Positions 1 through 64,000 of a DNA stretch of 64,000 nucleotides are shown one piece after another. The DNA is taken from assembly GCA_002787095.1 (NCBI GenBank), contig PCVW01000010.1, forward strand, positions 7,774 through 71,773, in the 5' to 3' direction. The translations under genes and the position numbers were made by a program. The notes below the pieces were generated by a model. That model did no database searches and was not told where the DNA came from. It saw only the letters and a program-made list of their open reading frames with translations. This DNA comes from Candidatus Omnitrophica bacterium CG11_big_fil_rev_8_21_14_0_20_64_10. GTDB lineage: Bacteria; Omnitrophota; Gorgyraeia; 1-14-0-20-64-10. Each line of letters starts with the position of its first letter. Positions within the stretch are counted from its first letter, which is position 1.

Positions 1-642
1 GAAGGTCAGAGCAAGCGTTACCATGTTGGGCCGCCCCGCCCCGTCCCGCATTCCGGCCAGGAGCCGGACCGATTCCGGCTCCGGGACGGCTCCGGCTTTC
101 GGGCTCAGCAGATCCAGGCAGAGGGCCAGATCATGCGGGAGGCGGTCCCAAAGCAGATCGGTCTGGCGGCGGAACGGGCCCAGATCCCCCTCCTCGGTGA
201 CGATTGCCCGGATGCCCCCCCCCGCTTTCCGAACGGCCTCCTTGACGGCTTGATAGGCCGGATTGAACAGCTGGATGTGGTTGACCCACACCGGGAGACC
301 GCTTTTCCGGACCGCATCGTTCAGGCGACGGGTGGAGGGCAGATCGAGGGTCAGCGGTTTCTCGACCCAGCAGGGTTTTTTCGCCGCCAGGCAGGCCGAG
401 ACCATCTCGGCATGAAGGGGATCGGGCGCGGCGATCAGGACCGCTTCGCAGTCGGAGGCGATCAGTTTTTTCCAGTCGTCCGTGACGGCAATCCCCGGCG
501 CGGAGGATGCAAGCCGCTCGGGATTCCGGACGGAGATGTGGGTGATTCGGACGATTTCCGGAAGTGCGGCGGCGCTCCGAAGAAGCACCTGTCCCCATCG
601 GCCGGCGCCGATCAACCCCAGGCGCAACGGCTCCAGCGCCAC
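1..642 (-). CDS. Gfo/Idh/MocA-family NAD(P)-dependent oxidoreductase, partial (C-terminus lies beyond the window start)
   Basis: Reverse-strand translation gives VALEPLRLGLIGAGRWGQVLL...DCEAVLIAAPDPLHAEMVSACLAAKKPCWVEKPL, the classic N-terminal Rossmann fold and EKP motif of this family. The GTG start at 642-640 lies 4 nt from the stop of the upstream gene. The ORF is absent from the track because it runs off the window edge. Confidence 0.7.
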   Translation of the reverse strand, partial: MALEPLRLGLIGAGRWGQVLLRSAAALPEIVRITHISVRNPERLASSAPGIAVTDDWKKLIASDCEAVLIAAPDPLHAEMVSACLAAKKPCWVEKPLTLDLPSTRRLNDAVRKSGLPVWVNHIQLFNPAYQAVKEAVRKAGGGIRAIVTEEGDLGPFRRQTDLLWDRLPHDLALCLDLLSPKAGAVPEPESVRLLAGMRDGAGRPNMVTLALTF

Positions 643-646
643 CCGA

Positions 647-1708
647 TCACTCCCCCCGATAGTGGGTCAGCGCCCAGTCCATGAAGCGCCGCAGCCCGTC
701 TTTCAGGGAGACCTGGGGGGCATAGCCCAGCTGCAGGGTCGCCTTGCCGATGTCAGGACAGCGCCGCTGCGGTTCATCCGCCGGATAGGAATCGGGATAT
801 TCAACCTGATCGATCGGGATTGGCCGGCCGAGGGCCTCGGTGATTGTCTGGGCCAGGTCCAGCATCGAGACCTCCGGCTTCGGGTTGCCGATGTTGTAGG
901 CCTGTCCCGGTCCGCCTTGGACGAGGGTTTTTATGAATCCGGTGATCGCGTCGGTCACATAGCAGAAGGTGCGGGTCTGCCGGCCGGTGCCGTAGATCCG
1001 GAGTGGTTTCCCGGACTTGATCCGGCTGGCGAAGTTCGGGAGGACCCGGTAGTCGGTCTCTTTCATGCCGGGCCCGTAAATATTGAACGGCCGGACGATC
1101 TTGGTCGGGACGCCGTCCTGTTCGTGGAAGATCATGCAGAGGGTCTCCCCCAGCCGCTTCGACTCGTCGTAGCAGGCCCGGGGTCCGATCGAGGCGACAT
1201 TCCCCCGGTACGACTCCGGGGTCGGGACATGTTTCGGATCCGGATCGCCGTAGATCTCGCTGGAGCTGAAATAAAGGAACCCCTTGAGGGGATGGTTTCG
1301 GGAGAAGAGCAGCAGGTTCTTCGCTCCCAGAGTTGCCACCTCGAGGGTCTGCAGGGGGTATTTTCGGTAGTAGTAGGGGCTGGCGATGCCGGCGGCGTGG
1401 ATGCAGTAATCGACCGTCTCCGGGACCTGCAGCGGTTGGATCACGTCATGCTCGATGAAGCGGGTCCCCGGCAGATCGGTTTTAAAATCTTCCGGCCGGC
1501 GGCTGGTGATGTGGTTGTCCACGCCGATCAGCCGGATCGGCTGTTTCCGGTTCTCCCGGTTGAAGGCGGCGAACAGCGCGGTGAAATAGGTTCCGAGGAA
1601 TCCGTGGGCGCCGGTCATCAGCACGACATGGCCGGAAAGGGCCTTCAGTTCCGGCTCGGTCTGCCGCAGGATTTCCTGGATGTCGCTGTCGAGATAGGTG
1701 GCGGTCAT
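647..1708 (-). CDS. UDP-glucuronate decarboxylase (UDP-xylose synthase, UXS/ArnA-decarboxylase-like) SDR
   Basis: 353 aa. GxxGxxG (TGAHGFLG); blocks GPRACYDESKR, RPFNIYGPG, TRTFCYVTD and PQRRCPDIGKA closely match UXS-type NAD-dependent decarboxylases. TGA stop at 649-647 checked. Confidence 0.85.
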   Translation of the reverse strand: MTATYLDSDIQEILRQTEPELKALSGHVVLMTGAHGFLGTYFTALFAAFNRENRKQPIRLIGVDNHITSRRPEDFKTDLPGTRFIEHDVIQPLQVPETVDYCIHAAGIASPYYYRKYPLQTLEVATLGAKNLLLFSRNHPLKGFLYFSSSEIYGDPDPKHVPTPESYRGNVASIGPRACYDESKRLGETLCMIFHEQDGVPTKIVRPFNIYGPGMKETDYRVLPNFASRIKSGKPLRIYGTGRQTRTFCYVTDAITGFIKTLVQGGPGQAYNIGNPKPEVSMLDLAQTITEALGRPIPIDQVEYPDSYPADEPQRRCPDIGKATLQLGYAPQVSLKDGLRRFMDWALTHYRGE

Positions 1709-1718
1709 GGAGTTCCCG

Positions 1719-3005
1719 TCATCTTACCTCAAGTTCCGGCAGCGGCACGATGAAATGTCCCCCGGCCGCCCGGAAATCAACCTGTTTGGCGATGATCGGC
1801 TCAGCGAAGTTCCAGGCCAGGATCAAACAGTGGTCCGGCCGGCGGCGGGGATCCCGCAGCACCTCCGAGGAGACGATCGGGATGTGGTGTCCCGGGGAGA
1901 GGAGCCCCTGCTTCCAGGGACTGTCATCGATGATCTGGGGCAGGTCCGCCGGCCCGAGCTCGAACTGGTACATCAGGGTGGTCGCCTTGGCCGGGGCCCC
2001 GAAACCGATGACCCGGCGCCCCTCGTTTTTCAACCGGTCGAGGAGGGTTCGCAGTTCCTCTTTCCGCCGGTGGATCCGGTCTCCCAGCTTTTGGAAGCAG
2101 GCGGCTTTGAACAGGCCGGCCCGCTCCTCCTCCCGGATCAGCCGGTGGAGCCGTTCGGCCGGTTGGATGCCTGCCCTTTTCGGCCGGACCCATCCCCGGA
2201 GGGAGCCGCCGTGCGTCTCCACCTTCTCCGCGTCGGCGAGGACCCATCCCCGGCTTTCGAAAAAACCGGCCAACGGCCGGGCGGTGTGATAGCTGAGGTG
2301 CTCGTGGTAGATCGTGTCGAACAGCAGCTTCTCCACGACCGCCAGCCCGTGGGAAACTTCGAAGAGGAACCAGCCGGCCGGATCCAGCAGTTCCGCGATC
2401 CCCCGGGCGATCCCGTCCAGGTCGTCGGCATGGGCGAAGACATTGTTCGCGGTGATCACCTTCGGCTTCCACCCTTCCCGCTTGAGGGCCCGGGCCAGCT
2501 CCGGGGTGAAGAATTCCGTCCGGGTCGGGATCCCCGTCTTTGAAGCGCTTTCGGCGATTTTGCGGGCCGGATCCAGCCCCAGCACCCGCATCCCCGCTTC
2601 CTGAAAGAAGCGCAGGAGGGTCCCGTCGTTGCTGCCGATGTCGATCACCTGGTCCCCCGGTTTGAGTTCCGCCCGTTCGATCACCGCCCGCGCGTACCGC
2701 CGGAAATGATCCACGAAGGCCGGCGAGGTCCCCGACACATAGACATAGTCCCGGAAGAGAATTTCGGGGGAGACGATCTCCTCCAGCTGCAGGTGGGCGC
2801 AAGCACGGCAGAGCCGCAGGGTTAGGGGGAAGCGGGGCTGCGGCTCGGCGGCCTGCTCCGGCCGGACGAAGGCATTGGCCAGCGGCGTCTCACGCAACGA
2901 CAGGACCGGGTCGGTCCCGGCGCCGCAAAGCCGGCAATCCCGCCGCCGCTTCAGCCAGCCGGCCGCTTCGGCGGTCCGATCGGCCGGCGCCGAATTCGGC
3001 TTCAT
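1719..3005 (-). CDS. NDP-hexose C-methyltransferase (TylC3/NovU family), copy 1
   Basis: N-terminal zinc ribbon CRLCGAG...PLANAFV...CRAC followed by a class-I methyltransferase core (VIDIGSNDG), then the C-methyltransferase C-terminal domain (WNFAEPI). The real ATG at 3005-3003 forms an ATGA overlap with the upstream stop. The track ORF 1719..3467 carries a 154-aa spurious N-terminal extension. Confidence 0.8.
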   Translation of the reverse strand: MKPNSAPADRTAEAAGWLKRRRDCRLCGAGTDPVLSLRETPLANAFVRPEQAAEPQPRFPLTLRLCRACAHLQLEEIVSPEILFRDYVYVSGTSPAFVDHFRRYARAVIERAELKPGDQVIDIGSNDGTLLRFFQEAGMRVLGLDPARKIAESASKTGIPTRTEFFTPELARALKREGWKPKVITANNVFAHADDLDGIARGIAELLDPAGWFLFEVSHGLAVVEKLLFDTIYHEHLSYHTARPLAGFFESRGWVLADAEKVETHGGSLRGWVRPKRAGIQPAERLHRLIREEERAGLFKAACFQKLGDRIHRRKEELRTLLDRLKNEGRRVIGFGAPAKATTLMYQFELGPADLPQIIDDSPWKQGLLSPGHHIPIVSSEVLRDPRRRPDHCLILAWNFAEPIIAKQVDFRAAGGHFIVPLPELEVR

Positions 3006-3418
3006 TGCTCCGGCGAAACCTTCATCGGGGGGATCCGGACGATGTCCGCTTCGTAGTCCGGCGCGTGGCGGTCGTTGCGGGCCACGACGAACAGGACTGA
3101 ATCCTCGGTGAAGACCATCACATGTTCGAACATCGGCGGCGAGTAGAAGAGGGTTCCCGGGGTGATGATCCACTGCTGGGGCGCCTCGGTGGAGCCGACC
3201 GGCCGGTGGGCGTAGATCATCCGGCCGGAATGGAGCCAGGAGTAGTGGAAATCGGTCTTGTGGTAATGGTTCCCCCGCACCGCCCCCTTCTTGGAATGGA
3301 TCACGAGGGCCGAGCCCAGCGGCAGGTCCACGAGGTTCTGGATCATCCCCCGGTCGTCCCGGAAAGGGGCCGGCAGTTGGACCACGGTTTTCGGATCCAG
3401 TTTCTTTGAAGGGGTCAT
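3002..3418 (-). CDS. WxcM/FdtA-like cupin (putative NDP-4-keto-6-deoxyhexose 3,4-ketoisomerase)
   Basis: 138 aa, small cupin. RGNHYHK resembles the FdtA His-x-His block RGFHAHK; size and context (next to a C-methyltransferase) fit. Confidence 0.55.
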   Translation of the reverse strand: MTPSKKLDPKTVVQLPAPFRDDRGMIQNLVDLPLGSALVIHSKKGAVRGNHYHKTDFHYSWLHSGRMIYAHRPVGSTEAPQQWIITPGTLFYSPPMFEHVMVFTEDSVLFVVARNDRHAPDYEADIVRIPPMKVSPEQ

Positions 3419-3423
3419 TCCGT

Positions 3424-4287
3424 TTACTCCTTGTTTGTCTTTTGATGAACGATGAAATTGCCGCCATGTTTGAGGCGCCGGACCACCCGGACCCCGAACG
3501 GCCGGTTCCCGATCCCCGCCTTCTCCAACAGGCGGGAGAGCGGGTCCGGCTTCAGCTGGCCGAGGAACTCCAGCCCGTGCCGATGAAGCAGCTCATTCCA
3601 GACCGGCATGGCCTGGTAGATGAAGTTCTTCTCCAGATGGATGTGGTGCTGCTCCGAGGGGCTGAAGGTGGATTTGCTGATCAGCCATCCCCCCGGCTTG
3701 AGCGTCTTCGCGATCCGGCCGACCGCCTCATCCAGATCGAACAGATGCTCGAAGACATCCCAGGCGATCACCGCGTCGTACCGCTCCTGCGGCAGCGGCT
3801 CTAGGGCGGAGAGGACCTCCGCCTCGAAGCCTTCCCGCTTGAATCGCCAACCGGCGTAGTCCCGGGTGTTGCCCGGCACATCCAGGTGATCGCATCGGAT
3901 TCCCCGCCGCCGCAGGTGCAGAGTGACGCCGCCGACCCCGCCGCCAAAGTCCAGCACCCGCTCCTTGCCCCATCGCCGGCAGGCCAGCGCCAGCACCTCG
4001 AGCCATTTCTGCTTGTCCCGCGTCGCCTCCCAGTAGCTCAGTTCATACAGGTACTGCGGCGTCTGGGCGTAGTAGGCGTCCACCTCCGCGGCGGTTTGGG
4101 CCCGGGCGGCCCGCTTCTGCGCCTCCACATCCTCCGTTTCCTTCTTCTCCCAGTAGGTTTTGGCGATCGCCTCCAGCGGTTCCCGGAGGTACCCGGTCAG
4201 GTGGCCAAAGGCAGTTTCGGCCGCCCGGGGATCCAGCCCCGCGACGCAGAGCTCCTCCTCCAGGGCCGGATCACGATACGGCGTCAT
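3424..4287 (-). CDS. class I SAM-dependent methyltransferase (MT1)
   Basis: Motif I VLDFGGGVGG and post-I acidic residue; ATG at 4287-4285 checked (cat on the plus strand). Confidence 0.75.
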   Translation of the reverse strand: MTPYRDPALEEELCVAGLDPRAAETAFGHLTGYLREPLEAIAKTYWEKKETEDVEAQKRAARAQTAAEVDAYYAQTPQYLYELSYWEATRDKQKWLEVLALACRRWGKERVLDFGGGVGGVTLHLRRRGIRCDHLDVPGNTRDYAGWRFKREGFEAEVLSALEPLPQERYDAVIAWDVFEHLFDLDEAVGRIAKTLKPGGWLISKSTFSPSEQHHIHLEKNFIYQAMPVWNELLHRHGLEFLGQLKPDPLSRLLEKAGIGNRPFGVRVVRRLKHGGNFIVHQKTNKE

Positions 4288-5872
4288 GGTTTTCCGCGAT
4301 CTCCCAGTATTTGGCCCAGAGGGCATGGTGAAAGAAGGCGGTCAGCCCGGCGAAGAGGAACCCGATCCGCCCTTCCCGGAAGCCCCCCTGCTTGATGAAC
4401 GATTTCCAGAAACGGTGGATCGGTTTGAAGACCATCTGTCCCCGCACGACCTGCCAAGGGAGCCGGCCCTTCTCCCGGAAGAGGACCGCCGCCTCGACGT
4501 TCGAGTAATGGTTCTGCCGGTCGATGAACTGCGCGAACGATTGGAACGGATGGTGCTCGATCTCCGCTTCCAGCGGGGCGACCTCCCCGTCCACCTGCAG
4601 GCGGACATGGATCCCCTGCCCCACGCAGCGGGCGTTCTTCCTGCGGAACAGGATCCGGTGCCGGTGCCGCCAGCCCCCCCGCCGCATCGGATGGCCCAGG
4701 AAGAAGTTGAGTCGGATCAGGTCGTAGGCCCGGACCCGGCCGTCGTTGGTCCGCAGCGCTTCATCGATCGCGTCCCGCAGCGCCGGGGTCACGATCTCGT
4801 CGGCGTCGATGTGCAGGATCCACTCGCTCTCGGCCCGGTCGCTGCCGATGTTCCATTGCTGATCGTGGTTGTCCCGGGAGGGATGGACGAACACCTTGGG
4901 GGTGAAACGCTTCGCGATCGCGACGCTGTCGTCGCTGCTTTCATCGTCCACGATCACGATCTCGTCGGCCCATCCCTGGACCTGCTCCAGGCAGTGGGCC
5001 AGCCGGGCCGCTTCGTTCTTCACCATCATCACCACCGCCAATGTCGGGCGCCGCCGGCCCGGGGGCTCCGCCGCCGGCCGGCTCACCGCATCTCCCGCCG
5101 GAACGGTCTCCGTCCGCTGCGTTGCTTCCCAGTATTTGGCGTAGCTGACGAACTGGTAGAGGCCGCCGAGGACCGCGGCGACGAAGCCGATCCAGCCGTC
5201 CTTCCGTCCCTTCTTGCCGACATAAGCCCGAAAGAAGCGGTCGATCGTCCGCTGCATCCCCTTGCCGAACGACATCTTCCGGCCGTCGGTCAGCCACTTC
5301 CGGGTCTCCAGGGTCGTTTGCCGGTTGAGCTTGCCGATGAAATCCCCGATGTCCCGATAGGAGTAGTGGAGGATGTCGCCGGTCAGCGCCCCCGAGGGCT
5401 GGTCGGAGATCGCCCGGCAGTGGACCGTCGTCTCCTCCCAGCGGAAGGCGGACCGCTTGTACAGCTTGACCTGGGCGCTTGGGTACCAGCCGCCGTGCTT
5501 GAGCCAGCGCCGCCCGATGTAGTTCCGGCGGGGAATCGCGTAGACGGCCTTCTCCGGTGTCCCCCGGAAGAGGGTCTGCAGTTCCTCCGCCAGCTCCGGG
5601 GTCACCCGCTCGTCGGCGTCGATGCTCAGGATCCAGTCGTTCCGGGCCTGGGCCGCCGCCCAGTTCCGATGCCGCCCTTCCAGGTCCATCTTCCGGTGGA
5701 CGACCCGGACCCGGGGGCTCTGATTCCTGGCGATCGCGACGGTGTCGTCGCTGCTTTCATCGTCTACGACCAGGATCTCGTCGGCGAACGGCACCGAGTC
5801 CAGGCAGTCCCGGATCCGGCCGGCCTCGTTCTTCGTCAGGACGACGACGGTGAGCGGGAGAGATTCCGGCAT
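4271..5872 (-). CDS. tandem (two-domain) family-2 glycosyltransferase
   Basis: Two consecutive GT-A/GT2 modules: LTVVVLTKNEAGRI...ILVVDDESSDDT and LAVVMMVKNEAARL...IVIVDDESSDDS. ATG at 5872-5870. The first 111 aa of track ORF 4271..6205 are rejected as an extension. Confidence 0.8.
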   Translation of the reverse strand: MPESLPLTVVVLTKNEAGRIRDCLDSVPFADEILVVDDESSDDTVAIARNQSPRVRVVHRKMDLEGRHRNWAAAQARNDWILSIDADERVTPELAEELQTLFRGTPEKAVYAIPRRNYIGRRWLKHGGWYPSAQVKLYKRSAFRWEETTVHCRAISDQPSGALTGDILHYSYRDIGDFIGKLNRQTTLETRKWLTDGRKMSFGKGMQRTIDRFFRAYVGKKGRKDGWIGFVAAVLGGLYQFVSYAKYWEATQRTETVPAGDAVSRPAAEPPGRRRPTLAVVMMVKNEAARLAHCLEQVQGWADEIVIVDDESSDDSVAIAKRFTPKVFVHPSRDNHDQQWNIGSDRAESEWILHIDADEIVTPALRDAIDEALRTNDGRVRAYDLIRLNFFLGHPMRRGGWRHRHRILFRRKNARCVGQGIHVRLQVDGEVAPLEAEIEHHPFQSFAQFIDRQNHYSNVEAAVLFREKGRLPWQVVRGQMVFKPIHRFWKSFIKQGGFREGRIGFLFAGLTAFFHHALWAKYWEIAENHDAVS

Positions 5873-6936
5873 TGGTTGAGCAGTTCCTCGTGTGTCGGTT
5901 GATCCATCAGACGGGCCCGGTGCAGCCACCGGAGCCGGCGCACCCACCGGGACCAGGCGGGGTCGTGGCTGACCACCAGGTCGAACGGTTTCTTCCGCTT
6001 GGTGACCAGGCGCCAGAGCGCGGTCCGGCGCCAGCTTTTCTCCGGCCCTTCGAGAAAGGCCACCTGCGCCTGTCCTTCCGGGAAGGGGTTGCCGTTCCCT
6101 CGCGGTCCGGCGACGCAAAGCCAGTGCCCCGCCTCCACGATCCGGCGCCAGCCGTCGGGATCGCTCTCGGGGGAATCGGTCAGGATCCGGAGCTTCCGTC
6201 CCCATTTCGCTTCGTACCGCCGGCGGTTTTCCTCAAAGGCTTTCTTCCAGCCCGGCATCCGCCGGAAGCTGGCCTTCTCTTCATGGTACACATAGGCGCC
6301 GCAGGCCCGGACGATCGTTCGCCCGCTGTTTCGGACCCGGTGGGAGAGGTCGTCGTCGTCGAAGTTCCCCATCCCGAACCGTTCATCCAGCCCGCCGATC
6401 TCCTCAAAGAGGGAGCGCCGGCCAAGCAGACAGAAGCCCAGCGCGATCGAGAGGGAGGCCGACTTTCCTGACTCGGCCTGGAGGGATCGGGCGACCGCTT
6501 CGGGGCTGCGCCCCGCCGGACTCAGCCCCAGGGAATTGCTGGTGGGATTGACCAGGCCGATCTGTGGGTCCTGATCGGCGACTCGGATCATCTCGGTCAG
6601 CCAGCCGGCGGTGACGACGGTATCGTTGTTCAGCAGGCAGATCCAGGGAGCTTGGGCCGCCGCCAGTCCCTGGTTGATCGCCTTGATGAAGCCGAGGTTG
6701 ACGGTGTTGCGCAGGATGGCCACCGGCACCGGGGCCGCCTGAGCGAATTGATCGAGCATCTCCCGGGTCGGCGCTTCCGAGCCGTTGTCGATCAGGATCA
6801 GCCGGATCGACCGGCCGGTATTTTGAATGACCGATTCCAGGCAGCGGCCGGTCAACTCCGGCAGGTTCCAGATCGGGATGATGATGTCGCAGTCGGGCCG
6901 ATTCCCCCGGCCCGCTGTTCCCTCCGGGCTACTCAA
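5836..6936 (-). CDS. family-2 glycosyltransferase
   Basis: CDIIIPIWN...LILIDNGSEAP...LLNNDTVV, a GT2 fold with DxD. The only available start is TTG at 6936-6934 (the track's 'M'). Confidence 0.75.
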   Translation of the reverse strand: MSSPEGTAGRGNRPDCDIIIPIWNLPELTGRCLESVIQNTGRSIRLILIDNGSEAPTREMLDQFAQAAPVPVAILRNTVNLGFIKAINQGLAAAQAPWICLLNNDTVVTAGWLTEMIRVADQDPQIGLVNPTSNSLGLSPAGRSPEAVARSLQAESGKSASLSIALGFCLLGRRSLFEEIGGLDERFGMGNFDDDDLSHRVRNSGRTIVRACGAYVYHEEKASFRRMPGWKKAFEENRRRYEAKWGRKLRILTDSPESDPDGWRRIVEAGHWLCVAGPRGNGNPFPEGQAQVAFLEGPEKSWRRTALWRLVTKRKKPFDLVVSHDPAWSRWVRRLRWLHRARLMDQPTHEELLNQCRNLSRSPSSS

Positions 6937-7768
6937 TGATCTCGCGTCCGTAGTAAGGGTGGCGCCGCATCACCTCCGGCAGATCGGCCGGGTCCCACGG
7001 GACCGCCCGGGGAAACTTCGGAGGATCCACAGGATGGATGTTCTCCATCTGCCGGTTTTGCGGCCAGGCCTTCCAGACCCGTTCGTACCAGCCGGAGAGG
7101 ATCTCCTGGGCGTGCGGGAAGGTGGAAAGTTTTTCCCGCATCCGGGCCGGTGAGCGGGCGTAGGAGAAGTGGTAATAGACCGCCTCCTCCGGCGGGAATT
7201 CATGGATCGTCCCAATGGAGTTTAGGTCGTTCGCTCCGACAAAGCGGAGCCGGTGCGGAAAGGGGATGCCGAGGATCCGGCGGACCGGGGTGATCTTGAA
7301 GAGACGGCGGGGACGCCAGGAATTGAGCTCCGCGGGGATCGCGTACCGGAAGGAACGCCAAAAAGTGATGCACTTGATGATGAAGGTCCCCACCTCCGGC
7401 CGCACCGACAGGGTCTCTCGGATGTGCCGCAGATGCTCCGCCTTGTACACCTCGTCCCCGTCCACGAGAAAGTGGTAATCCATTCCCAGCTCCAGGCAGC
7501 GCTTCAGCCCCATTTCGCGGTGGGCCAGCTGATCGGCCCAGCGTCCTTCGATCACCTGGACCTGATTCGGGAACTCGTCCGCCAGTTTTCGGACGATCCG
7601 GCCGGTGTCATCGGGGGGGAACTGGTCGATGGACTCGGTGGCGTAAGCGCTGTAGGGGGCGGTCCCCAGACAAAGGATCACCTTCTCCACGGCCGGGAGC
7701 AGCGAGCGGACGGAGTATTCTAAGTACTCTCCCTCGTTGTAGATGCAGTAGACGGCAGCAATCTTCAT
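6929..7768 (-). CDS. putative GT-A-fold glycosyltransferase (GT2-like), function unclear
   Basis: The N-terminus MKIAAVYCIYNEGEYLEYSV resembles the GT2 'IP.YNE' block. ATG at 7768-7766, preceded by GGGGGG, is the first gene after the only intergenic gap. Confidence 0.45.
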   Translation of the reverse strand: MKIAAVYCIYNEGEYLEYSVRSLLPAVEKVILCLGTAPYSAYATESIDQFPPDDTGRIVRKLADEFPNQVQVIEGRWADQLAHREMGLKRCLELGMDYHFLVDGDEVYKAEHLRHIRETLSVRPEVGTFIIKCITFWRSFRYAIPAELNSWRPRRLFKITPVRRILGIPFPHRLRFVGANDLNSIGTIHEFPPEEAVYYHFSYARSPARMREKLSTFPHAQEILSGWYERVWKAWPQNRQMENIHPVDPPKFPRAVPWDPADLPEVMRRHPYYGREIIE

Positions 7769-7870
7769 GGGCCCCCCATTCTACCAGAACCGCCGCCGGA
7801 AAAGGGGGCTGGCCCAAAAGGGGGTCAAAGGGGGCAGGCCTTCAGTACCCCGCACCGGCCAACATTTCGG
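7769..7870 (-). promoter_or_regulatory. only substantial intergenic gap of the locus (102 bp); candidate internal promoter / RBS region
   Basis: The minus strand reads ...cctTTGACCcc...(39 nt)...ggTAGAATGGGGGGcccATG. A -10-like TAGAAT and a G-rich Shine-Dalgarno sit just upstream of the ATG; the -35 spacing is non-canonical. No convincing terminator hairpin. Confidence 0.2.
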
Positions 7871-8971
7871 CTAGGCGTCGAGGAGGGAGCGGGCGGCAGC
7901 CAAGACCGTTTCCGGCGGCAGTTCGGTCAGGCAGCGGTTCTCCCAGGGGCAAGGCGGGATCCGGAAGCCGCGGTAGCAGGGGCGGCAGGCCAGCCCTTTG
8001 GAGAGGATCCGATGTTGGGGGCCCGGCGGAAAAGGACCGTAGACCGATCCGTCCACCGGTCCGAAGATCGTCACAGTGGGGGTCCCGACGGCGGCCGCCA
8101 GATGGAGCGGACCGCTGTCGTTTCCGATCACCAGCCGGCAGCGCCGCAGGATCGCCGCCAGTGTCATGAGGTCGGGGGCCGGCGGCAGGAGAATCGGTGG
8201 CCGGGGTGACCGCCGCAGCAGGTCGCGGCAGATCAGTTCGTCCGTGGGATCTCCAATGAGCGCCAGCGAGCGGCCCTCTCCCTGAAGGGCGTCGATCAGG
8301 GCCGCGTAGTGCCGGACCGGCCACTGTTTCAATGAAGCCCGCTCGCCCCAACTGGCCCCTCCCCCCGGCACCAGGGCGATCATCGGACCGACCGCCGGAT
8401 TCCAGCCGTTGTTTTTCAGGTGGTCTTCCCCGGCCCGGTCGAACGGTTCTGGGATCGGAATCGGTCCGGCGAACTGTTCCGGTCCGGCCGGGGGGTGTCC
8501 GGCGGCCGGCCGAAACTCCGGAAGGAGATTCAGCAGGGCGAAGTAATGAACGGCGACCGGCCGGTCGTCGAATCCATGGATTGGGAGCGAATCGGTCAGG
8601 AATCGCCCCCGGCCCCGGAAGTTCAGGCCGACCCGTCGGGGGATCCCGGCCCAGAGTCCCAGCCCCCCCAGCTGCCAACCGAGCGAGAGGTCCAGCTGGA
8701 GGTCGAACTGCTCCTTCCGAATTCGGTCCGCCAGGGCGCCAATCTCCCGCAGCCCGCCAATCCGGGATCGTTTCCAGGCGGCCCGCAGGGCATCCTTGTG
8801 ATACCGGATCGTCTCATCCACCTCCGGCCAGGCCTGCGCCAACGCCTCGGTCCGTTCGTTGCAGAGCAGGACCAGCCGGCCCTCCGGGAACCGTTGTTTG
8901 ACCGCCCGGACCAGCGGCAGCGAGAAGAGGAGGTCCCCGATACCGAACGGGTGCGTGATCAGGATCCGCAT
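7871..8971 (-). CDS. glycosyltransferase family 9 (LPS heptosyltransferase-like)
   Basis: MRILITHPFGIGDLLFSLPLVRAVKQRFP...LIGNDSGPLHLAAAVGTPTVTIFGP, the GT9 signature. ATG at 8971-8969; TAG stop at 7873-7871. Confidence 0.85.
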   Translation of the reverse strand: MRILITHPFGIGDLLFSLPLVRAVKQRFPEGRLVLLCNERTEALAQAWPEVDETIRYHKDALRAAWKRSRIGGLREIGALADRIRKEQFDLQLDLSLGWQLGGLGLWAGIPRRVGLNFRGRGRFLTDSLPIHGFDDRPVAVHYFALLNLLPEFRPAAGHPPAGPEQFAGPIPIPEPFDRAGEDHLKNNGWNPAVGPMIALVPGGGASWGERASLKQWPVRHYAALIDALQGEGRSLALIGDPTDELICRDLLRRSPRPPILLPPAPDLMTLAAILRRCRLVIGNDSGPLHLAAAVGTPTVTIFGPVDGSVYGPFPPGPQHRILSKGLACRPCYRGFRIPPCPWENRCLTELPPETVLAAARSLLDA

Positions 8972-9957
8972 TGCGCCAGGGTCTCCGCTTGGGCCGTCAC
9001 GGTTTCCGGGCTCGGATCAAACAGGAGCCGGCAGAGGTCCCCCATCGGCCGCCACCGCTTCAGCAGCCGTTCGTGCGTCTTGGGGGCGACGATGATCGTC
9101 GGGGTCCCGACCGCCGACGCGATGTGGGCCGGACCGCTGTCATTGCTGATTAGGAGCCGGCTTCGCTTGAGCAGGGCCCCCAAGCGCTCCAGGGGGACCT
9201 GCCCCACGCCGTCGATCGTTCCGGGCGGCAGCTCCTTTTCAAGGGATTCCATCCGGGGCCGGTTCTCCGTTCCCCCGATCAAGCAGATCCGTTTTCCCTC
9301 CTGGCTCAGGCGCCGGACGACTTCGCAGAAGGATTCCAGCGGCCAACTCTTTTCAGGATTACTGGTCCAGGGATGGATCGTGATCAGCGGTTCCCCCGGG
9401 TTGATCCCCTGCTGTTGGAGCCAGGACTCAATGCCGGCGGCCGCCGCCGGCGGGACCGGCAGCGGTACGGCCGCCGGCGCCTCCGGAAGCGGCTGAGGCG
9501 ACCCAAGCCCCAGCAGTTGGACCAGCTCCAGGTTGTATCGCGACTCATGGAGCTCCCGCTCCGCCTTGGTGTCCTCCAGGGTCCGATTCAGCAGGAAGCT
9601 CCATTTCCGGTGGTAGCCGATCCGGACCGGGATCCCCGCCAAAAAACAGGCGGCGTGAAAAAGCCGGGTGGGATTCAGCACCACGGCGGCACCGAACCGT
9701 TCCGGACGGAGCCGCTTTCCCCATCGCCACGCGGCGCCGAGGTTGTTCCCTTCATCGGGGGACCAGCCGATCAGCCGGTCGACGCCGGGGTAGCCTTCCA
9801 TCAGAGGGCGCACCGGCTGCTGCAGCAGAAGGGTCAATTCCGCCGCCGGGAAAGCGGCCCGAACCCAGGCCAGAGCCGGCAGGTTCATCAGGAGGTCCCC
9901 GATCCGGTCGGTCCGGATCAACAGGATCCGTTCAGGCGGCGCCGGTTGAGCGGTCAT
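8959..9957 (-). CDS. glycosyltransferase family 9 (heptosyltransferase-like), second copy
   Basis: ILLIRTDRIGDLLMNLPALAWVRAAFP...LISNDSGPAHIASAVGTPTIIVAPK; ATG at 9957-9955. Confidence 0.8.
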   Translation of the reverse strand: MTAQPAPPERILLIRTDRIGDLLMNLPALAWVRAAFPAAELTLLLQQPVRPLMEGYPGVDRLIGWSPDEGNNLGAAWRWGKRLRPERFGAAVVLNPTRLFHAACFLAGIPVRIGYHRKWSFLLNRTLEDTKAERELHESRYNLELVQLLGLGSPQPLPEAPAAVPLPVPPAAAAGIESWLQQQGINPGEPLITIHPWTSNPEKSWPLESFCEVVRRLSQEGKRICLIGGTENRPRMESLEKELPPGTIDGVGQVPLERLGALLKRSRLLISNDSGPAHIASAVGTPTIIVAPKTHERLLKRWRPMGDLCRLLFDPSPETVTAQAETLAQCGS

Positions 9958-11209
9958 GGCGAAGGGTTCGGGCGGTCCCCCAGACGGCGCCGGCCAGCGT
10001 CCAAAAGAGAGCCGACTGCCGCAGGGCGTAGAGTTGTGTGTCGAAGGCGATCTGGACCGCGAAAGCGGTCAAGGCCGCCAACCCGGCGGCCAGATCCACT
10101 CGGATCATCCGGGGGTCGTCGGCGGAAGGGGTTCGGATCGCCCGAATCGCGTGGATCGCGCCGGTGATCCCGAAGACCAGGAAGAGGCTCAACCCCACGA
10201 GCCCCGTCTCGGCGGCGATCTGCAGATAGCAGTTGTGGGCGTAGGCCGGACCGCCGGCGGTTCCCTGCCCGACGAACCGGTCGTAATTCGCCATGAAGGT
10301 GTTGAGCCCCTGTCCCAACAGCGGTTTGTCCAGGAACATCTGCCAGGCGGTCTTGAACCAGATCAACCGTTCGATGGACGAAGCATCCCGGAGCGCGGCC
10401 AGTTTCCCCCAGGCGTCGGTTTGAAAGAACATGTAGCCGTTGGCGGCCAACAGTCCGATCCCGGCCGGAATCCAGAACCGCCACCGCCCCGGTTTCAGAC
10501 ACAGGAGCAGAACGGCCGCCGCGGTTAGGCCGATCATCGAAGCCCGGGAGCGGGTTCCGATGATTGCGATCAGCAGCATCGCGAGCAGCAGGGTGAAGCC
10601 GCTGGAGAAGAGGCGGCCGGTCCAGTGGATCCGGACCAGCGCGATCGCCGCCGCCATCATCAGCAGGGTCGCCAGGTCGTTGGGATTGGTGTAGGGCCCC
10701 ATGAACCGCCCGTAGATCAGCGGTTTTCCAAGGACGGGGTCTGCGATGACGAGGCCGGGGTGCGTATTTCCCCAGACCGCCTGCTGCTGCAGGAAGGAGT
10801 GGAGCAGGACCAGGAGCGTCACCGTGACCAGGGCCCGCAGACAGCGGCGCAGCACGCCGGGCGTTTCGGCGATCCGTCCGGCGATGAAAAAGAAGAAGCC
10901 GTATTCCAATGTTTTTCGGATCCATCCGGCGATGCTCAAGCCCGGATGGGTGCTGAAGAAAACGGTGACGCCGCAGATTGTGAGATAGACGATCAGCCAG
11001 AAGCCGACCGGACGCCCCGGCCCCGGTTCCACCGGGAAGTTTCCCGGTCGGGGAATCCCCCAGCCGATCAGCCAGCAGGCAAGCAGGACGAAGAAGAGGA
11101 TTTCGATCGCCGCATTGGAATAGGGGATGACGAAAAAGAGAAGCGGAAGCGCCGACCGGCCGATGGTTCGGGCCGGCGGCCATCCCGCCCCTCGTTCGGT
11201 TTCGGTCAT
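9932..11209 (-). CDS. O-antigen ligase family (WaaL/Wzy_C) polytopic membrane protein
   Basis: About 12 TM segments and the Wzy_C motif AYAHNCYLQIAAETGLVGL. ATG at 11209-11207 forms an ATGA overlap with the upstream stop. Confidence 0.8.
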   Translation of the reverse strand: MTETERGAGWPPARTIGRSALPLLFFVIPYSNAAIEILFFVLLACWLIGWGIPRPGNFPVEPGPGRPVGFWLIVYLTICGVTVFFSTHPGLSIAGWIRKTLEYGFFFFIAGRIAETPGVLRRCLRALVTVTLLVLLHSFLQQQAVWGNTHPGLVIADPVLGKPLIYGRFMGPYTNPNDLATLLMMAAAIALVRIHWTGRLFSSGFTLLLAMLLIAIIGTRSRASMIGLTAAAVLLLCLKPGRWRFWIPAGIGLLAANGYMFFQTDAWGKLAALRDASSIERLIWFKTAWQMFLDKPLLGQGLNTFMANYDRFVGQGTAGGPAYAHNCYLQIAAETGLVGLSLFLVFGITGAIHAIRAIRTPSADDPRMIRVDLAAGLAALTAFAVQIAFDTQLYALRQSALFWTLAGAVWGTARTLRHDRSTGAA

Positions 11210-13023
11210 GGCGGATCTTGCAGGAAGGCCTGTTCGTCCGGAAGCAGGGTGTTCGCCATTCGCCAAGGGAGGGCATGTTCCTCGCAGGTGATTTGGACAT
11301 GCCGCACCAGATCAGCCGGCGGCCGGCGGATTGCGATCCAAACCTCCTGCACCGACCGTTCATGCAGCAGCCGGCCCAGCATCTGCCGGGGGCCGAGGAT
11401 CCGGACCCCATGGATCTGGCTGCCCCGCTTGGCCGGATCGTCGTCCAGAAATCCGACGATCTTCCTTCGGGATTGGGGCATCTGTTTGACTTGGCGGCTC
11501 AGCATCGCGCCGGTGTCGCCGGCCCCGATCACCAGGATTGCCCGGCTTTGGCCGGTTGAGAGCAAGATCCATTCGTCCAACAGCCGTTCGGTGACGCGGA
11601 CCCCTCCGATGAGGATGAAGAGGAGCAGCGCGTCAATGACGAAGGTCGTCCGGGAATACCCTTCGAACTTCCAGAGCATCAGGACGGCGATGGCCGAAAA
11701 GACCGATCCCAGCAGGACCGCCCGAAGAATGTTGACGAGGTCAGGAATGCCGGTGTAGCGCCAGATCCCCCGGTAGAGGCCGCAAGAAAAGAAGCAGAGC
11801 ATCTTGACGCCGATCACCAGCGGCAGCGTTCGGCCGATCAGCTGCTGTGTTTCAGCGGTCAGGCCCCCCTCGTAACGCAGCAGATGGGCGAACACATAGG
11901 CGGCGCAGATCATCGTGAAGTCAATGCCGACCTCAACGATCCGTCGTTTGTGGAGCAGCATCGTCTGGATCAGGGTCACCCGCTCCTGGGGATGAGGGGT
12001 CCAGCCGGCTGGACCGGTATAGACCCGGACCTTGCCGAGATAGATGCCGAAGATCAGGAACCCGCCAACGGCGAGCAGCCAGACGCCGGCAATGGTCAGC
12101 GGCAGCTGACGGGTCATCGCGACGCTGAGGAGGCCGAATCCAATCGAGATCCCGTAGAGGGTGAAGACCACCTGCCGGGTGGTCAGTCCCAGAATACTCA
12201 TCCGGTGGGAAAGATGGTCGGTCCCCCCCTGGAATGGGGAGCGGCCGTGCGTCATCCGCTGCAGGGTGACGAACAGGGTGTCGAAGATCGGCACCGCCAG
12301 CAGCAGCGACGGCAAGGCCAGGATCCCGACCAGCCGGGTAGATTGCTGCCAGGTGCCGGCCAGCGCCAAGGCTCCCAGCCCCAGTCCCAGCACCTGGCTG
12401 CCGGAGTCCCCCAGGAAGACCTTGGCCGGCGGCAGATTGAACCGGAGAAAGGCGAGCGCGCTGCCCCCAATGGCCGCCGCAATCACCGCCACATCCGCCT
12501 GCCCTACTGCGGCGGCGTGCCAAACACAAAAAAAGGCGGCGATTGCCCCGATCCCCGCCGCCAAACCGTCCATGTTGTCGATCAGATTGAAAGCGTTCAT
12601 CATCAGAATCAACCAGCCGATCGTGACCGGGGTTTCAAGCCACGGAACCGGCAGGGAGACCTGGATGCCGCACAGGGGGACCGCGCAGGCGGCGATGATT
12701 TGGGCGACCAATTTCGCATAGGGACTCAGCCGGCGGATGTCGTCCACCATCCCGATGCCCAGCATCAGGATTCCCGCCAGGGCCAGACCGATCAGGGTCT
12801 TGTCCTGGGGGATCTGTGAAGCGATTGCCGCCAGGAAGCTCAGCGCCAGCGGGACCCCTCCCAGGCGGGCGATCACCCGCCGGCCCCAGCGGTCGTTCGA
12901 GGGGTGGGAAACCCATCCCTGTGCAACGGCCAGGCGGCGGATCAAGGGGGTGCTCAGCAGCATGAAAAGGCCGGCGCCCCCTCCCCAGATCAGAATCGAT
13001 GGAAACATGTCAGTCGGATCCAT
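11206..13023 (-). CDS. WecA/MraY-family polyprenyl-phosphate HexNAc-1-phosphate transferase fused to a WbaP-N-terminal-like TM/Rossmann domain
   Basis: The N-terminal half has the PNPT motifs (MVDDIRRLSP, NAFNLIDNMDGLAAG). The C-terminal ~250 aa have 4 TM helices, then ILVIGAGDTG and KIVGFLDDDPAKRG...GVRILG, which resemble the N-terminal CoA-binding-like region of WbaP-type phosphoglycosyltransferases but without their catalytic domain. ATG at 13023-13021. Confidence 0.75.
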   Translation of the reverse strand: MDPTDMFPSILIWGGGAGLFMLLSTPLIRRLAVAQGWVSHPSNDRWGRRVIARLGGVPLALSFLAAIASQIPQDKTLIGLALAGILMLGIGMVDDIRRLSPYAKLVAQIIAACAVPLCGIQVSLPVPWLETPVTIGWLILMMNAFNLIDNMDGLAAGIGAIAAFFCVWHAAAVGQADVAVIAAAIGGSALAFLRFNLPPAKVFLGDSGSQVLGLGLGALALAGTWQQSTRLVGILALPSLLLAVPIFDTLFVTLQRMTHGRSPFQGGTDHLSHRMSILGLTTRQVVFTLYGISIGFGLLSVAMTRQLPLTIAGVWLLAVGGFLIFGIYLGKVRVYTGPAGWTPHPQERVTLIQTMLLHKRRIVEVGIDFTMICAAYVFAHLLRYEGGLTAETQQLIGRTLPLVIGVKMLCFFSCGLYRGIWRYTGIPDLVNILRAVLLGSVFSAIAVLMLWKFEGYSRTTFVIDALLLFILIGGVRVTERLLDEWILLSTGQSRAILVIGAGDTGAMLSRQVKQMPQSRRKIVGFLDDDPAKRGSQIHGVRILGPRQMLGRLLHERSVQEVWIAIRRPPADLVRHVQITCEEHALPWRMANTLLPDEQAFLQDPP

Positions 13024-13858
13024 TATAGCGTACCCGGCGGGCCTGCAGCCGCTGCACCCACCGGTACCAGTCATAGCATCCGGCGGCTCCCTTTCGGATC
13101 TCCTCGGGGTCGTCTCCCCAGCTGAGGCGGATCCGCTTGAGACAAAGGGGATCGGTTCCAGAAGCGGTTTCCACCCCCCAGACGGTTGTGCAGGCGGTTT
13201 GGAACTTGTGCCGTTCCAAGAGGGTTCGGGTCGCGGGGGTGAAGGTGCCGTAGGTACCGTAGGGATAGGCGAAGTGGACCGGTGGGGTCCCGATCCGCTC
13301 CTGAATGATTTGTCGGGAGCGTTCCAGTTCCCGCTCTGCTTCCTCCAGCGGCAGGTGGCTCAGGGGATGGTGGGCATCGGTGTGGCTGCCGATCGTCCAG
13401 CCCGGTTCGGAAGCGAGACGCCGCAGCTCCGGCCAGGTCATCGGACGGCCCAACGCCGGTCCGGTCCAGGAGAAGGCTGGCCGGCCGATCCAGCCGGTTG
13501 CGACGAACAAGGTGGCTGGGACCCGATGCCGCGCCAGAATGGCCTGGGCATGTTCCAGAACGCCGAGGTAGCCGTCATCAAAGGTGACCGCGACCCAGGG
13601 TCCCCCGTCGGCTCCCCGCCGCAGGAGGTTGACCCCCTGCCCCAGCTCGACCGGCGTCAACCCGGCCGGCCGGAGGAGCGCCAGATGGCTTTCCAGCCGT
13701 TCCGCGGAGATGCTCACCTGCAGTGGATCCTCGACCGGTGCGGCGGTGACCGCGTGGTACATCAGAATGGTCAGGGAGCGGGCCGGGATCTGCCGCAGCC
13801 CGAGCCGGTGCAGCCCGGCCCCGACTGCCTGCCGGATCCGGAGCCGAGCCGGCTTCAT
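13010..13858 (-). CDS. polysaccharide deacetylase (CE4/NodB homology)
   Basis: VAVTFDDGYLGVLEHAQAILARHRVPATLFV, then HTDAHHPL. The start is the internal M (MKPARL...) overlapping the upstream stop; the local numbering is uncertain by 1 nt. Confidence 0.8.
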   Translation of the reverse strand: MKPARLRIRQAVGAGLHRLGLRQIPARSLTILMYHAVTAAPVEDPLQVSISAERLESHLALLRPAGLTPVELGQGVNLLRRGADGGPWVAVTFDDGYLGVLEHAQAILARHRVPATLFVATGWIGRPAFSWTGPALGRPMTWPELRRLASEPGWTIGSHTDAHHPLSHLPLEEAERELERSRQIIQERIGTPPVHFAYPYGTYGTFTPATRTLLERHKFQTACTTVWGVETASGTDPLCLKRIRLSWGDDPEEIRKGAAGCYDWYRWVQRLQARRVRYNGSD

Positions 13859-14685
13859 CCCGGCTTCGTCAGCTCCAGGATTCCCTCCCGGCCCCAACCG
13901 CGCAGCGGTCCGTTCGGAAGGGATAGGTTCGCGATCCGGTCCCACGCCCGGGTCAGCGGCGACAGAGCAGGGATTTGGAATGGAAAGTGGTGGCAATGAA
14001 ATTGGGGCGGTCCCTGCGGAGCCAGTCCCGCCTCCCGGGCCAGCCGGGTGACGCTTGCGGCCGAGAAGAACCGGTTGGGGATGTCGGCCCGGAAGGAGAG
14101 CCGCTGCTCATCGGGGCGGCGGAGCAGTCCGAGCCCGGCGCCCAGAGCGGCCGCGATGCGGACCGATTGAACGGCGGCCCGATGCAGGCTGTTTAAGGGA
14201 GCGCGATTGTTTGGAAAGGTCAGGAGGATTTGTCCGCCCGGGCGGAGGGTCCGGGCCATTTCTCTGATTGCCGGTTGGATGTCCGGCAGGTACTGCAGCA
14301 CCCCGCTGCAGAGAATGGCGTCAAAAACGCTGTCGGAAAACGGCAGTCGGCCGATCTCTCCGACCCCGTGATGGGCCCGGGCCGCGGCGGGATGCCCGGC
14401 AAGGGACTGTCGGCCGAGCCGGATCATCTCGCGGGAAAGGTCCATCGTCCAGCATTCGGCGCCGAGCGCCAGGAGCGCTTCCGTGAAAACGGCCGGACCG
14501 GCCCCGATGTCCAGAACCCGGCCCGGAGGTTGCTTCAATCGTTCGAGGAGAAGCCGGCGCCGTTCCCGGAAGATTTCACCGCGGGCCTCGCCGGTCCGCT
14601 CGTAAGCGGCTTGATAGGGGGCGGCATCCCGGTCGAAATAGGTTTTGACGGTTTGTTCGGCGGACGGCAGCGGGCGGCCGGTCAC
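13855..14685 (-). CDS. class I SAM-dependent methyltransferase (MT2)
   Basis: VLDIGAGPAVF motif I and Methyltransf_11-like spacing. GTG start at 14685-14683 forms a GTGA overlap with the upstream stop. Confidence 0.75.
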   Translation of the reverse strand: MTGRPLPSAEQTVKTYFDRDAAPYQAAYERTGEARGEIFRERRRLLLERLKQPPGRVLDIGAGPAVFTEALLALGAECWTMDLSREMIRLGRQSLAGHPAAARAHHGVGEIGRLPFSDSVFDAILCSGVLQYLPDIQPAIREMARTLRPGGQILLTFPNNRAPLNSLHRAAVQSVRIAAALGAGLGLLRRPDEQRLSFRADIPNRFFSAASVTRLAREAGLAPQGPPQFHCHHFPFQIPALSPLTRAWDRIANLSLPNGPLRGWGREGILELTKPG

Positions 14686-15665
14686 TTCACGGAGATCAGG
14701 TCGGGGGTCTTCTGGGTATAGTCGATCACATCCTGAATGATCGACTTCAAGTCCCGGGTCGGTCGGAATCCGACGAACTCCCGCGCTTTCGTGGTGTCGG
14801 GGACCCGCCGCTGCATGTCTTCAAAACCCTCTTCATAGGCTTCGTCGTAGGGGATGTGCGAGATGCGGGAGCGGCTGCGGGTTTGGGCGATCACCTGCTG
14901 GGCCAGGGATTCGATCGTGACCTCCTCCTGCGAGCCGAGGTTGAAGGCCTGCCCGGCCGCCTTCGGCAGATGGATCAGCTTCATGATTGCCTGCACCGCG
15001 TCTTGCACATGCATGAAACAGCGGGACTGCTTGCCGTCCCCGTAGACGGTCAGCTCGGCTCCCTTGAGGGCCTGTTGGACGAACCGGGGAATGACCATTC
15101 CGTAGGTTCCGGTCTGCCGGGGGCCGACCGTGTTGAACAGGCGGACGATCACCGTGGGCAGCCCTTTCTCCCGCCAGTAGGTGTAGGCCAAGATCTCGTC
15201 GACCGCCTTCGAGGTGGAGTAGGACCACCGGCTCTTCAGAGGGGAGCCCAGGATTCGGTCCTCATCCTCTTTCAGCGGGCCGTGGCTGTTCTTGCCGTAG
15301 ATTTCGGAAGTGGAGGTGATCAGCGTCGGCCGCCGGTAGCGGTTGGCCGCTTCCAGGACAATCTCGGAGCCCCGGATGTTGGTCGTCAGGGATTCGAACG
15401 GCTTCTGAACGATCAGTTCCACCCCGACGGCCGCCGCCAGATGAAAAACCACATCACACCGTTCGACGAATTTGTCGACCAGCCGCTCGTCCAGAATCGA
15501 GCCGACCACCAGCGTGAAGCGGGGGTTTTTCTGAAGCGCTTCGACATTCTGGAGCCGGCCGGTGGAAAGATTGTCCAGGGCCACGACCTCATGTCCCTCC
15601 TGAAGCAGCAACTCTCCGAGATGGGATCCGATGAAGCCGGCCCCGCCTGTGATCAGGGCGCGCAT
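14682..15665 (-). CDS. NAD-dependent nucleotide-sugar epimerase/dehydratase (UDP-hexose 4-epimerase-like SDR)
   Basis: MRALITGGAGFIGSHL and catalytic YSTSK; ATG at 15665-15663. Confidence 0.85.
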   Translation of the reverse strand: MRALITGGAGFIGSHLGELLLQEGHEVVALDNLSTGRLQNVEALQKNPRFTLVVGSILDERLVDKFVERCDVVFHLAAAVGVELIVQKPFESLTTNIRGSEIVLEAANRYRRPTLITSTSEIYGKNSHGPLKEDEDRILGSPLKSRWSYSTSKAVDEILAYTYWREKGLPTVIVRLFNTVGPRQTGTYGMVIPRFVQQALKGAELTVYGDGKQSRCFMHVQDAVQAIMKLIHLPKAAGQAFNLGSQEEVTIESLAQQVIAQTRSRSRISHIPYDEAYEEGFEDMQRRVPDTTKAREFVGFRPTRDLKSIIQDVIDYTQKTPDLISVK

Positions 15666-15678
15666 GAGGGGGATTATA

Positions 15679-16890
15679 TCACAGCGTTTTGGAAAGGAGC
15701 TCCCGATACTGCCCGTCCATCTGGTCGAGCAGCCGGTCCTTCGTGAAACGGGCCCGGGCGTCGGCCCTGCCCTGCCGTCCCATGGTCCGGCGCTTATCGG
15801 GATGCTCCAGCAACTGCCAGAGGGCGTCGGAAAAGTGGAGGATGTCCCCCTTCCTAACGAGGCATCCGTTTTCCCCGTCCTGGATCACATCCCGGACCCC
15901 TCCCACATCCGTTCCGACGACCGGCGTCCCGCAGGCGAGCGCTTCGATCAGCGCGACCGGCGTCCCTTCGTTGAGGGAGGTCAGGACCGCCGCATCCAGA
16001 TCGGGATAAATCCGTTCCAACTGGCGCCGCCAGCCGAGGAATTGGACCGATTCCCCGAGCCCCCAAAGGGCGGCGATCTGTTCCAGGCGCGGCCGCAGCT
16101 CTCCGTCTCCGATCACCAGGAATTGGATCGGGTCTGCTCCCTCAGCCCGGACCCGGCGGTGAATTAGCCGGGCTGCTTCCAGGAACATCTGGTGGTTTTT
16201 GATCGGAACGAGCCGACCGACGATCCCGACGAGCCGGGTCCGGGGGTCCGCCCCCAGTTCCTTTCGGAAGGCGCCGGCATGCATGGCGGAGTCGAAAAAG
16301 GGATCCAGGTCCAGCCCCAGGTGGACGGTGCGGACTTTCTCGGAAGGGACGACCCGGAATCGACGGGTTAGTTCCTCCCGTTGGCTGGCGCTGATCACAT
16401 AGATCCGGTTGGAGAGACGGCCGAGGAACCGTTCGATCCCCAGAAAGAGGGCTGTTTTCCATTTCGGGAAGTAGCTGTGAAAGACATGGCCGTGAAAGGT
16501 GTGGACCCGGATCCGGACGCCGCAGGCGACCGAGATCAGGCGGCCGAGGGTCCCCGCTTTGGCCATGTGGGTGCAGACGATGTCGGGCCGGAAGCTCCGG
16601 AAGGTCCGCCACAGCTTCAGGGCTGCGATTGCGTCGTGCAGCGGATGGATCCGACGGTGCAGCTCCGGGATGTAAACCAGCCGGACGCCGGCCTGCTCGG
16701 CGGCGCTGCGCATGTCTCCCTCTCCCGGCTCGACCGATCCGGTGATCAGCAGGGTTTCATAGCCCCGCTCCCCCATCTCTCTCGACATCAGGATCGCGTG
16801 CAGGGCCGGCCCGCCGATGTTGAGGCGGGTGATCACACGCGCGACCCGAATCTTCCGCCGTTCCTTCGCCGGAGCCGCTGATGCTTTCAC
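15679..16890 (-). CDS. family-4 (GT-B) glycosyltransferase
   Basis: Glycos_transf_1-like C-terminal half (GIVGRLVPIKN...FLVIGDGELR...SLNEGTPVALIEALACGTPVV). GTG start at 16890-16888 in a GTGA overlap. The 346-aa upstream extension of track ORF 15679..17931 is rejected. Confidence 0.8.
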   Translation of the reverse strand: MKASAAPAKERRKIRVARVITRLNIGGPALHAILMSREMGERGYETLLITGSVEPGEGDMRSAAEQAGVRLVYIPELHRRIHPLHDAIAALKLWRTFRSFRPDIVCTHMAKAGTLGRLISVACGVRIRVHTFHGHVFHSYFPKWKTALFLGIERFLGRLSNRIYVISASQREELTRRFRVVPSEKVRTVHLGLDLDPFFDSAMHAGAFRKELGADPRTRLVGIVGRLVPIKNHQMFLEAARLIHRRVRAEGADPIQFLVIGDGELRPRLEQIAALWGLGESVQFLGWRRQLERIYPDLDAAVLTSLNEGTPVALIEALACGTPVVGTDVGGVRDVIQDGENGCLVRKGDILHFSDALWQLLEHPDKRRTMGRQGRADARARFTKDRLLDQMDGQYRELLSKTL

Positions 16891-18122
16891 ATCCACCCGT
16901 TGAAACGGTAGTAGGCGACCGCCAACACCTCGTGCAGCAGCCCCTCGATCTGCTTCCAGCGGGGCGGCCGCTCGGTCGGATAGAAAAGACTCTTCTCGAT
17001 CGGCACCGGGATCCAGTCGATCTCGGGGGTTTGCCGGGAGAAGGTGCCGACGGCCCGGCGCATGTGGTAGGGGGAGCTGACCAGCAGGACCTTGCGAGCC
17101 GGGAGTGTTTCCAGCAGGGCGCCGATTCGCCGGGCCTCTTCCAGGGTATTGCGTCCTTCCGATTCCAGCAGGATATTCCGCTCCGGAACGCCGAGCGACA
17201 GGGCGAGCGCCTTCATGACCTCGGTCTCCTGAAAGCGGTAGCTGTAGCCGGAGGCCAACAGGATCTTCGGGGCCCATCCGGCCTGGTACAGGGCCACTCC
17301 CCGGGCCACCCGCTCTTCGTAACCCTGCCCCGGTCGTCCCGATTCTCCGACACCCCCTGCCAGCACGACGATGGCGTCGGCCGGCTGGGGAGGCGCGGCC
17401 TGCTTCAGCGGCTGCGCGAGCCACCAGACCAGCGGGGTGTGAAAGAGAGCGACATAGACCAGGCCGATGGCGAGGGTCACCCGGAAGATTTTTCGGAGGG
17501 AGCGCAGCCAGTCGGCGGCCCACCGCTTCTCCCAATGGTTTTCCCGTTCCCATTGCAGGATCTCCAACTCCCCCTCGATCAGTTCCGTCAACGTCTCCAG
17601 CGGCTGCTGTTCCGGCGCCCAGGTGCAGACCCGGTTGTGCCGCCCGCTCCAGGCGGCCTGACACGCCGGGGTGTCGGCAATGACCAGGTTCACCCGATCC
17701 AGGAGCCGCAATTCCCCCGGCGCTTCGGCGGGCCGGACCGGTCCGGCCGGTTCCGTCAGTTGTTGCCGCAGGATCAGCCGGCTGGCGATCCCCCGGGCGA
17801 GCGCTTCGGCGGGGCGGCCGGCGCCGAAAAGCCAGAGGATTGGCTGATTGAAGTTCATCAGGTGCATCCACCGGCGGAGGATCGGCAGGAAGGTCGGTTG
17901 GGCCATCGCTCCCGGCACCGGCAGGCGGCACCCGTACAAGCGGGGCTCAATTTGGAAGAATCCCCTGCGGGGTTTTCCCGCCGCGATCGGGCCGGCTGTC
18001 TTCGGGAAAATCAGGAGGAGCCGGTTCCCTGCCCGCGCCAGTCGTCGAACCAGGCGGCCGGTCCGGCTTTCCGGATTCCAGGCGGAGGGGATCCAGCAAA
18101 GGATCGTCTGCTGGGTCAGCAT
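16887..18122 (-). CDS. DUF218/YdcF(ElyC)-family domain protein with N-terminal GT-B-N-domain-like extension
   Basis: C-terminal AIVVLAGGVG...YHMRRA is a DUF218 signature. It is preceded by a TM helix and about 230 aa resembling the N-terminal half of the adjacent GT-B enzyme. ATG at 18122-18120. Confidence 0.55.
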   Translation of the reverse strand: MLTQQTILCWIPSAWNPESRTGRLVRRLARAGNRLLLIFPKTAGPIAAGKPRRGFFQIEPRLYGCRLPVPGAMAQPTFLPILRRWMHLMNFNQPILWLFGAGRPAEALARGIASRLILRQQLTEPAGPVRPAEAPGELRLLDRVNLVIADTPACQAAWSGRHNRVCTWAPEQQPLETLTELIEGELEILQWERENHWEKRWAADWLRSLRKIFRVTLAIGLVYVALFHTPLVWWLAQPLKQAAPPQPADAIVVLAGGVGESGRPGQGYEERVARGVALYQAGWAPKILLASGYSYRFQETEVMKALALSLGVPERNILLESEGRNTLEEARRIGALLETLPARKVLLVSSPYHMRRAVGTFSRQTPEIDWIPVPIEKSLFYPTERPPRWKQIEGLLHEVLAVAYYRFNGWM

Positions 18123-19330
18123 CGGACCGCCGTCCGTTCCAGCGCTTCCCCCATCCGTTGCCGCATCTGTGCGATCCGGGTCCCCCAGTCGTGGGTTCGG
18201 GCCGCTTCCTGCCGCCGACGGACCGTCTCGGGGTCGGTCAGGGTTCGGGCCTGCTCAATGGCCTGGAGAAAACCGGCCGGATTCTCCGCGATTTGGACCA
18301 GTCCGTTGAAATCGGCGTTGTAGGCCAGCACCTCCGGCAGCGGCGAGGCCACGACCGGTTTCCCGAGGGCGTGGTACTCGTGCAGTTTGGTCGGATAGAC
18401 CGTCCGGGTGTAGCCGGTCAATCGGTACGGGATCACCCCGACATCAAACGACCGGGCGATCGCCGGAAGCTCCTCGGGCCGTCGGGGGCCGAGCCGATGA
18501 ACGTTCGGAAGGTGCCGGAGAGCGGTCATCGGGGCCAGCTCCGGTCCCACGAGCAGGAAGGACCAGGCCGGCCGGTGGACGGCGGCGTGGGCGATCCAGT
18601 CGATGTCCAGATGCCGGTGGAGGCCGCCGATGTAGCCGATTCTCGGCCGCGGCAGGCCGGCGATCTGAGCCGGTTCGGGACGGTTCGCTGCCTGGGCGTA
18701 GTCATCGTAACGGACGCCGAAGGGAAAAATCTCCACCGACCGGTTGTGGACCCGGCAGCGGTCGGCGAGCGCCCTTCCCTGGGCAAAGACCAGATCGCAG
18801 GCAGTCAAAAGGGCCGATTCGGAACGACGGATCACAGCCGGCCGCGGACTGATCTGTTCGAAGTCGGCGATGCAGTAATAGATCAGCAGCCGCCTCGACA
18901 GATGGCGCAGGGTCGACTGAATCAACGGGGTTGGGAGGAACGACCAGACGATCGGCCGGTTCCCGCCGCCGGCGGACAGCAGCCAGGCTGCAATCGTCCG
19001 GGCCAGGTGGCGGCCGTTCCAGGCCGTGATCGCAGGTTGATAAGGAGAGGGGACCAGCAGCGGGCTGTGCACCCAGAGCCGATCCTCGACCCGGCGCAGC
19101 CGGCTGCGCCGGTTGCCCCCCCGGCGCAGCCGGTCCCGCAGGCGGCCGGCGTCCCGCCAGCCGGGAGTCCGGATGCCGGTGTTCTCAATGAAGAGAACCG
19201 GGTGGCCCGCCCGGGCCAGCGCAGACATGATCTCCTGATGGCCCTGGCGGTTGAAACTCCAGTCGATCGAAGAGAAGCAGACCACCGGCAGATCGGCCGG
19301 TGCTTCCATCTCAAGCGGCCGGGTGTTCAT
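18116..19330 (-). CDS. GT-B-fold glycosyltransferase (GT4-like)
   Basis: 404 aa. C-terminal TKLHEYHALGKPVVASPLPEV resembles the GT4 E-x7-E region. ATG at 19330-19328. Confidence 0.6.
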   Translation of the reverse strand: MNTRPLEMEAPADLPVVCFSSIDWSFNRQGHQEIMSALARAGHPVLFIENTGIRTPGWRDAGRLRDRLRRGGNRRSRLRRVEDRLWVHSPLLVPSPYQPAITAWNGRHLARTIAAWLLSAGGGNRPIVWSFLPTPLIQSTLRHLSRRLLIYYCIADFEQISPRPAVIRRSESALLTACDLVFAQGRALADRCRVHNRSVEIFPFGVRYDDYAQAANRPEPAQIAGLPRPRIGYIGGLHRHLDIDWIAHAAVHRPAWSFLLVGPELAPMTALRHLPNVHRLGPRRPEELPAIARSFDVGVIPYRLTGYTRTVYPTKLHEYHALGKPVVASPLPEVLAYNADFNGLVQIAENPAGFLQAIEQARTLTDPETVRRRQEAARTHDWGTRIAQMRQRMGEALERTAVRC

Positions 19331-20615
19331 GATCCTCCCGCGGCGGGATTTGCCAGGCGGCCAGCAGGCCGAAGCCGATCCAAAGGAAGCGGAAATTCAT
19401 GATGTCGACATGGAGACTGTTGACCAGGAGTCCGATGTTCGCCGCCCACAGGGCGCGGCGCATCCAGAGGAAGGTTTCCTCCGGGCCGGCCCGGGTCGGC
19501 CGTCCGGCGGCCGCGCCGAGGAGGCCGATCCAGAGAAGAATCAGGAAGCCTGTTCCGATCCCGCCCGTTTCGGCGAGCCGGCCGAGCAGCATGCTGTGGG
19601 GATCGATGCGTTCATACGGGTGGTGGATCCGCCCGGCGTCGAATGCCGACTGGGTCACTTCGTGGAATCGGTTCAATCCCCGTCCGATCCAGGGATGCTG
19701 CGCGAAGGTCTCCAGCGAGAATCGCTTCAGCAGACCATAGCTGATCCAGTTGTAGGCGATCCCGACCGACAGCTGTTCGGCCCCTCGCCGGGGATCCTGG
19801 AAACTGTATTGGTCGGTCGGCGCCGGGAGATCCGGCCGGAAACTCCGCTCGATTCGGACCTCCCGGATCAGGACCCAGGAGACCGCTTGGATCGCGAGGA
19901 TCACGCCGATCGTGACGGCCACCCCGGCCGGCTTGAACCAGCGGTTGCGCTCCTGCAGGAAAGGCCAGAGGAACAGCAGGCCGGCGGTGAACCAGCCGGC
20001 CCAGGCATGCGAAAAGGTGCCGATCAGGGCGGCGGCTCCGATCGGGAGGGTCCATCGCCAAAAATGGGCGCGGGGTCCGAAACGGCTCAAGCCCAGCCAG
20101 ACCGGCAGGACAAAGGTCAGGTAGTTTCCGAAATATTCATGGGTGTAGAAGGTCCCCTTGGCTCGGAAAACCTCCCCCAGATAGGGGACCGGCCAGGGGT
20201 TGCCGATCGCGTACAGGTAGCGGCCGCTGACCGCATAGACGGCCGTCGCCCCCAGGGCAATGACCGACACCGCCAGTCCGACCCCGGTCATCCAGGGGAG
20301 GATCCGTTCCCGGAACCGCGGATCCCGGCCGATGACGGAGAAGGCGCCGTACAGGGCGGCCAGGTAGAGCTGTTTGGCGAGCTCCAGCGCGGAAGCGGCC
20401 CGGTTGTCGCTGTTCCAAAATGAGATCAGTCCGCCGAGCAGATATAATCCGACCAGCGCATCCAGCCGGCTCCACCGCCGCCGGGGCAGCTTTCCCAGGG
20501 CGGCGGCCGCGATCAATCCGATCGCGAACCCGTCGGCCGGCAGGATGTTTCCGGGAAACCGGTGCAGGCTGACCGGCAGCAGCAGCAGGAGACCGAGCAG
20601 CAGGGAGCGGAGCAC
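19311..20615 (-). CDS. O-antigen polymerase/ligase family (Wzy_C) polytopic membrane protein, second copy
   Basis: Multi-TM protein with HPHSMLLGRLAETGGIGTGFLILLW (Wzy_C-like). GTG start at 20615-20613. Confidence 0.65.
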   Translation of the reverse strand: MLRSLLLGLLLLLPVSLHRFPGNILPADGFAIGLIAAAALGKLPRRRWSRLDALVGLYLLGGLISFWNSDNRAASALELAKQLYLAALYGAFSVIGRDPRFRERILPWMTGVGLAVSVIALGATAVYAVSGRYLYAIGNPWPVPYLGEVFRAKGTFYTHEYFGNYLTFVLPVWLGLSRFGPRAHFWRWTLPIGAAALIGTFSHAWAGWFTAGLLFLWPFLQERNRWFKPAGVAVTIGVILAIQAVSWVLIREVRIERSFRPDLPAPTDQYSFQDPRRGAEQLSVGIAYNWISYGLLKRFSLETFAQHPWIGRGLNRFHEVTQSAFDAGRIHHPYERIDPHSMLLGRLAETGGIGTGFLILLWIGLLGAAAGRPTRAGPEETFLWMRRALWAANIGLLVNSLHVDIMNFRFLWIGFGLLAAWQIPPREDHEHPAA

Positions 20616-21530
20616 TCAGCCCTGCCCTCCCGCTTTCCGGGCGATCACGAGCAGGATGTCGAAGACGTCCAGCGTGATCGGGAACCCGGTTCCGGTCCAG
20701 CCCCGTTGTCTCAGCCATTCGTAGAAGCGGCGGCGGCGTTCCGGTTTTCGGTCGGCCAGCAGGCGGTACAGCATGCCGTCCAGCGTCCGGGTGACGCCGA
20801 CCGTCGTCCAAACCTCCGGCTCCAGTCCCCGGTCCCGCAGCAGCCGGCCCAGAGTGGCCCGGGAAAAATAGTGGAGGTGATGCGGCGGGTAATAGAGCCG
20901 CCAGCGCTTCCCCTGCAGGCGGGCCATCCAGGAGCCGACATCCCCGGTGGTCAAGGCCAGCCGGCCGCCCGGTTTCAGGATCCGGGCCGCCCGGTCCAGA
21001 TAGTCGCCGGGATTCCGGAGATGTTCGATCGTGTCCCACATCACGACCCAATCGTAATGGGCCTCGGGCAGCTGAACCTTCAGGAAGTGCCCTTCCCGGG
21101 CCGTCACCTTCAGCGTGTTCCGGGCGTGCCGGATCCCCTCCCCATGAATGTCGATCCCCTCCGATTCCCAGCGGCGCTGGGCCAGCTCCAGGAAGAAGCC
21201 GTAGGCGCAGCCGACCTCAAAGAGCCGTCCCGCCGGTTGGATCCGCCTCAGCCGCTCAACCAGCCTCCGAAAATTCCGCTGCAGCGCCGGTTTGTCCCGT
21301 TGGTAGTCGGCATAGGCCCCTTCGGAGAAAAAGTTCTGTTCGTAGGTTTCGAACAGCTTCTGGTCGGTGTCGGTCCAGGGGACGAACCAGTGGCCGCAGC
21401 TTCGACACCGGAGAAAGGGATAGCCGTCCTTTTCGAACCGGAAATCGTGCTGCCGGTTCCCGCAGATTTCACAGGGGACGGCCTGGGAAGCGGCGGATGG
21501 GCCGGCTGCCCCGGCGGTGACGGGAGTCAC
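20616..21530 (-). CDS. class I SAM methyltransferase with N-terminal Cys4 zinc ribbon (MT3)
   Basis: CEICGN...CRSCGH ribbon, then LFEVGCAYGFF motif I. GTG start at 21530-21528 in a GTGA overlap. Confidence 0.75.
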   Translation of the reverse strand: MTPVTAGAAGPSAASQAVPCEICGNRQHDFRFEKDGYPFLRCRSCGHWFVPWTDTDQKLFETYEQNFFSEGAYADYQRDKPALQRNFRRLVERLRRIQPAGRLFEVGCAYGFFLELAQRRWESEGIDIHGEGIRHARNTLKVTAREGHFLKVQLPEAHYDWVVMWDTIEHLRNPGDYLDRAARILKPGGRLALTTGDVGSWMARLQGKRWRLYYPPHHLHYFSRATLGRLLRDRGLEPEVWTTVGVTRTLDGMLYRLLADRKPERRRRFYEWLRQRGWTGTGFPITLDVFDILLVIARKAGGQG

Positions 21531-22276
21531 GACAGCGCCCTCTGCATCCGAACCAGATTCCGGAAGACCTCCGGCATCCGCCGGATGAGGTTGCGGTATC
21601 CGATCTGCCGGATCTCCCGGATCGGAACGGGGATTTCCCGAATCCGGAGGCCGGCCCGCTGGATTCGAAGCACCAGTTCGGTGTCGAAGATGAAGTGGTC
21701 GGTCACGCAGGCGGCCGCCAGAGTCGAGACCGGTTCCCGCAGGAAGGCCTTCATGCCGTGGGTGTCGGTCCCCTGGAAACCGAAGAAAAGCCGGAGGAAG
21801 CCGTTAAAGCTGCGGGTGATCCAGCGCCGCAGGATCGGCCGGCGATCCCAATCGGTCCGGAGCGTCTTGGAGCCGATCACGAGGTCCGCTTCCCGAAGGG
21901 CTTTCAGCGCTTCCCCGAGGAACTCCGGGCTCCAGAAATCGATGTTAAAGATCACGACCGCCTCCCGGCGGCAGGCGGCGATGCCCCCCTGCAGCGCCCG
22001 GCCGTAGTTGGCTTCCGGAAGACGCAGGGTCCGGACCGCCGGATGGTTTTGGGCAAAGGTTTCGGCCATCGGGCCGGTGGCGTCTGTGGAGCCGTTCTCG
22101 GCGATCAGCACCTCGAACGGCAGTCCCTGCCCTTCGGCGGCTTCCAGGATTCCCGGCAGCTGCTTCGAAAGGACCGGCGCATCGTTGTAGACCGGCACCA
22201 GGACGGAAAAGGAGCCGATGGTTTGTTGGGTCGGTGTCATGGTCTGGGGTTGTGCCTCTTGGAATCCGGTTATCAT
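21527..22276 (-). CDS. polyprenol-phosphate glycosyltransferase (GT2, DPM1/ArnC/GtrB-like)
   Basis: FSVLVPVYNDAPVL...VLIAENGSTDAT...IFNIDFW. ATG at 22276-22274 (MITGFQ...) in an ATGA overlap with the upstream stop. Confidence 0.75.
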   Translation of the reverse strand: MITGFQEAQPQTMTPTQQTIGSFSVLVPVYNDAPVLSKQLPGILEAAEGQGLPFEVLIAENGSTDATGPMAETFAQNHPAVRTLRLPEANYGRALQGGIAACRREAVVIFNIDFWSPEFLGEALKALREADLVIGSKTLRTDWDRRPILRRWITRSFNGFLRLFFGFQGTDTHGMKAFLREPVSTLAAACVTDHFIFDTELVLRIQRAGLRIREIPVPIREIRQIGYRNLIRRMPEVFRNLVRMQRALS

Positions 22277-23790
22277 AGCACCCGCCAGGCCTCGTGCGGG
22301 CCGGATTGGAACAGCCGCTCCACCGTCCCCGCCGGCAGGCGCAGATCCTCGATCGCCGCGTACCGCCGGTCCAGCAGCAGGCCGTTGATTCGGTAAGTCC
22401 GGAGGAAATCCTCGACCGGCTTCCGGAAGACCGGAAAGAAGGGGGCCAGCCGATCCCAGCCGGTCCCATGGGCCCCCCAGAGGACCGCCTTGTCGGTGAA
22501 ATGTGCCAGCGCCTCGGATCGGGTCACCGGCAGGCAGAGCCACCGTTTCTCGGGGCGCTCCTGGATTTTTTCAAAGATCAGCCGAATTTCCGGGTCCACC
22601 ACCGCCATTCGGTTCCATTTCTGCCCCCGGATGGCTTGGAGACTGACCGCCGTCTGAGCCGCCGCCAAACCGAGGCAGATCCAGGCCGGAAGGAAGTTGC
22701 CGGCGGTTTGAGCGGCGGTCCCGGCCCAGGTTCCCAGAAGCAGAAACCAGGGGAAGAGGCCGTAGCGCAGATACTTGAACCCTTCCCCGAACCACCGGCA
22801 TCCCGGAATCCATTGGGTCGCCGCGGCGGTGAGGAATACGAGTCCACTCCAGGCCAAGAAGAATGGTTGATCCGCCCCGGCCCCGGTGTCCGGATGAATC
22901 CCCGATTGCGGGAGACGGCCGGTCATCATGCCGGCCAGGAGACCGGCAATCACGATCAGGTGACCAACCGCCAGAAACCGACTCCATCGGGCCGATCGGA
23001 TCCCCTGCACGCCGGCCAGCTCCCGCTTCTTGGCCGGATCCCGATAGAGGGGGGAATCGTACAGGGGGTGGGCGTTTAGGAACGGTCGGTGGGTTCTCCA
23101 GAAAGCGACGATCTCCCGGTGTCCCCGCATCAGCTTCCGGAAACCAGCGGGATGAACCGCCCACGCGCCGGCAAAAATGCCGACCCCCAGGCCGATCCAG
23201 AGGGGACTGCCGGTGAGGCCGGCCAGGCCGAGGAGCATCGCCGTCATCTGCTGGGTCGTCATCTTGTGGGTCCAGAAGATCGCAATCCCGGCCCCGAGGG
23301 CGATCCCTCCTCCGATCCAGCCCGGCTGGAGCCAGAAGATCAGCAGGCCCCACATGAAGATCGTGAAGAGCAGATTGGCCGCCGGCCGGACATTCAGGTC
23401 GGTCGATTGGGCGACCCCGACCGGGCTGGTCGCGAACAGCCCGCCGGCCAGGGCGGCGCCCAGCCAGGAGCCGGTCCCGGCGGCCACGGCTCCGCTGAGG
23501 AGCGCGGCGTGGAGTCCGTCGATCAAGGGAGAAATCACCCAGTGAAAGCGCTCCCGGAGGCCCTTCGGCAGCAGGGCCAGCGCCCGCGGGAACAAAGGGG
23601 GATAAACCTGTTCCGGATCGTCCAGGAGGTATTGCGGCAACTCCACCGGCCGGAACGGCCCTTTGCGGGCGGCCCGGGCGTAATTCAGGTAATACCAGCT
23701 GTCCACGCCGAACTCCGGCTGCCTCAGCCGCGGCCAGATCCGGAAGCCGAAAGCCATGACCGCTGAAAAGAGGATCGCCGCCCCGATCAT
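22273..23790 (-). CDS. polytopic membrane protein, putative GT-C-like glycosyltransferase / hypothetical
   Basis: About 10 TM segments and a first-loop FGVDSWYYLNYA. It lies immediately upstream of a polyprenol-P GT2, the usual pairing with GT-C enzymes. The ATG at 23790-23788 (MIGAAIL...) gives an ATGA overlap; the track's longer start is rejected. Confidence 0.45.
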   Translation of the reverse strand: MIGAAILFSAVMAFGFRIWPRLRQPEFGVDSWYYLNYARAARKGPFRPVELPQYLLDDPEQVYPPLFPRALALLPKGLRERFHWVISPLIDGLHAALLSGAVAAGTGSWLGAALAGGLFATSPVGVAQSTDLNVRPAANLLFTIFMWGLLIFWLQPGWIGGGIALGAGIAIFWTHKMTTQQMTAMLLGLAGLTGSPLWIGLGVGIFAGAWAVHPAGFRKLMRGHREIVAFWRTHRPFLNAHPLYDSPLYRDPAKKRELAGVQGIRSARWSRFLAVGHLIVIAGLLAGMMTGRLPQSGIHPDTGAGADQPFFLAWSGLVFLTAAATQWIPGCRWFGEGFKYLRYGLFPWFLLLGTWAGTAAQTAGNFLPAWICLGLAAAQTAVSLQAIRGQKWNRMAVVDPEIRLIFEKIQERPEKRWLCLPVTRSEALAHFTDKAVLWGAHGTGWDRLAPFFPVFRKPVEDFLRTYRINGLLLDRRYAAIEDLRLPAGTVERLFQSGPHEAWRVL

Positions 23791-24542
23791 TCGGGGCCCC
23801 TCTGCTCGCAGGCGAGATAGAAACCAGCGCATTGCCCGGGCCAGACGGCGGCCAGCCGCTGCATCAGACGCCAGCCGAAGGCCGGCCAATGGCACCAATC
23901 GAACAGCCGGGTATGGGGGATGAAGAAGTTCTCCCGGAACACCGACCGGATCTCAAAGCCGGCCGCTTCGATCTTCCGGCGGAGCGCCGGTTCGGTGAAG
24001 AAATGGAGGTGGTCGGTTTGCTTCAGGATCTTCGGTTGGACCCAGCGGTTCCGGAGGCGGCCGAGACGGCAGCCTTCGTTGGGCACGCCGAGCCAAAGCC
24101 GGCCGCCCGGTTTCAGGATCCGGCGCAATTCCCGGAGCGCCGAATCGGTCTCCCGCACATGCTCCAGCACCTGCGAGGCCAGGACGCCGTCGAAGACACC
24201 GTCCCGGAATCCCAGCGCCCCGATCTCTCCCAGCGCCAGGCGGGCTTCCGGGAAGCCGACCCGGGTCCGCCGCAGACGGAGGAGATTGAGGTCGCAGCCC
24301 CAGAGGTCGACCCCCGGTCGGCGCAGCGGGGTCATCATCAGGCCGTCGCCGCAGCCGATCTCCAGCAGCCGGATTCCGCTCCGGTTCGACAGATGCCGTT
24401 CGACCTCCTCCTCGATCCAGCGGATCCGCTGCTCGATCGTCCGGCGCATCGCCGGCTGCCGCAGGTAATCTTGCTGGGGATCAGTCTGCCACGGGTCCCC
24501 CGCCGCCCGCCGCTCCCGCAGCCGTTCCCAGTCAGTCGGCAT
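23787..24542 (-). CDS. class I SAM-dependent methyltransferase (MT4)
   Basis: LLEIGCGDGLM motif I; ATG at 24542-24540. Confidence 0.8.
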   Translation of the reverse strand: MPTDWERLRERRAAGDPWQTDPQQDYLRQPAMRRTIEQRIRWIEEEVERHLSNRSGIRLLEIGCGDGLMMTPLRRPGVDLWGCDLNLLRLRRTRVGFPEARLALGEIGALGFRDGVFDGVLASQVLEHVRETDSALRELRRILKPGGRLWLGVPNEGCRLGRLRNRWVQPKILKQTDHLHFFTEPALRRKIEAAGFEIRSVFRENFFIPHTRLFDWCHWPAFGWRLMQRLAAVWPGQCAGFYLACEQRGPE

Positions 24543-26271
24543 CCATCCCCTCCAGGCGCCGGGCGGTTCCGCCCGGAAGGTCCCCCAGCGGGAACCGGCG
24601 GCCGTTCCTGGAAGCGGTCAATTTTGGGAAGACCGCTTCCCCGCCGTTGAACAGTTCCCAGCCGGCGGCCGATTTCCGGATCTCCAGCCGGGCCCAGAGA
24701 TTCATTCGCCGGTAGAGATCCTGGGCGCTGGTCAGCCACCAGCGGTCGTTGAGTTTCCGGAGAGCCGCTTCAAAGGCGGCCAAGGTTCCCTCCGGGCGGA
24801 GGATCCAGCCGCGGGTATGGGCGGGATGAAAAACCCAGAGGTAAGCGCCGCCCGGAAAGGCGTCGGCGAACCGGAAAGCGCGGTTTAAGGTCGCTTCATC
24901 CGGCTCGATCATGCCGCCGCTTTCCCATCCCGCCAGGGGCGTCTGCCGCTCTCGGGAGGCGATGACCGGCCGGATCGGAAAGGAGAACGGAACGCCGGCG
25001 CCGGGATGCCGGATCAGGACCGTTTCCGCGCCGCCGTAGCGGAAGATCTGAAAACGGGAGAAGGAACCGGCCCCCAGAATTTCCGGAAGCTCCCGGAAGA
25101 GATGTTCCAGGGCGAAGAGGTGCTCGGGATAGTGGAGGTAGTGGTAATGCCGATGCAGGGTCCGGAGGGTTCCCAGCCGTTTCTGCGCGGCCCGTACCTG
25201 CGCCGCCAGCCCGCGCGGGCTGACCGCTTCCCGATCGGGGCCCGGCAGTCGTTTGAGCCAGCGCATCCGGGCGCTTTCCAGCCAGCCGGTTCGATTCGAT
25301 CGGTAATGAAGGGCCGTTTCCAGATGCGGGGTTCCCCGCAGCCGTTCTCTCCAGAGTCCGGCCCGCTGGTCGTCCAGCACCGCGTAAGTGGCCGGCAGCC
25401 TCCGATCCCGCTCGATCTCCCAAAACTTCGGATCCGCGGAGTCGTCGGTGTCATGCCGCAGGATGACCGCATGATCCCGTTCCCCCCAGGGTGAGATGCG
25501 CAGGGATTCCAGAACCGAGACGCCGGCGGCCGCCAGGGCCCGGGAGAACCATCGGAACAGCCGGTCCAGGTACCAGGGACTCTCCAGGCCGATCGTTTCC
25601 TTCAGCGGCCACCAGTCGGTTTGCCCCTGCAGGAGTCCCCCCCAATACTCAAAGCAGGGGGCCGGAACCCAGAACAGGTTCCCTTTCCGATGCCACAATC
25701 GGCCGGCCGGCCTGGCGGGCCCCGGTGGGGGGGAAGCGGTTCCCGATCCCTCCGCCAGCAGCGGAGTCCCCGGGTCCGGATCGGGCGATTCCGGCCGGCT
25801 TTCCATGAACCGATAGCCGGGCGGGGCCAGGAACAGCGGCGGGTGCTCCTTTTCGCCGCCCGTCAGCCACCCAGCCAGCCGGCGGCTTCCGTTGGCGGCC
25901 GCTCCGAAGAGCCGGGCGGGCAGGTTCGTCACCCCGGTCACGATGATCTCCGTTTGCCCGGCGGCGGCGATTCGCTCGATTGCCTCGAGGGATTGGGAGC
26001 GGAGGGCCTCCCCTTCCGGGATCCAAAGCTGGTCGGCTTCGTTCATCTGCTTCCAATCGATTTGGGATTCCTCGAGGCGGCGGTGCGGCAGGCCGAGCCG
26101 CCAGAGAAAGTGCCGGCATCCGTTGACCGCCAGGTAGGCGTCGTCCCCCCGGATCCAATGTTCCGTTTCTCCCCCGCCGTTGGAGACCGGATAGAGATGG
26201 TGGGCCGCTTCCGCCCGCCGGGCTTTCGCGACCCGGGAGGATTCGCTGAAAAGGAGGGTGATCCGCTTCAT
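24532..26271 (-). CDS. hypothetical protein (approx. 580 aa); possible NodB-like (HDTDD) hydrolase region
   Basis: No confident family. Internal AVILRHDTDDSADP and later His pairs loosely resemble a metal-dependent carbohydrate esterase. ATG at 26271-26269 (MKRITLLF...) in an ATGA overlap. Confidence 0.4.
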   Translation of the reverse strand: MKRITLLFSESSRVAKARRAEAAHHLYPVSNGGGETEHWIRGDDAYLAVNGCRHFLWRLGLPHRRLEESQIDWKQMNEADQLWIPEGEALRSQSLEAIERIAAAGQTEIIVTGVTNLPARLFGAAANGSRRLAGWLTGGEKEHPPLFLAPPGYRFMESRPESPDPDPGTPLLAEGSGTASPPPGPARPAGRLWHRKGNLFWVPAPCFEYWGGLLQGQTDWWPLKETIGLESPWYLDRLFRWFSRALAAAGVSVLESLRISPWGERDHAVILRHDTDDSADPKFWEIERDRRLPATYAVLDDQRAGLWRERLRGTPHLETALHYRSNRTGWLESARMRWLKRLPGPDREAVSPRGLAAQVRAAQKRLGTLRTLHRHYHYLHYPEHLFALEHLFRELPEILGAGSFSRFQIFRYGGAETVLIRHPGAGVPFSFPIRPVIASRERQTPLAGWESGGMIEPDEATLNRAFRFADAFPGGAYLWVFHPAHTRGWILRPEGTLAAFEAALRKLNDRWWLTSAQDLYRRMNLWARLEIRKSAAGWELFNGGEAVFPKLTASRNGRRFPLGDLPGGTARRLEGMDAD

Positions 26272-27407
26272 CGGGGTTTGACGCCCAGGACGACCCACTG
26301 TTTTCTGAACCGCTCCGGCACCGCCGGTTCCAGGAGGCGGAACAGCCGCTGCGGGAGGAGCACCTCGGTGATCCAGGCGGCGGCGCGGGGAAGCCGGGGG
26401 GAGACCCAACCGTGACTCCAGATCGTTCGAATGTCGAAGCCGGCTTCAGTCATCAGCCGCTCCAGTCCCTCCCGGCTGACATAGCCCTGGACCGGTTCCC
26501 CCGGCCAGAGAGGACGGCCGGTGCGGCGGGTCCAGGGATTGTCCCGGTTGGCCGTTTGCGTCAGCAGCCAGCCGCCCGGTTTCAGGATCCGCCGGATCGT
26601 TTTCAGGGTCCCGGCCGGATCGGGCAGATAGAGCAGGACCCCCATTGCCAGCACCCCGTCGAATGATTCGGGACGGAAGCGGTTGAGGTCTTCGGCTGAT
26701 CCCCGGAGGAAGAGGGCGCCGGGAATCCGGTTCCAATCGGCCTCGGCGATCCGGGGATCGATTCCGACCACTTCATGACCCAGCAGGGCCAGCGGGGCGC
26801 TGTATCGGCCCCAGCCGCAGCCAAGATCGAGGAAGTGTTGCGGGGATCCCTTCGAGGGGATCGGAAGCCGGTATCGCCGGCAGAAGGCGCTTCCCCAATC
26901 GGCCCGGGTTAGGATCCGCTGCTTGAGCCAACGGTCCCGGATCAAACGGATCCATTCGAATGGGAGCAGTGGAAGCGTTGCCAGCTGCCGGATCCATCGG
27001 GCCCGTCGATCGGCCGGCTGCCAGGGGGCCCAGGTCTGGACCGGATGATGTTTGACGACGATCCCCCGCCCGGCCCGCAGGGCGATCAGTTTTTGAAGGG
27101 GGGAGAGCCGTCCATCGTCCCCGCAGGGGAGGAGCCACCCTTCGCCCGGCGTCAGCTTGCGGCGCAAGGCTTGAAGCGGCCCGGTCGCGGTGATCCGGAG
27201 ATCCGGCCGCCTGTTGAGCTCCGGCCACCCGTTCCAGGGGGCCGGCTCCCCCGCCCCGGGGCGGGGGGCGACCCAATAAAGGTGTCGAACGGTTGGAGGG
27301 AGACCCGTTTCATTCGCCGCGGCGGCCTTCGGGTGGAGATCGATCCAGCCGTTAACCCGGCGCCAGTCCGAAGGAATGGCGGGATCCCAGACCGTTTCCA
27401 GCTTCAT
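26268..27407 (-). CDS. two-domain protein: unknown N-terminal domain plus class I SAM methyltransferase (MT5)
   Basis: C-terminal FLDLGCGWGRYS motif I. ATG at 27407-27405 in an ATGA overlap. Confidence 0.7.
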   Translation of the reverse strand: MKLETVWDPAIPSDWRRVNGWIDLHPKAAAANETGLPPTVRHLYWVAPRPGAGEPAPWNGWPELNRRPDLRITATGPLQALRRKLTPGEGWLLPCGDDGRLSPLQKLIALRAGRGIVVKHHPVQTWAPWQPADRRARWIRQLATLPLLPFEWIRLIRDRWLKQRILTRADWGSAFCRRYRLPIPSKGSPQHFLDLGCGWGRYSAPLALLGHEVVGIDPRIAEADWNRIPGALFLRGSAEDLNRFRPESFDGVLAMGVLLYLPDPAGTLKTIRRILKPGGWLLTQTANRDNPWTRRTGRPLWPGEPVQGYVSREGLERLMTEAGFDIRTIWSHGWVSPRLPRAAAWITEVLLPQRLFRLLEPAVPERFRKQWVVLGVKPR

Positions 27408-28840
27408 TCCGCGCTGCGCCCGCTCCACCACTTCAACCGGTTCATCCAAAAGGCGGTCGCGATGACAACCGCCCCGGCCGCCGCCAGCCGGCCCGGCCAG
27501 CCGGAGATCCAGAAACAGAGTCCCCAGGTCAGCCACCCCATCGGCGCGCAGAGCCAGGCGGCTCTGAGACGGATTCCGAATCGCCGGGCGCTGATTCGGC
27601 CGTACAGGATCCCGATCCCGGTGTAGCAGAGGGAGGTCGAAAGCGCGACGCCCGGCAGGCCGCCCCACCGGATCCCGATCCAGTCCCCGACGGTGTTGAG
27701 CCCCGCCATCGCGAGGTTAAGTCCCATGACCATCGGCAGGGCGTCAAAGACGGAAAAGAGCGGGGTCACGAGGACCGCGAGCGGTTGGAAGCTCAAGCCC
27801 GCCCAGAGCAGGGCCAACGGCGCGGCCGCCCCGGCGTAATCGGGGCCGCCGAGCCACCGGACCCCCTCCGGGGTCACCGCGATCAGGAAGGCCATCGCGC
27901 TTCCCCAGAAGAAGGCGATCTTGGGGGCGGTGATTTCGATGAAGTTCCGGATCCGGCCGGCTTCCCCCCGGTTTTTCCACTCCATGAACATCGGAAAGAG
28001 GATGATGATCAGTCCCATCAGCCCGGTTGAGGCCATCAGCATCAGCCGGTAGCCGAACTGATAAATACCGACCGCCGTCGTTCCCAACACCAGACGGACC
28101 ACATAGAGATCCACCCAATCCACCCAGTAGCCGGCGAGAAAAGTGATCCCGTTGCTCCAGGCGTATCGGGCCGCCCGGAGCAGACCGGACCGGTCCGGCC
28201 GCAGCCAAAGCATCCGCCCCGCCCCGGCCCGCAGGATCAGCCAGCTGCCCATTCCCAGGTAGGTGGCCGTTTCGATCAGGAGGACGGTGGTGGGTGTCGG
28301 GGGCAGGCCGCCGAGGAGGAGCCAGCCGGCTCCGGCCGCCAACCCGGCTTGCCGAATGACATTGGCCGTCGCGTACCGGGGAATCGCCCCGGTCGCCCGG
28401 CTGATGGACAACCCCAGGTCCCACCAGGCGATCGCCGGCAGCAGGGCCGTCAGCGCGTGGATCGCGTTGGACGACAGTCCCGACCAAACCTCAAGCCAGG
28501 GGCGGGCTGCCTCGATCCCGATCATCGCGATCCCGCAGCAGACCGTCAGGAGGCACATCCGGACGGACACCGCTTCCCGGAGCGGCCGATTCTCTTCCAC
28601 GCCGGCGACGCCGAAGCGGATCACGGTGTCGCTGGCCCAGCCGATCGCGACCCGGAAGAGGAACTGGACGGTCGCCACGCCGATCAGGTAGGAGCCGAAC
28701 GGGCCGGCTCCCAGGACCCGGGCGATCGACCCGAGCCAGATCAGGCTCAGCGGGAGACTGATCCCCTGCGCGGCCACGACCGCTCCGTATTGTTTGAAGA
28801 TGTTCCGGACGCTCCAGCGGTCCCGGCCGGCGGAGTTCAA
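27404..28840 (-). CDS. wzx: Wzx-type O-antigen/polysaccharide flippase (MOP superfamily)
   Basis: About 478 aa with 12-14 TM helices and the typical Wzx organisation. TTG start (LNSAGRDRW...) checked in the sequence; local numbering uncertain by 1 nt. Confidence 0.8.
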   Translation of the reverse strand: MNSAGRDRWSVRNIFKQYGAVVAAQGISLPLSLIWLGSIARVLGAGPFGSYLIGVATVQFLFRVAIGWASDTVIRFGVAGVEENRPLREAVSVRMCLLTVCCGIAMIGIEAARPWLEVWSGLSSNAIHALTALLPAIAWWDLGLSISRATGAIPRYATANVIRQAGLAAGAGWLLLGGLPPTPTTVLLIETATYLGMGSWLILRAGAGRMLWLRPDRSGLLRAARYAWSNGITFLAGYWVDWVDLYVVRLVLGTTAVGIYQFGYRLMLMASTGLMGLIIILFPMFMEWKNRGEAGRIRNFIEITAPKIAFFWGSAMAFLIAVTPEGVRWLGGPDYAGAAAPLALLWAGLSFQPLAVLVTPLFSVFDALPMVMGLNLAMAGLNTVGDWIGIRWGGLPGVALSTSLCYTGIGILYGRISARRFGIRLRAAWLCAPMGWLTWGLCFWISGWPGRLAAAGAVVIATAFWMNRLKWWSGRSAE

Positions 28841-28844
28841 GGGC

Positions 28845-30173
28845 TCAGACTCCGATCAATCGTTGATAGGCCGCCTGCCGGCGTTCCGAGGCGATCGGCC
28901 AATCGTAATGGTCCCGCACCGCGGCCTGGGCCGCCTCCCCCATGGCTTGGGCCCCCTCCGGCTGTTCCAGCAGCCGGCAGACCGCCTGGGCGGCGGCGGC
29001 GATCGCCCCTTCCGGAATCAGGCGGCCGGTCGCCCCGTCCCGGATCAACTCCCGATGCCAGGCGAGATCATAGGCGACGACCGGTTTGCCGGCGGCGGCC
29101 GCTTCCAGCAGGCTGAAGCCCCCCATCAGGCAGATCTGGACATCCGATGCGGCCCGCCACAGGCGGAGCGACTCTCTCGGCAGGAACCCGAGCCAGCGGA
29201 CGCTGTCCGACAATCCCAAACGCCCGGCGGCCGCTTCCAGCGCCCTCCGCTGGGAACCGTCTCCGATGACGACCGCCTGCAGGTCCGGATGGGACCGCTT
29301 CACTTCGGCGGCGATCCGGAGAAAATCTTCGGGATAGTTCACTTTTTCGAGCCGTCCGATGAACAGCAGCAGCGGTTTTCCACTCAAACCGGCTTCCTTC
29401 CGGAAGCGGACCGCGTCCGTTTCCGGCGTTTTCCAAAAACTGAGATCCACTCCATGCGGCAGCACGGCGATCCGGTCCCGGTCGGCTCCCCGCCGCGTCA
29501 CCCATTCGGTGAGACTGGGTCGGACCACCCAGACCGCTTCGGCCCGCCGGAGGACCCAACGCTGCGCCGTCTCGGCCAGCCGGCGGGAACGGCCCCACCG
29601 GGCGGTCTCTCGGTCATCGAGTCGACGGGAGAGGTCCGGGTCTCCGTGCAGGGAGACCCCCCAGCGGACTCCGGTCAAACCGGCCAGCCAGGCGGCCAAG
29701 AGTCCCATCGGAAAGGGGTCCTGTCCCCGGATCACGGTGACCTCCCGCCGGATCGACAGCGATCGGCTGAGTCCCCAGACCGCCAGCCTCAGACCGTTGA
29801 GGGTGTGGTGGCAGGCGGTCCAGCCGGCGCCTTTCAGAAATCGGGCAATGGGCCGGAGGGTCCGGATCGTTTGCACAGGGCTCCAGCGGGTTCGGCGATT
29901 CTGTTCCGATGGGAAGTAAAGGGTTTCGACCCCGTCCCAGAACCCGGCCTCTTCCCGTTCTGAAATCAGGGAGCCGACCCCCTTGGTTAGGATCGCTTCA
30001 AAACCGGCGGGGACCAGACAAAGCAGCCTCCGTCCGGGCTTGCGGGGGATCCCCCGCAACAGAAGGGCGGTCGGCAGGGCCAGCAGCCCGAGGAGCGCCC
30101 CGCCGAGGAGAGCGATTCCGGCCGCGACGCAACCGTCCGCCCAACGGCTTCCCGGGGAGTTTGAGGCGGCCAT
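28845..30173 (-). CDS. family-4 glycosyltransferase with N-terminal TM anchor
   Basis: KPLLLFIGRLEKVN...VVIGDGSQRRALE...EAAAAGKPVVAYD, a Glycos_transf_1 signature. ATG at 30173-30171. Confidence 0.8.
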   Translation of the reverse strand: MAASNSPGSRWADGCVAAGIALLGGALLGLLALPTALLLRGIPRKPGRRLLCLVPAGFEAILTKGVGSLISEREEAGFWDGVETLYFPSEQNRRTRWSPVQTIRTLRPIARFLKGAGWTACHHTLNGLRLAVWGLSRSLSIRREVTVIRGQDPFPMGLLAAWLAGLTGVRWGVSLHGDPDLSRRLDDRETARWGRSRRLAETAQRWVLRRAEAVWVVRPSLTEWVTRRGADRDRIAVLPHGVDLSFWKTPETDAVRFRKEAGLSGKPLLLFIGRLEKVNYPEDFLRIAAEVKRSHPDLQAVVIGDGSQRRALEAAAGRLGLSDSVRWLGFLPRESLRLWRAASDVQICLMGGFSLLEAAAAGKPVVAYDLAWHRELIRDGATGRLIPEGAIAAAAQAVCRLLEQPEGAQAMGEAAQAAVRDHYDWPIASERRQAAYQRLIGV

Positions 30174-30183
30174 GGCCGTCGGG

Positions 30184-31278
30184 TCAACTGCGGGCCGCAG
30201 CGTCGTCCGCTGCCGGCGGTTGGGAGGCCCTCAGGGCCGGGACCTGGTAGCTGGAGCAGAGCCGGCAGATGTCCACCGTTCCCTGATCGGAGCGGATCTG
30301 TTTCCGAAATGCCCGGTACTTGGGGCCGTTCCATATTTTTCCGAAATCCTCCCGGAAGACATTTCCCATGATGTGGTGGGCCTTTGGGTCCCGGCAGCAG
30401 GGAACGACGTTCCCGTTCCAGGTGATCACCGAGGAGAAGTAGATCCAGTCGCAGCGGTTCTCGGGGAGAACCTTCGGCCGCAGGATCCCCTTCCGGAAGG
30501 CCGCTTCATCGTAGAACCAGTACCGCTTGTCTTCCGGAAGCATCTGGATCGCCTGGGCCATGTTCCGCACGCAGGGATCCACAACATGGACCCGGTCCAC
30601 CCCCCACCCCGAAACGGTCCGGACGAATTCCTCCACCTCATGCTCGTTGTGCTTCATGACGATGAACCCGACATTGATCTGAGGTGTCTTGAGTGGTCCC
30701 CGGGTGCCGGATCCGCCGAGCCGTTTCCGGGCTTCCACGAGTCCCCGGATGTTGGCGCAGACACGGTCAAAGCTGCTGTTGATCCGGTAGGTTTGGTGGG
30801 TTGCCTGGGTCATGCCGCCGATGTTGAAGTTGATCTCGTCCAGGCCCGAACGGACCGTTCGTTCGGGGTCCAGAACGGAACCGTTTGAATAGATCGTCAC
30901 ATAGATTCCCTGGTCCTTGGCGTGGCGGATCATGTCGTAGATGCGGGGATGCCAGAAAGATTCCCCCATGAAGTAGAGCTGAATCGAGTTGGTGTGGTGC
31001 CGCACCTGAGCGATCACCCGCTGAAAATTCTCGAAGGACATCTGTCCCACCGGCCGGTCAATGATCTTAGCGCCGGTCTCGCAGACCGGACAGCCGAGGT
31101 CGCAGGCACTGGTCGGTTCGATCGTCAGGAAAGCGGGCCGGCCGGCCGCCCGTTCGGTCCGGAGCCAGGCTGAGGGGATCGTCCGGCAGAAGGCCCAGAA
31201 TCCTTTGGGGCGCTGCGAAGCCATCCAGGCGAATTTCTTCAGCTTGTGGAGGATCGGTTTCCGGATCGGTTCGCTCAC
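30184..31278 (-). CDS. radical SAM / SPASM-domain protein
   Basis: CDLGCPVC is a CxxxCxxC cluster; the C-terminus NGNVVPCCRDPKAHHIMGNV...CRLCSS is a SPASM-like Cys cluster. A GTG at 31278-31276 gives a GTGA overlap with the asnB-like stop. Alternative ATG at 31224. Confidence 0.75.
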   Translation of the reverse strand: MSEPIRKPILHKLKKFAWMASQRPKGFWAFCRTIPSAWLRTERAAGRPAFLTIEPTSACDLGCPVCETGAKIIDRPVGQMSFENFQRVIAQVRHHTNSIQLYFMGESFWHPRIYDMIRHAKDQGIYVTIYSNGSVLDPERTVRSGLDEINFNIGGMTQATHQTYRINSSFDRVCANIRGLVEARKRLGGSGTRGPLKTPQINVGFIVMKHNEHEVEEFVRTVSGWGVDRVHVVDPCVRNMAQAIQMLPEDKRYWFYDEAAFRKGILRPKVLPENRCDWIYFSSVITWNGNVVPCCRDPKAHHIMGNVFREDFGKIWNGPKYRAFRKQIRSDQGTVDICRLCSSYQVPALRASQPPAADDAAARS

Positions 31279-33107
31279 GATGTCCCCTTCCTGCTTTCGG
31301 CCGGAACCGGGAGGATCTCGCCGGCCGATTCCATGAAGCGGCGCAGCCACCATTCGAAAGCCGCCAGCGACCAGATCAGCAGCCGGTGATCGGCGCGGCC
31401 GTTCTGGTGGGATTCGAGGATTTCCTGAAGCCACGCCGGCTGGAAAACTTCGTTGACTCGGCTGTTCGGTTGAGCCAGCAAGGTTCGGACGGTTGCCATC
31501 CGGTCGGCCCGCAGCCAGGCCGATTCGGGGGGGCTGAATCCCTGTTTCGGACGCCGGCAGGTCCGTTCCGGGAGGAGGGGCGCCAGCGCCCGGCGCAGCA
31601 GCCGCTTTCCTTCCGGCCCGGGGTCCTTTTGTTCGACCGGCAGCCCCCGAACCCAATCGGACAATTCCAGGTCCAAAAACGGCACCCGGCTCTCCAGCCC
31701 ATGAGCCATGCTCAGCTTGTCCTCCACCATCAGCAGTCCCTGCAGAAAGGTGTCGGCTTCGAACCGAACCGCTTTCTCGACCGGCGGCAGCGCCCGATAG
31801 GGGGCGATCCGCTCCCGGTACCGCTCCCAAGGGGAATGGGAGCGCATCCGTCTCCAGACCTCCGGAAGGAAGGCATTGGCCTGCTCGTCTGGAGGGATCA
31901 GCCGGCACCAGGCGGCGAACTGGATCCGATCAAACTGCTCCGGGTCGTTCGCCTCGGCGATTGCCGCGTAACGCCAGGGGTAGCCGCCGAACAGTTCGTC
32001 TCCTCCGACGCCCGAGAGGACGACGGTCACGTCCCGGCGGGCCAGTTCCGCGGCGAAGAAATTGGGGTAGGACATCCCGACCCGAAGTTCTTCCAGGTGG
32101 GTCACGAGGCGGGGCAGCAGATCCCACCCGTCACCCGGTCCGATCGTCCGTTCATGATGCCGGGTCTTGAGCCGGCGGCTCAGCCACCGGGCCTCTTCCC
32201 GTTCGTCGAACCGGGCTTCGGGCCCGGTCACTCCCGAGACATCGAATCCGGCGGTAAAGGTATCGAGCTCGGGCAGCCGCCGCTGAGCCAACGCGACCAA
32301 AGCCCCGGAGTCCATCCCTCCGCTCAGGAAGGCGCCGACCGGCACGTCACTGATCAGGTGGCGGTTTACCGCCGCAGTCAGCCGTTGGAGCAGCTCTTCC
32401 TCCGTCCGCCCGGCCGGCTCGCTCCGGTTGACGGGGATGCCTTCGGCGATCCGATGGGTTCGGATCTTCCCCTCCGCCACTTCGAGCAATTCTCCGGCCG
32501 GGAGCAGTTCGATCCCGTCGAAAAGGGTCTGCCGGCCGAACAAATTCTGAAAGGTGAAGTACTCCCGAAGCGCTTCCCAACAGATCCGGCGGGGAGCTCC
32601 ATCGGCCTGCAGCAGCCCTTTGACTTCCGAAGCGAAATGAAGCCGATTTCGGAAGCGGCCCAGGTACAGCGGCTTGATTCCGAACCGGTCTCGGGCCAAC
32701 CAAAGGGTTTGGGAGCGGCCATCCCACAGGGCGAAGGCGAACATCCCGTTGAGCCGGGCGAAAGCCGCCGGTCCCTGCGCCTCGTACAGGTGGAGGATCA
32801 CCTCCCCATCGGTTTGGGAGGCGAAACGGTGCCCGAGCCCTTCGAGCTCCCGGCGCAGTTCCCGGAAGTTGTAGATCTCGCCGTTGAAAATCAGCTGCAG
32901 GCGGCCGTCCTCGTTGCCCAGCGGTTGGCGGGCCGTGTCGCTCAGGTCAATGATGGCCAGCCGCCGATGCCCGAGTCCGATCGGTCCTTCGAGGAAGAAG
33001 CCTTCCCCGTCGGGTCCCCGATGAGCGAGGGCCCGCGTCATTCGGATCAGCCCCGCCCGATCGGCCCGCCCGCCCGACAGGTCGATCATCCCGGCGATCC
33101 CGCACAT
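31275..33107 (-). CDS. asnB: asparagine synthase (glutamine-hydrolysing) family amidotransferase, copy 1
   Basis: N-terminal MCGIAGMIDL (Cys2 nucleophile), a GATase-2 domain, the PP-loop SGGMDSG and AsnB C-terminal blocks. The ATG at 33107-33105 forms a TGATG 1-nt overlap. Confidence 0.9.
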   Translation of the reverse strand: MCGIAGMIDLSGGRADRAGLIRMTRALAHRGPDGEGFFLEGPIGLGHRRLAIIDLSDTARQPLGNEDGRLQLIFNGEIYNFRELRRELEGLGHRFASQTDGEVILHLYEAQGPAAFARLNGMFAFALWDGRSQTLWLARDRFGIKPLYLGRFRNRLHFASEVKGLLQADGAPRRICWEALREYFTFQNLFGRQTLFDGIELLPAGELLEVAEGKIRTHRIAEGIPVNRSEPAGRTEEELLQRLTAAVNRHLISDVPVGAFLSGGMDSGALVALAQRRLPELDTFTAGFDVSGVTGPEARFDEREEARWLSRRLKTRHHERTIGPGDGWDLLPRLVTHLEELRVGMSYPNFFAAELARRDVTVVLSGVGGDELFGGYPWRYAAIAEANDPEQFDRIQFAAWCRLIPPDEQANAFLPEVWRRMRSHSPWERYRERIAPYRALPPVEKAVRFEADTFLQGLLMVEDKLSMAHGLESRVPFLDLELSDWVRGLPVEQKDPGPEGKRLLRRALAPLLPERTCRRPKQGFSPPESAWLRADRMATVRTLLAQPNSRVNEVFQPAWLQEILESHQNGRADHRLLIWSLAAFEWWLRRFMESAGEILPVPAESRKGTS

Positions 33108-34006
33108 CAGGCCTTCCGTCCGATCGCCGAGATGCCGTTCGGGTTCGGGGTCAGCAGGCGGATTTCCTTCAGGCCGGCCGCTTCGAACCATCCCCGCACT
33201 TCTTCCGGGGTATGACGGAAGGCGTGGGCGGGATGGTACCAGTCAAAGTTCACAAGGGTGTTTTCGTCGAACTTGAAATCGGGGTTCCAGAAACACTTGA
33301 AGAAATGATCGTAGATCAGCCGCTGCAGGTCATACCGGCCGGCCGGGATCCCCAGGCCCGGCAGGTCCTGCGGCACGTCAACGGTCGCCTGCATCTCGGA
33401 GAGCGCCTTTCCGAACCGGGTGAAGGCTTCGCTGAAGGCCCAGCAGGCTTCCGGCTCCATCCGGGTTGCTTCCGCTCGGAGCAAGTCATCGCAGAATTCC
33501 CGGGCCGGCCCCATCTTGCGGTAGACATGGATCGCGATCAGGCCGCCCGGCGCCAGGAACGGCAGCAGCGCTTCGAAGGCCCGGCGGGTATCTGGAGGGT
33601 GATGCAGGACCCCGTCGCTGACGATCAGATCGAACTGTTCTTTCCGGAATGGCATGCGGAAGAGGTCGGCTCGAAGAATCCGGGCGTTGGCGTGGTGCCG
33701 CACGTTTTGCCATGCTGGGACGACCGATTCCGAGAAATCGATGCCCACTGCCGGGGCGGTCCGGTTGAACCGGCAGAAGGTGTCGATCTTGGCCCCCAGC
33801 CCGGTCCCAACGTCGAGAAAGGAGCGCCGGCCGGACAAGAACGCAGGAAGCTGTTCGGGGGCCGGCAGTCCCAGTTTTCGGCTGAACCAGTCGTCGTAGA
33901 ACTGTTTTTGGCGCTCGTCCTGGAAACCGAATCCGGGCAGCCGGTTCCATTTGAACGAGAAACTGCTTTGGACCTGCCGGCGCCGGTCGGTCAATTCCGG
34001 AGTCAT
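33107..34006 (-). CDS. class I SAM-dependent methyltransferase (MT6)
   Basis: FLDVGTGLGAKI motif I; ATG at 34006-34004 in an ATGA overlap. Confidence 0.75.
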   Translation of the reverse strand: MTPELTDRRRQVQSSFSFKWNRLPGFGFQDERQKQFYDDWFSRKLGLPAPEQLPAFLSGRRSFLDVGTGLGAKIDTFCRFNRTAPAVGIDFSESVVPAWQNVRHHANARILRADLFRMPFRKEQFDLIVSDGVLHHPPDTRRAFEALLPFLAPGGLIAIHVYRKMGPAREFCDDLLRAEATRMEPEACWAFSEAFTRFGKALSEMQATVDVPQDLPGLGIPAGRYDLQRLIYDHFFKCFWNPDFKFDENTLVNFDWYHPAHAFRHTPEEVRGWFEAAGLKEIRLLTPNPNGISAIGRKA

Positions 34007-34581
34007 CGGGTTTGTTCCCGGTCGTAGACCAGCCGGACCCCGCCTTCGGCATCGGTCTCCACTCGGCCGACGATCCGGGCCGGGGCGCCGACGGCGATCG
34101 AATGCGCAGGAAGGTCTCGGTTCACGAAACTGTGGGCTCCGATCGCGCAGTGGTCTTCGATCGTCACCCCTTTCGCAATCGTGGCTTGAGGGCCGATGAA
34201 GCAGGCGTCGCCGATCCGGACCGGCGCATGGGCGTAGGGAGCTTTCCCGCCGCTCAAGGCCCAGGCGACGGTATCATGGGAGTAGATCTGAACGCCCGCC
34301 GAGATGCTGCAGAAATTTCCGATTCGGAGCTTTCCGGTTCCGTCGAGGATGACCAGGGGGCCGATCCAGGCGTTCTCTCCCACCGTCACATCGCCGTAAA
34401 CATAGCTGAGCTGGTAGATGCTGCTCCCCTTCCCGAAACCGAGCGCTTGCGCTCGTTCCTTCCGGTCAAACAGGGATTCTTCAAAAGGAAGGGAGCGGTT
34501 CCACTTCCGGCGGATTTGGAGATCCAGTTCCTGTCCGAGGCGCTTGAGCTGGGCGTGAAGGGGGTGGGGCAGCTTCGTCAT
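34003..34581 (-). CDS. hexapeptide-repeat (left-handed beta-helix) sugar acetyltransferase
   Basis: Repeated [LIV]G-x4 hexapeptides (GENAWIGPLVILDGTGKLRIGNFCSISAGVQIY...); ATG at 34581-34579. Confidence 0.8.
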   Translation of the reverse strand: MTKLPHPLHAQLKRLGQELDLQIRRKWNRSLPFEESLFDRKERAQALGFGKGSSIYQLSYVYGDVTVGENAWIGPLVILDGTGKLRIGNFCSISAGVQIYSHDTVAWALSGGKAPYAHAPVRIGDACFIGPQATIAKGVTIEDHCAIGAHSFVNRDLPAHSIAVGAPARIVGRVETDAEGGVRLVYDREQTR

Positions 34582-35741
34582 CGGGCGCTCAACTCCTTGC
34601 GGATTGTCTCGATCACCTGGTCCTGGTCGGCGGCGCTGAGTGCCGGATAGAGCGGCAGGGTCAGCGATTCCTGATCGGCCGTCCAGGCGTTCGGGAAATC
34701 TTCCGGACGAAAGCCGTATTTCCGGGCGTAGTAGTCCAGCGCATGGACCGCGTGGGTCCCCTGCCGGGTGGCGATCCCTTCCCCTTTGAGTTGTTCCGCC
34801 AGTTCATCCCGGGAACAGCGGGCCGCCGGCGTGATCCGGATGACATAGGATTGGAAGGGATGGACCTCCCCTTCCGGGATCGCCGGGGTTTCCAGTCCCG
34901 GCACGCCCCGCAGCCCTTCGGCATACCGCCGGGCCAGCCGGAGGCGGGCCTCCAGCAGCGCCGGGAGGCGCTTCATCTGGACCGCGCCGAGGGCGGCCTG
35001 GAAGTCTGTCATCCGGTAGTTGTAGCCGGCCAATCCGAATTGAGGCAGCCGGGCGCTCTGATCGCCGTGCCGGCTCCAATCCGACCGGGATTCCCCGTGC
35101 GATCGCAGCTGCCGAAGCCGTTCGGCGAGCGTTCCGTCGGCGGTGACGATCGCTCCCCCCTCCCCGGTCGTGATCACCTTCCGGGGGTGGAAGCTGAAGC
35201 AGCCGCTTGTCCCGAAGCTGCCGGCCGCCCGGGACCCGCTCCGGGCGCCGATGGCGCAGGCGGCATCCTCGATCACCCGCAGGTTCCGGCGCTCAGCCCA
35301 CGGCATCAGCCGGTCCATCGGGGCCATGCGGCCGAAGAGATGCACCGGGATCACGGCGCGGGTTTTCGAAGTGATCCGGGCCTCCCAGGCGTCGGGATCG
35401 ATGTTCCAGCTGTCGAGCCGGATGTCCACGAAGACGGGGCGGGCCCCGGTCTGCTCGACCGCGTTGGCGGTGGCGACATAGGTCAAGGCGGGGACCAGCA
35501 CCTCATCCCCCGGTCCGATCCCGCAGGCAACCAGACTCAGATGAAGGGCGGCGGTGCAGGAGGAGACGGCAATCGCGTGGGGGACGCCGCTCGATTCCGA
35601 CAAGAGGGTTTCGAACCGCCGGACCTGCTCCCCCTGGACCAGCCAGCCGCTCCGGAGGACCGCGGCGACCGCCTCCAGTTCCTCCGGACCGATGTTCGGT
35701 CGGGTGATCGGAATGGTCCTGGAAGCGGAGGCCGGGTTCAT
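34578..35741 (-). CDS. DegT/DnrJ/EryC1/StrS-family PLP-dependent sugar aminotransferase
   Basis: IPITRPNIGPEELEAV...AIAVSSCTAALHLSL...VPALTYVATANAV...FSFHPRKVITTGEGG. ATG at 35741-35739 in an ATGA overlap. Confidence 0.9.
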   Translation of the reverse strand: MNPASASRTIPITRPNIGPEELEAVAAVLRSGWLVQGEQVRRFETLLSESSGVPHAIAVSSCTAALHLSLVACGIGPGDEVLVPALTYVATANAVEQTGARPVFVDIRLDSWNIDPDAWEARITSKTRAVIPVHLFGRMAPMDRLMPWAERRNLRVIEDAACAIGARSGSRAAGSFGTSGCFSFHPRKVITTGEGGAIVTADGTLAERLRQLRSHGESRSDWSRHGDQSARLPQFGLAGYNYRMTDFQAALGAVQMKRLPALLEARLRLARRYAEGLRGVPGLETPAIPEGEVHPFQSYVIRITPAARCSRDELAEQLKGEGIATRQGTHAVHALDYYARKYGFRPEDFPNAWTADQESLTLPLYPALSAADQDQVIETIRKELSAR

Positions 35742-37435
35742 CGGCCGGCTCCGAAAGGAAAACGGTACCGGAGGCGCAGTTCCCCGTTCCGGTTCCAATC
35801 ATCCGACAGGTCGGGAGAGCTTCCCTTGATGCCCGACAGGTCCGTCGGCTGGAAGTAGCGGGAAGAACCCATGTGGCGGACCGAGAATTTTCCGGGACGC
35901 CGGAGCCATCGCATCGGCAGCGGCCGGGAGGCGGTGGAGATCAGATGGTCCACGACCTCGATCCAGTCCGGCTCCAGGGCGATCGTCCGGGTCAGCGCGA
36001 TCGGCGCCGTCCGATGTCGGTACAGCAGGGCGCCGACCAGCAGCCGCTTCAGCCACAGGGCGGCGGCCGGCAGCCGGCCGATCGTCAGGTTGAACAGCCG
36101 GAACAGGAAGAATGGGCCCGGCGAGAAGGTTTTCCTCGGCAGCCGGCGGAATTGTTTTTGGATCCGCCAGCTGTTGCCGGCATTCTCGATCCCCGCTTCG
36201 CCGGGATGCTGCAGCCACAGAGAGGAAACCAGTTCCCCGCCCCGGGTCAGGCCGGCGTAGCCGCCGTCGGCGATCACCGGCTGTCCGGTCGTCCGGTCCC
36301 AGGCTTTCAAGACCCCTCCCTTGGAGAGTCCCAGGATCGCGAAATAGCGCGGGGTGCTCTTGACCAGCAGCCCGGCTTCCGCGAAATGGCGCTCCCCTTC
36401 CCGCTCAAAACCGAAGGCCGGGCGCTGCGCGGGGATCGGACCGGCCGCTTCCTGCGCGAACAAGTAGTTGTTCAGCATCGGAAAGAAATTGTAGGGATCC
36501 ATCGCCGCCAATCCCGCCGCTTGCTGGTCGGCGACCGCCGGCCGCATCCAGGCGGCAATCGCGGCGGCCTGCGGGTCGTGGGGGGCCAGGATCTCAAAGG
36601 CCGCCGGAAAGAAGAATTCGGTGTCCCGGCTGCCGGTTTCGCCGCCGAGCGTCCGGTCGGGGTGGATCACCTCCAGCAGGAAGGCGCTGGCCCGTTTGAG
36701 CGTCGTCAGCAGCCGGCCCTCCCGCGACTGCTGCCAGATGCGGGCCAGGTAGAACATCCCCAGCGTCTGGTAGCCGGGATCGGCCCCGCCGTACTCATGC
36801 AGCCAGCCTTCGGCTGATTGGTGCTTCAGGATGATTTCCAGGAAGTGGTCCCGCCGCTGCAGGAAATCCCGTTCCGCCAACAGCTCTCCGGCGTGGTGAA
36901 GGGCGCCGGCGGCGGCGGCGAGGTGGTTGGTCAGGATCCCATGGGTTTCTCCCGATCGGCAGAGCCAGCGTCCCGCTTTCCGGAGGGCCGACTCAACGGT
37001 GTTCCGTTGGGGGACCGAGAGCCGGCCTTGAAGGCGCCGGAAGGCTTCGGCGGCATGAAACGCAGAGACCGCAGTGGCGGCCAGGCTCTGTTCGTGGGGG
37101 TAGGCCTCATCGAAGGAGCCGTCGGCGTGTTGAATCCGGCTCCAATAGAGCAGCGCGGCGGTCGCCCAGGCTTCGGCCTGAGGGAGGCCGGCATACCGGT
37201 TGCCGGGAAACGGCAGTGTCGCCACCGCGGCGAGGGCGTAGGCCCCTTCCTGGAAACGGGCTCCCGGGAAATCGGTGAACTTCCAGCACCAATGGGTCCG
37301 GTCCAGACAACCGTAACTCTTGGAATGCTCCTGACGGTCCAGCATCGAGAAGAGGCGGGGCAGCTCCGCCGTGATCCGGGCGGCGTACGGCGAAGCCAGC
37401 GCCTGCGAATCCGAAACGGCCGGTTGAGTCGGCAT
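35738..37435 (-). CDS. hypothetical protein (approx. 565 aa), possibly alpha/alpha-toroid carbohydrate-active fold (heparinase II/III-like?)
   Basis: No motif recognised with confidence. A helical N-terminal region rich in Trp/His (SYGCLDRTHWCWKF, HEQSLAATAVSAFHAAEA) and a beta-rich C-terminus. ATG at 37435-37433 (MPTQPAV...) in a TGATG overlap with the upstream stop. Confidence 0.4.
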   Translation of the reverse strand: MPTQPAVSDSQALASPYAARITAELPRLFSMLDRQEHSKSYGCLDRTHWCWKFTDFPGARFQEGAYALAAVATLPFPGNRYAGLPQAEAWATAALLYWSRIQHADGSFDEAYPHEQSLAATAVSAFHAAEAFRRLQGRLSVPQRNTVESALRKAGRWLCRSGETHGILTNHLAAAAGALHHAGELLAERDFLQRRDHFLEIILKHQSAEGWLHEYGGADPGYQTLGMFYLARIWQQSREGRLLTTLKRASAFLLEVIHPDRTLGGETGSRDTEFFFPAAFEILAPHDPQAAAIAAWMRPAVADQQAAGLAAMDPYNFFPMLNNYLFAQEAAGPIPAQRPAFGFEREGERHFAEAGLLVKSTPRYFAILGLSKGGVLKAWDRTTGQPVIADGGYAGLTRGGELVSSLWLQHPGEAGIENAGNSWRIQKQFRRLPRKTFSPGPFFLFRLFNLTIGRLPAAALWLKRLLVGALLYRHRTAPIALTRTIALEPDWIEVVDHLISTASRPLPMRWLRRPGKFSVRHMGSSRYFQPTDLSGIKGSSPDLSDDWNRNGELRLRYRFPFGAGR

Positions 37436-39003
37436 CAGGAATAGCGGGAACCCCGCCCCCGGTAGGTCCGGACCTCTTCGACCCAGGAAGCGAACAGAAA
37501 ATAGTAGAGACCGCTCCAGAGGAAGCGGAGGAACCGGCCAAACGGCATGTGCGGGAGATTCCGCAGCCAGGTCCAAACGGTCTTGGGCCGCAGATAGAAC
37601 TTCCGGAAGGCCTCCCGGGCGACCTGCTCCAGCTCCTCCCTGCTTCGGTGGGCGGGAACCCAAATCTTGTCGAAGTTGGTCAGCAGATGGTTCTGGTGTT
37701 CCCCGGACTGGATGAAGGAGCCGTTTTCGACCGCGTCTTTCCAGATCTCCGTCCCCGGGTACGGTTCGAAGATCGGGAAGACCGCGTAATCGAGGCGGCT
37801 GGTGACCGCGAAGGAGATCGTCTTGCGGGACTGCGCCGGGGTCTCGGTCGGCAGTCCCAGCATGAAGGAGGAGAGGGTCCGGATCCCGGCGGCGTTGGCG
37901 ATCCGGATCCCCTCGTAGTTCCGTTCGACGGTCAGCTTCTTCCGAATCAGGTTGAGCAGCTGCTGGTCCCCCGATTCGCAGCCGAAGACGATCAGGTAGC
38001 AGCCGGCCCGCTTCATCACCCGGCACAGTTCGGGATCCACCAAGTCGGTCCGGGTGAAGCACATCCAGCGGAACTGGTGCTTGTTGGACGCCAGCTTCTC
38101 GCAGAGGGCCAGCACCCGCTTCCGATTGGTCGTGAAGATGTCGTCGTAGAACTGGAAGCTGTCGAACCCGTAGGTTGTGTGGAGCCGGTTCAGGTCCTCC
38201 ACCACGCGCTGCGGCGAATGGTGGCGGAAGGTCCGGCCGAAGGTCATCTTGGCTTCACAGAAGGTGCACTCGTAGGGACAGCCGCGGGAGGTCACGTAAT
38301 TGGCGACCCGCCGGCCCCAGATGTGAATCGCCGGGTAGTAGCGGTCCATCGGGTAGAGATCGAGCGCCGGCATCGGGATGGAGTCCAGGTTCTGGATCAG
38401 CGGCTGTCGGGGAGTCCGGACGATTTGGCCGGACCGGTCCTTGACCCAGATCCCCGGCACCTGGGTCAGGGCCTTCGGGTCGTCCAGCGCGGCGGCAAGT
38501 CGGCAGAAGGAGATCTCCGCTTCGGAGATGATCACCGCGTCCACATGGGGGTTCTCGATCGTCCGTTCGGGGAAGATCGTCGCCTGCGGTCCCCCGAGCA
38601 CGACGCGGGCTTTGGGGGAGATCCGCTTGACCAGTTCCGCGACCTTCAGGCAGCGGTCGATGTTGTTGATGAAGACCGCCATGGAAACGATGTCGGGGCC
38701 GAACTCGGCCAGGTCCCGGGCGAGGGTGTCGTACCCCTGCCGGAGGATTTCGTAATCCACGAGGCGGACGGTGTGACCGACGCTGCGGGCGGCCGAGGCG
38801 ACATACGCCATCCCCAGCCAGGGCAGTTCGGTCGCCGCCACCGCGAGACGGCCATAGTTCATCTCAACCGATCCGGGAGGGACCAGGAAGAAGATTTTCC
38901 GCCGGGGGCCGCCCCGGAAATCATCGGCCCGGAAGAGGACGTCTTTCTGCAGGAGTTCGGAGGCCTTCGGGGCCTCCGGCGCGATCAGGAGGGATTCAAC
39001 CAT
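37435..39003 (-). CDS. B12-binding-domain radical SAM enzyme (class B radical SAM methyltransferase-like)
   Basis: N-terminal cobalamin-binding-like Rossmann (KARVVLGGPQAT), then TSRGCPYECTFCEA (CxxxCxxC). ATG at 39003-39001 (MVESLL...). Confidence 0.85.
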   Translation of the reverse strand: MVESLLIAPEAPKASELLQKDVLFRADDFRGGPRRKIFFLVPPGSVEMNYGRLAVAATELPWLGMAYVASAARSVGHTVRLVDYEILRQGYDTLARDLAEFGPDIVSMAVFINNIDRCLKVAELVKRISPKARVVLGGPQATIFPERTIENPHVDAVIISEAEISFCRLAAALDDPKALTQVPGIWVKDRSGQIVRTPRQPLIQNLDSIPMPALDLYPMDRYYPAIHIWGRRVANYVTSRGCPYECTFCEAKMTFGRTFRHHSPQRVVEDLNRLHTTYGFDSFQFYDDIFTTNRKRVLALCEKLASNKHQFRWMCFTRTDLVDPELCRVMKRAGCYLIVFGCESGDQQLLNLIRKKLTVERNYEGIRIANAAGIRTLSSFMLGLPTETPAQSRKTISFAVTSRLDYAVFPIFEPYPGTEIWKDAVENGSFIQSGEHQNHLLTNFDKIWVPAHRSREELEQVAREAFRKFYLRPKTVWTWLRNLPHMPFGRFLRFLWSGLYYFLFASWVEEVRTYRGRGSRYS

Positions 39004-39850
39004 GCGAGGGCCTCGAGGCGATCGCAACCGGCGCTCCGGCCGCTTCCCAAAGAGTTCGGCGCTCTCCCAAAACCAGCTGGAGCGCGGTCAAACGGCTGAT
39101 GGGCCGGTGCCGGCGGCGGTTGTCCGAGAAAGGGGAAAAACGGGTTGGCGCCGCCGGTCCTTCCAGGAGATAGGCGGTCTCTCCGACCACGGAGAGAGCC
39201 ACCGCCTGCCCGGCAATCCCCTCCCGGATCGGGGTGAGCCGGCCGGCCGGATCCAGCCGGCTCAAGCGGCCGGTCGTTCGGTCGGCGACCAGCAGGGTCC
39301 CGTTGGTTCCCCAGGGGGTCACACCGACTGGATTCGATAATTCCGTTTGTTTCCACAGCACTTGTCCGCTCTCCATTTCCCAGGCGACCACCGCCCCTCG
39401 AACGCCGTCCAGACAAATGGCGGCCATCACTCGTTTTCCATCCGGCGTCAGAACCAGCCGCCGGACACCCGGCGACAGACAAAACAAAGCTTTCGGGACC
39501 GCCTTGAAATTTTCCCAACAAAGAAGGCGGCCCGAAGTAGACTCCACCCCATAGATTGACCTGGACTTCAGGTCTAACCCTATGGCGCATAATTTGTTAC
39601 GGCCATGATACACCATTTGGAGGGGGCCGTCAGCCGATTTCATGAAGGCGATCCCCTCTTCGACGAGGAGCCACAGTCCCTCGGGGCTCCAGAGAAGGTC
39701 CAGCAGGGTTGAGGGGAGGGGGCGGCCGAGGCGGCGGATCGGGCCAGCGGCATCCCCGCCCCAAAGCCGAGCAAAGGATCTCCCCAGCCAATTGCGGCGA
39801 CGCAGAAGACAGAGAAGCGGTGGAAAGGAGTTTTTAGCGGGCGCCGGCAT
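38996..39850 (-). CDS. hypothetical protein, beta-propeller-like repeats (putative)
   Basis: It is the only open frame across 39003-39834. Repeated hydrophobic/Gly/Trp strands (YGVESTSGRLLCWE, GAVVAWEMESGQVLWKQT, GTLLVADRTTGRL) resemble PQQ/WD-like propeller blades. ATG at 39850-39848. It spans an AT-rich patch. Confidence 0.35.
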   Translation of the reverse strand: MPAPAKNSFPPLLCLLRRRNWLGRSFARLWGGDAAGPIRRLGRPLPSTLLDLLWSPEGLWLLVEEGIAFMKSADGPLQMVYHGRNKLCAIGLDLKSRSIYGVESTSGRLLCWENFKAVPKALFCLSPGVRRLVLTPDGKRVMAAICLDGVRGAVVAWEMESGQVLWKQTELSNPVGVTPWGTNGTLLVADRTTGRLSRLDPAGRLTPIREGIAGQAVALSVVGETAYLLEGPAAPTRFSPFSDNRRRHRPISRLTALQLVLGERRTLWEAAGAPVAIASRPSHG

Positions 39851-41051
39851 CCCGCCCGTCCAGCCAGCCGCTCTCTTCCAGCAACCGGGCAATCGCTTCG
39901 GCCACCGCCTGGTTGCCGACGGCATTCGTATGCTGCCAATCGATCGGAAAGCGGGTGTCGGCGGTTGCTTCGAAAGTTTCGGAGAGATCTGCCCAGCGGG
40001 CCGTCCCGTTCCGGCGGGCATCGGCTGCTTCGGCGATCCGGTTTCGAATCCGGTCCCGGATCCCCTCCCACAGCGGCCGGTAGGCGGGATTCGGAACACC
40101 TCCCGAAAGGCCCTGTTCCAGGACGGCCCGCTCCTGGGAACTTAAGGCCGGTTTGTCGAAGAGGGTCGGCTGCCAGAGAAAGAGGGTCTTGAATCCGTAC
40201 CGCTCCCCGAGGGCCGAGGCGATCCGGAAGTTCTGGAGATAGATGGAGGCGGCCGCCGCCTCCATCGATTCCAGCTGTTGGGGGTCCTGCCCGAACGGGC
40301 GGCCCGACGGGCCGCTCGTTCCCGAACGGTTTCCGGTCCCGATCAAACGGACCAGATGGGTTTCCTGAAATCGTTCCCGCACCCGGACGGCGAGGTGTCG
40401 GATCAGATCTCCGAAGCCGAGACTGTACCCGATCTTCTGCGCGTCTTCGTAGATGCCGGCGATTCGCTTCAGGTTGTGGTGGTCGCCGGGGGATCCCTGC
40501 GCGACCGCCACCGTCTCGTTGATCCCGTCGTAGAAGATTACGATGTCGGGCGCCGCGCCCCGTTCGAGCTGGTAGATGAGGTCGATCAGCTCCTGCGAGT
40601 TCACATAGCCGCCGATCCCGAAATTCACGCACTCGACCGGCTCCAGTCCCCGGTTGGCTCCGAGACGCTCGGCCAAGCGGGCCGGAATAGTCCAAGCGTC
40701 GGAGGCCCCCTGCCCCAGCATCGTGGAGCCTCCGAACAGGAAGATCCGCCGGGCCCCCGGCTGAACGGTTTGCGGGGTCCGCCGGCGTCCTTCCGAATCG
40801 ATGTTGATATGGCGGCCGACATGCGGCGCGTATCCCCAGACCCGGTACGGCAGATAACGGGCCCGGTAGAAGGCTTTCTGTTCGGAGGAGATCCCCGGAA
40901 AATCTTTCTCCGGGGTTTCCTGGAACCGATTCACCCGGGCCGCCTCCCGCCGGTCGAGGATCACCTTGGCCCCCACTTCCAGCAGACAGCCGGTGCCGCC
41001 GATGATCCCGGTCCAAACGGCCAGGAGCAGAACCAGCCGGCGGCCGCTCAT
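39834..41051 (-). CDS. SGNH/GDSL-like hydrolase (putative glycan O-acyl esterase / acyltransferase) with N-terminal TM
   Basis: TM helix, then RIFLFGGSTMLGQGA (block I), NFGIGGYVNSQE and VIFYDGINE blocks. ATG at 41051-41049 in an ATGA overlap; TAA stop at 39836-39834. Confidence 0.55.
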   Translation of the reverse strand: MSGRRLVLLLAVWTGIIGGTGCLLEVGAKVILDRREAARVNRFQETPEKDFPGISSEQKAFYRARYLPYRVWGYAPHVGRHINIDSEGRRRTPQTVQPGARRIFLFGGSTMLGQGASDAWTIPARLAERLGANRGLEPVECVNFGIGGYVNSQELIDLIYQLERGAAPDIVIFYDGINETVAVAQGSPGDHHNLKRIAGIYEDAQKIGYSLGFGDLIRHLAVRVRERFQETHLVRLIGTGNRSGTSGPSGRPFGQDPQQLESMEAAAASIYLQNFRIASALGERYGFKTLFLWQPTLFDKPALSSQERAVLEQGLSGGVPNPAYRPLWEGIRDRIRNRIAEAADARRNGTARWADLSETFEATADTRFPIDWQHTNAVGNQAVAEAIARLLEESGWLDGRDAGAR

Positions 41052-42937
41052 GCGGGGAGGATCTCCCGATCGATGAAGATCATGTGCCACCACTCCAGGA
41101 TAGCCAAGGCGAAGACCCGCTTCAAGCTCAGGAAATCGTCCGTCGAGGAGTGGGCCAACAGCATTCGGACCGCTTCCCATCGGAAGTAGCCCCGCCGCCG
41201 GACCCGCTGTTCGGTCAAAGTGGTCCCGATCAGCTCCCGCCAGGCGGCGCTCTGCGCGTACCGCTCGAGCGGGACATAGAAGGTCTGCTTCGGCCGGCGG
41301 ACCACGCGGCGGGGCAGCCAGCGGGCCGCCAACCGCCGGGCCGCGATCTTGTCCCGCCAAGCGGTCAGCTTGAGCGTTGTGGGGCAAGCGGCCAGATGTT
41401 CGACGAGGCGGTGATCCAGGAACGGGACCCGTCCCTCGATCCCGACCGCCATCGTCATCCGGTCCAACCGCAGAAGCAGATTGTCCGGCAGCCAATCCCG
41501 ATACTGCAGACGCAGGATCCCTTCAATCGAGTTGATTCCCGGTTCTCCCGCGGCGGCCCCCTCGGCCGGCGCAAGGGCCGGTTCGCAAAGCGCCTGAAGC
41601 TGCTGCGCGTCGAACAGGGAGCGCAGGTGAAGATTCCAGGCGGCCGGGTCGTTCCGTCGGGTGAGCTCAAGGTAATCCAGCAGTTTCCGCTTCCCGCTCT
41701 CCCCGAGGCCGGCCGGATAGCGGAATCCCCGACTCAAGCATTCCGCCGGGAGCCGACGGATCACCGCGGGAGCGATCCGGGTGAGCAGTCCCGGGGTTCG
41801 GCGCCGAAGCCGCAGCGTCCAGAAGAGGACCTGATGGAAGAGATAGCCGCCGAGCACCTCGTCTCCCCCCTCCCCGGTCAGGACCACTTTGACCTGCTTG
41901 GAAGCTTCCCGAGCGAGCAAAAACATCGGCAGAATGATGGCATCCCCCATCGGCTGGTCCAGATTCCAGATCAGCCGGGGGATTTGCTCCAGATCGGCCG
42001 CTTCGCATCGGAGGGTGTGATGGGGAGCGGCCAGCGCGGCGGCGGTCTCGGCGGCCCGGCTCGATTCGTCCCAACGGTCCCCGAACCCGATGCTGAAGGT
42101 GGGGTGGCCGGCCCGCGCTTCCCGGGCAATGGCCGCCAGAATCAGTCCGGAATCCAGCCCGCCGCTGAGGAAGGTGCCGACCGGCCGGTCGCTCATCAGC
42201 CGAAGCCGGACCGCCGTTTCGAACCGGCGCTCAAACTCCTCCTGGTACCGCGCCGCGCCGGCCTGGGACGCCGGTTCCTCCGGCAGGCGCCAGTAAGGCC
42301 GGAGGGTCAGCCGCCCGTTCTCAAACCAGCCGGCATGGGCCGGCGGCACGGAACGGATTCCCTCCAAGAGGGTGTCGGGACCCGGCACATAGCGGTTCCG
42401 CAGATACGGCAGGATTTTGTCCCGGCGGACCGTTCGGGAGACGGCGTCGGCTTCCAGGATCGCCTTGATCTCGGAGCCGAACAACAGCCGGCCGCCCCGT
42501 TCCCAGACATAAAGGGGCTTGATCCCGATCCGGTCCCGGGCCAGGAAGAGGCGGTCCCGTTTCCGGTCATGAATCGCGAAGGCGAACATGCCGTTGAACC
42601 GCTCCAGACAGGCCGGTCCCCATTCGGCAAAGGCCCGAAGGACCGTTTCGGTGTCGCACCGGCTCTGGAAACGGTGTCCCTTCACCCGAAGCTGTTCGGC
42701 GATCTCGGCGTGGTTGTAGATCTCGCCGTTGAACGCGATCCAGAGAGAACCGTCCTCGCTCGAACGGGGTTGGTGCCCCCCTTCCAGGTCCACGATGCTC
42801 AAGCGGCAGGCGGCCAGACCGATTCCCCCGTGGCGGGCCTGCCCCTGCCCGTCCGGCCCTCGATGGGCGATCACCCGGATCATCCGGTCAAGCGGATCGT
42901 TCCCGCTCCAGCCCGAATAGCCGGCGATTCCGCACAT
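41048..42937 (-). CDS. asnB: asparagine synthase (glutamine-hydrolysing) family amidotransferase, copy 2
   Basis: MCGIAGYSGW..., SGGLDSG and AsnB C-terminal blocks. The ATG at 42937-42935 sits in the same TGATG context (cgcacatcag) as copy 1. The 204-aa track extension is rejected. Confidence 0.9.
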   Translation of the reverse strand: MCGIAGYSGWSGNDPLDRMIRVIAHRGPDGQGQARHGGIGLAACRLSIVDLEGGHQPRSSEDGSLWIAFNGEIYNHAEIAEQLRVKGHRFQSRCDTETVLRAFAEWGPACLERFNGMFAFAIHDRKRDRLFLARDRIGIKPLYVWERGGRLLFGSEIKAILEADAVSRTVRRDKILPYLRNRYVPGPDTLLEGIRSVPPAHAGWFENGRLTLRPYWRLPEEPASQAGAARYQEEFERRFETAVRLRLMSDRPVGTFLSGGLDSGLILAAIAREARAGHPTFSIGFGDRWDESSRAAETAAALAAPHHTLRCEAADLEQIPRLIWNLDQPMGDAIILPMFLLAREASKQVKVVLTGEGGDEVLGGYLFHQVLFWTLRLRRRTPGLLTRIAPAVIRRLPAECLSRGFRYPAGLGESGKRKLLDYLELTRRNDPAAWNLHLRSLFDAQQLQALCEPALAPAEGAAAGEPGINSIEGILRLQYRDWLPDNLLLRLDRMTMAVGIEGRVPFLDHRLVEHLAACPTTLKLTAWRDKIAARRLAARWLPRRVVRRPKQTFYVPLERYAQSAAWRELIGTTLTEQRVRRRGYFRWEAVRMLLAHSSTDDFLSLKRVFALAILEWWHMIFIDREILPA

Positions 42938-44670
42938 CAGCCGGTTCCCCCGTGGAGGCGATAGACCGTGAAATGCCGGTTCTGATGGACCGGTTTCAAT
43001 GTCGGATGGGGGGCCGCAGCGGCCGGCAGGATCGCGTAATCGGCCCCGAACCGTTCTCCCAACCGGAGCAGCTCGGCGTCCGAGAGGGACCGGTACTGCT
43101 CCGCGAGTCCCCAGAAGGCTTCCCGCCGCCACGGGAGCGGTTCCGGTCCCAGGTGGTAGCGAAGATAGTGGTCGATCTCCGATCGGGCGGTTTGACTGGA
43201 GTAGATCGACCGCCCCAGATCCTGCCAGCTGATCGCCGGCGTCCGGCGGGAGAAAACCTCGAAACCGGACCAATCCGGCGGATTGAGGAAAACCGCGTCG
43301 GGCCGGCTGTTTTCCCGGGCCCAATCCTGGGTCTCTTTCCAGTCGGCGTTTTCCGAAGCGAGTCGGAGCTGCAGCCTGGGATTCGCCGCAAAGAGGGGTG
43401 GGAGGGCCTGAACGAAAATGTTGCAGGCCGCCAGCCCAAGCAGTCCGGTCCGGACGACGGCGGCGAATCGCCCGCCGGTTCCCTCCGGCAGCCGCCAGGA
43501 CCGGCCGGCCAGGAACGCGGCCGACAGGAAAACCAAAGGGAGGGTCCACCGGATCGCGTAATCAAGGAATAGGAGTCCGATCGCCAAGGCGATGCCGCTC
43601 CATCGCCGGACCGGTGCCGGATCGGAAAGGGCCGATTCCACCGAGGCGCACAGATAAAGGGAGAGCAGCAATAGGAGATAGTCGGAGGCGCGCAAGAGGG
43701 TCAGTTTGGCCAGAAGCACCACCGGCCGGATCTCGCTGAAGAAAACTCCCGCGGCGCACAACACTCCGGCGCCGGCCGCCAGGAGCCCCGCCCCTCGATC
43801 CCGGAGCCGTTGTTCTTCCGATCGCTCCATGCGATGGCGGACCCATCCCCCGGCGGCGGCGTATGCCAGGAGCCCGCCCCAGAGATATCCCCCCCAGGAA
43901 AAGGGAAAAAGATGATGGTTTTTCCGGATCCGCATCAGCGCCCACCAGGTTTCCGGATCGAGTCCGGCGGAAGCGTAGATCTGCCAGCGGGGGAGAAAAT
44001 AGATGACTGCCGGAAGCAGCGCCAGCAGGAACCAGGCGGCGCACCGGAGCCGGCGGGCGCCGGTGGGGCGGTTGGGAGCCCACAGCAGCAGCGGCGCGGC
44101 CAAGCCGCAGAGAATTACCGCGTGGGTCGGATGGATCGAAAAGAAGAGCCCCAGCCCCGCGGCCGCCCATTCCCAGCGGCCCCGCAGCAGCGCGGCCAGG
44201 ATCCAGAGGCCGCAGGAGAAAGCGACGAAGTGCCAGGCGTGGTAGACGCCGATCTTCCAGGCAAACCCCATTCCGAGGGCTCCCGCCCCGCCACCAATCA
44301 GGAGAATCACGGCTAGCAGGCTTACCCGCCGGTTTTTAAAAAGGGCCTGCGCGACGGTCCAGACTCCGCCGACCGCCAGACCGCAGAGGAGCGCCAGGCG
44401 GAGGGTCTCGGCGATGCCTTCCGGCCAGTCGAACAGCGCCCATCCCCGGGCCCAGATCCACTGCAGCGGGGAGAGGGTCGTCGTCATCGCTTCCCGCAGG
44501 GGATGTCCGACCAGCCATTCGGGATGGGCGAACAGTTGAATCGGGACGATCAGGTCGGAACCTTCGACCGCCACCGCCCAGGGGTGCCGCCAAACCCTCA
44601 AGAGGAAGAGGCCGACGGCGATCGCCAGCGGCAGAAGCCGGTCGGCTCCTTTCCCCCTTTCGAGGGTCAC
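42937..44670 (-). CDS. polytopic membrane protein with C-terminal soluble domain (hypothetical; polymerase/GT-C-like?)
   Basis: At least 12 predicted TM segments and no confident motif. GTG start at 44670-44668 in a GTGA overlap. Confidence 0.45.
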   Translation of the reverse strand: MTLERGKGADRLLPLAIAVGLFLLRVWRHPWAVAVEGSDLIVPIQLFAHPEWLVGHPLREAMTTTLSPLQWIWARGWALFDWPEGIAETLRLALLCGLAVGGVWTVAQALFKNRRVSLLAVILLIGGGAGALGMGFAWKIGVYHAWHFVAFSCGLWILAALLRGRWEWAAAGLGLFFSIHPTHAVILCGLAAPLLLWAPNRPTGARRLRCAAWFLLALLPAVIYFLPRWQIYASAGLDPETWWALMRIRKNHHLFPFSWGGYLWGGLLAYAAAGGWVRHRMERSEEQRLRDRGAGLLAAGAGVLCAAGVFFSEIRPVVLLAKLTLLRASDYLLLLLSLYLCASVESALSDPAPVRRWSGIALAIGLLFLDYAIRWTLPLVFLSAAFLAGRSWRLPEGTGGRFAAVVRTGLLGLAACNIFVQALPPLFAANPRLQLRLASENADWKETQDWARENSRPDAVFLNPPDWSGFEVFSRRTPAISWQDLGRSIYSSQTARSEIDHYLRYHLGPEPLPWRREAFWGLAEQYRSLSDAELLRLGERFGADYAILPAAAAPHPTLKPVHQNRHFTVYRLHGGTG

Positions 44671-45626
44671 CGACTGCTCCGGGAGGCCACCAATTTCTTC
44701 AAGCCGGTTTCCAGGGAAACCGCCGCCCGAAACCCCAGTGCCCGCTGAGCCGCTTCGGTAGAGCCGACCCGGTGCTGGACGAATGAGACCGCTTCCGATT
44801 GGAAGATCGGCGTGAGGGTGCTTCCGGTCGCCTCCAGCAGCCGCTCCACGAGCTCCCGGATCGTCGTCCGACGACCGGTCCCCACGTTAAACGCTTGATC
44901 GTTTGCCTGAGCCCGGGCGGCCAGCACATTGGCCCGGGCCACATCGGTGACATCCACGAAATCGTAGGATTGGGAGCCGTCCCCGTGAATCACCGGCGCT
45001 TCCCCCCGCTCGATCCGTTCCAGCACCTTCATGATGACGCTGGTGTAGGCCCCCTTGTCGTCCTGGCGGGGACCGTAGACATTCATGTAGCGCAGCGCGG
45101 CGTAGTCGAGTCCGTAGCGGTGGTGGTGGGCCCGGCACATCTGCTCTCCGGCGATCTTCGTGGCCCCGTAGAAGGTGGTGTTGTTCAGGGGATGGCCCTC
45201 CCGCATGGGGAACTCCACCGCGTCGCCATAAACCGACGCGGAAGAGGAGAAGACCAGGCGGGGGGTCCGGTGCTGGACGCAGGCCTGCAGCACATTGAAG
45301 GTCCCCCGGATGTTCACCTCAAACGCCGCTTCCGGGTGTTCCTGGCAGTGCAGCAACCAGAGGGCGGCCAGATGAAAAACGACCTCCCTGCCCCGGAAGG
45401 CCCGGTCCAGCCGGTCGGTCTCCAGGATGCTGGCCTCCTTTTCGAAAACTGAAACCCGGGGGTCCCGAAGGGCCGATTCCAGGTGGGCCGGTTTCCCCCG
45501 GCTGAAGTCGTCGTATACGAGGATCTCGGCCGGGGATTCCCCGAGCAGCGCCTCGACCAGATGGGAACCGATGAAGCCGGCCCCGCCGATCACCAGCAGC
45601 CGTTTGTTCCGGAGCGAGCGGCTCAT
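44667..45626 (-). CDS. NAD-dependent nucleotide-sugar epimerase/dehydratase (SDR)
   Basis: RLLVIGGAGFIGSHLVEAL and catalytic YGATK. ATG at 45626-45624 in an ATGA overlap; the 81-aa track extension is rejected. Confidence 0.85.
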   Translation of the reverse strand: MSRSLRNKRLLVIGGAGFIGSHLVEALLGESPAEILVYDDFSRGKPAHLESALRDPRVSVFEKEASILETDRLDRAFRGREVVFHLAALWLLHCQEHPEAAFEVNIRGTFNVLQACVQHRTPRLVFSSSASVYGDAVEFPMREGHPLNNTTFYGATKIAGEQMCRAHHHRYGLDYAALRYMNVYGPRQDDKGAYTSVIMKVLERIERGEAPVIHGDGSQSYDFVDVTDVARANVLAARAQANDQAFNVGTGRRTTIRELVERLLEATGSTLTPIFQSEAVSFVQHRVGSTEAAQRALGFRAAVSLETGLKKLVASRSSR

Positions 45627-46717
45627 CGCAGTCCCAGGAGGCGCCGCATCCAGCGGTTGGGGGCCGCCTGCAGCAGCCGGGCCAGGCCGCCGATCGCTGG
45701 GGTTTGGGAGATCAGTTCGAGCAATCCGAAGAGCAAGCGCTCTCCCCAGCCCCGCCGAAGGCTCTCGAGCAGGACCCAGGCTTCCTGCACTTCGACCGGA
45801 CTGAGCCGGTAGCTGCCCATGTCGAAGATCGTTTGTCCCCGCCGTTTCCCGGGCCGGCCATGGCGGCACAACTCATAGATCAGGGACCAGAACAGGTAGC
45901 GCCGGACATTCTCCCGAAAACATTTCGCCCGGGCCGCCCCCCGCGGATCAGCCTGTTCGAGGCGGTCCAGGTAGCTCCCGACCGCTGTTTGGAAGTCCCG
46001 CGCCATCTCCAAGATGGAGCGGTCGCTGAGCGCCTCGGAGTGGATGCGATACCGCCAGAGCCGCTCTCCGAGGTGACCGATCGACCAGCGCTCCGCGATC
46101 CGAAACCAGACGATGAAGTCCCCGAAGCCCAGCGGGCTTTCCGGATCGAAACGGATGCCGTTGAGCGCCTCCCGGCGGATCATCGTGCCCGGGCAGTTCA
46201 GGGAGGAGCGGCCGGAACGGGTCGTCTGCGCGACATAGGCGTCCCCCGTCTGCAGCGGCGGGGCCTCGGCTTGCCGAACGGCGACCACCCGATCGGCCTC
46301 ATCGATCAGTTCCCAATCGGAACAGAGCAGCCCGGCTTCCGGATGGGCCTCCATGAAGGCGACATACCGATCGATCATCTCGGGGGTGTACTGCTCGTCA
46401 TCGTGAAACAGGCAGAGGTAGCGGCCTCGGGCCGCTTCCAGACAGGCGTTGTGGTTCGGATAAAGACCGATGTTCTTCGGGTGCCGGAGGAGCCGGATCC
46501 GGCTGTCGCGCGAAGCCCACTCGCTGCAGAGGGCCTGCGTTTCGTCTTCCGAGGCATTGTCGCTGATCAGGATCTCCAGGTTCCGGTAGGTTTGATTCGA
46601 GACCTGCGGCAGCATTCGTTTCAGGAAGCGGGCTCGGTTGAAGGTGGGGATGCCGATCGTGACCAGGGGCGGCTTCAGCCGCCCGGAAGGAGCGCCGGCG
46701 GTCGTTGGAGGGTTCAT
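45623..46717 (-). CDS. family-2 glycosyltransferase
   Basis: LVTIGIPTFNRARFL...ILISDNASEDET...CLFHDDEQY. ATG at 46717-46715 in an ATGA overlap. Confidence 0.8.
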   Translation of the reverse strand: MNPPTTAGAPSGRLKPPLVTIGIPTFNRARFLKRMLPQVSNQTYRNLEILISDNASEDETQALCSEWASRDSRIRLLRHPKNIGLYPNHNACLEAARGRYLCLFHDDEQYTPEMIDRYVAFMEAHPEAGLLCSDWELIDEADRVVAVRQAEAPPLQTGDAYVAQTTRSGRSSLNCPGTMIRREALNGIRFDPESPLGFGDFIVWFRIAERWSIGHLGERLWRYRIHSEALSDRSILEMARDFQTAVGSYLDRLEQADPRGAARAKCFRENVRRYLFWSLIYELCRHGRPGKRRGQTIFDMGSYRLSPVEVQEAWVLLESLRRGWGERLLFGLLELISQTPAIGGLARLLQAAPNRWMRRLLGLR

Positions 46718-47283
46718 GAAGCGGCCGGCGGGGCCGGAAAGGGATAGGTTTGACCGCAATCGGGACAGCGCCAGGCGCCCGGCTTCCCCTCCAGCCGCCG
46801 CCCGCAGCGGCAGACCCATCCGACCGATCGGCCCGGCGCGCCGATCACCAGCCCGTGCTCCGGGACATCCCGGGTCACGACCGCGCCGGCGCCGATCAGC
46901 GCGTAGGCCCCAATCGTGACGCCGCACAGGATGGTCGCGTTGGCGCCGATGGAGGCCCCCCGCCCGACCCGGGTGGCTTGAAATCCGTCCTTCCGCTCGA
47001 TAAAGCTGCGGGGGATCTCGATGTTGGTGAAAACGCAGGCCGGCCCGCAGAAGACCTCCTCCTCCAGGGTGACGCCGCGGTAGACCGACACATTGTTTTG
47101 AATCTTGGTCCGGTCGCCGATCCGGACCCCGTCGGCGACGAAAACATTCTGGCCCAGGATGCAGTCGGACCCGATCACCGCCCCCTGCATGACATGGGTG
47201 AAGTGCCAGATCCGGGTCCCCGCGCCGATCTGCGCGCCGGGATCCACAACCGCGGTCGGATGGACCTGTGCCGCTGCGCTCAT
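46714..47283 (-). CDS. hexapeptide-repeat acetyltransferase (WbpD/PglD-like LbH N-acetyltransferase candidate)
   Basis: Hexapeptide repeats (IGAGTRIWHFTHVMQGAVIGSDCILGQNVFVADGVRIGD...) and a C-terminal Cys4 cluster (CRCG...CPDC). ATG at 47283-47281 in an ATGA overlap. Confidence 0.75.
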   Translation of the reverse strand: MSAAAQVHPTAVVDPGAQIGAGTRIWHFTHVMQGAVIGSDCILGQNVFVADGVRIGDRTKIQNNVSVYRGVTLEEEVFCGPACVFTNIEIPRSFIERKDGFQATRVGRGASIGANATILCGVTIGAYALIGAGAVVTRDVPEHGLVIGAPGRSVGWVCRCGRRLEGKPGAWRCPDCGQTYPFPAPPAAS

Positions 47284-48314
47284 GCGGCGGCGATCGCCTC
47301 CTCCGCTCCCGCCCGGTCGAGGGAGCGCTGGGCCGCCTCCAGAACCCGGATCACCTGAAGCCCTTCCTGGCCGCCGCTTCGGGGCGTTTGCCCGCTCCGG
47401 ATGCAGCCGAGGAAATGAGCGCATTCGATCCGGAGCGGTTCAACCGCCGGCAGCCGGGGGGCCTGAATCTCTCCGAAACGGAGGGTCAGGGCGTCGACCG
47501 TCCCGGCGCCCGGAATCGGCTCGCTGACCCCCTTGTCGTAGATGCGCAGTTTTTCGGCCGGTTCCATGTCGTCGAAGACCGCCATCTTCCGCCGCCCGAC
47601 GAGGGTCAGCCGCCGGATCTTGTTCGGATCCAGCCAGCTCAGATGGAGTTGGGCCATTCGGCCGGACGCAAAGGAGAGCCAGACGAAGACCACATCGACG
47701 ACCCCGTCCCGCAGAAAGGAATGTCCGAAGGCCTGCACCCGGACCGGGGATTCTCCGAGCAGGTGGAGGGCCATCGAAACATCGTGTGGTCCGAAACACC
47801 AGAGGGCGTTCTCATCGGTTCGAATCGTCCCCAGGTTGACCCGCTGCGAGTAGAGATACAGGATCTCCCCCAGTTCTCCGGCCCGGACGAGGGTCCGGAG
47901 CCGTTCGATCGCCGGGTGGTAAAGCATCAAATGGCCGACCATCAGGAGCCGGCCGGTCCGCTCGGCCAATTCGACCGTCGCTTCGGCGTCGGACAGATTC
48001 AGCGCCAACGGTTTTTCGACGAAGACCGCCTTGCCCCGGTTCAGCGCCGCCTGCGCCAGCGAAGCGTGCGCGCCGGCGTGGGAAGCGATCACGATCCCTT
48101 CGATGGTCCGGTCGTCCAGCAGGGTCTCCGCCTCGCCGGTCAGCCGCAGTTGGGGGGCCCGCCTCCGAAAAGGGGTCAGCCGCTCGGGCCGTTGATCGCA
48201 GAGGGCGACCACCTCGGCCCCTTCTATCTCCAGGAGGGTTCGGGCAATGTTGCTTCCCCAGGGGCCCAGCCCCACGCAGCCGATCCGGACGGTCCGGGCC
48301 GATTCAGGCGGCAT
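47280..48314 (-). CDS. Gfo/Idh/MocA-family oxidoreductase (WbpB-like NDP-sugar dehydrogenase candidate)
   Basis: VRIGCVGLGPWGSNIARTL...AVFVEKPLALNL; ATG at 48314-48312. Confidence 0.85.
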   Translation of the reverse strand: MPPESARTVRIGCVGLGPWGSNIARTLLEIEGAEVVALCDQRPERLTPFRRRAPQLRLTGEAETLLDDRTIEGIVIASHAGAHASLAQAALNRGKAVFVEKPLALNLSDAEATVELAERTGRLLMVGHLMLYHPAIERLRTLVRAGELGEILYLYSQRVNLGTIRTDENALWCFGPHDVSMALHLLGESPVRVQAFGHSFLRDGVVDVVFVWLSFASGRMAQLHLSWLDPNKIRRLTLVGRRKMAVFDDMEPAEKLRIYDKGVSEPIPGAGTVDALTLRFGEIQAPRLPAVEPLRIECAHFLGCIRSGQTPRSGGQEGLQVIRVLEAAQRSLDRAGAEEAIAAA

Positions 48315-49200
48315 CGCGGCCCTGCTCCCATTCGAACAGCGCGGTCAGGCCGGCCTCCAGATTCCGAAATGGGGGCACGCTGGCTTGGCGGAGTTTCCGG
48401 CAATCCATCCGGACCTGAAGGGGCCGGGCGGCCCGCTGCTTAAGTTCAACGGTCTTCAACGGTTTCAGCAAGTTGAGGTCCAAGTTAAAGCGGCGACAGA
48501 CCTGTTCCGAGAGGGTTCTCCGATCGACGAAATCGGGTCCCGCCGCGTGAAAGATTCCCGTATCCCCTTGTTGGAGTAAGAATTGCGTTGCTTTTGCGAC
48601 ATCCTCAGTATAGGTGGGGGTCCCCCATTGGTCAATGGGGATCGAGGCCGGCTCCCCCGCCCGCAGCCGATCCACCAGCCGAAGGATGAAGTTTTTTCGG
48701 ACCGGGTCCGGTCCGAACAGCCAGGCGGTCCGGAGGATCAGATGCCGGTCCGGCAGGAGCGTTCGGATCGCGGCCTCCCCATCCGCTTTGGAGCGGGCAT
48801 ACTGATTGAGCGGAATGATCGGATCGGTTTCCCGATAGGGTTCCCCCTTCCGGCCGTTAAAGAGGTAGTCGGTTGAAAAATAAACCAAACGCTTCAGCCG
48901 GTCCCGGCCGGCTTCGGCAATGCGCCGGGGGGTGCCGGCGTTGATCTGATGACAAACAGTCGGCTCCGATTCGGCGCCGTCCACATTGCAATAGGCCCCC
49001 GCGATCAGGATCTGATCGGGACGCAGCATTTTGACGGCCCGAACGGCTCCCTCCGGGTCCCGCAGGTCGATGGGGTGCTGACCCGGCGCCCGGTGATGGC
49101 AGGCCGATTCCAGGACCTCCTCTCCGGCCGCCCGCAGCAGCCGGACCAGTTGCCGGCCCAATTGGCCGGAGGCGCCGATGACCAGCGAACGCCCCGGCAT
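48304..49200 (-). CDS. RmlD-like NDP-4-keto-6-deoxyhexose reductase (dTDP-4-dehydrorhamnose reductase family)
   Basis: LVIGASGQLGRQL...YFSTDYLFNG...PLNQYARSK (YxxxK). ATG at 49200-49198 in a TGATG overlap. Confidence 0.75.
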   Translation of the reverse strand: MPGRSLVIGASGQLGRQLVRLLRAAGEEVLESACHHRAPGQHPIDLRDPEGAVRAVKMLRPDQILIAGAYCNVDGAESEPTVCHQINAGTPRRIAEAGRDRLKRLVYFSTDYLFNGRKGEPYRETDPIIPLNQYARSKADGEAAIRTLLPDRHLILRTAWLFGPDPVRKNFILRLVDRLRAGEPASIPIDQWGTPTYTEDVAKATQFLLQQGDTGIFHAAGPDFVDRRTLSEQVCRRFNLDLNLLKPLKTVELKQRAARPLQVRMDCRKLRQASVPPFRNLEAGLTALFEWEQGRDAA

Positions 49201-50438
49201 CAGATCACCCGGGGAGCGGGAATCGGGATCAGGAACCGGCCTCCTCCGGCCCGGAAGGATTCCATCTGCCGAACGATCTCCTCCTGAAAGTTCCAGGCCA
49301 GAATCACCAGATGGGTGATGCCGTTCGGATTCCAGCCTTCGGGAGAGCGGACCGGCAGATGGGTTCCGGGGGTCCATAGTCCCTGCTTGTGGGGCGAGCG
49401 GTCCAGCACACAGACCAGCCGGGCGGCCGCTTCGGGGCAGAAATTGAGGAGGGTGTTCGCCTTGGCTGCCGCCCCGTAGCCGGCCAGCCGCCCGCCCGAC
49501 TCGGCGATCCTCTGAACCAGCGATTCAAACCTTCCCTTCCAGCGCCGGACGCGGCCCGCGAAACGATTGAAGGCGGCCGGATCGGTCAGTTTGAGTTTCC
49601 TTTCCGCCGCCAGCAGGGTCTTGAGATTCGAAGTGGGACGGCCGCTCCCTTTGCGCTGCAGGGTCATCAGGATCGACCCGCCGTGCAGCGCCACCGGCTC
49701 CGCCTCGATCAATTGGAAGCCGGTCATCTCGGCCAACCGGGCGATCGGCGCCAGGGCGATATAGGAGAGGTGCTCATGGTAGATCGTGTCGAATTCGTCC
49801 GCTTCCAGCAAGTTCTTCAGGTACGGCACCTCGATCAGGAGGACCCCATCCGGGGTCAGAAAATGGTCGGCGGCGGCCATGAAATCGTGCCAGTCGTCGA
49901 TGTGGGCAAAAACATGGCGTCCCAGCAGGACCCGGGCCTGCTTCCCTTTTTCCTTCCCGGAGAGGATCTTCCGGACCGTTTTGGCGCAGAAGAATTCCGA
50001 GACCGTCGGAACGCCTCGGGCCTGCGCGATCCGGGCCAGGTTCCGGGCCGGCTCGATCCCCAGCACCTGGGTCCCGAGCCCCTGAAAGGCCTTCAGGATC
50101 AGGCCGTCGTTGCTCCCCAATTCGGCGACCCGGTCCTCCGGGCCCAACCGATAGCGGGCGCAGATGCGGGCCGCCAGCGTGCTGGCGTAGACCCGGACCG
50201 CGTCGGAGGTGGAGGAGACATACAGGTAATTGCGGTACAGCTGCTCCGGAGGAACTGTTTCGGTCAGCTGGACCAGTCCGCAATCGGGACAGCCGGCAAC
50301 CGCCAGCGGGAAACGGGGCTCCTTCTTGAAATCGGATCGGTTCTTGAGAAAGGCATTGGCCAACGACATCGGTCCCAGATCCAGGAACGGTTCGGGGAGT
50401 TGGGTTTGGCAGATGCGGCAACGGGTATGGGCAGACAC
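49200..50438 (-). CDS. NDP-hexose C-methyltransferase (TylC3/NovU family), copy 2
   Basis: Zinc ribbon CRICQT...LANAFL...CPDC; ELGSNDG motif I; C-terminal C-methyltransferase domain (LAWNFQEEI). GTG start at 50438-50436. Confidence 0.8.
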   Translation of the reverse strand: MSAHTRCRICQTQLPEPFLDLGPMSLANAFLKNRSDFKKEPRFPLAVAGCPDCGLVQLTETVPPEQLYRNYLYVSSTSDAVRVYASTLAARICARYRLGPEDRVAELGSNDGLILKAFQGLGTQVLGIEPARNLARIAQARGVPTVSEFFCAKTVRKILSGKEKGKQARVLLGRHVFAHIDDWHDFMAAADHFLTPDGVLLIEVPYLKNLLEADEFDTIYHEHLSYIALAPIARLAEMTGFQLIEAEPVALHGGSILMTLQRKGSGRPTSNLKTLLAAERKLKLTDPAAFNRFAGRVRRWKGRFESLVQRIAESGGRLAGYGAAAKANTLLNFCPEAAARLVCVLDRSPHKQGLWTPGTHLPVRSPEGWNPNGITHLVILAWNFQEEIVRQMESFRAGGGRFLIPIPAPRVI

Positions 50439-50446
50439 GGATCGGC

Positions 50447-50896
50447 TCAGCGGTGCTGGATCCGCCAGTCGTACGGGATTGCGCCGCTCGCCGGATCGAG
50501 GCGCTCGATCTCATCCGGATCATGGGGAATCGTCGCGCAGTTGGCCACGATCGCCGGGGTCGTTCCCATCCCCTTGAAGCCGTTCCAGATGAAGGGGGGG
50601 ACCTGCACCAGCTGGTATTGGGACTCCCCGAGGAAGACCTCCTGGATCTCCCCGCGGCTCCTGGAGTCGGGCCGGTCGTCGTACAGCGCCAGCTTGATCA
50701 TCCCGACCGGCACCGCGTAGTTGATCGTCATCCGGGAATGTTTGTGCCATCCCTTGACGACCCCGGGATAGACGGAGGAGAAATAAATTTCCCCGAATTT
50801 CTCAAAATGGGGATCGGTCGCCTTCAGCATGTGCATGACCCGGCCCCGTTCGTCCGGGATCACCTTGAGCGGGATGATCCGCACCCCCTCGATCAT
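50447..50896 (-). CDS. RmlC-like cupin (NDP-4-keto-6-deoxyhexose 3,5-epimerase family)
   Basis: [18 protein letters not shown]...KGWHKH, an RmlC-type fold. ATG at 50896-50894 in an ATGA overlap. Confidence 0.7.
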
Positions 50897-51930
50897 CGGG
50901 TCTCCCGGGCCTCGCTGGCCGATTCCTCGGCGGCGAAGAAGCGTTCGTACCAGGTGATCGTGCGGCGCATCCCCTGCTCCAGCGAGAAGAGCGGTTCCCA
51001 ACCGAGCCGCTTCCGGGCTTTTTCGGCGTCCAAATACTGATGGGGAATCTCGTGCGTCGCCTCGTTGCGGATGTCGAGGGAGAGGTCGCGGCGGTCCATC
51101 CATCGAGCGATTTGCTCCGCGATTTCCAGGACCGACAGCGGCTGCTCGTTGCTGAAGTTGAAGGCCTCCCCCGCCAGCGCGCGGTCCTGAATCAGATGCT
51201 GGGCGAGCGTCAGGTACGCGGCCGCCCCGTCTTCAACGTAAAAATAGTCCCGGGTCATCGTGCCGTCCGATCGGATCACCGGACGCTCCCCGCGGATCAG
51301 GGAGCGGATCGTTCCGGGAACGATCCGGTTCCAGTTCAGGTCTCCGCCCCCGTAAAGGTTGCCGCAGCGGGCGATCGCGACCGGCAGCTTCCAGGTGGCC
51401 GCGTAGCTTTGCGCGATCAGGTCGGCGCAGGACTTGCTGACATCGTAGGGATGCCGGCCGGCCATCGGAGCGTCTTCCCGGTAAGGCAGTCCGCTCTGTT
51501 CCCCGTAGGCTTTGTCGGAAGAAGCCAGGACGATCCCTTCGATCCGGGGGGAGCGCCGGGCCGCTTCCAGCAGGGACCAGGAGCCCCGAATGTTGCTCTC
51601 GAAGGTGGAGACGGGGTTCCGGTTGGCGATCGGGACGATGGTTTGGGCCGCCAGATGAAAGACCGCGCTGACCTCGTACTCCCCCAGGACCCGCTCCATC
51701 AAGGGTTGGTCCTGGAGCTGCCCGCGGACCACCCGAACCCGGTCCAGAAGCCCCTCCCGAACCAGCGGGCTTTGCGGCACCCAATCCCGGATCAGCGCCA
51801 CGACATCGGCGCCGGCTTCCAGCAGGCGCCGGACCAGCCACCCCCCCTGCAGGCCGGCCCCGCCGGTCACGAGGACCGAACGGTCCCGCCAGAAGGTTTT
51901 GGAAGAAGGGGTCGGGGCGGCCGGCGGCAT
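50893..51930 (-). CDS. rfbG: CDP-glucose 4,6-dehydratase-like SDR
   Basis: [20 protein letters not shown] (compare FWxGKxVFVTGHTGFKGSWL), SDKAYG, YDVSK and [10 protein letters not shown]...RIVP blocks typical of RfbG/DdhB. ATG at 51930-51928. Confidence 0.8.
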
Positions 51931-51933
51931 CGT

Positions 51934-52767
51934 TCAATCCGGAAAGTGGCTCAGCCCGATCGGCTTGAAGGCGACACAGAACAGTTCCTCTGAAAGATAG
52001 TTTCGGATTCCCCACGCCTCGGTGGAGAGGAACTCCATCAACGCGCCGTCGCCGAAGCGGCGCAGCGGCGCGTAATAAAAGCGGTAGTTGAGAAAGCCGG
52101 CCGACAGCAGCGTTCGGGTGAGGCGCCGTTTCGTCGTCAGCCCGATGTGCTGGGGATCGTCCGAACCGGGCCCCTGGGAGATGCAGTAGCGCATCGGGTT
52201 CTGAAAACGCAGGAGCCCCCGCAGCCGTTTGAACCCAAGGGCCAGCTCGAGATACGCGAGGTTCGGCGTCTTGATCACCAGCGGCGCGCCGGGCTTGAGG
52301 ACCCGCAGCGCCTCCTGAAAGGCGGGAAGCTTCTCGGCGTCGGTGATGTGTTCCAGGAAATCGCCGGAGATGGCCGCGTCGAAATGGTTGTCCGGGAAGT
52401 CCAGTTTCCGGACATCGGCGCAGCGGGCCTCCCCGGTGATCCCGAACCGCCTGAGGTTCCCGTTGGCCTTCTCGACCTGCTTGGGATCCAGGTCGGCCCC
52501 GTAAACGGCCGCTCCCTGGAGGCCGCAATAGATCATCATCGCGCCGTCGGCGCAGCCCATGTCGAAGATCTGCTGTCCCGGCCGGGGATTCAGCAGATGG
52601 AGGGCGAAATCCTTGAGCCGGAGGAAATCCAGGTTCTTGCGGCACTTCCCGTGCTTGTGGTCGGCCCCCCGAACATCGGTGTCGTTGAGATAGAAGTAGC
52701 CCTTCAGCCAGCCGTCTTCCGGATAGCGGTCCCGGGGGGGCGGAGGGTTCAGCAGGGTACCCGGCAT
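51934..52767 (-). CDS. class I SAM-dependent methyltransferase (MT7)
   Basis: IFDMGCADGAMM motif I; ATG at 52767-52765. Confidence 0.75.
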   Translation of the reverse strand: MPGTLLNPPPPRDRYPEDGWLKGYFYLNDTDVRGADHKHGKCRKNLDFLRLKDFALHLLNPRPGQQIFDMGCADGAMMIYCGLQGAAVYGADLDPKQVEKANGNLRRFGITGEARCADVRKLDFPDNHFDAAISGDFLEHITDAEKLPAFQEALRVLKPGAPLVIKTPNLAYLELALGFKRLRGLLRFQNPMRYCISQGPGSDDPQHIGLTTKRRLTRTLLSAGFLNYRFYYAPLRRFGDGALMEFLSTEAWGIRNYLSEELFCVAFKPIGLSHFPD

Positions 52768-52768
52768 C

Positions 52769-53562
52769 TCAGCGCCACCGTTTCCAGGGAGCCCGCCCCG
52801 AGTCCCACAGATCGTTCAGCAGCTTGTATTCCCGGTAGGTGTCCATCGGCTGCCAGAAGCCGGTATGGGGATAAACCATCAGCTCTCCGTCCTGGGCCAG
52901 CCGCTGCAGCGGCTCCCGCTCCAGGACCAGGTCGGCGTCCGGCCGGATGTAGTCGGTCAGGAAGCGGCGGTTGAAAACGAAGAATCCGCCGTTGATCATT
53001 CCCTGCGTGGTCTGGGGTTTCTCATTGAATTGAACGACCCGTCCGTCGGCGCTCATCTCCATCTCGCCGAACCGGCCGGGCGGCCGGACCCCCGTGACGG
53101 TCGCGGTCTTGCCGTGCCGGCGGTGGAACGCCAGCAGGGCGGCCAGGTCGATGTCCCCCAGGCCGTCCCCGTAGGTCAGGCAGAAGGTCTCCTCTTGGAG
53201 ATACGACCCTCCCCGTCCCACCCGGCCTCCGGTCTGGGTGTTCAGGCCGGTCTCAACGAGGGTGACCTCCCAATTCTCCTCCGGGGGATTGCCGTGGTAA
53301 ACCGGCGGTTTCCCGTCCCCGAGGGTCAGCGTCATGTCTGACTGATGGGACCGGTAATTCAGAAAGAACTCCCGAATCACCTGCCCCTTGTACCCCAGGC
53401 AGAGGACGAACCGGGTCCATCCGAAGCTGGCGTACAGCTTCATGATGTGCCAGAGAATCGGCCGTCCTCCGATCTCCAGCATCGGTTTGGGCCGGAACTC
53501 CGTCTCTTCGTGCAGGCGGCTGCCGAGCCCCCCGCAAAGAATCATAACAGCTGGTTTGGACA
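52769..53562 (-). CDS. rfbF: glucose-1-phosphate cytidylyltransferase
   Basis: MSKPAVMILCGGLGSRLHEETEFRPKPMLEIGGRPILWHIMKLY...TYGDG...ATVTGVRPPGRFG...MINGGFFVF...GFWQPMDT is near-collinear with RfbF/DdhA. ATG checked at about 53562. Confidence 0.9.
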
Positions 53563-54750
53563 TGATTTGGCGCTTTCGATGAGCTGCCGGTAGACAGACT
53601 GGTATTTTCTCACACCTTGCCCCAAATCGAAACAGGACTCTGCGGCCCGCCGGCAGCGGGCCCAGAGCGTTTCCCCTTCCGCCAGCAGGGCCAGCAGCTC
53701 TCGGGCGGCCCGGTTCAGAGCGGCCTCCGAGCAGTCGGAGAGGACCACCCCCACCCGCCCTTCCCCGATCAGGCGGTCGCAGTCGCCGATCCCGGCGGTC
53801 ACCACGACCGGCAGGCCGCAGGCGAGGGATTCCCCGATTTTGGTGGGGCAGGAAGCCGTTTTGGAGGAGACCGGCCGAATCAGGCAGAGGGAGGCGTCCG
53901 CGCCGGCCAGCGCGCCGGCCACCTGATCGTGCGAGAGGATCCGCACCGTCACCGCGCTTGAGTCCAGACCGGCGATCGCCGTTTCGATCTGCGGGTCCGG
54001 ACGGGGAGAGAGGATCTCCCATCGGGTGTCCGGCCGAAGTCGTCGGACCGCCCGAAAGAAATCGGCCATTTCCGGCAGCAGGTAGGCTCCCCCCGCCGAT
54101 CCGGCATAGACCAGCCGCAGGGGCCCGCCGGCCCGTTTTTGAGCGGGCCTAAAACGCTCCAGGTCGGCGCAGGTCGGAATCACGGTGATTGGCCGGCGGA
54201 TCCCTTCGGTTTGAAACCGCTGCTCCAGGATCTCCCGGCTGCGATCGGTGAGGGTCACGATGTGATCGGCCGCTTCGAAAAAGCGCCGTTCCAGCCGCTT
54301 CGTGATCCGATAGAGCCAGCCGCCGGCTTTCCAGAATCCCCCCTCCACCTTCTCGTCGGGCCAGAAGCCTCGGATGTCGAACAGGAACTTCGACTCAAAC
54401 GGCCGCTTGAGCCAAAGGGCCAAGAGGGCGGCCACATAACTGCGGGCATGCAGAACTTCCGGCGGCCGGTTCCGGCAAGCCCGCCGGACCGTCCACCAGC
54501 CGGCCGCCAGATCCCAGACCGTCGACCCGATCGGGGGCCGCCGATGGTACCGAAGCCGAATCCAGCGGATTCCGGCCTCCCGCAAACGGCGCTCCAAGGA
54601 TTCCGCCTCCGGTTCCCTGCCCGGTTTCTCGAAGCTCACAACGGTCCATCTCCGATCAGGGCCGGTCAGGCGGAACAGATAGGGGAGAATCTGCGACTGG
54701 CCCAACGGATCCAGCAATCCGTCGTAAGAGAGATAAAGCAACCGGGTCAT
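53542..54750 (-). CDS. family-4 glycosyltransferase
   Basis: MTRLLYLSYDGLLDPLGQSQ..., then RLVYAGSAGGAY...KIGESLACGLPVVV. ATG at 54750-54748 in an ATGA overlap; the large track extension is rejected. Confidence 0.8.
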   Translation of the reverse strand: MTRLLYLSYDGLLDPLGQSQILPYLFRLTGPDRRWTVVSFEKPGREPEAESLERRLREAGIRWIRLRYHRRPPIGSTVWDLAAGWWTVRRACRNRPPEVLHARSYVAALLALWLKRPFESKFLFDIRGFWPDEKVEGGFWKAGGWLYRITKRLERRFFEAADHIVTLTDRSREILEQRFQTEGIRRPITVIPTCADLERFRPAQKRAGGPLRLVYAGSAGGAYLLPEMADFFRAVRRLRPDTRWEILSPRPDPQIETAIAGLDSSAVTVRILSHDQVAGALAGADASLCLIRPVSSKTASCPTKIGESLACGLPVVVTAGIGDCDRLIGEGRVGVVLSDCSEAALNRAARELLALLAEGETLWARCRRAAESCFDLGQGVRKYQSVYRQLIESAKSCPNQLL

Positions 54751-56177
54751 CCGTTCAGCGATCGATGGGGAGCCGGCACTGTCGCCGCAGCGGCCGCCGG
54801 GTCTCTCGGAAGCCCGATCATCACCAAAAAGAAGAGCAAGGGCCAGAGAGCGGAACGGTGGCGGAAGAGGGTCCCGACGTTCCCCTCCAGCAAAGCGATC
54901 ATCGTCAGGAAGACGGCGGAGGTGATCGGAATCAAAATCAGTCGGGGGGGGCCATTGCAGCTGCGCCAGAATCCCCGAAAGAGGAAAAAAAGCATCGGGT
55001 ACCAGAGAAGCATCTCCAGCGATCCGGCCAGCTCCCTGGCGGAACGGGCCAGCCACGGGGCCGGCAGGATCAGGGCGGACAGGAGCCCCATCGGAAGGAA
55101 GCCGAGCACCTTTCGCCAACTGTCGATGCGGTATGCCTCGAGGAACGGGGTCTCCGCCTCCATCATCCGGACCCGCCGCAGGTATTCGATCCGTTCGGCA
55201 AGCTGGTCCGGATTCACCGCCAACTCGGCCGCCGGCCGGCCAAACAGCCAGCGGTCCAGCTGCCGGCCGACGCCCGCAGCAACCGATTGAACAGGTCCGT
55301 TCGACCAAAGAAGAAGGGCCGAGAGGCACAAGACACCGGATATCGCCAAGGCCGTCCGGCTTTTCAGCAGCAGCCGCAAGAAAAGATAGCAGCCGAAGGA
55401 GAAAAGCAGCAGAGGGCCGATGAACATGTTGAATTGCTGCAGCAGCCCCATGAACAGCGCGCCGAGCGGCCAGCCCCACCATCGGTTCCTCCCACGGGCC
55501 AGGAGAAAACAGCAGATTCCGGCCAGCACCAGAAAAAGGGAGACCGGTTCCTTGAGGTTCTGCGTCGACCAAAGAAAGAGAGAGGGCCAAAAGGCGGTCA
55601 GGAGGGCCGTCCATCGGGCCTGCCGCTCCGGAAGGAATCGCCGGGCGAGCCAGTAGCTCAAGAGGGCCGACCAGGCGCCGAACAGACAGTTGACAAAGAA
55701 AAGATTCAGCGGATGGTATCCCCCCAGGTAGGTCAGCCAGCCGTTCCACCAGTCGAAGGAGGTCGCCGCCTTCGACATGCTGAAATCCCGCAGCATGGCG
55801 GCGTCCGGAAAGATTCCCCGCCGCCAGTTCTCCGCCAGCCAGTAGCCGTTGTGGGCGTAGACATAACCGTCTCCGACCAGGAAACCGCCGTTTTGAAATT
55901 CGCCGGCCGGACCGGAAATCCAATGGCGGGAACCGGTGCAGTAGAAAAGAAGGGAGGCGAGGACCCGAAGCCCCAGGGCGGCGCCGAAGAGCTTCGGAGA
56001 CCAGGCATCGGAATCGACCCGGCGAATGAGGCCGAAGGAAATCACCGCCAGCGTCGCCAGCCCGATCCAGCCGATCCGGAGGGCCGGCGCGCTGATCCCG
56101 ATCAGCAGAATCAGGAGCAGAAGGGCCGGGATCGCCCGCCGGGCGGCCGGCGGAAGGCTAACCTTTGTCGGGTTCAA
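54747..56177 (-). CDS. polytopic membrane protein, GT-C-like (PMT/ArnT-type) glycosyltransferase candidate
   Basis: About 12 TM segments; first periplasmic loop GDGYVYAHNGYW; large hydrophilic loops. TTG start at 56177-56175 is the only in-frame start. Confidence 0.5.
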   Translation of the reverse strand: MNPTKVSLPPAARRAIPALLLLILLIGISAPALRIGWIGLATLAVISFGLIRRVDSDAWSPKLFGAALGLRVLASLLFYCTGSRHWISGPAGEFQNGGFLVGDGYVYAHNGYWLAENWRRGIFPDAAMLRDFSMSKAATSFDWWNGWLTYLGGYHPLNLFFVNCLFGAWSALLSYWLARRFLPERQARWTALLTAFWPSLFLWSTQNLKEPVSLFLVLAGICCFLLARGRNRWWGWPLGALFMGLLQQFNMFIGPLLLFSFGCYLFLRLLLKSRTALAISGVLCLSALLLWSNGPVQSVAAGVGRQLDRWLFGRPAAELAVNPDQLAERIEYLRRVRMMEAETPFLEAYRIDSWRKVLGFLPMGLLSALILPAPWLARSARELAGSLEMLLWYPMLFFLFRGFWRSCNGPPRLILIPITSAVFLTMIALLEGNVGTLFRHRSALWPLLFFLVMIGLPRDPAAAAATVPAPHRSLNG

Positions 56178-57480
56178 GAGGTTCCATCTTGGAGATGGTT
56201 CCGTTGAGCTGCGCCCTTTTCGTGATCAACGGGATCTCCTGTCCAATCCGGTCTTTTTCCGGATTCATCAGCAGTTCGGCGACGACCTTCAGATCGAAGC
56301 GGCCGTCCGTTTGGCGCAGGCGCAGCGCCCCGTCCGGAGATCCCTCCACGACGAAGAGATTGGCCGGGGGTTTCGATTCGACCGAGATGATTTTCCCAAT
56401 AATGGGGAACTCTCCGGCAAACGGCCAGCCGCCCATCGGACCCAAGATGGCATCCTCGGGATGAATGGCTTCAACCAGATAGCAGGGCAGGTCCGCGGCA
56501 TGCAGCGTCACCCGCCACGGCCGTAGGGAAACGACCCTTTCCTCGCCCACCGTCTCCTGCTGCTCCTGTTTCGGCGCAACAGAAGTCACCTGAACCGTCC
56601 GCTCCGAGAAATCAACCACCTCCCCCGAAAAGGCGTATTCGTCGCTCTCCAGGGAGAGGGGCTGTCCGGCGATCAGCGGTTTCCCTTCGTAATAGATCCG
56701 GTTCGCCCCCTGGTGGGCGTTCAAGGCGATCCAAATGTCCACCCGGGAGAGCCGGTCCCTGCTGGCGGGGGTGATCCGCAGCAGTCCCTGTTCGTTGATC
56801 GGATAGGCCAGCAGCTGCTGAGATTCCTCGGAACCGTTCTCCGGGATCAGGGCCCCTCCGATCAGGCGTCCCACAGGGCTTCCGGACTTGTTGTAAAGTT
56901 TGTCCCCCTCGCTCATCCGCCTGACGATCTCCGGGATCAAGTCCACGCTTCTGAGTCGAATGTAAACCTCAACCGGTTTTCCGGACAGGATGACGCCGGA
57001 GACGCTGTAAACCGGTTTTCCCTGCTCCGTCTTCTGGAAAGAGATCTCTCTGTGTTGGGCCACCGGCTGTCGGCGGAAAAGAAAATCTCCCTCCTGCTCG
57101 AAGGTGCCGTGGAGGCGCAGTTTGACGAGGACCTCATAGCGGGGATCCTGAAAACGGATCAGGGCGGACAATCCTCCCCCCAGGGAAGCCTGTTCCGGGA
57201 GGGGGCGGGTGGAAAGGATCTCCAGCAGTTCGGCGACCATCCGGCCGGCGGGATCCGACTCGCTGTCTCCGGCCTTCAGCCGGTCCATCTGCGCCCGGGT
57301 CATCGGGTGGAGGCGGACATAAACCTCCATCGAGTCCTCCACCTGCCAGGGGACCATTGGGATCTGCGGGACGATCAGCAGCCGGTAGCTGGAAACCGCC
57401 AGGACCATCAGGACCGCCACACCCAGTGTGACGCCCCAGGTTTCCCATCGCCTGGGCCGCGGGGAAGTCGGATCGCTCAT
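56158..57480 (-). CDS. hypothetical exported/periplasmic protein with N-terminal signal anchor
   Basis: A single N-terminal TM (WGVTLGVAVLMVLAV); the remaining ~400 aa have no recognised family. ATG at 57480-57478 in an ATGA overlap; TAG stop at 56160-56158. Confidence 0.4.
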   Translation of the reverse strand: MSDPTSPRPRRWETWGVTLGVAVLMVLAVSSYRLLIVPQIPMVPWQVEDSMEVYVRLHPMTRAQMDRLKAGDSESDPAGRMVAELLEILSTRPLPEQASLGGGLSALIRFQDPRYEVLVKLRLHGTFEQEGDFLFRRQPVAQHREISFQKTEQGKPVYSVSGVILSGKPVEVYIRLRSVDLIPEIVRRMSEGDKLYNKSGSPVGRLIGGALIPENGSEESQQLLAYPINEQGLLRITPASRDRLSRVDIWIALNAHQGANRIYYEGKPLIAGQPLSLESDEYAFSGEVVDFSERTVQVTSVAPKQEQQETVGEERVVSLRPWRVTLHAADLPCYLVEAIHPEDAILGPMGGWPFAGEFPIIGKIISVESKPPANLFVVEGSPDGALRLRQTDGRFDLKVVAELLMNPEKDRIGQEIPLITKRAQLNGTISKMEPLEPDKG

Positions 57481-58286
57481 CTGCCAGCTCCTTTGTCGGT
57501 TGATTTTGTTCCGACCGCGAAAAAATTCAGGCGGAACGGAAAACTCAAGAACAGGCGCCGCACCTCAAACGGGCCCTGCAGCAGCCGCCGCAGGGTGCCG
57601 GCGCTGAACAACTGGATGTGTCCCATCGCCAGGTCGTCGCTGAGCGGACCCAGGAAACCGCGCAGCCCCAGCCGCTTCAGCATCGTCTTGATCGCCACAA
57701 TCCATCGGTCGTTGGGAACGGAGACGACCAGCCGGCCGCCCGGCGCCAGCACCCGGGCCAGCTCTCCGACCGCTTCTTCCGGCCGCTCCAAATGCTCCAG
57801 CACCTCGGTGCAGAAGATCAGGTCGAGCGAGCCGTCCCGGAACGGCAGCCGGGTCACATTGGCGGCCATCGCCGGAATCGCGGCCGCCGAACCGTTTTTC
57901 CGGCGATTCTCCCGAAGCATCCCCGAATCCAAATCGGCCAGCAGCGACAGACCGGATCCGCCGAGCCGCCGGGCGGTCACCTGCCCTGACTCGCACCCGA
58001 TGTCCAGAATCCTTCGGGCGGGACAATCCCCCAGCCGTTCGGTGATCCGGAACCGCTGCCGTTCGACCCATCGGATCAGCGGATTGGGATGGGCCGATTT
58101 CTGCGCCATCGGATGCGCCCGATTGACCGCCTGATTCCATTCGGCGACGGAAACCGGCTGGTCGTTCTTGAAAAGGAGAAAGCGGCCCCGCGCGTCATCC
58201 CAACGCTTGAGGAAACGGTCCGAACCGACGCGGTAAAGGTGTTCCCCTTCGTTCCAGCTCACGATTGGGACTCCCGTTGGGCCCAT
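57477..58286 (-). CDS. class I SAM-dependent methyltransferase (MT8)
   Basis: ILDIGCESGQV motif I; ATG at 58286-58284. Confidence 0.75.
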   Translation of the reverse strand: MGPTGVPIVSWNEGEHLYRVGSDRFLKRWDDARGRFLLFKNDQPVSVAEWNQAVNRAHPMAQKSAHPNPLIRWVERQRFRITERLGDCPARRILDIGCESGQVTARRLGGSGLSLLADLDSGMLRENRRKNGSAAAIPAMAANVTRLPFRDGSLDLIFCTEVLEHLERPEEAVGELARVLAPGGRLVVSVPNDRWIVAIKTMLKRLGLRGFLGPLSDDLAMGHIQLFSAGTLRRLLQGPFEVRRLFLSFPFRLNFFAVGTKSTDKGAGR

Positions 58287-59230
58287 TTTCGCTGCAGACG
58301 AATGTTCTGCCGTCTGAGCTCCAGCAATTGGGCTGCCAGGAAGGCAAACAACAGGATCTGCAGGCCGAAAAGGAGGCAGAGCAGCGTGACGGTCAGGAGC
58401 GGCCGGCCGGCCACCGGCGTTCCGCCGATCGAGAGCCAGGCGGCATACCCGCCGCAGAGGGTTCCCAGTCCCATCAGGCCCAGGCCGGCAGTCCCGAACA
58501 GCAGGAAGGGGCCTTCCTGAAAACCGAACAGGAGATGGGTCCAGGCGAAACGAAGCAATTTCGCAGAAGGGAATCCCCGCCGTTTCCGTTCCGGCTCCCA
58601 GCGCAGCACCGCCGGGACATCCACTGATCGAAAACCGAGCGCGTAGGCCTTCGAGAGGATCTCCAGATGGATCTCCTTGTCATCCGATTCCAGATCGAGC
58701 GCCCGCAGCACCTCGGCCCGGTAGCAGCGGGTCATCCCCGATGCCATCGTGGTCCGGCGGCCGAGGGCCAGGCAAAGCAGCCGGTTGCCGTACCGGCTGA
58801 GGAAGACCCGCAGCCCCGGAACATTCTCCAGCCGGCCGCCCGGCATGTGCGGGGAGGCGATCGCAAAATCGACCCCGGCGGTTTCCAGGGCGGCCGGGAG
58901 GCGCTCCAGGACGGCCTCCCCCCAGGTCAGATCGGATTCGGTCGAAAGAATCCATTCCCCGCGGGCTTTAGCGAATCCCCGCCGCAGGGCATACCCGCGT
59001 CCCCGGTTCGGGGAATAATCGATCAGATGAATCGCCGGATCGCCGCCGATCGCCTGCCGGGCCGCCTCCCCGGTCCCGTCGGTGGAGCCGTCGTTGACCA
59101 GGATCAGCTCCCAGGAGCGGCCGAGCCGCTGGAGGACGGCACGCAGACGGCCGATGCTCTCGGCGATCTTCGCCGATTCGTTGTACATCGGGCACACCAC
59201 CGACAGTTCAGGTCGCGGAGAGGGAGACAT
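58259..59230 (-). CDS. polyprenol-phosphate glycosyltransferase (GT2, ArnC/DPM1-like) with C-terminal TM helices
   Basis: LSVVCPMYNESAKI...LILVNDGSTDGT...STESDL; two C-terminal TM helices as in ArnC/GtrB. ATG at 59230-59228. Confidence 0.8.
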   Translation of the reverse strand: MSPSPRPELSVVCPMYNESAKIAESIGRLRAVLQRLGRSWELILVNDGSTDGTGEAARQAIGGDPAIHLIDYSPNRGRGYALRRGFAKARGEWILSTESDLTWGEAVLERLPAALETAGVDFAIASPHMPGGRLENVPGLRVFLSRYGNRLLCLALGRRTTMASGMTRCYRAEVLRALDLESDDKEIHLEILSKAYALGFRSVDVPAVLRWEPERKRRGFPSAKLLRFAWTHLLFGFQEGPFLLFGTAGLGLMGLGTLCGGYAAWLSIGGTPVAGRPLLTVTLLCLLFGLQILLFAFLAAQLLELRRQNIRLQRKWAQRESQS

Positions 59231-60308
59231 GTTGTTTCTTCATCAGGATTTTGGCGATCCGTTCGGCCGCCTTCCCGTCCCAAAGCGGAGGGATCTGTCC
59301 CTTCGGCGGCGTTTTCAGCGCCTGGTCGGCCGCCGCGGCGATCCGGTCCGGGTCGGTGCCGACGATCCGGTTGGTTCCCAGGCGGGTGGTGATCGGCCGC
59401 TCGGTGTTTTCCCGCAGCGTCAAACAAGGGATCCGCAAGGCGGTGGTCTCCTCCTGGACCCCGCCGGAATCGGTCAGGAGCAGGGCGGCATGCCGCATCA
59501 GCTTCAGGAAATCAAGATAACCGAGCGGCTCCAGCAGGGTGATCCGATCCTGCTCGGAGGGAAAGCCGGCCGTCCGGAGACGGGCCTGCGTTCTGGGATG
59601 GACCGGGAAGAACAGCGGGAGACGCTTTGCCGCCCGCCGCAGCCCCTCCAACAGCCGGCCGAGGACCTCGGGGCGGTCCACATTCTCCGGCCGATGCAGG
59701 GTGATCAAGCCGTATCCTCCGGCGGGAGCAGTGGTGCGCTCCAGAATGTCGGATCGTTCCGCCAAAGCCAACGAAGCCTGCAGCGTGTCGATCATGACAT
59801 TGCCGACCCGATGGATGCCGGCGGCCGCGACCCCTTCCCGGGCCAAATTCTCATCGGCCTCCTCGCAATGCGTGAAGAGCAGATCGGAGAGGTGGTCGGT
59901 CAGCAGACGGTTCAATTCCTCCGGCATCCCCCGATCCCCGCTGCGCAGGCCGGCCTCCACATGGGCGACCGGAATCCTCAATTTCGCCGCCGCCAGGGCC
60001 GCCGCCAGGGTCGAGTTGACATCTCCGAAGACGATCACCCGATCCGGCCGATCCTGAAGCAGAAAACGCTCGACGCCGACCAGCACGCCGGCGGTCTGCT
60101 CCGCGTGGCTTCCGGAACCGATCCCCAGATTGAAGTCCGGTTTCGGGAGGGCCAGGTCCCGAAAGAAGAGGTCGGACATCGCCGGATCGTAATGCTGGCC
60201 GGCGTGAAGCAGCTTGGCCTGAACCTCCGGCCAACCGCTCAGGGCCCGGATCACGGGGGCCGCCTTCATGTAGTTCGGCCGGGTGCCGACCACGCAGAGG
60301 AGCTTCAC
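59208..60308 (-). CDS. wecB: UDP-N-acetylglucosamine 2-epimerase (non-hydrolysing)
   Basis: KLLCVVGTRPNYMKAAPV...HVEAGLRS...TDSGGVQEE, WecB/MnaA hallmarks. GTG start at 60308-60306 in a GTGA overlap. Confidence 0.85.
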   Translation of the reverse strand: MKLLCVVGTRPNYMKAAPVIRALSGWPEVQAKLLHAGQHYDPAMSDLFFRDLALPKPDFNLGIGSGSHAEQTAGVLVGVERFLLQDRPDRVIVFGDVNSTLAAALAAAKLRIPVAHVEAGLRSGDRGMPEELNRLLTDHLSDLLFTHCEEADENLAREGVAAAGIHRVGNVMIDTLQASLALAERSDILERTTAPAGGYGLITLHRPENVDRPEVLGRLLEGLRRAAKRLPLFFPVHPRTQARLRTAGFPSEQDRITLLEPLGYLDFLKLMRHAALLLTDSGGVQEETTALRIPCLTLRENTERPITTRLGTNRIVGTDPDRIAAAADQALKTPPKGQIPPLWDGKAAERIAKILMKKQHVSLSAT

Positions 60309-61993
60309 GGCCCCGGCTCCAAGGCGTACAGCTCGATGACCGGACCGGGCCGTTTCAGGCGCCACAGATCAATCAAGGGGGTGTGGGAGGAGGGCAGCTG
60401 GCGCCGGTCGGTCTGCCCATCGTAGGGGGTGAACCGGACGACCGGCCGGCCGCCGGCCCGGAGGCGGGCATAGAAAGCGTCCTGCTTCGGCGAATCGGCC
60501 GTTTCAACGAAAGATTCCACAAAATCGGACAAGATCACCCAGGTCACTCCTTGCCGCTGCAGGCGGTCCAGATCGTAGCCATTCTCCATCTCGGGGATCA
60601 GATGCTCCCTCGGGATCAGTTCGATCAACCGGTACCGGGGCCGGGCCGCCGCCTGATTAGCCCGCGCCGACCACCAGAGACCGCTTCCCTTTCCGGAGTT
60701 CCGAGTCGCCGCGGCCAATTGCGCCGACTGTTCGGCGGTCTCCAACAACTGGGGCACCCAGGCCTGAAAGGTCCGACCGTGATCCACCGCCAGCATCGTG
60801 CCGGAGGGAACATGCGCCTCCACCCATTCCCGGGCCAGCCTCCGGGTATCCGGCCGGGTCAGCAGCCAATCGTGCCGGACCGCGGCGGCTCCGTTCGACA
60901 GGAACAACCCCGCCAGAAGCAGCGCCCGCAGCCGGACCGGCCGGCCCTCCATCCAACGGACCGCATAATAAAGCACAAACGGCGCCAGCGGAAGGATGTA
61001 GGCGGCCCGAACCGACCGGGTATAGCTGCCGATCAACAGGCCGTAAGCCAGCATTCCGGCGGTCAGCCAGAGATCCGGCTTGGACGGCTTCCGGAGCGAC
61101 CCTACCCAACCGATCCCTCCGGCCAGCAATCCGATCCAGCTGACCCCAACCGGAAGGTAGACAATAAGATACCGCCACCACCCCCCGGCCGTCCAGGGGG
61201 TATCCGGTTCCCGAAGGACGCCGCCGGCCCCTTCGGCCAGCCGGCCCAGCGTGCCGGCAGTCTCCCCGGCATGGAGGAGGATCGCCGGGTTGACCAGGGC
61301 GAAACAGGCCAGCGCGATCCCCACCGCTTCCAGCGCCGGTCGAAGCTTCGGCGTTCCCTTGGGCTTCAGCCCATGGGCCAGCAGCAGCCCCGGCAGCCAA
61401 AGGGCGAAGTTCCAGTTCATCCCCATCGCCAGACCGGTCCACAGCCCGGCTCCCCAACTGTCCCGCCGCCCGCCTCGAAGCATGGCCCGGAGGGCGAACC
61501 ATGCGGCTCCCACTCCAAAAAAGAGGGCCGGAATGTCCTGCCGGCAATAGTGGGAATCCCGAACATGGAGGAAACAGACCGCCAGGGCCGCCGCGCTCCA
61601 AAGGGCCGTCTTCTCCCCGGCGCCGGTCTCCCGGACGGTCCGGTAAAGGAGCCAGGGAGTGGCCGCGCCGAACCCGGCCGCCATCAGGCGGCCGCCGAGG
61701 ACCCAGGGGGCCGGATTCTGCAGAAATTGCTGCAGGTAAGCGGCGCTGGAGGACCAGAGACCCAACCCCTTCCCCACCAAAAAAGCCGCGGCATATCCGA
61801 CGAAAAGGAGTTCGTGAAAGAGATGCGGGTGGTGGGGGTAATCGACCGCTCCGATCCCCTGCCCGAAGCTGAGAGCGGTCTTGACGGTCATCAACTCATC
61901 CTGGTGGAAAAGATCGGGAAGGCCGAAGGCGATTCCCCAAAGCCGAAGCCCCAAGGCGGCTCCGAAGATGATCCACAGCCAATGCCCCGTCAT
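60305..61993 (-). CDS. GT-C family membrane glycosyltransferase (ArnT/PMT-like, GT39/83)
   Basis: About 12 TM segments, a first-loop HQDELMTVKTALSF (Asp/Glu motif) and a C-terminal periplasmic domain. ATG at 61993-61991. Confidence 0.7.
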   Translation of the reverse strand: MTGHWLWIIFGAALGLRLWGIAFGLPDLFHQDELMTVKTALSFGQGIGAVDYPHHPHLFHELLFVGYAAAFLVGKGLGLWSSSAAYLQQFLQNPAPWVLGGRLMAAGFGAATPWLLYRTVRETGAGEKTALWSAAALAVCFLHVRDSHYCRQDIPALFFGVGAAWFALRAMLRGGRRDSWGAGLWTGLAMGMNWNFALWLPGLLLAHGLKPKGTPKLRPALEAVGIALACFALVNPAILLHAGETAGTLGRLAEGAGGVLREPDTPWTAGGWWRYLIVYLPVGVSWIGLLAGGIGWVGSLRKPSKPDLWLTAGMLAYGLLIGSYTRSVRAAYILPLAPFVLYYAVRWMEGRPVRLRALLLAGLFLSNGAAAVRHDWLLTRPDTRRLAREWVEAHVPSGTMLAVDHGRTFQAWVPQLLETAEQSAQLAAATRNSGKGSGLWWSARANQAAARPRYRLIELIPREHLIPEMENGYDLDRLQRQGVTWVILSDFVESFVETADSPKQDAFYARLRAGGRPVVRFTPYDGQTDRRQLPSSHTPLIDLWRLKRPGPVIELYALEPGP

Positions 61994-61994
61994 C

Positions 61995-63284
61995 TCACCA
62001 GCCCCGCCAGCGGGCGATCATCCCCGCTCCAACCGCCTGCAGCAGCCCCCATCCGATGCCGAGCCCCGCCTTCCATCGGACCGGCCGGCGCTCTCCCCAA
62101 AAAGCGATCCATCCCAATGCCCCCAGCAGCAGCAGAAACGGCTCGAACGGAAGCCGGAAGCGAGGGGAACCATAGAAAAGAAGGGTTTGGAGCAGCAGAA
62201 CCCCCAGGGGGATTCCGATCAACACGACAGCGTGGCCGGTCCGGCGGATTTGCCACGCCCCCCAAAGGATCCAGGGGAACAGCAAGCCGTAGAGCCAATT
62301 GTACCGGGCGGTTCCATCCCGGGCGATGATCTCCCAATCCCAGGGAACCAACAGCGTGCCGAGCCGCAACCCCAGGATCGCCGGCAAACGCCCGGGCGCC
62401 CGCCGGAGCCGGTCCCAAGCGGCCCGGCGGTAGGCCCGGTCCCGATCCACCTCGTCCGGGAGCCGATCGATTCGACGGGCCGCCGCATCATCGGCCGAGA
62501 AGCCGTACCGAACGCCGTCCAGCGGGATCACCGCCGAATAGAGGGCCCTCCCCCCGTCGGTGGAAATCGGCACCCAGCGACCCAATTGTCGATGGTTCCG
62601 GATCGTCCAGAGGCCGATCAAGCTGCAGGCGATGACGCCGGCACAGAGGACCTGCCGCAGCAGCCGGCCGGATTCGGGGCCGGGCCGGCGCAGGCGGTGC
62701 CACGCCGCGGCGGCGGCAGCCGCCGGAACCAGCAACCCCATCCCCGGTCGGGTCAGGACCAGAGCGGCGCAGAGGATTCCCCAGACTATTGCCCGGAGGA
62801 GATGCCTTCGGTCCGCCCAGACTCCTCCCAGCCATCCCATCAGCATCAAGAGGAAGAGGGCCAGATTTTCGGTCAGCAGGGTCCCGCTGAGTCGAACCAG
62901 CGGCGGAGAAACGGCGATCAACAGCCCCGTGAGCCAGCCGGCCGGACAGCCGCCGATCCGCCGGCCGAGGGCGGCCCCGGCCAGGACGACGATCCCCCCC
63001 AGCAGGGCCTGGATCCAGACCACCGCCCGGTGATTTTGGCCGAACAAGCGATAGATCCCGGAGAGGAAGAACGGGTAGCCCGGCGCCTTGAAGGCGGTCG
63101 GTCGGCCGTCGGCATCCAGATAACCCCGCCCGGCCGACAGATCAACCGCCCGCTGGTGGTAGCCCGCCGCGTCCCCGGCCAAGGTCGCCGGCTCGGGGTT
63201 GCAGACGATTCGAAGCCCGACGGCGAGGAGAAACAGGCCGGCCAGCGCCCACCCGGAACGGTTCAAAACGGGAGGAACCTCCAC
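61995..63284 (-). CDS. GT-C family membrane glycosyltransferase (ArnT/PMT-like), second copy
   Basis: AGDAAGYHQRAVDL...GRPTAFKAPGYPFFL, a typical PMT_2/ArnT N-terminal loop. Candidate starts are GTG 63284, ATG 63323, or TTG 63266 (TTGA overlap with the upstream stop); TGA stop at 61997-61995. Confidence 0.65.
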   Translation of the reverse strand: MEVPPVLNRSGWALAGLFLLAVGLRIVCNPEPATLAGDAAGYHQRAVDLSAGRGYLDADGRPTAFKAPGYPFFLSGIYRLFGQNHRAVVWIQALLGGIVVLAGAALGRRIGGCPAGWLTGLLIAVSPPLVRLSGTLLTENLALFLLMLMGWLGGVWADRRHLLRAIVWGILCAALVLTRPGMGLLVPAAAAAAAWHRLRRPGPESGRLLRQVLCAGVIACSLIGLWTIRNHRQLGRWVPISTDGGRALYSAVIPLDGVRYGFSADDAAARRIDRLPDEVDRDRAYRRAAWDRLRRAPGRLPAILGLRLGTLLVPWDWEIIARDGTARYNWLYGLLFPWILWGAWQIRRTGHAVVLIGIPLGVLLLQTLLFYGSPRFRLPFEPFLLLLGALGWIAFWGERRPVRWKAGLGIGWGLLQAVGAGMIARWRGW

Positions 63285-63970
63285 TTGATGATCGCCCAGA
63301 TCACCGCGAAGCCGTGATGCCATCGGATCTTCTTGCCGGCTTTGTAGGAGCGGGGGTTGTATTGAACCGGCACCTCGACGATCTGCGCCCCCCGGCGCAG
63401 GAGCTTGCAGATAATCTCGTTGTCGATGTCGAACCGGTTGGATTGAAGATTCAGTCCCAGGAGCATCGAGCGCTTGCACACCTTGTAGCAGGCCTCGTAG
63501 TCGGTCGCGTAGAAACCGTACAGGCCGTTGGTCAACCCGATCACGAGCAGGTTTCCAAGATAATGGGTCAGGAAGGGGTCGCCATCCTTGGTGAAGAAAC
63601 GGGGTTTTTCCTTGAGGAACCTCGACCCCATCGCGACATCGGCATGCCCGCGGACCACCGGGCCGACCAGCGCCGCGTAGTCGTTCGGATCGTACTCCAA
63701 GTCGGCGTCCTGCACCAGGAACAGCTCCCCGGTCGCCTCCCCCAGGCCGGTCCGGACCGCGGCCCCTTTGCCGCGGTTGCGGGGATGGTCGATGACCCGG
63801 ACCCGGTCGGCCCAACGCTTCAGGCGCTGCCGGGTGTCGTCCGTTGAAGCATCGTTGACCACCAGCACCTCTTTTTCGAGCCCCGGCAACGGGGCGGCCA
63901 GCACCCGCTCCAAGAGGGTGTCCACATTGCCCGCCTCGTTGTAAATGGGAATCACGACGCTCAGCTTCAT
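63263..63970 (-). CDS. polyprenol-phosphate glycosyltransferase (GT2, DPM1/GtrB-like, soluble form)
   Basis: MKLSVVIPIYNEAGNV...VLVVNDASTDDT...LVQDADLEYDP. ATG at 63970-63968. It is the first gene of the window's transcription direction. Confidence 0.8.
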   Translation of the reverse strand: MKLSVVIPIYNEAGNVDTLLERVLAAPLPGLEKEVLVVNDASTDDTRQRLKRWADRVRVIDHPRNRGKGAAVRTGLGEATGELFLVQDADLEYDPNDYAALVGPVVRGHADVAMGSRFLKEKPRFFTKDGDPFLTHYLGNLLVIGLTNGLYGFYATDYEACYKVCKRSMLLGLNLQSNRFDIDNEIICKLLRRGAQIVEVPVQYNPRSYKAGKKIRWHHGFAVIWAIIKWRFLPF

Positions 63971-64000
63971 CTTGAAACAGCCGCTCCGGCCGGCGTTTCC

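Follow-up and report, generated by a model that had tools for sequence, protein, structure and literature searches.

A minus-strand gene set in a Candidatus Omnitrophica MAG very probably encodes, as judged from homology, the synthesis of a CDP-activated, methyl-branched 6-deoxy sugar for a cell-surface glycan. Six of its genes, coding for a glucose-1-phosphate cytidylyltransferase (RfbF), a class-I methyltransferase (MT1), a divergent RfbG of the SDR type, a small cupin, a C-methyltransferase (C-MT) and an RmlD-like reductase, probably constitute one polycistronic nucleotide-sugar module yielding CDP-6-deoxy-3-C-methylhexose. This reading is based on translationally coupled junctions, family and residue evidence for each enzyme, conserved gene order, the sole nucleotidyltransferase being RfbF, and the association of RfbF with C-MT genes. 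The core pathway, already outlined in a preliminary description of this DNA, holds by homology and synteny. Homology supports the enzyme families, their catalytic residues, the CDP-type first two steps and the conserved gene order; what we infer is whether methylation or epimerisation comes first, the C-3 regiochemistry, the stereochemistry, the acceptor and the part played by MT1.

Gene arrangement in the glycan island

In the window, i.e., the whole stretch of 64,000 nucleotides analyzed, the gene set lies within an LPS-type glycan island of roughly 64 kb, which bears out the surface-glycan location first proposed. Seven contiguous genes, overlapping or almost touching, run along the minus strand from 47280 to 53563. 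All seven ORFs of the preliminary description are present on this strand with the predicted domain families, and six of them match its coordinates exactly, but the cytidylyltransferase gene ends at 53563, where its start is placed, and not at 53562, which is out of frame by 1 nt. Third-position GC is 0.79–0.85 in the frame of each ORF, and the Pfam and NCBIfam profile assignments of the seven proteins are far above chance. Read from the sequence, RfbF and MT1 are separated by 1 nt and MT1 and the SDR by 3 nt, an ATGA overlap joins SDR and cupin, an 8-nt gap precedes the GTG start of the C-MT, a TGATG overlap joins C-MT and the RmlD-like gene, and the latter overlaps the Gfo/Idh/MocA gene by 11 nt. 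Between 44 and 56 kb, sites resembling promoters or terminators are not in excess.

Predicted enzymatic steps

RfbF (RfbF/DdhA type, 264 aa; 52769..53563, minus strand) scores 347 bits against the equivalog model TIGR02623, above the curated cutoff of 300, and matches the S. typhi glucose-1-phosphate cytidylyltransferase 1tzf over its full length (E=3.5e-87). It is the only nucleotidyltransferase among the approximately 50 predicted genes of the window and in the 9 kb past its low end; within the 64 kb, neither RmlA, RmlB nor any second nucleotidyltransferase was detected. The model score, the structural match and this lack of competitors uphold the CDP scaffold originally proposed, and RfbF would form CDP-D-glucose from glucose-1-phosphate and CTP. 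Its orthologues (63–71% identical) open the matching cassette in contigs L001, L083, L084, and L096.

CDP-D-glucose would then be oxidized and dehydrated to CDP-4-keto-6-deoxy-D-glucose by the SDR, a divergent, RfbG/DdhB-like CDP-glucose 4,6-dehydratase (345 aa; 50893..51930, minus strand). Its top NCBIfam model is that of CDP-glucose 4,6-dehydratase (TIGR02622; 222 bits, under the cutoff of 278), and its top PDB matches are the CDP-glucose 4,6-dehydratases 1rkx and 1wvg (E~1e-45). The assignment made in the preliminary description gains from an alignment to the Yersinia and Salmonella enzymes, in which ‘SSDKAYG’ pairs with ‘TSDKCYD’ and ‘YDVSK’ with ‘YSNSK’, the CDP-type S-D-K and YxxxK catalytic residues being present. 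Orthologues with 65–73% identity come after RfbF in L001, L083, L084, and L096; in L087 and L090 they stand before the C-MT. A point against the proposed pathway is that the RmlD-like reductase, like the SDR, scores slightly under its curated equivalog cutoff.

The C-MT (412 aa, GTG start; 49200..50438, minus strand; PF08421, PF13489, and PF08484) belongs to the TylC3/MtmC/KijD1/TcaB9-type NDP-hexose C-methyltransferases, with matches to the solved structures of MtmC (4rv9, E=4e-101), KijD1 (E=6e-78) and TcaB9 (E=2e-73). An inactive paralogue had been considered, but the sequence is that of an intact enzyme: it keeps the four Zn cysteines, the ELGSNDG SAM motif and a FDTIYHEHLSY segment identical to that of MtmC, and C7/C10/C50/C53, ELGSNDG and Y220-H-E222-H223 are invariant in 24 homologues and match MtmC. 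The enzyme would deprotonate the sugar beside the 4-keto group and transfer the methyl group of SAM, most likely onto C-3. In a neighbor-joining tree it groups with the RfbF-linked C-MTs of L003, L083, and L084; its closest sister group consists of actinomycete C-MTs with no RfbF nearby. The window also contains a second C-MT, with an SDR and a Gfo paralogue after it.

The small RmlC-like cupin (149 aa; 50447..50896, minus strand; PF00908 30.4 bits, cutoff 27) probably acts on the CDP-4-keto-6-deoxyhexose as a mono- or di-epimerase and would invert one or two of the stereocenters flanking the ketone; C-3 being quaternary after methylation, C-5 would be the sole center still available to it. 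The label ‘3,5-epimerase’ is overstated, as the protein is not a canonical one: it retains the catalytic His of RmlC but has Ala118 aligned with the catalytic Tyr, and the cupin also occurs away from any C-MT, with RfbF and SDR in L096 and alone in L095. The RmlD-like NAD(P)H 4-ketoreductase (298 aa; 48304..49200, minus strand; PF04321, RmlD_sub_bind, 212 bits) would reduce C-4 to give CDP-6-deoxy-3-C-methylhexose. Its predicted identity is borne out by 218 bits against TIGR01214 (cutoff 224), by matches to the RmlD structures 1kbz and 3sc6 (E 1e-28 to 1e-29) and by orthologues (49–52% identical) located after the C-MT in L001, L083, and L084.

MT1 (277 aa; 51934..52767, minus strand; Methyltransf_11 68 bits) sits as an accessory insertion between the RfbF and dehydratase genes. 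Its context makes it a candidate for O-methylation of the sugar or glycan, either at the nucleotide-sugar stage or once the sugar has been transferred; of seven contexts with MT1 homologues, four are close to a C-MT module and three have no C-MT nearby. The sugar may be installed in the surface glycan by one of two neighboring glycosyltransferases. The GT2 gene (45623..46759, minus strand, PF00535; start at 46759 with TTG or at 46717 with ATG) lies beyond the region first described, yet inside the conserved unit, and its orthologues (44–48% identical) directly follow the RmlD-like gene in L001, L083, and L084. Its role as the transferase of this product is only suggestive, as orthologues also occur in L096 and in L085, where the 7 kb around the gene hold no C-MT. 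The alternative candidate is the conserved upstream neighbor, a GT4-type enzyme (53542..54750, minus strand; Glyco_trans_4_4/Glyco_trans_1_4) whose gene overlaps the RfbF start by 22 nt and whose orthologues (38–49% identical) are found immediately before RfbF, on its upstream side, in L001 and beside MT1 homologues in L085 and L086.

Alternative readings

A noviose-type route is unlikely. Here the cupin would act first as a 3-epimerase, the C-MT would methylate C-5, and the reductase would yield a CDP-5-C-methyl (gem-dimethyl) 6-deoxyhexose for O-methylation by MT1. Because the RfbF-SDR-cupin triad, the most conserved unit at about 70% identity, occurs without C-MT in L096, the cupin should accept the unmethylated 4-keto sugar; moreover, 3-epimerisation ahead of 3-C-methylation would be stereochemically redundant, the closest characterized structural relative of the cupin is WbcA, and the source annotation of the C-MT homologues, ‘NovU/D-mycarose 3-C-methyltransferase’, does not separate the two activities. 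However, every relative of the C-MT with a solved structure is a 3-C-methyltransferase, and an equally fitting role for the cupin would be that of a 5- or 3,5-epimerase tolerating both substrates. We regard it as improbable that the cupin is instead a 3,4-ketoisomerase of the FdtA/QdtA type, which would provide CDP-3-keto-6-deoxyhexose for methylation at C-2 or C-4 and for reduction of C-3 by the RmlD-like enzyme. The missing Tyr would fit this function, as would an invariant W-H-x-H motif, which resembles the H-x-H of ketoisomerases. The FdtA model scores the window protein weakly and gives sub-threshold matches in 32 of 33 family members, and a DegT aminotransferase fusion comes after the triad in L096, a combination characteristic of FdtA/FdtB pathways.

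That the genes are neighbors and not one pathway, with RfbF, SDR and cupin supplying a CDP-6-deoxyhexose while C-MT and RmlD-like reductase use a dTDP- or GDP-sugar from elsewhere in the genome, is very improbable. The triad without C-MT, the RfbF-free actinomycete sister clade and the closeness of the RmlD-like enzyme to dTDP-dependent reductases would agree with it, but the conserved gene order, the coupled junctions, the lack of other nucleotidyltransferases in the 64 kb and an RfbF–C-MT association that holds across phyla argue for a single module. The preliminary description had counted seven enzymes, including the Gfo/Idh/MocA oxidoreductase (47280-48314, minus strand; GFO_IDH_MocA 84 bits), which might oxidize a ring hydroxyl of the CDP-sugar for further tailoring. 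Its overlap with the RmlD-like gene, the Gfo paralogue after the second C-MT and a similar cupin-C-MT-...-Gfo arrangement in L072 speak for such a role, to which we nevertheless assign little probability: just 3 of 80 loci have a Gfo gene at most 6 kb from the C-MT, it is not adjacent in L001, L083, and L084, the best named relatives are UDP-GlcNAc 3-dehydrogenases, and the tertiary alcohol of a 3-C-methyl sugar is not oxidizable at C-3. In L088, furthermore, Gfo (45% identity to the window protein) and the adjacent acetyltransferase (59%) form one fused protein beside an SDR and a DegT aminotransferase, with no C-MT there. Given this fusion and the orthologous cassettes without Gfo, both genes probably represent a separate amino-sugar module inserted in the cassette, which leaves six of the seven genes in the pathway.

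Known pathways and distribution

The cassette shares its enzyme logic with the dTDP-mycarose (TylC3/TylK/TylC2) and dTDP-noviose (NovW/NovU/NovS/NovP) pathways. In the dTDP-L-mycarose synthesis of macrolide producers, the C-3 methyltransferase TylC3/EryBIII, the 5-epimerase TylK/EryBVII and the 4-ketoreductase TylC2/EryBIV represent the same three tailoring families acting on an NDP-4-keto-6-deoxyhexose, and the catalytic and SAM motifs of MtmC, from the mithramycin pathway, are identical to those of the window C-MT. In contrast, the carrier in the window is CDP, the setting is an LPS-type island instead of a polyketide cluster, and the 149-aa cupin lacks the RmlC Tyr; with neither 2,3-dehydratase nor 3-ketoreductase genes, the 2-hydroxyl would be retained. 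Noviose synthesis likewise applies an epimerase, a C-MT, a 4-reductase and an O-methyltransferase directly to the 4-keto-6-deoxyhexose without 2-deoxygenation, but differs in its dTDP carrier and C-5 methylation. NovW catalyzes 3-epimerisation, as does WbcA, NovU C-5 methylation and NovP O-methylation; unlike NovP, which we take to be of the TylF class, MT1 is of the Methyltransf_11 class. The CDP-6-deoxy-D-gulose pathway of Yersinia enterocolitica O:8 (DdhA, DdhB, WbcA, WbcB) has no C-methyltransferase, and its WbcA shares 19% identity with the window cupin. The CDP-3,6-dideoxyhexose pathway (RfbF, RfbG, RfbH/E1, RfbI/E3: abequose, tyvelose, ascarylose) shares its CDP carrier and its first two steps with the window, which lacks E1/E3 genes (its sole DegT-family protein reaches 169 bits, where the RfbH cutoff is 423) and would branch to C-methylation instead of 3-deoxygenation. 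For virenose (6-deoxy-3-C-methyl-D-gulose) in Coxiella burnetii LPS, a TylC3-like C-MT, CBU_0691, has been assigned to a 3-C-methyl-6-deoxyhexose of the O-antigen in a pathway modeled in silico only, with GDP or dTDP as proposed carrier and not CDP (PMC3539893).

The preliminary description had considered the product unusual, a view that does not stand, since RfbF-linked C-MT cassettes are the most frequent configuration among the sampled genomes and are annotated in cultured alphaproteobacteria. The order RfbF-SDR-cupin-C-MT-RmlD-like-GT2, without Gfo, recurs in the three other contigs L001, L083, and L084 (Omnitrophota/Planctomycetota), with 49–77% identity for the five pathway enzymes. Of 80 C-MT loci from species representatives, 51 carry an RfbF orthologue no more than 6 kb away, and this linkage clusters on the C-MT tree (nearest-neighbor agreement 67/75 versus 47 expected; 0 of 2000 permutations reached 67). 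The same gene logic and order are seen in Sinorhizobium meliloti pSymB (SMb21416-21418, annotated ddhA-ddhB-C-MT) and on a plasmid of Methylocystis sp. MJC1 (rfbF-rfbG-C-MT-rfbC-reductase-GT2), where RfbF is 50–54% and C-MT 36–39% identical to the window proteins. These cassettes differ by a canonical RfbG (31–34% identical to the window SDR), a full-length rfbC (PGAP: dTDP-4-dehydrorhamnose 3,5-epimerase) replacing the 149-aa cupin, and the absence of MT1. No biochemical data or recombinant-protein study of any cassette member was found in the searchable literature.

A CDP-linked, 3-C-methyl, O-methylated 6-deoxy-L-hexose, CDP-vinelose (6-deoxy-3-C-methyl-2-O-methyl-L-talose), was reportedly isolated from Azotobacter vinelandii by Okuda, Suzuki and Suzuki, in J Biol Chem in 1967-68, and to our knowledge its genes were never assigned. 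Its formal route from CDP-glucose needs exactly the six activities encoded in the cassette, for which it is a precedent at the product level only. This type of cassette is widespread among bacterial genomes, with a chemical precedent from decades ago, and the Omnitrophica locus is a new member of it.

Enzymes of the predicted CDP-sugar cassette

The cassette on the minus strand of the window (47280–53563) comprises seven ORFs, as the preliminary description had stated, and each of them lies in the reading frame of high third-position GC. For the cytidylyltransferase, the end had been placed one base short at 53562, the true coordinates being 52769–53563. Neighboring genes overlap or are separated by gaps of 1–8 nt, and a scan of the cassette region found no promoter- or terminator-like sites above shuffled expectation. 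This arrangement is consistent with a single, translationally coupled transcript.

The cytidylyltransferase, RfbF, passes the TIGR02623 equivalog model (347 bits; cutoff 300) and matches the Salmonella typhi RfbF structure 1tzf over its full length (residues 6–263, E = 3.5e-87). It is predicted from this homology to be a glucose-1-phosphate cytidylyltransferase. The SDR protein (50893–51930), a divergent RfbG, has the CDP-glucose 4,6-dehydratase model TIGR02622 as its top model with 222 bits, which is under the equivalog cutoff of 278, and the dTDP-glucose dehydratase model follows behind with 170 bits. Its nearest structures are the CDP-glucose dehydratases of Yersinia and Salmonella (E about 1e-45), and its SSDKAYG and YDVSK motifs are in register with TSDKCYD and YSNSK of the structures 1rkx and 1wvg. 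The SDR thus carries the residues of the CDP type, (S/T)-D-K instead of the T-D-E of dTDP enzymes, in addition to YxxxK; we take the roles of these residues to be those in the Yersinia and Salmonella structures. Orthologs of the SDR (65–73% identical) adjoin RfbF in the compared loci L001, L083, L084, and L096, and share a cassette with RfbF in L087.

The C-methyltransferase (C-MT; 49200–50438) consists of a zinc domain (PF08421, residues 7–68), a class-I SAM domain (PF13489, 94–245), and a C-terminal C-MT domain (PF08484, 251–407). Its best match is the 3-C-methyltransferase MtmC (4e-101), followed by KijD1 and TcaB9. The residues C7, C10, C50, and C53, the ELGSNDG motif, and Y220-H-E222-H223 are invariant among 24 homologs and aligned to MtmC, with which the motif FDTIYHEHLSY is identical. 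The possibility of an inactive paralog, raised in the preliminary description, is countered by the fact that domains, zinc cysteines, and SAM and catalytic motifs are all intact; the protein is not a degenerate one. All solved relatives are dTDP-dependent 3-C-methyltransferases, and by analogy with these the enzyme would methylate C-3; the sole pointer to its use of a CDP-sugar is the linkage to RfbF. The public gene call of this protein, P0001 (389 aa), begins at Met24, 23 codons late, and loses the first cysteine pair. With translation beginning instead at the GTG codon at 50438, the first Cys-x-x-Cys is regained in the zinc domain, to which PF08421 matches from residue 7 onward; the deposited annotation is therefore probably N-terminally truncated. 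The RmlD-like reductase (48304–49200), which contains STDY and YxxxK motifs, scores 212 bits against PF04321 (cutoff 27) and falls narrowly below the cutoff of the TIGR01214 equivalog model (218 bits; cutoff 224).

The 149-aa cupin (50447–50896) belongs to a strongly conserved family, with 70–79% identity among the 120 best matches. It lies just above the gathering threshold of PF00908 and has the RmlC cupin fold. His51, which is invariant in the family, falls on the histidine of the RGLH motif in the RmlC-type structures 2b9u and 6ndr, which corresponds to the catalytic His63 of RmlC (Salmonella enterica numbering). The catalytic Tyr133 of RmlC, which we take to be the residue reprotonating the enolate, is absent: in the confident part of the alignment, "FAYKCTD" of 6ndr is matched by "IVANCAT," and the tyrosine position is occupied by Ala118, which is nearly invariant in the family. 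Because of this replacement the cupin is not filed as a canonical 3,5-epimerase, a label in the preliminary description that was too specific for an enzyme retaining only the catalytic histidine of the pair, and we therefore refer to it as a putative RmlC-fold epimerase-like enzyme. A structural-genomics entry, 3ejk, represents a Tyr-less 149-aa cupin. In locus L096 the RfbF–SDR–cupin triad occurs together with an SDR and an RmlD–DegT fusion and without a C-MT, and in L095 the cupin occurs alone, so the cupin does not require a methylated substrate and may act before or after the C-MT. The L096 fusion (8416–10578), a 720-aa protein with RmlD substrate-binding and DegT aminotransferase parts, is encoded downstream of the triad and possibly reflects a CDP-amino-sugar variant of this core. 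A candidate Rosetta-stone fusion of cupin and C-MT, the 551-aa database protein P0095, was rejected, as its cupin part breaks at approximately residue 108 into unrelated sequence. The protein stems from a 2-kb metagenome contig, is a probable frameshift, gene-call, or assembly artifact, and was counted only as adjacency.

Gene order and distribution of the cassette

The order RfbF–SDR–cupin–C-MT–RmlD-like reductase–GT2 is found in three other contigs, one assigned to Planctomycetales and two with proteins named Omnitrophica, whose five pathway enzymes share 49–77% and whose trailing GT2 shares 44–48% identity with the window. The most conserved unit is the RfbF–SDR–cupin triad, with about 70% identity. 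Two insertions distinguish the window: the methyltransferase MT1 (51934–52767) lies between RfbF and the SDR, and a Gfo/Idh/MocA oxidoreductase (Gfo; 47280–48314) together with a hexapeptide acetyltransferase is placed between the reductase and the GT2 (45623–46759). MT1, a candidate sugar O-methyltransferase, is one of a small group of class-I methyltransferases, with 268 relatives at E ≤ 1e-10. A structure model of MT1 and a fold search gave only generic class-I methyltransferase matches, which do not point to a particular substrate. Of the seven contexts examined for its homologs, four (the window, L086, L087, and L090) are within 5 kb of a C-MT/cupin/reductase module, two (L085 and L088) are glycan clusters without a C-MT, and one (L089) is unrelated. 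Apart from lacking the five CDP-pathway genes, locus L085 is syntenic with the window.

The preliminary description had counted Gfo as part of a seven-enzyme pathway. This reading is not supported by the comparison with other genomes: Gfo is not adjacent in the orthologous cassettes, it is found within 6 kb of a C-MT in only 3 of 80 loci, and in L088 orthologs of Gfo (45%) and of the acetyltransferase (59%) are fused into one 528-aa protein, whose gene adjoins those of an SDR and a DegT aminotransferase in a neighborhood that lacks a C-MT. The best named relatives of Gfo are UDP-GlcNAc 3-dehydrogenases. The most economical reading of these sequences is that Gfo and its LbH (hexapeptide) acetyltransferase (46714–48314) would form, with a DegT aminotransferase (34578–35798), a second acetyltransferase (34003–34581), and a WecB 2-epimerase (59208–60365), a separate Wbp/Wlb-like acetamido-sugar module that was inserted in the cassette. 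A participation of Gfo in the CDP-sugar pathway would agree with the second C-MT of the window, after which an SDR and a Gfo paralog likewise come next, a pattern that recurs in a Prochlorococcus locus; given the absence of Gfo from the orthologous cassettes and its fusion elsewhere, we rejected it as the main reading and assign it a low probability.

The C-MT family is very large, with more than 7,800 matches at E ≤ 1e-30 among 8,000 candidates scored, and the genome scan, with one genome per species, covered the best 80 C-MT loci, among which Azotobacter vinelandii is not represented. These loci span Acidobacteriota, Planctomycetota, Nitrospirota, Proteobacteria, Chloroflexota, Verrucomicrobiota, Patescibacteria, cyanobacteria, actinomycetes, and one Methanomassiliicoccales archaeon. 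Within 6 kb of the C-MT, an RfbF ortholog (at least 45% identity) is encoded in 51 of the best 80 loci, this cupin in 12, this RmlD-like enzyme in 7, and all five genes in a single one (L003). On a rough neighbor-joining tree of the C-MTs, the window protein groups with other Omnitrophota/Planctomycetota cassettes and the linkage to RfbF is strongly clustered, with a nearest-neighbor agreement of 67 of 75 against 47 expected, a value reached by none of 2000 permutations. Annotated comparison sequences were taken from Sinorhizobium meliloti strain Ak57 and Methylocystis. [quoted passage not shown]" With RfbF near the C-MT in so many loci and similar cassettes annotated in these two organisms, the proposal of an unusual design has to be dropped: the combination of CDP activation and C-methylation is a common, already annotated type and not an oddity. 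In the literature searched for CDP or cytidylyltransferase together with C-methyltransferase, only an S. meliloti gene table was found.

The surrounding glycan island

The window has a GC content of 64–68%, and nearly all genes are on the minus strand. Pfam and NCBIfam scans of its approximately 50 predicted genes revealed one long glycan island with GT9 heptosyltransferases (7871–9957), Wzy_C/O-antigen-ligase-like proteins (9932–11209 and 19311–20615), a WecA-like initiating transferase (11206–13074), a Wzx-like protein (27404–28840), and many GT2, GT4, and GT-C (PMT_2) transferases. Housekeeping genes just past the low end of the window mark the island boundary. Since this gene content surrounds the cassette, the latter lies inside a surface-glycan operon, and the location proposed in the preliminary description is borne out by the LPS-type genes and the boundary at the low end.

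Methylation genes are unusually dense in the island, which encodes seven class-I methyltransferases, two C-methyltransferases, a B12-binding radical SAM protein, and a radical SAM/SPASM protein (for example 3424–4326, 20616–21803, 23787–24617, 26268–27716, 33107–34006, 51934–52767, 57477–58286, 37435–39027, and 30184–31353); this density suggests that the surface glycan carries many methyl groups. Three PMT_2/ArnT-like GT-C membrane proteins (54747–56177, 60305–61993, and 61995–63323) are accompanied by small GT2 enzymes (58259–59230 and 63263–63970) that resemble polyprenyl-phosphate sugar synthases (ArnC/AglJ/PpgS-like), a pairing that suggests sugar transfer in the periplasm with lipid-phosphate sugars as donors. 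Two AsnB-like glutamine amidotransferases (41048–42937 and 31275–33191), homologs of which also flank the related cassettes of L001, L083, and L085, may be responsible for the amidation of a uronic acid or a comparable residue. Four large predicted operon proteins of 440–588 aa (35738–37435, 24532–26298, 22273–23898, and 56158–57480) had no Pfam match except a sub-threshold DUF4330 in the last, whose ortholog in L085 has kept its position upstream of PMT_2/GT4 genes.

A second branched-sugar module is located at 1–3418 of the window and continues in contig L094 (11067–12053). It encodes a cupin-like protein of 138 aa that contains the motif RGNHYH (3002–3418), a second TylC3-type C-MT that is 39% identical to the first (1719–3005), an SDR (647–1708), and a Gfo/Idh/MocA paralog split by the window edge; a second nucleotidyltransferase for this module is not present. 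The gene order is repeated in the Prochlorococcus locus L072 and partly in L041, and the C-MT belongs to a clade not linked to RfbF.

Predicted product and implications

Taken together, a cytidylyltransferase, a CDP-type 4,6-dehydratase, a C-MT, an RmlC-fold enzyme, and a 4-ketoreductase lead to CDP-6-deoxy-C-methylhexose as the best-supported predicted product, and at the level of homology the assignment of the cassette to such a pathway is sound. The C-MT would methylate its substrate via a carbanion next to the 4-ketone and, by analogy with all solved relatives, deliver the methyl group to C-3. In that case the cupin would act on C-5 and invert it, a step known from the mycarose pathway. 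In a noviose-type route, 3-epimerization would instead precede methylation at C-5, and in another alternative the cupin would act as a ketoisomerase; both fit the gene content less well and are assigned a low probability. The cupin matches the FdtA/QdtA ketoisomerase family (PF05523) below its gathering threshold.

The 3-C-methylated product has a possible counterpart in CDP-vinelose from A. vinelandii, which is 6-deoxy-3-C-methyl-2-O-methyl-L-talose in its sugar part. Its synthesis calls for exactly the six activities predicted for the cassette. No match for vinelose was found in the literature searched; the precedent and the mechanism of WbcA are drawn from a table in PMC9095892 and from general background. 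We tentatively propose, as an idea more likely to fail than to hold, that CDP-vinelose-type sugars (CDP-6-deoxy-3-C-methyl-(2-O-methyl)-L-hexoses), to which no genes are known to have been assigned, are products of this cassette family, which comprises RfbF, the divergent RfbG, the Tyr-less 149-aa cupin, the C-MT, the RmlD-like reductase, and in part of its members MT1. The cupin would then represent a mechanistically distinct, Tyr-independent subclass of RmlC-fold epimerases.

The cassette is no new kind of system, as it follows the known epimerase/C-MT/reductase scheme, and many genomes already contain similar cassettes under bland annotations. Antibiotics furnish the textbook examples of C-methyl-branched deoxysugars, whose enzymology, to our knowledge, has been worked out almost only for the dTDP-sugars of actinomycetes. 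Among the best 80 loci, TylC3-type methyltransferases that do not come from actinomycetes are most often partnered in the genome by a cytidylyltransferase, which implies that environmental bacteria hold a large pool of predicted CDP-dependent branched-sugar pathways. With its compact and complete cassette of conserved synteny, the window can serve as a test case for CDP-dependent C-methylation and the Tyr-less cupin. Expression of the cassette could yield the first recombinant CDP-dependent sugar C-methyltransferase, define the function of this cupin, and possibly assign genes to CDP-vinelose. If the link to vinelose were true, methyl-branched CDP-sugars would be common in the surface glycans of many bacterial phyla and some archaea.
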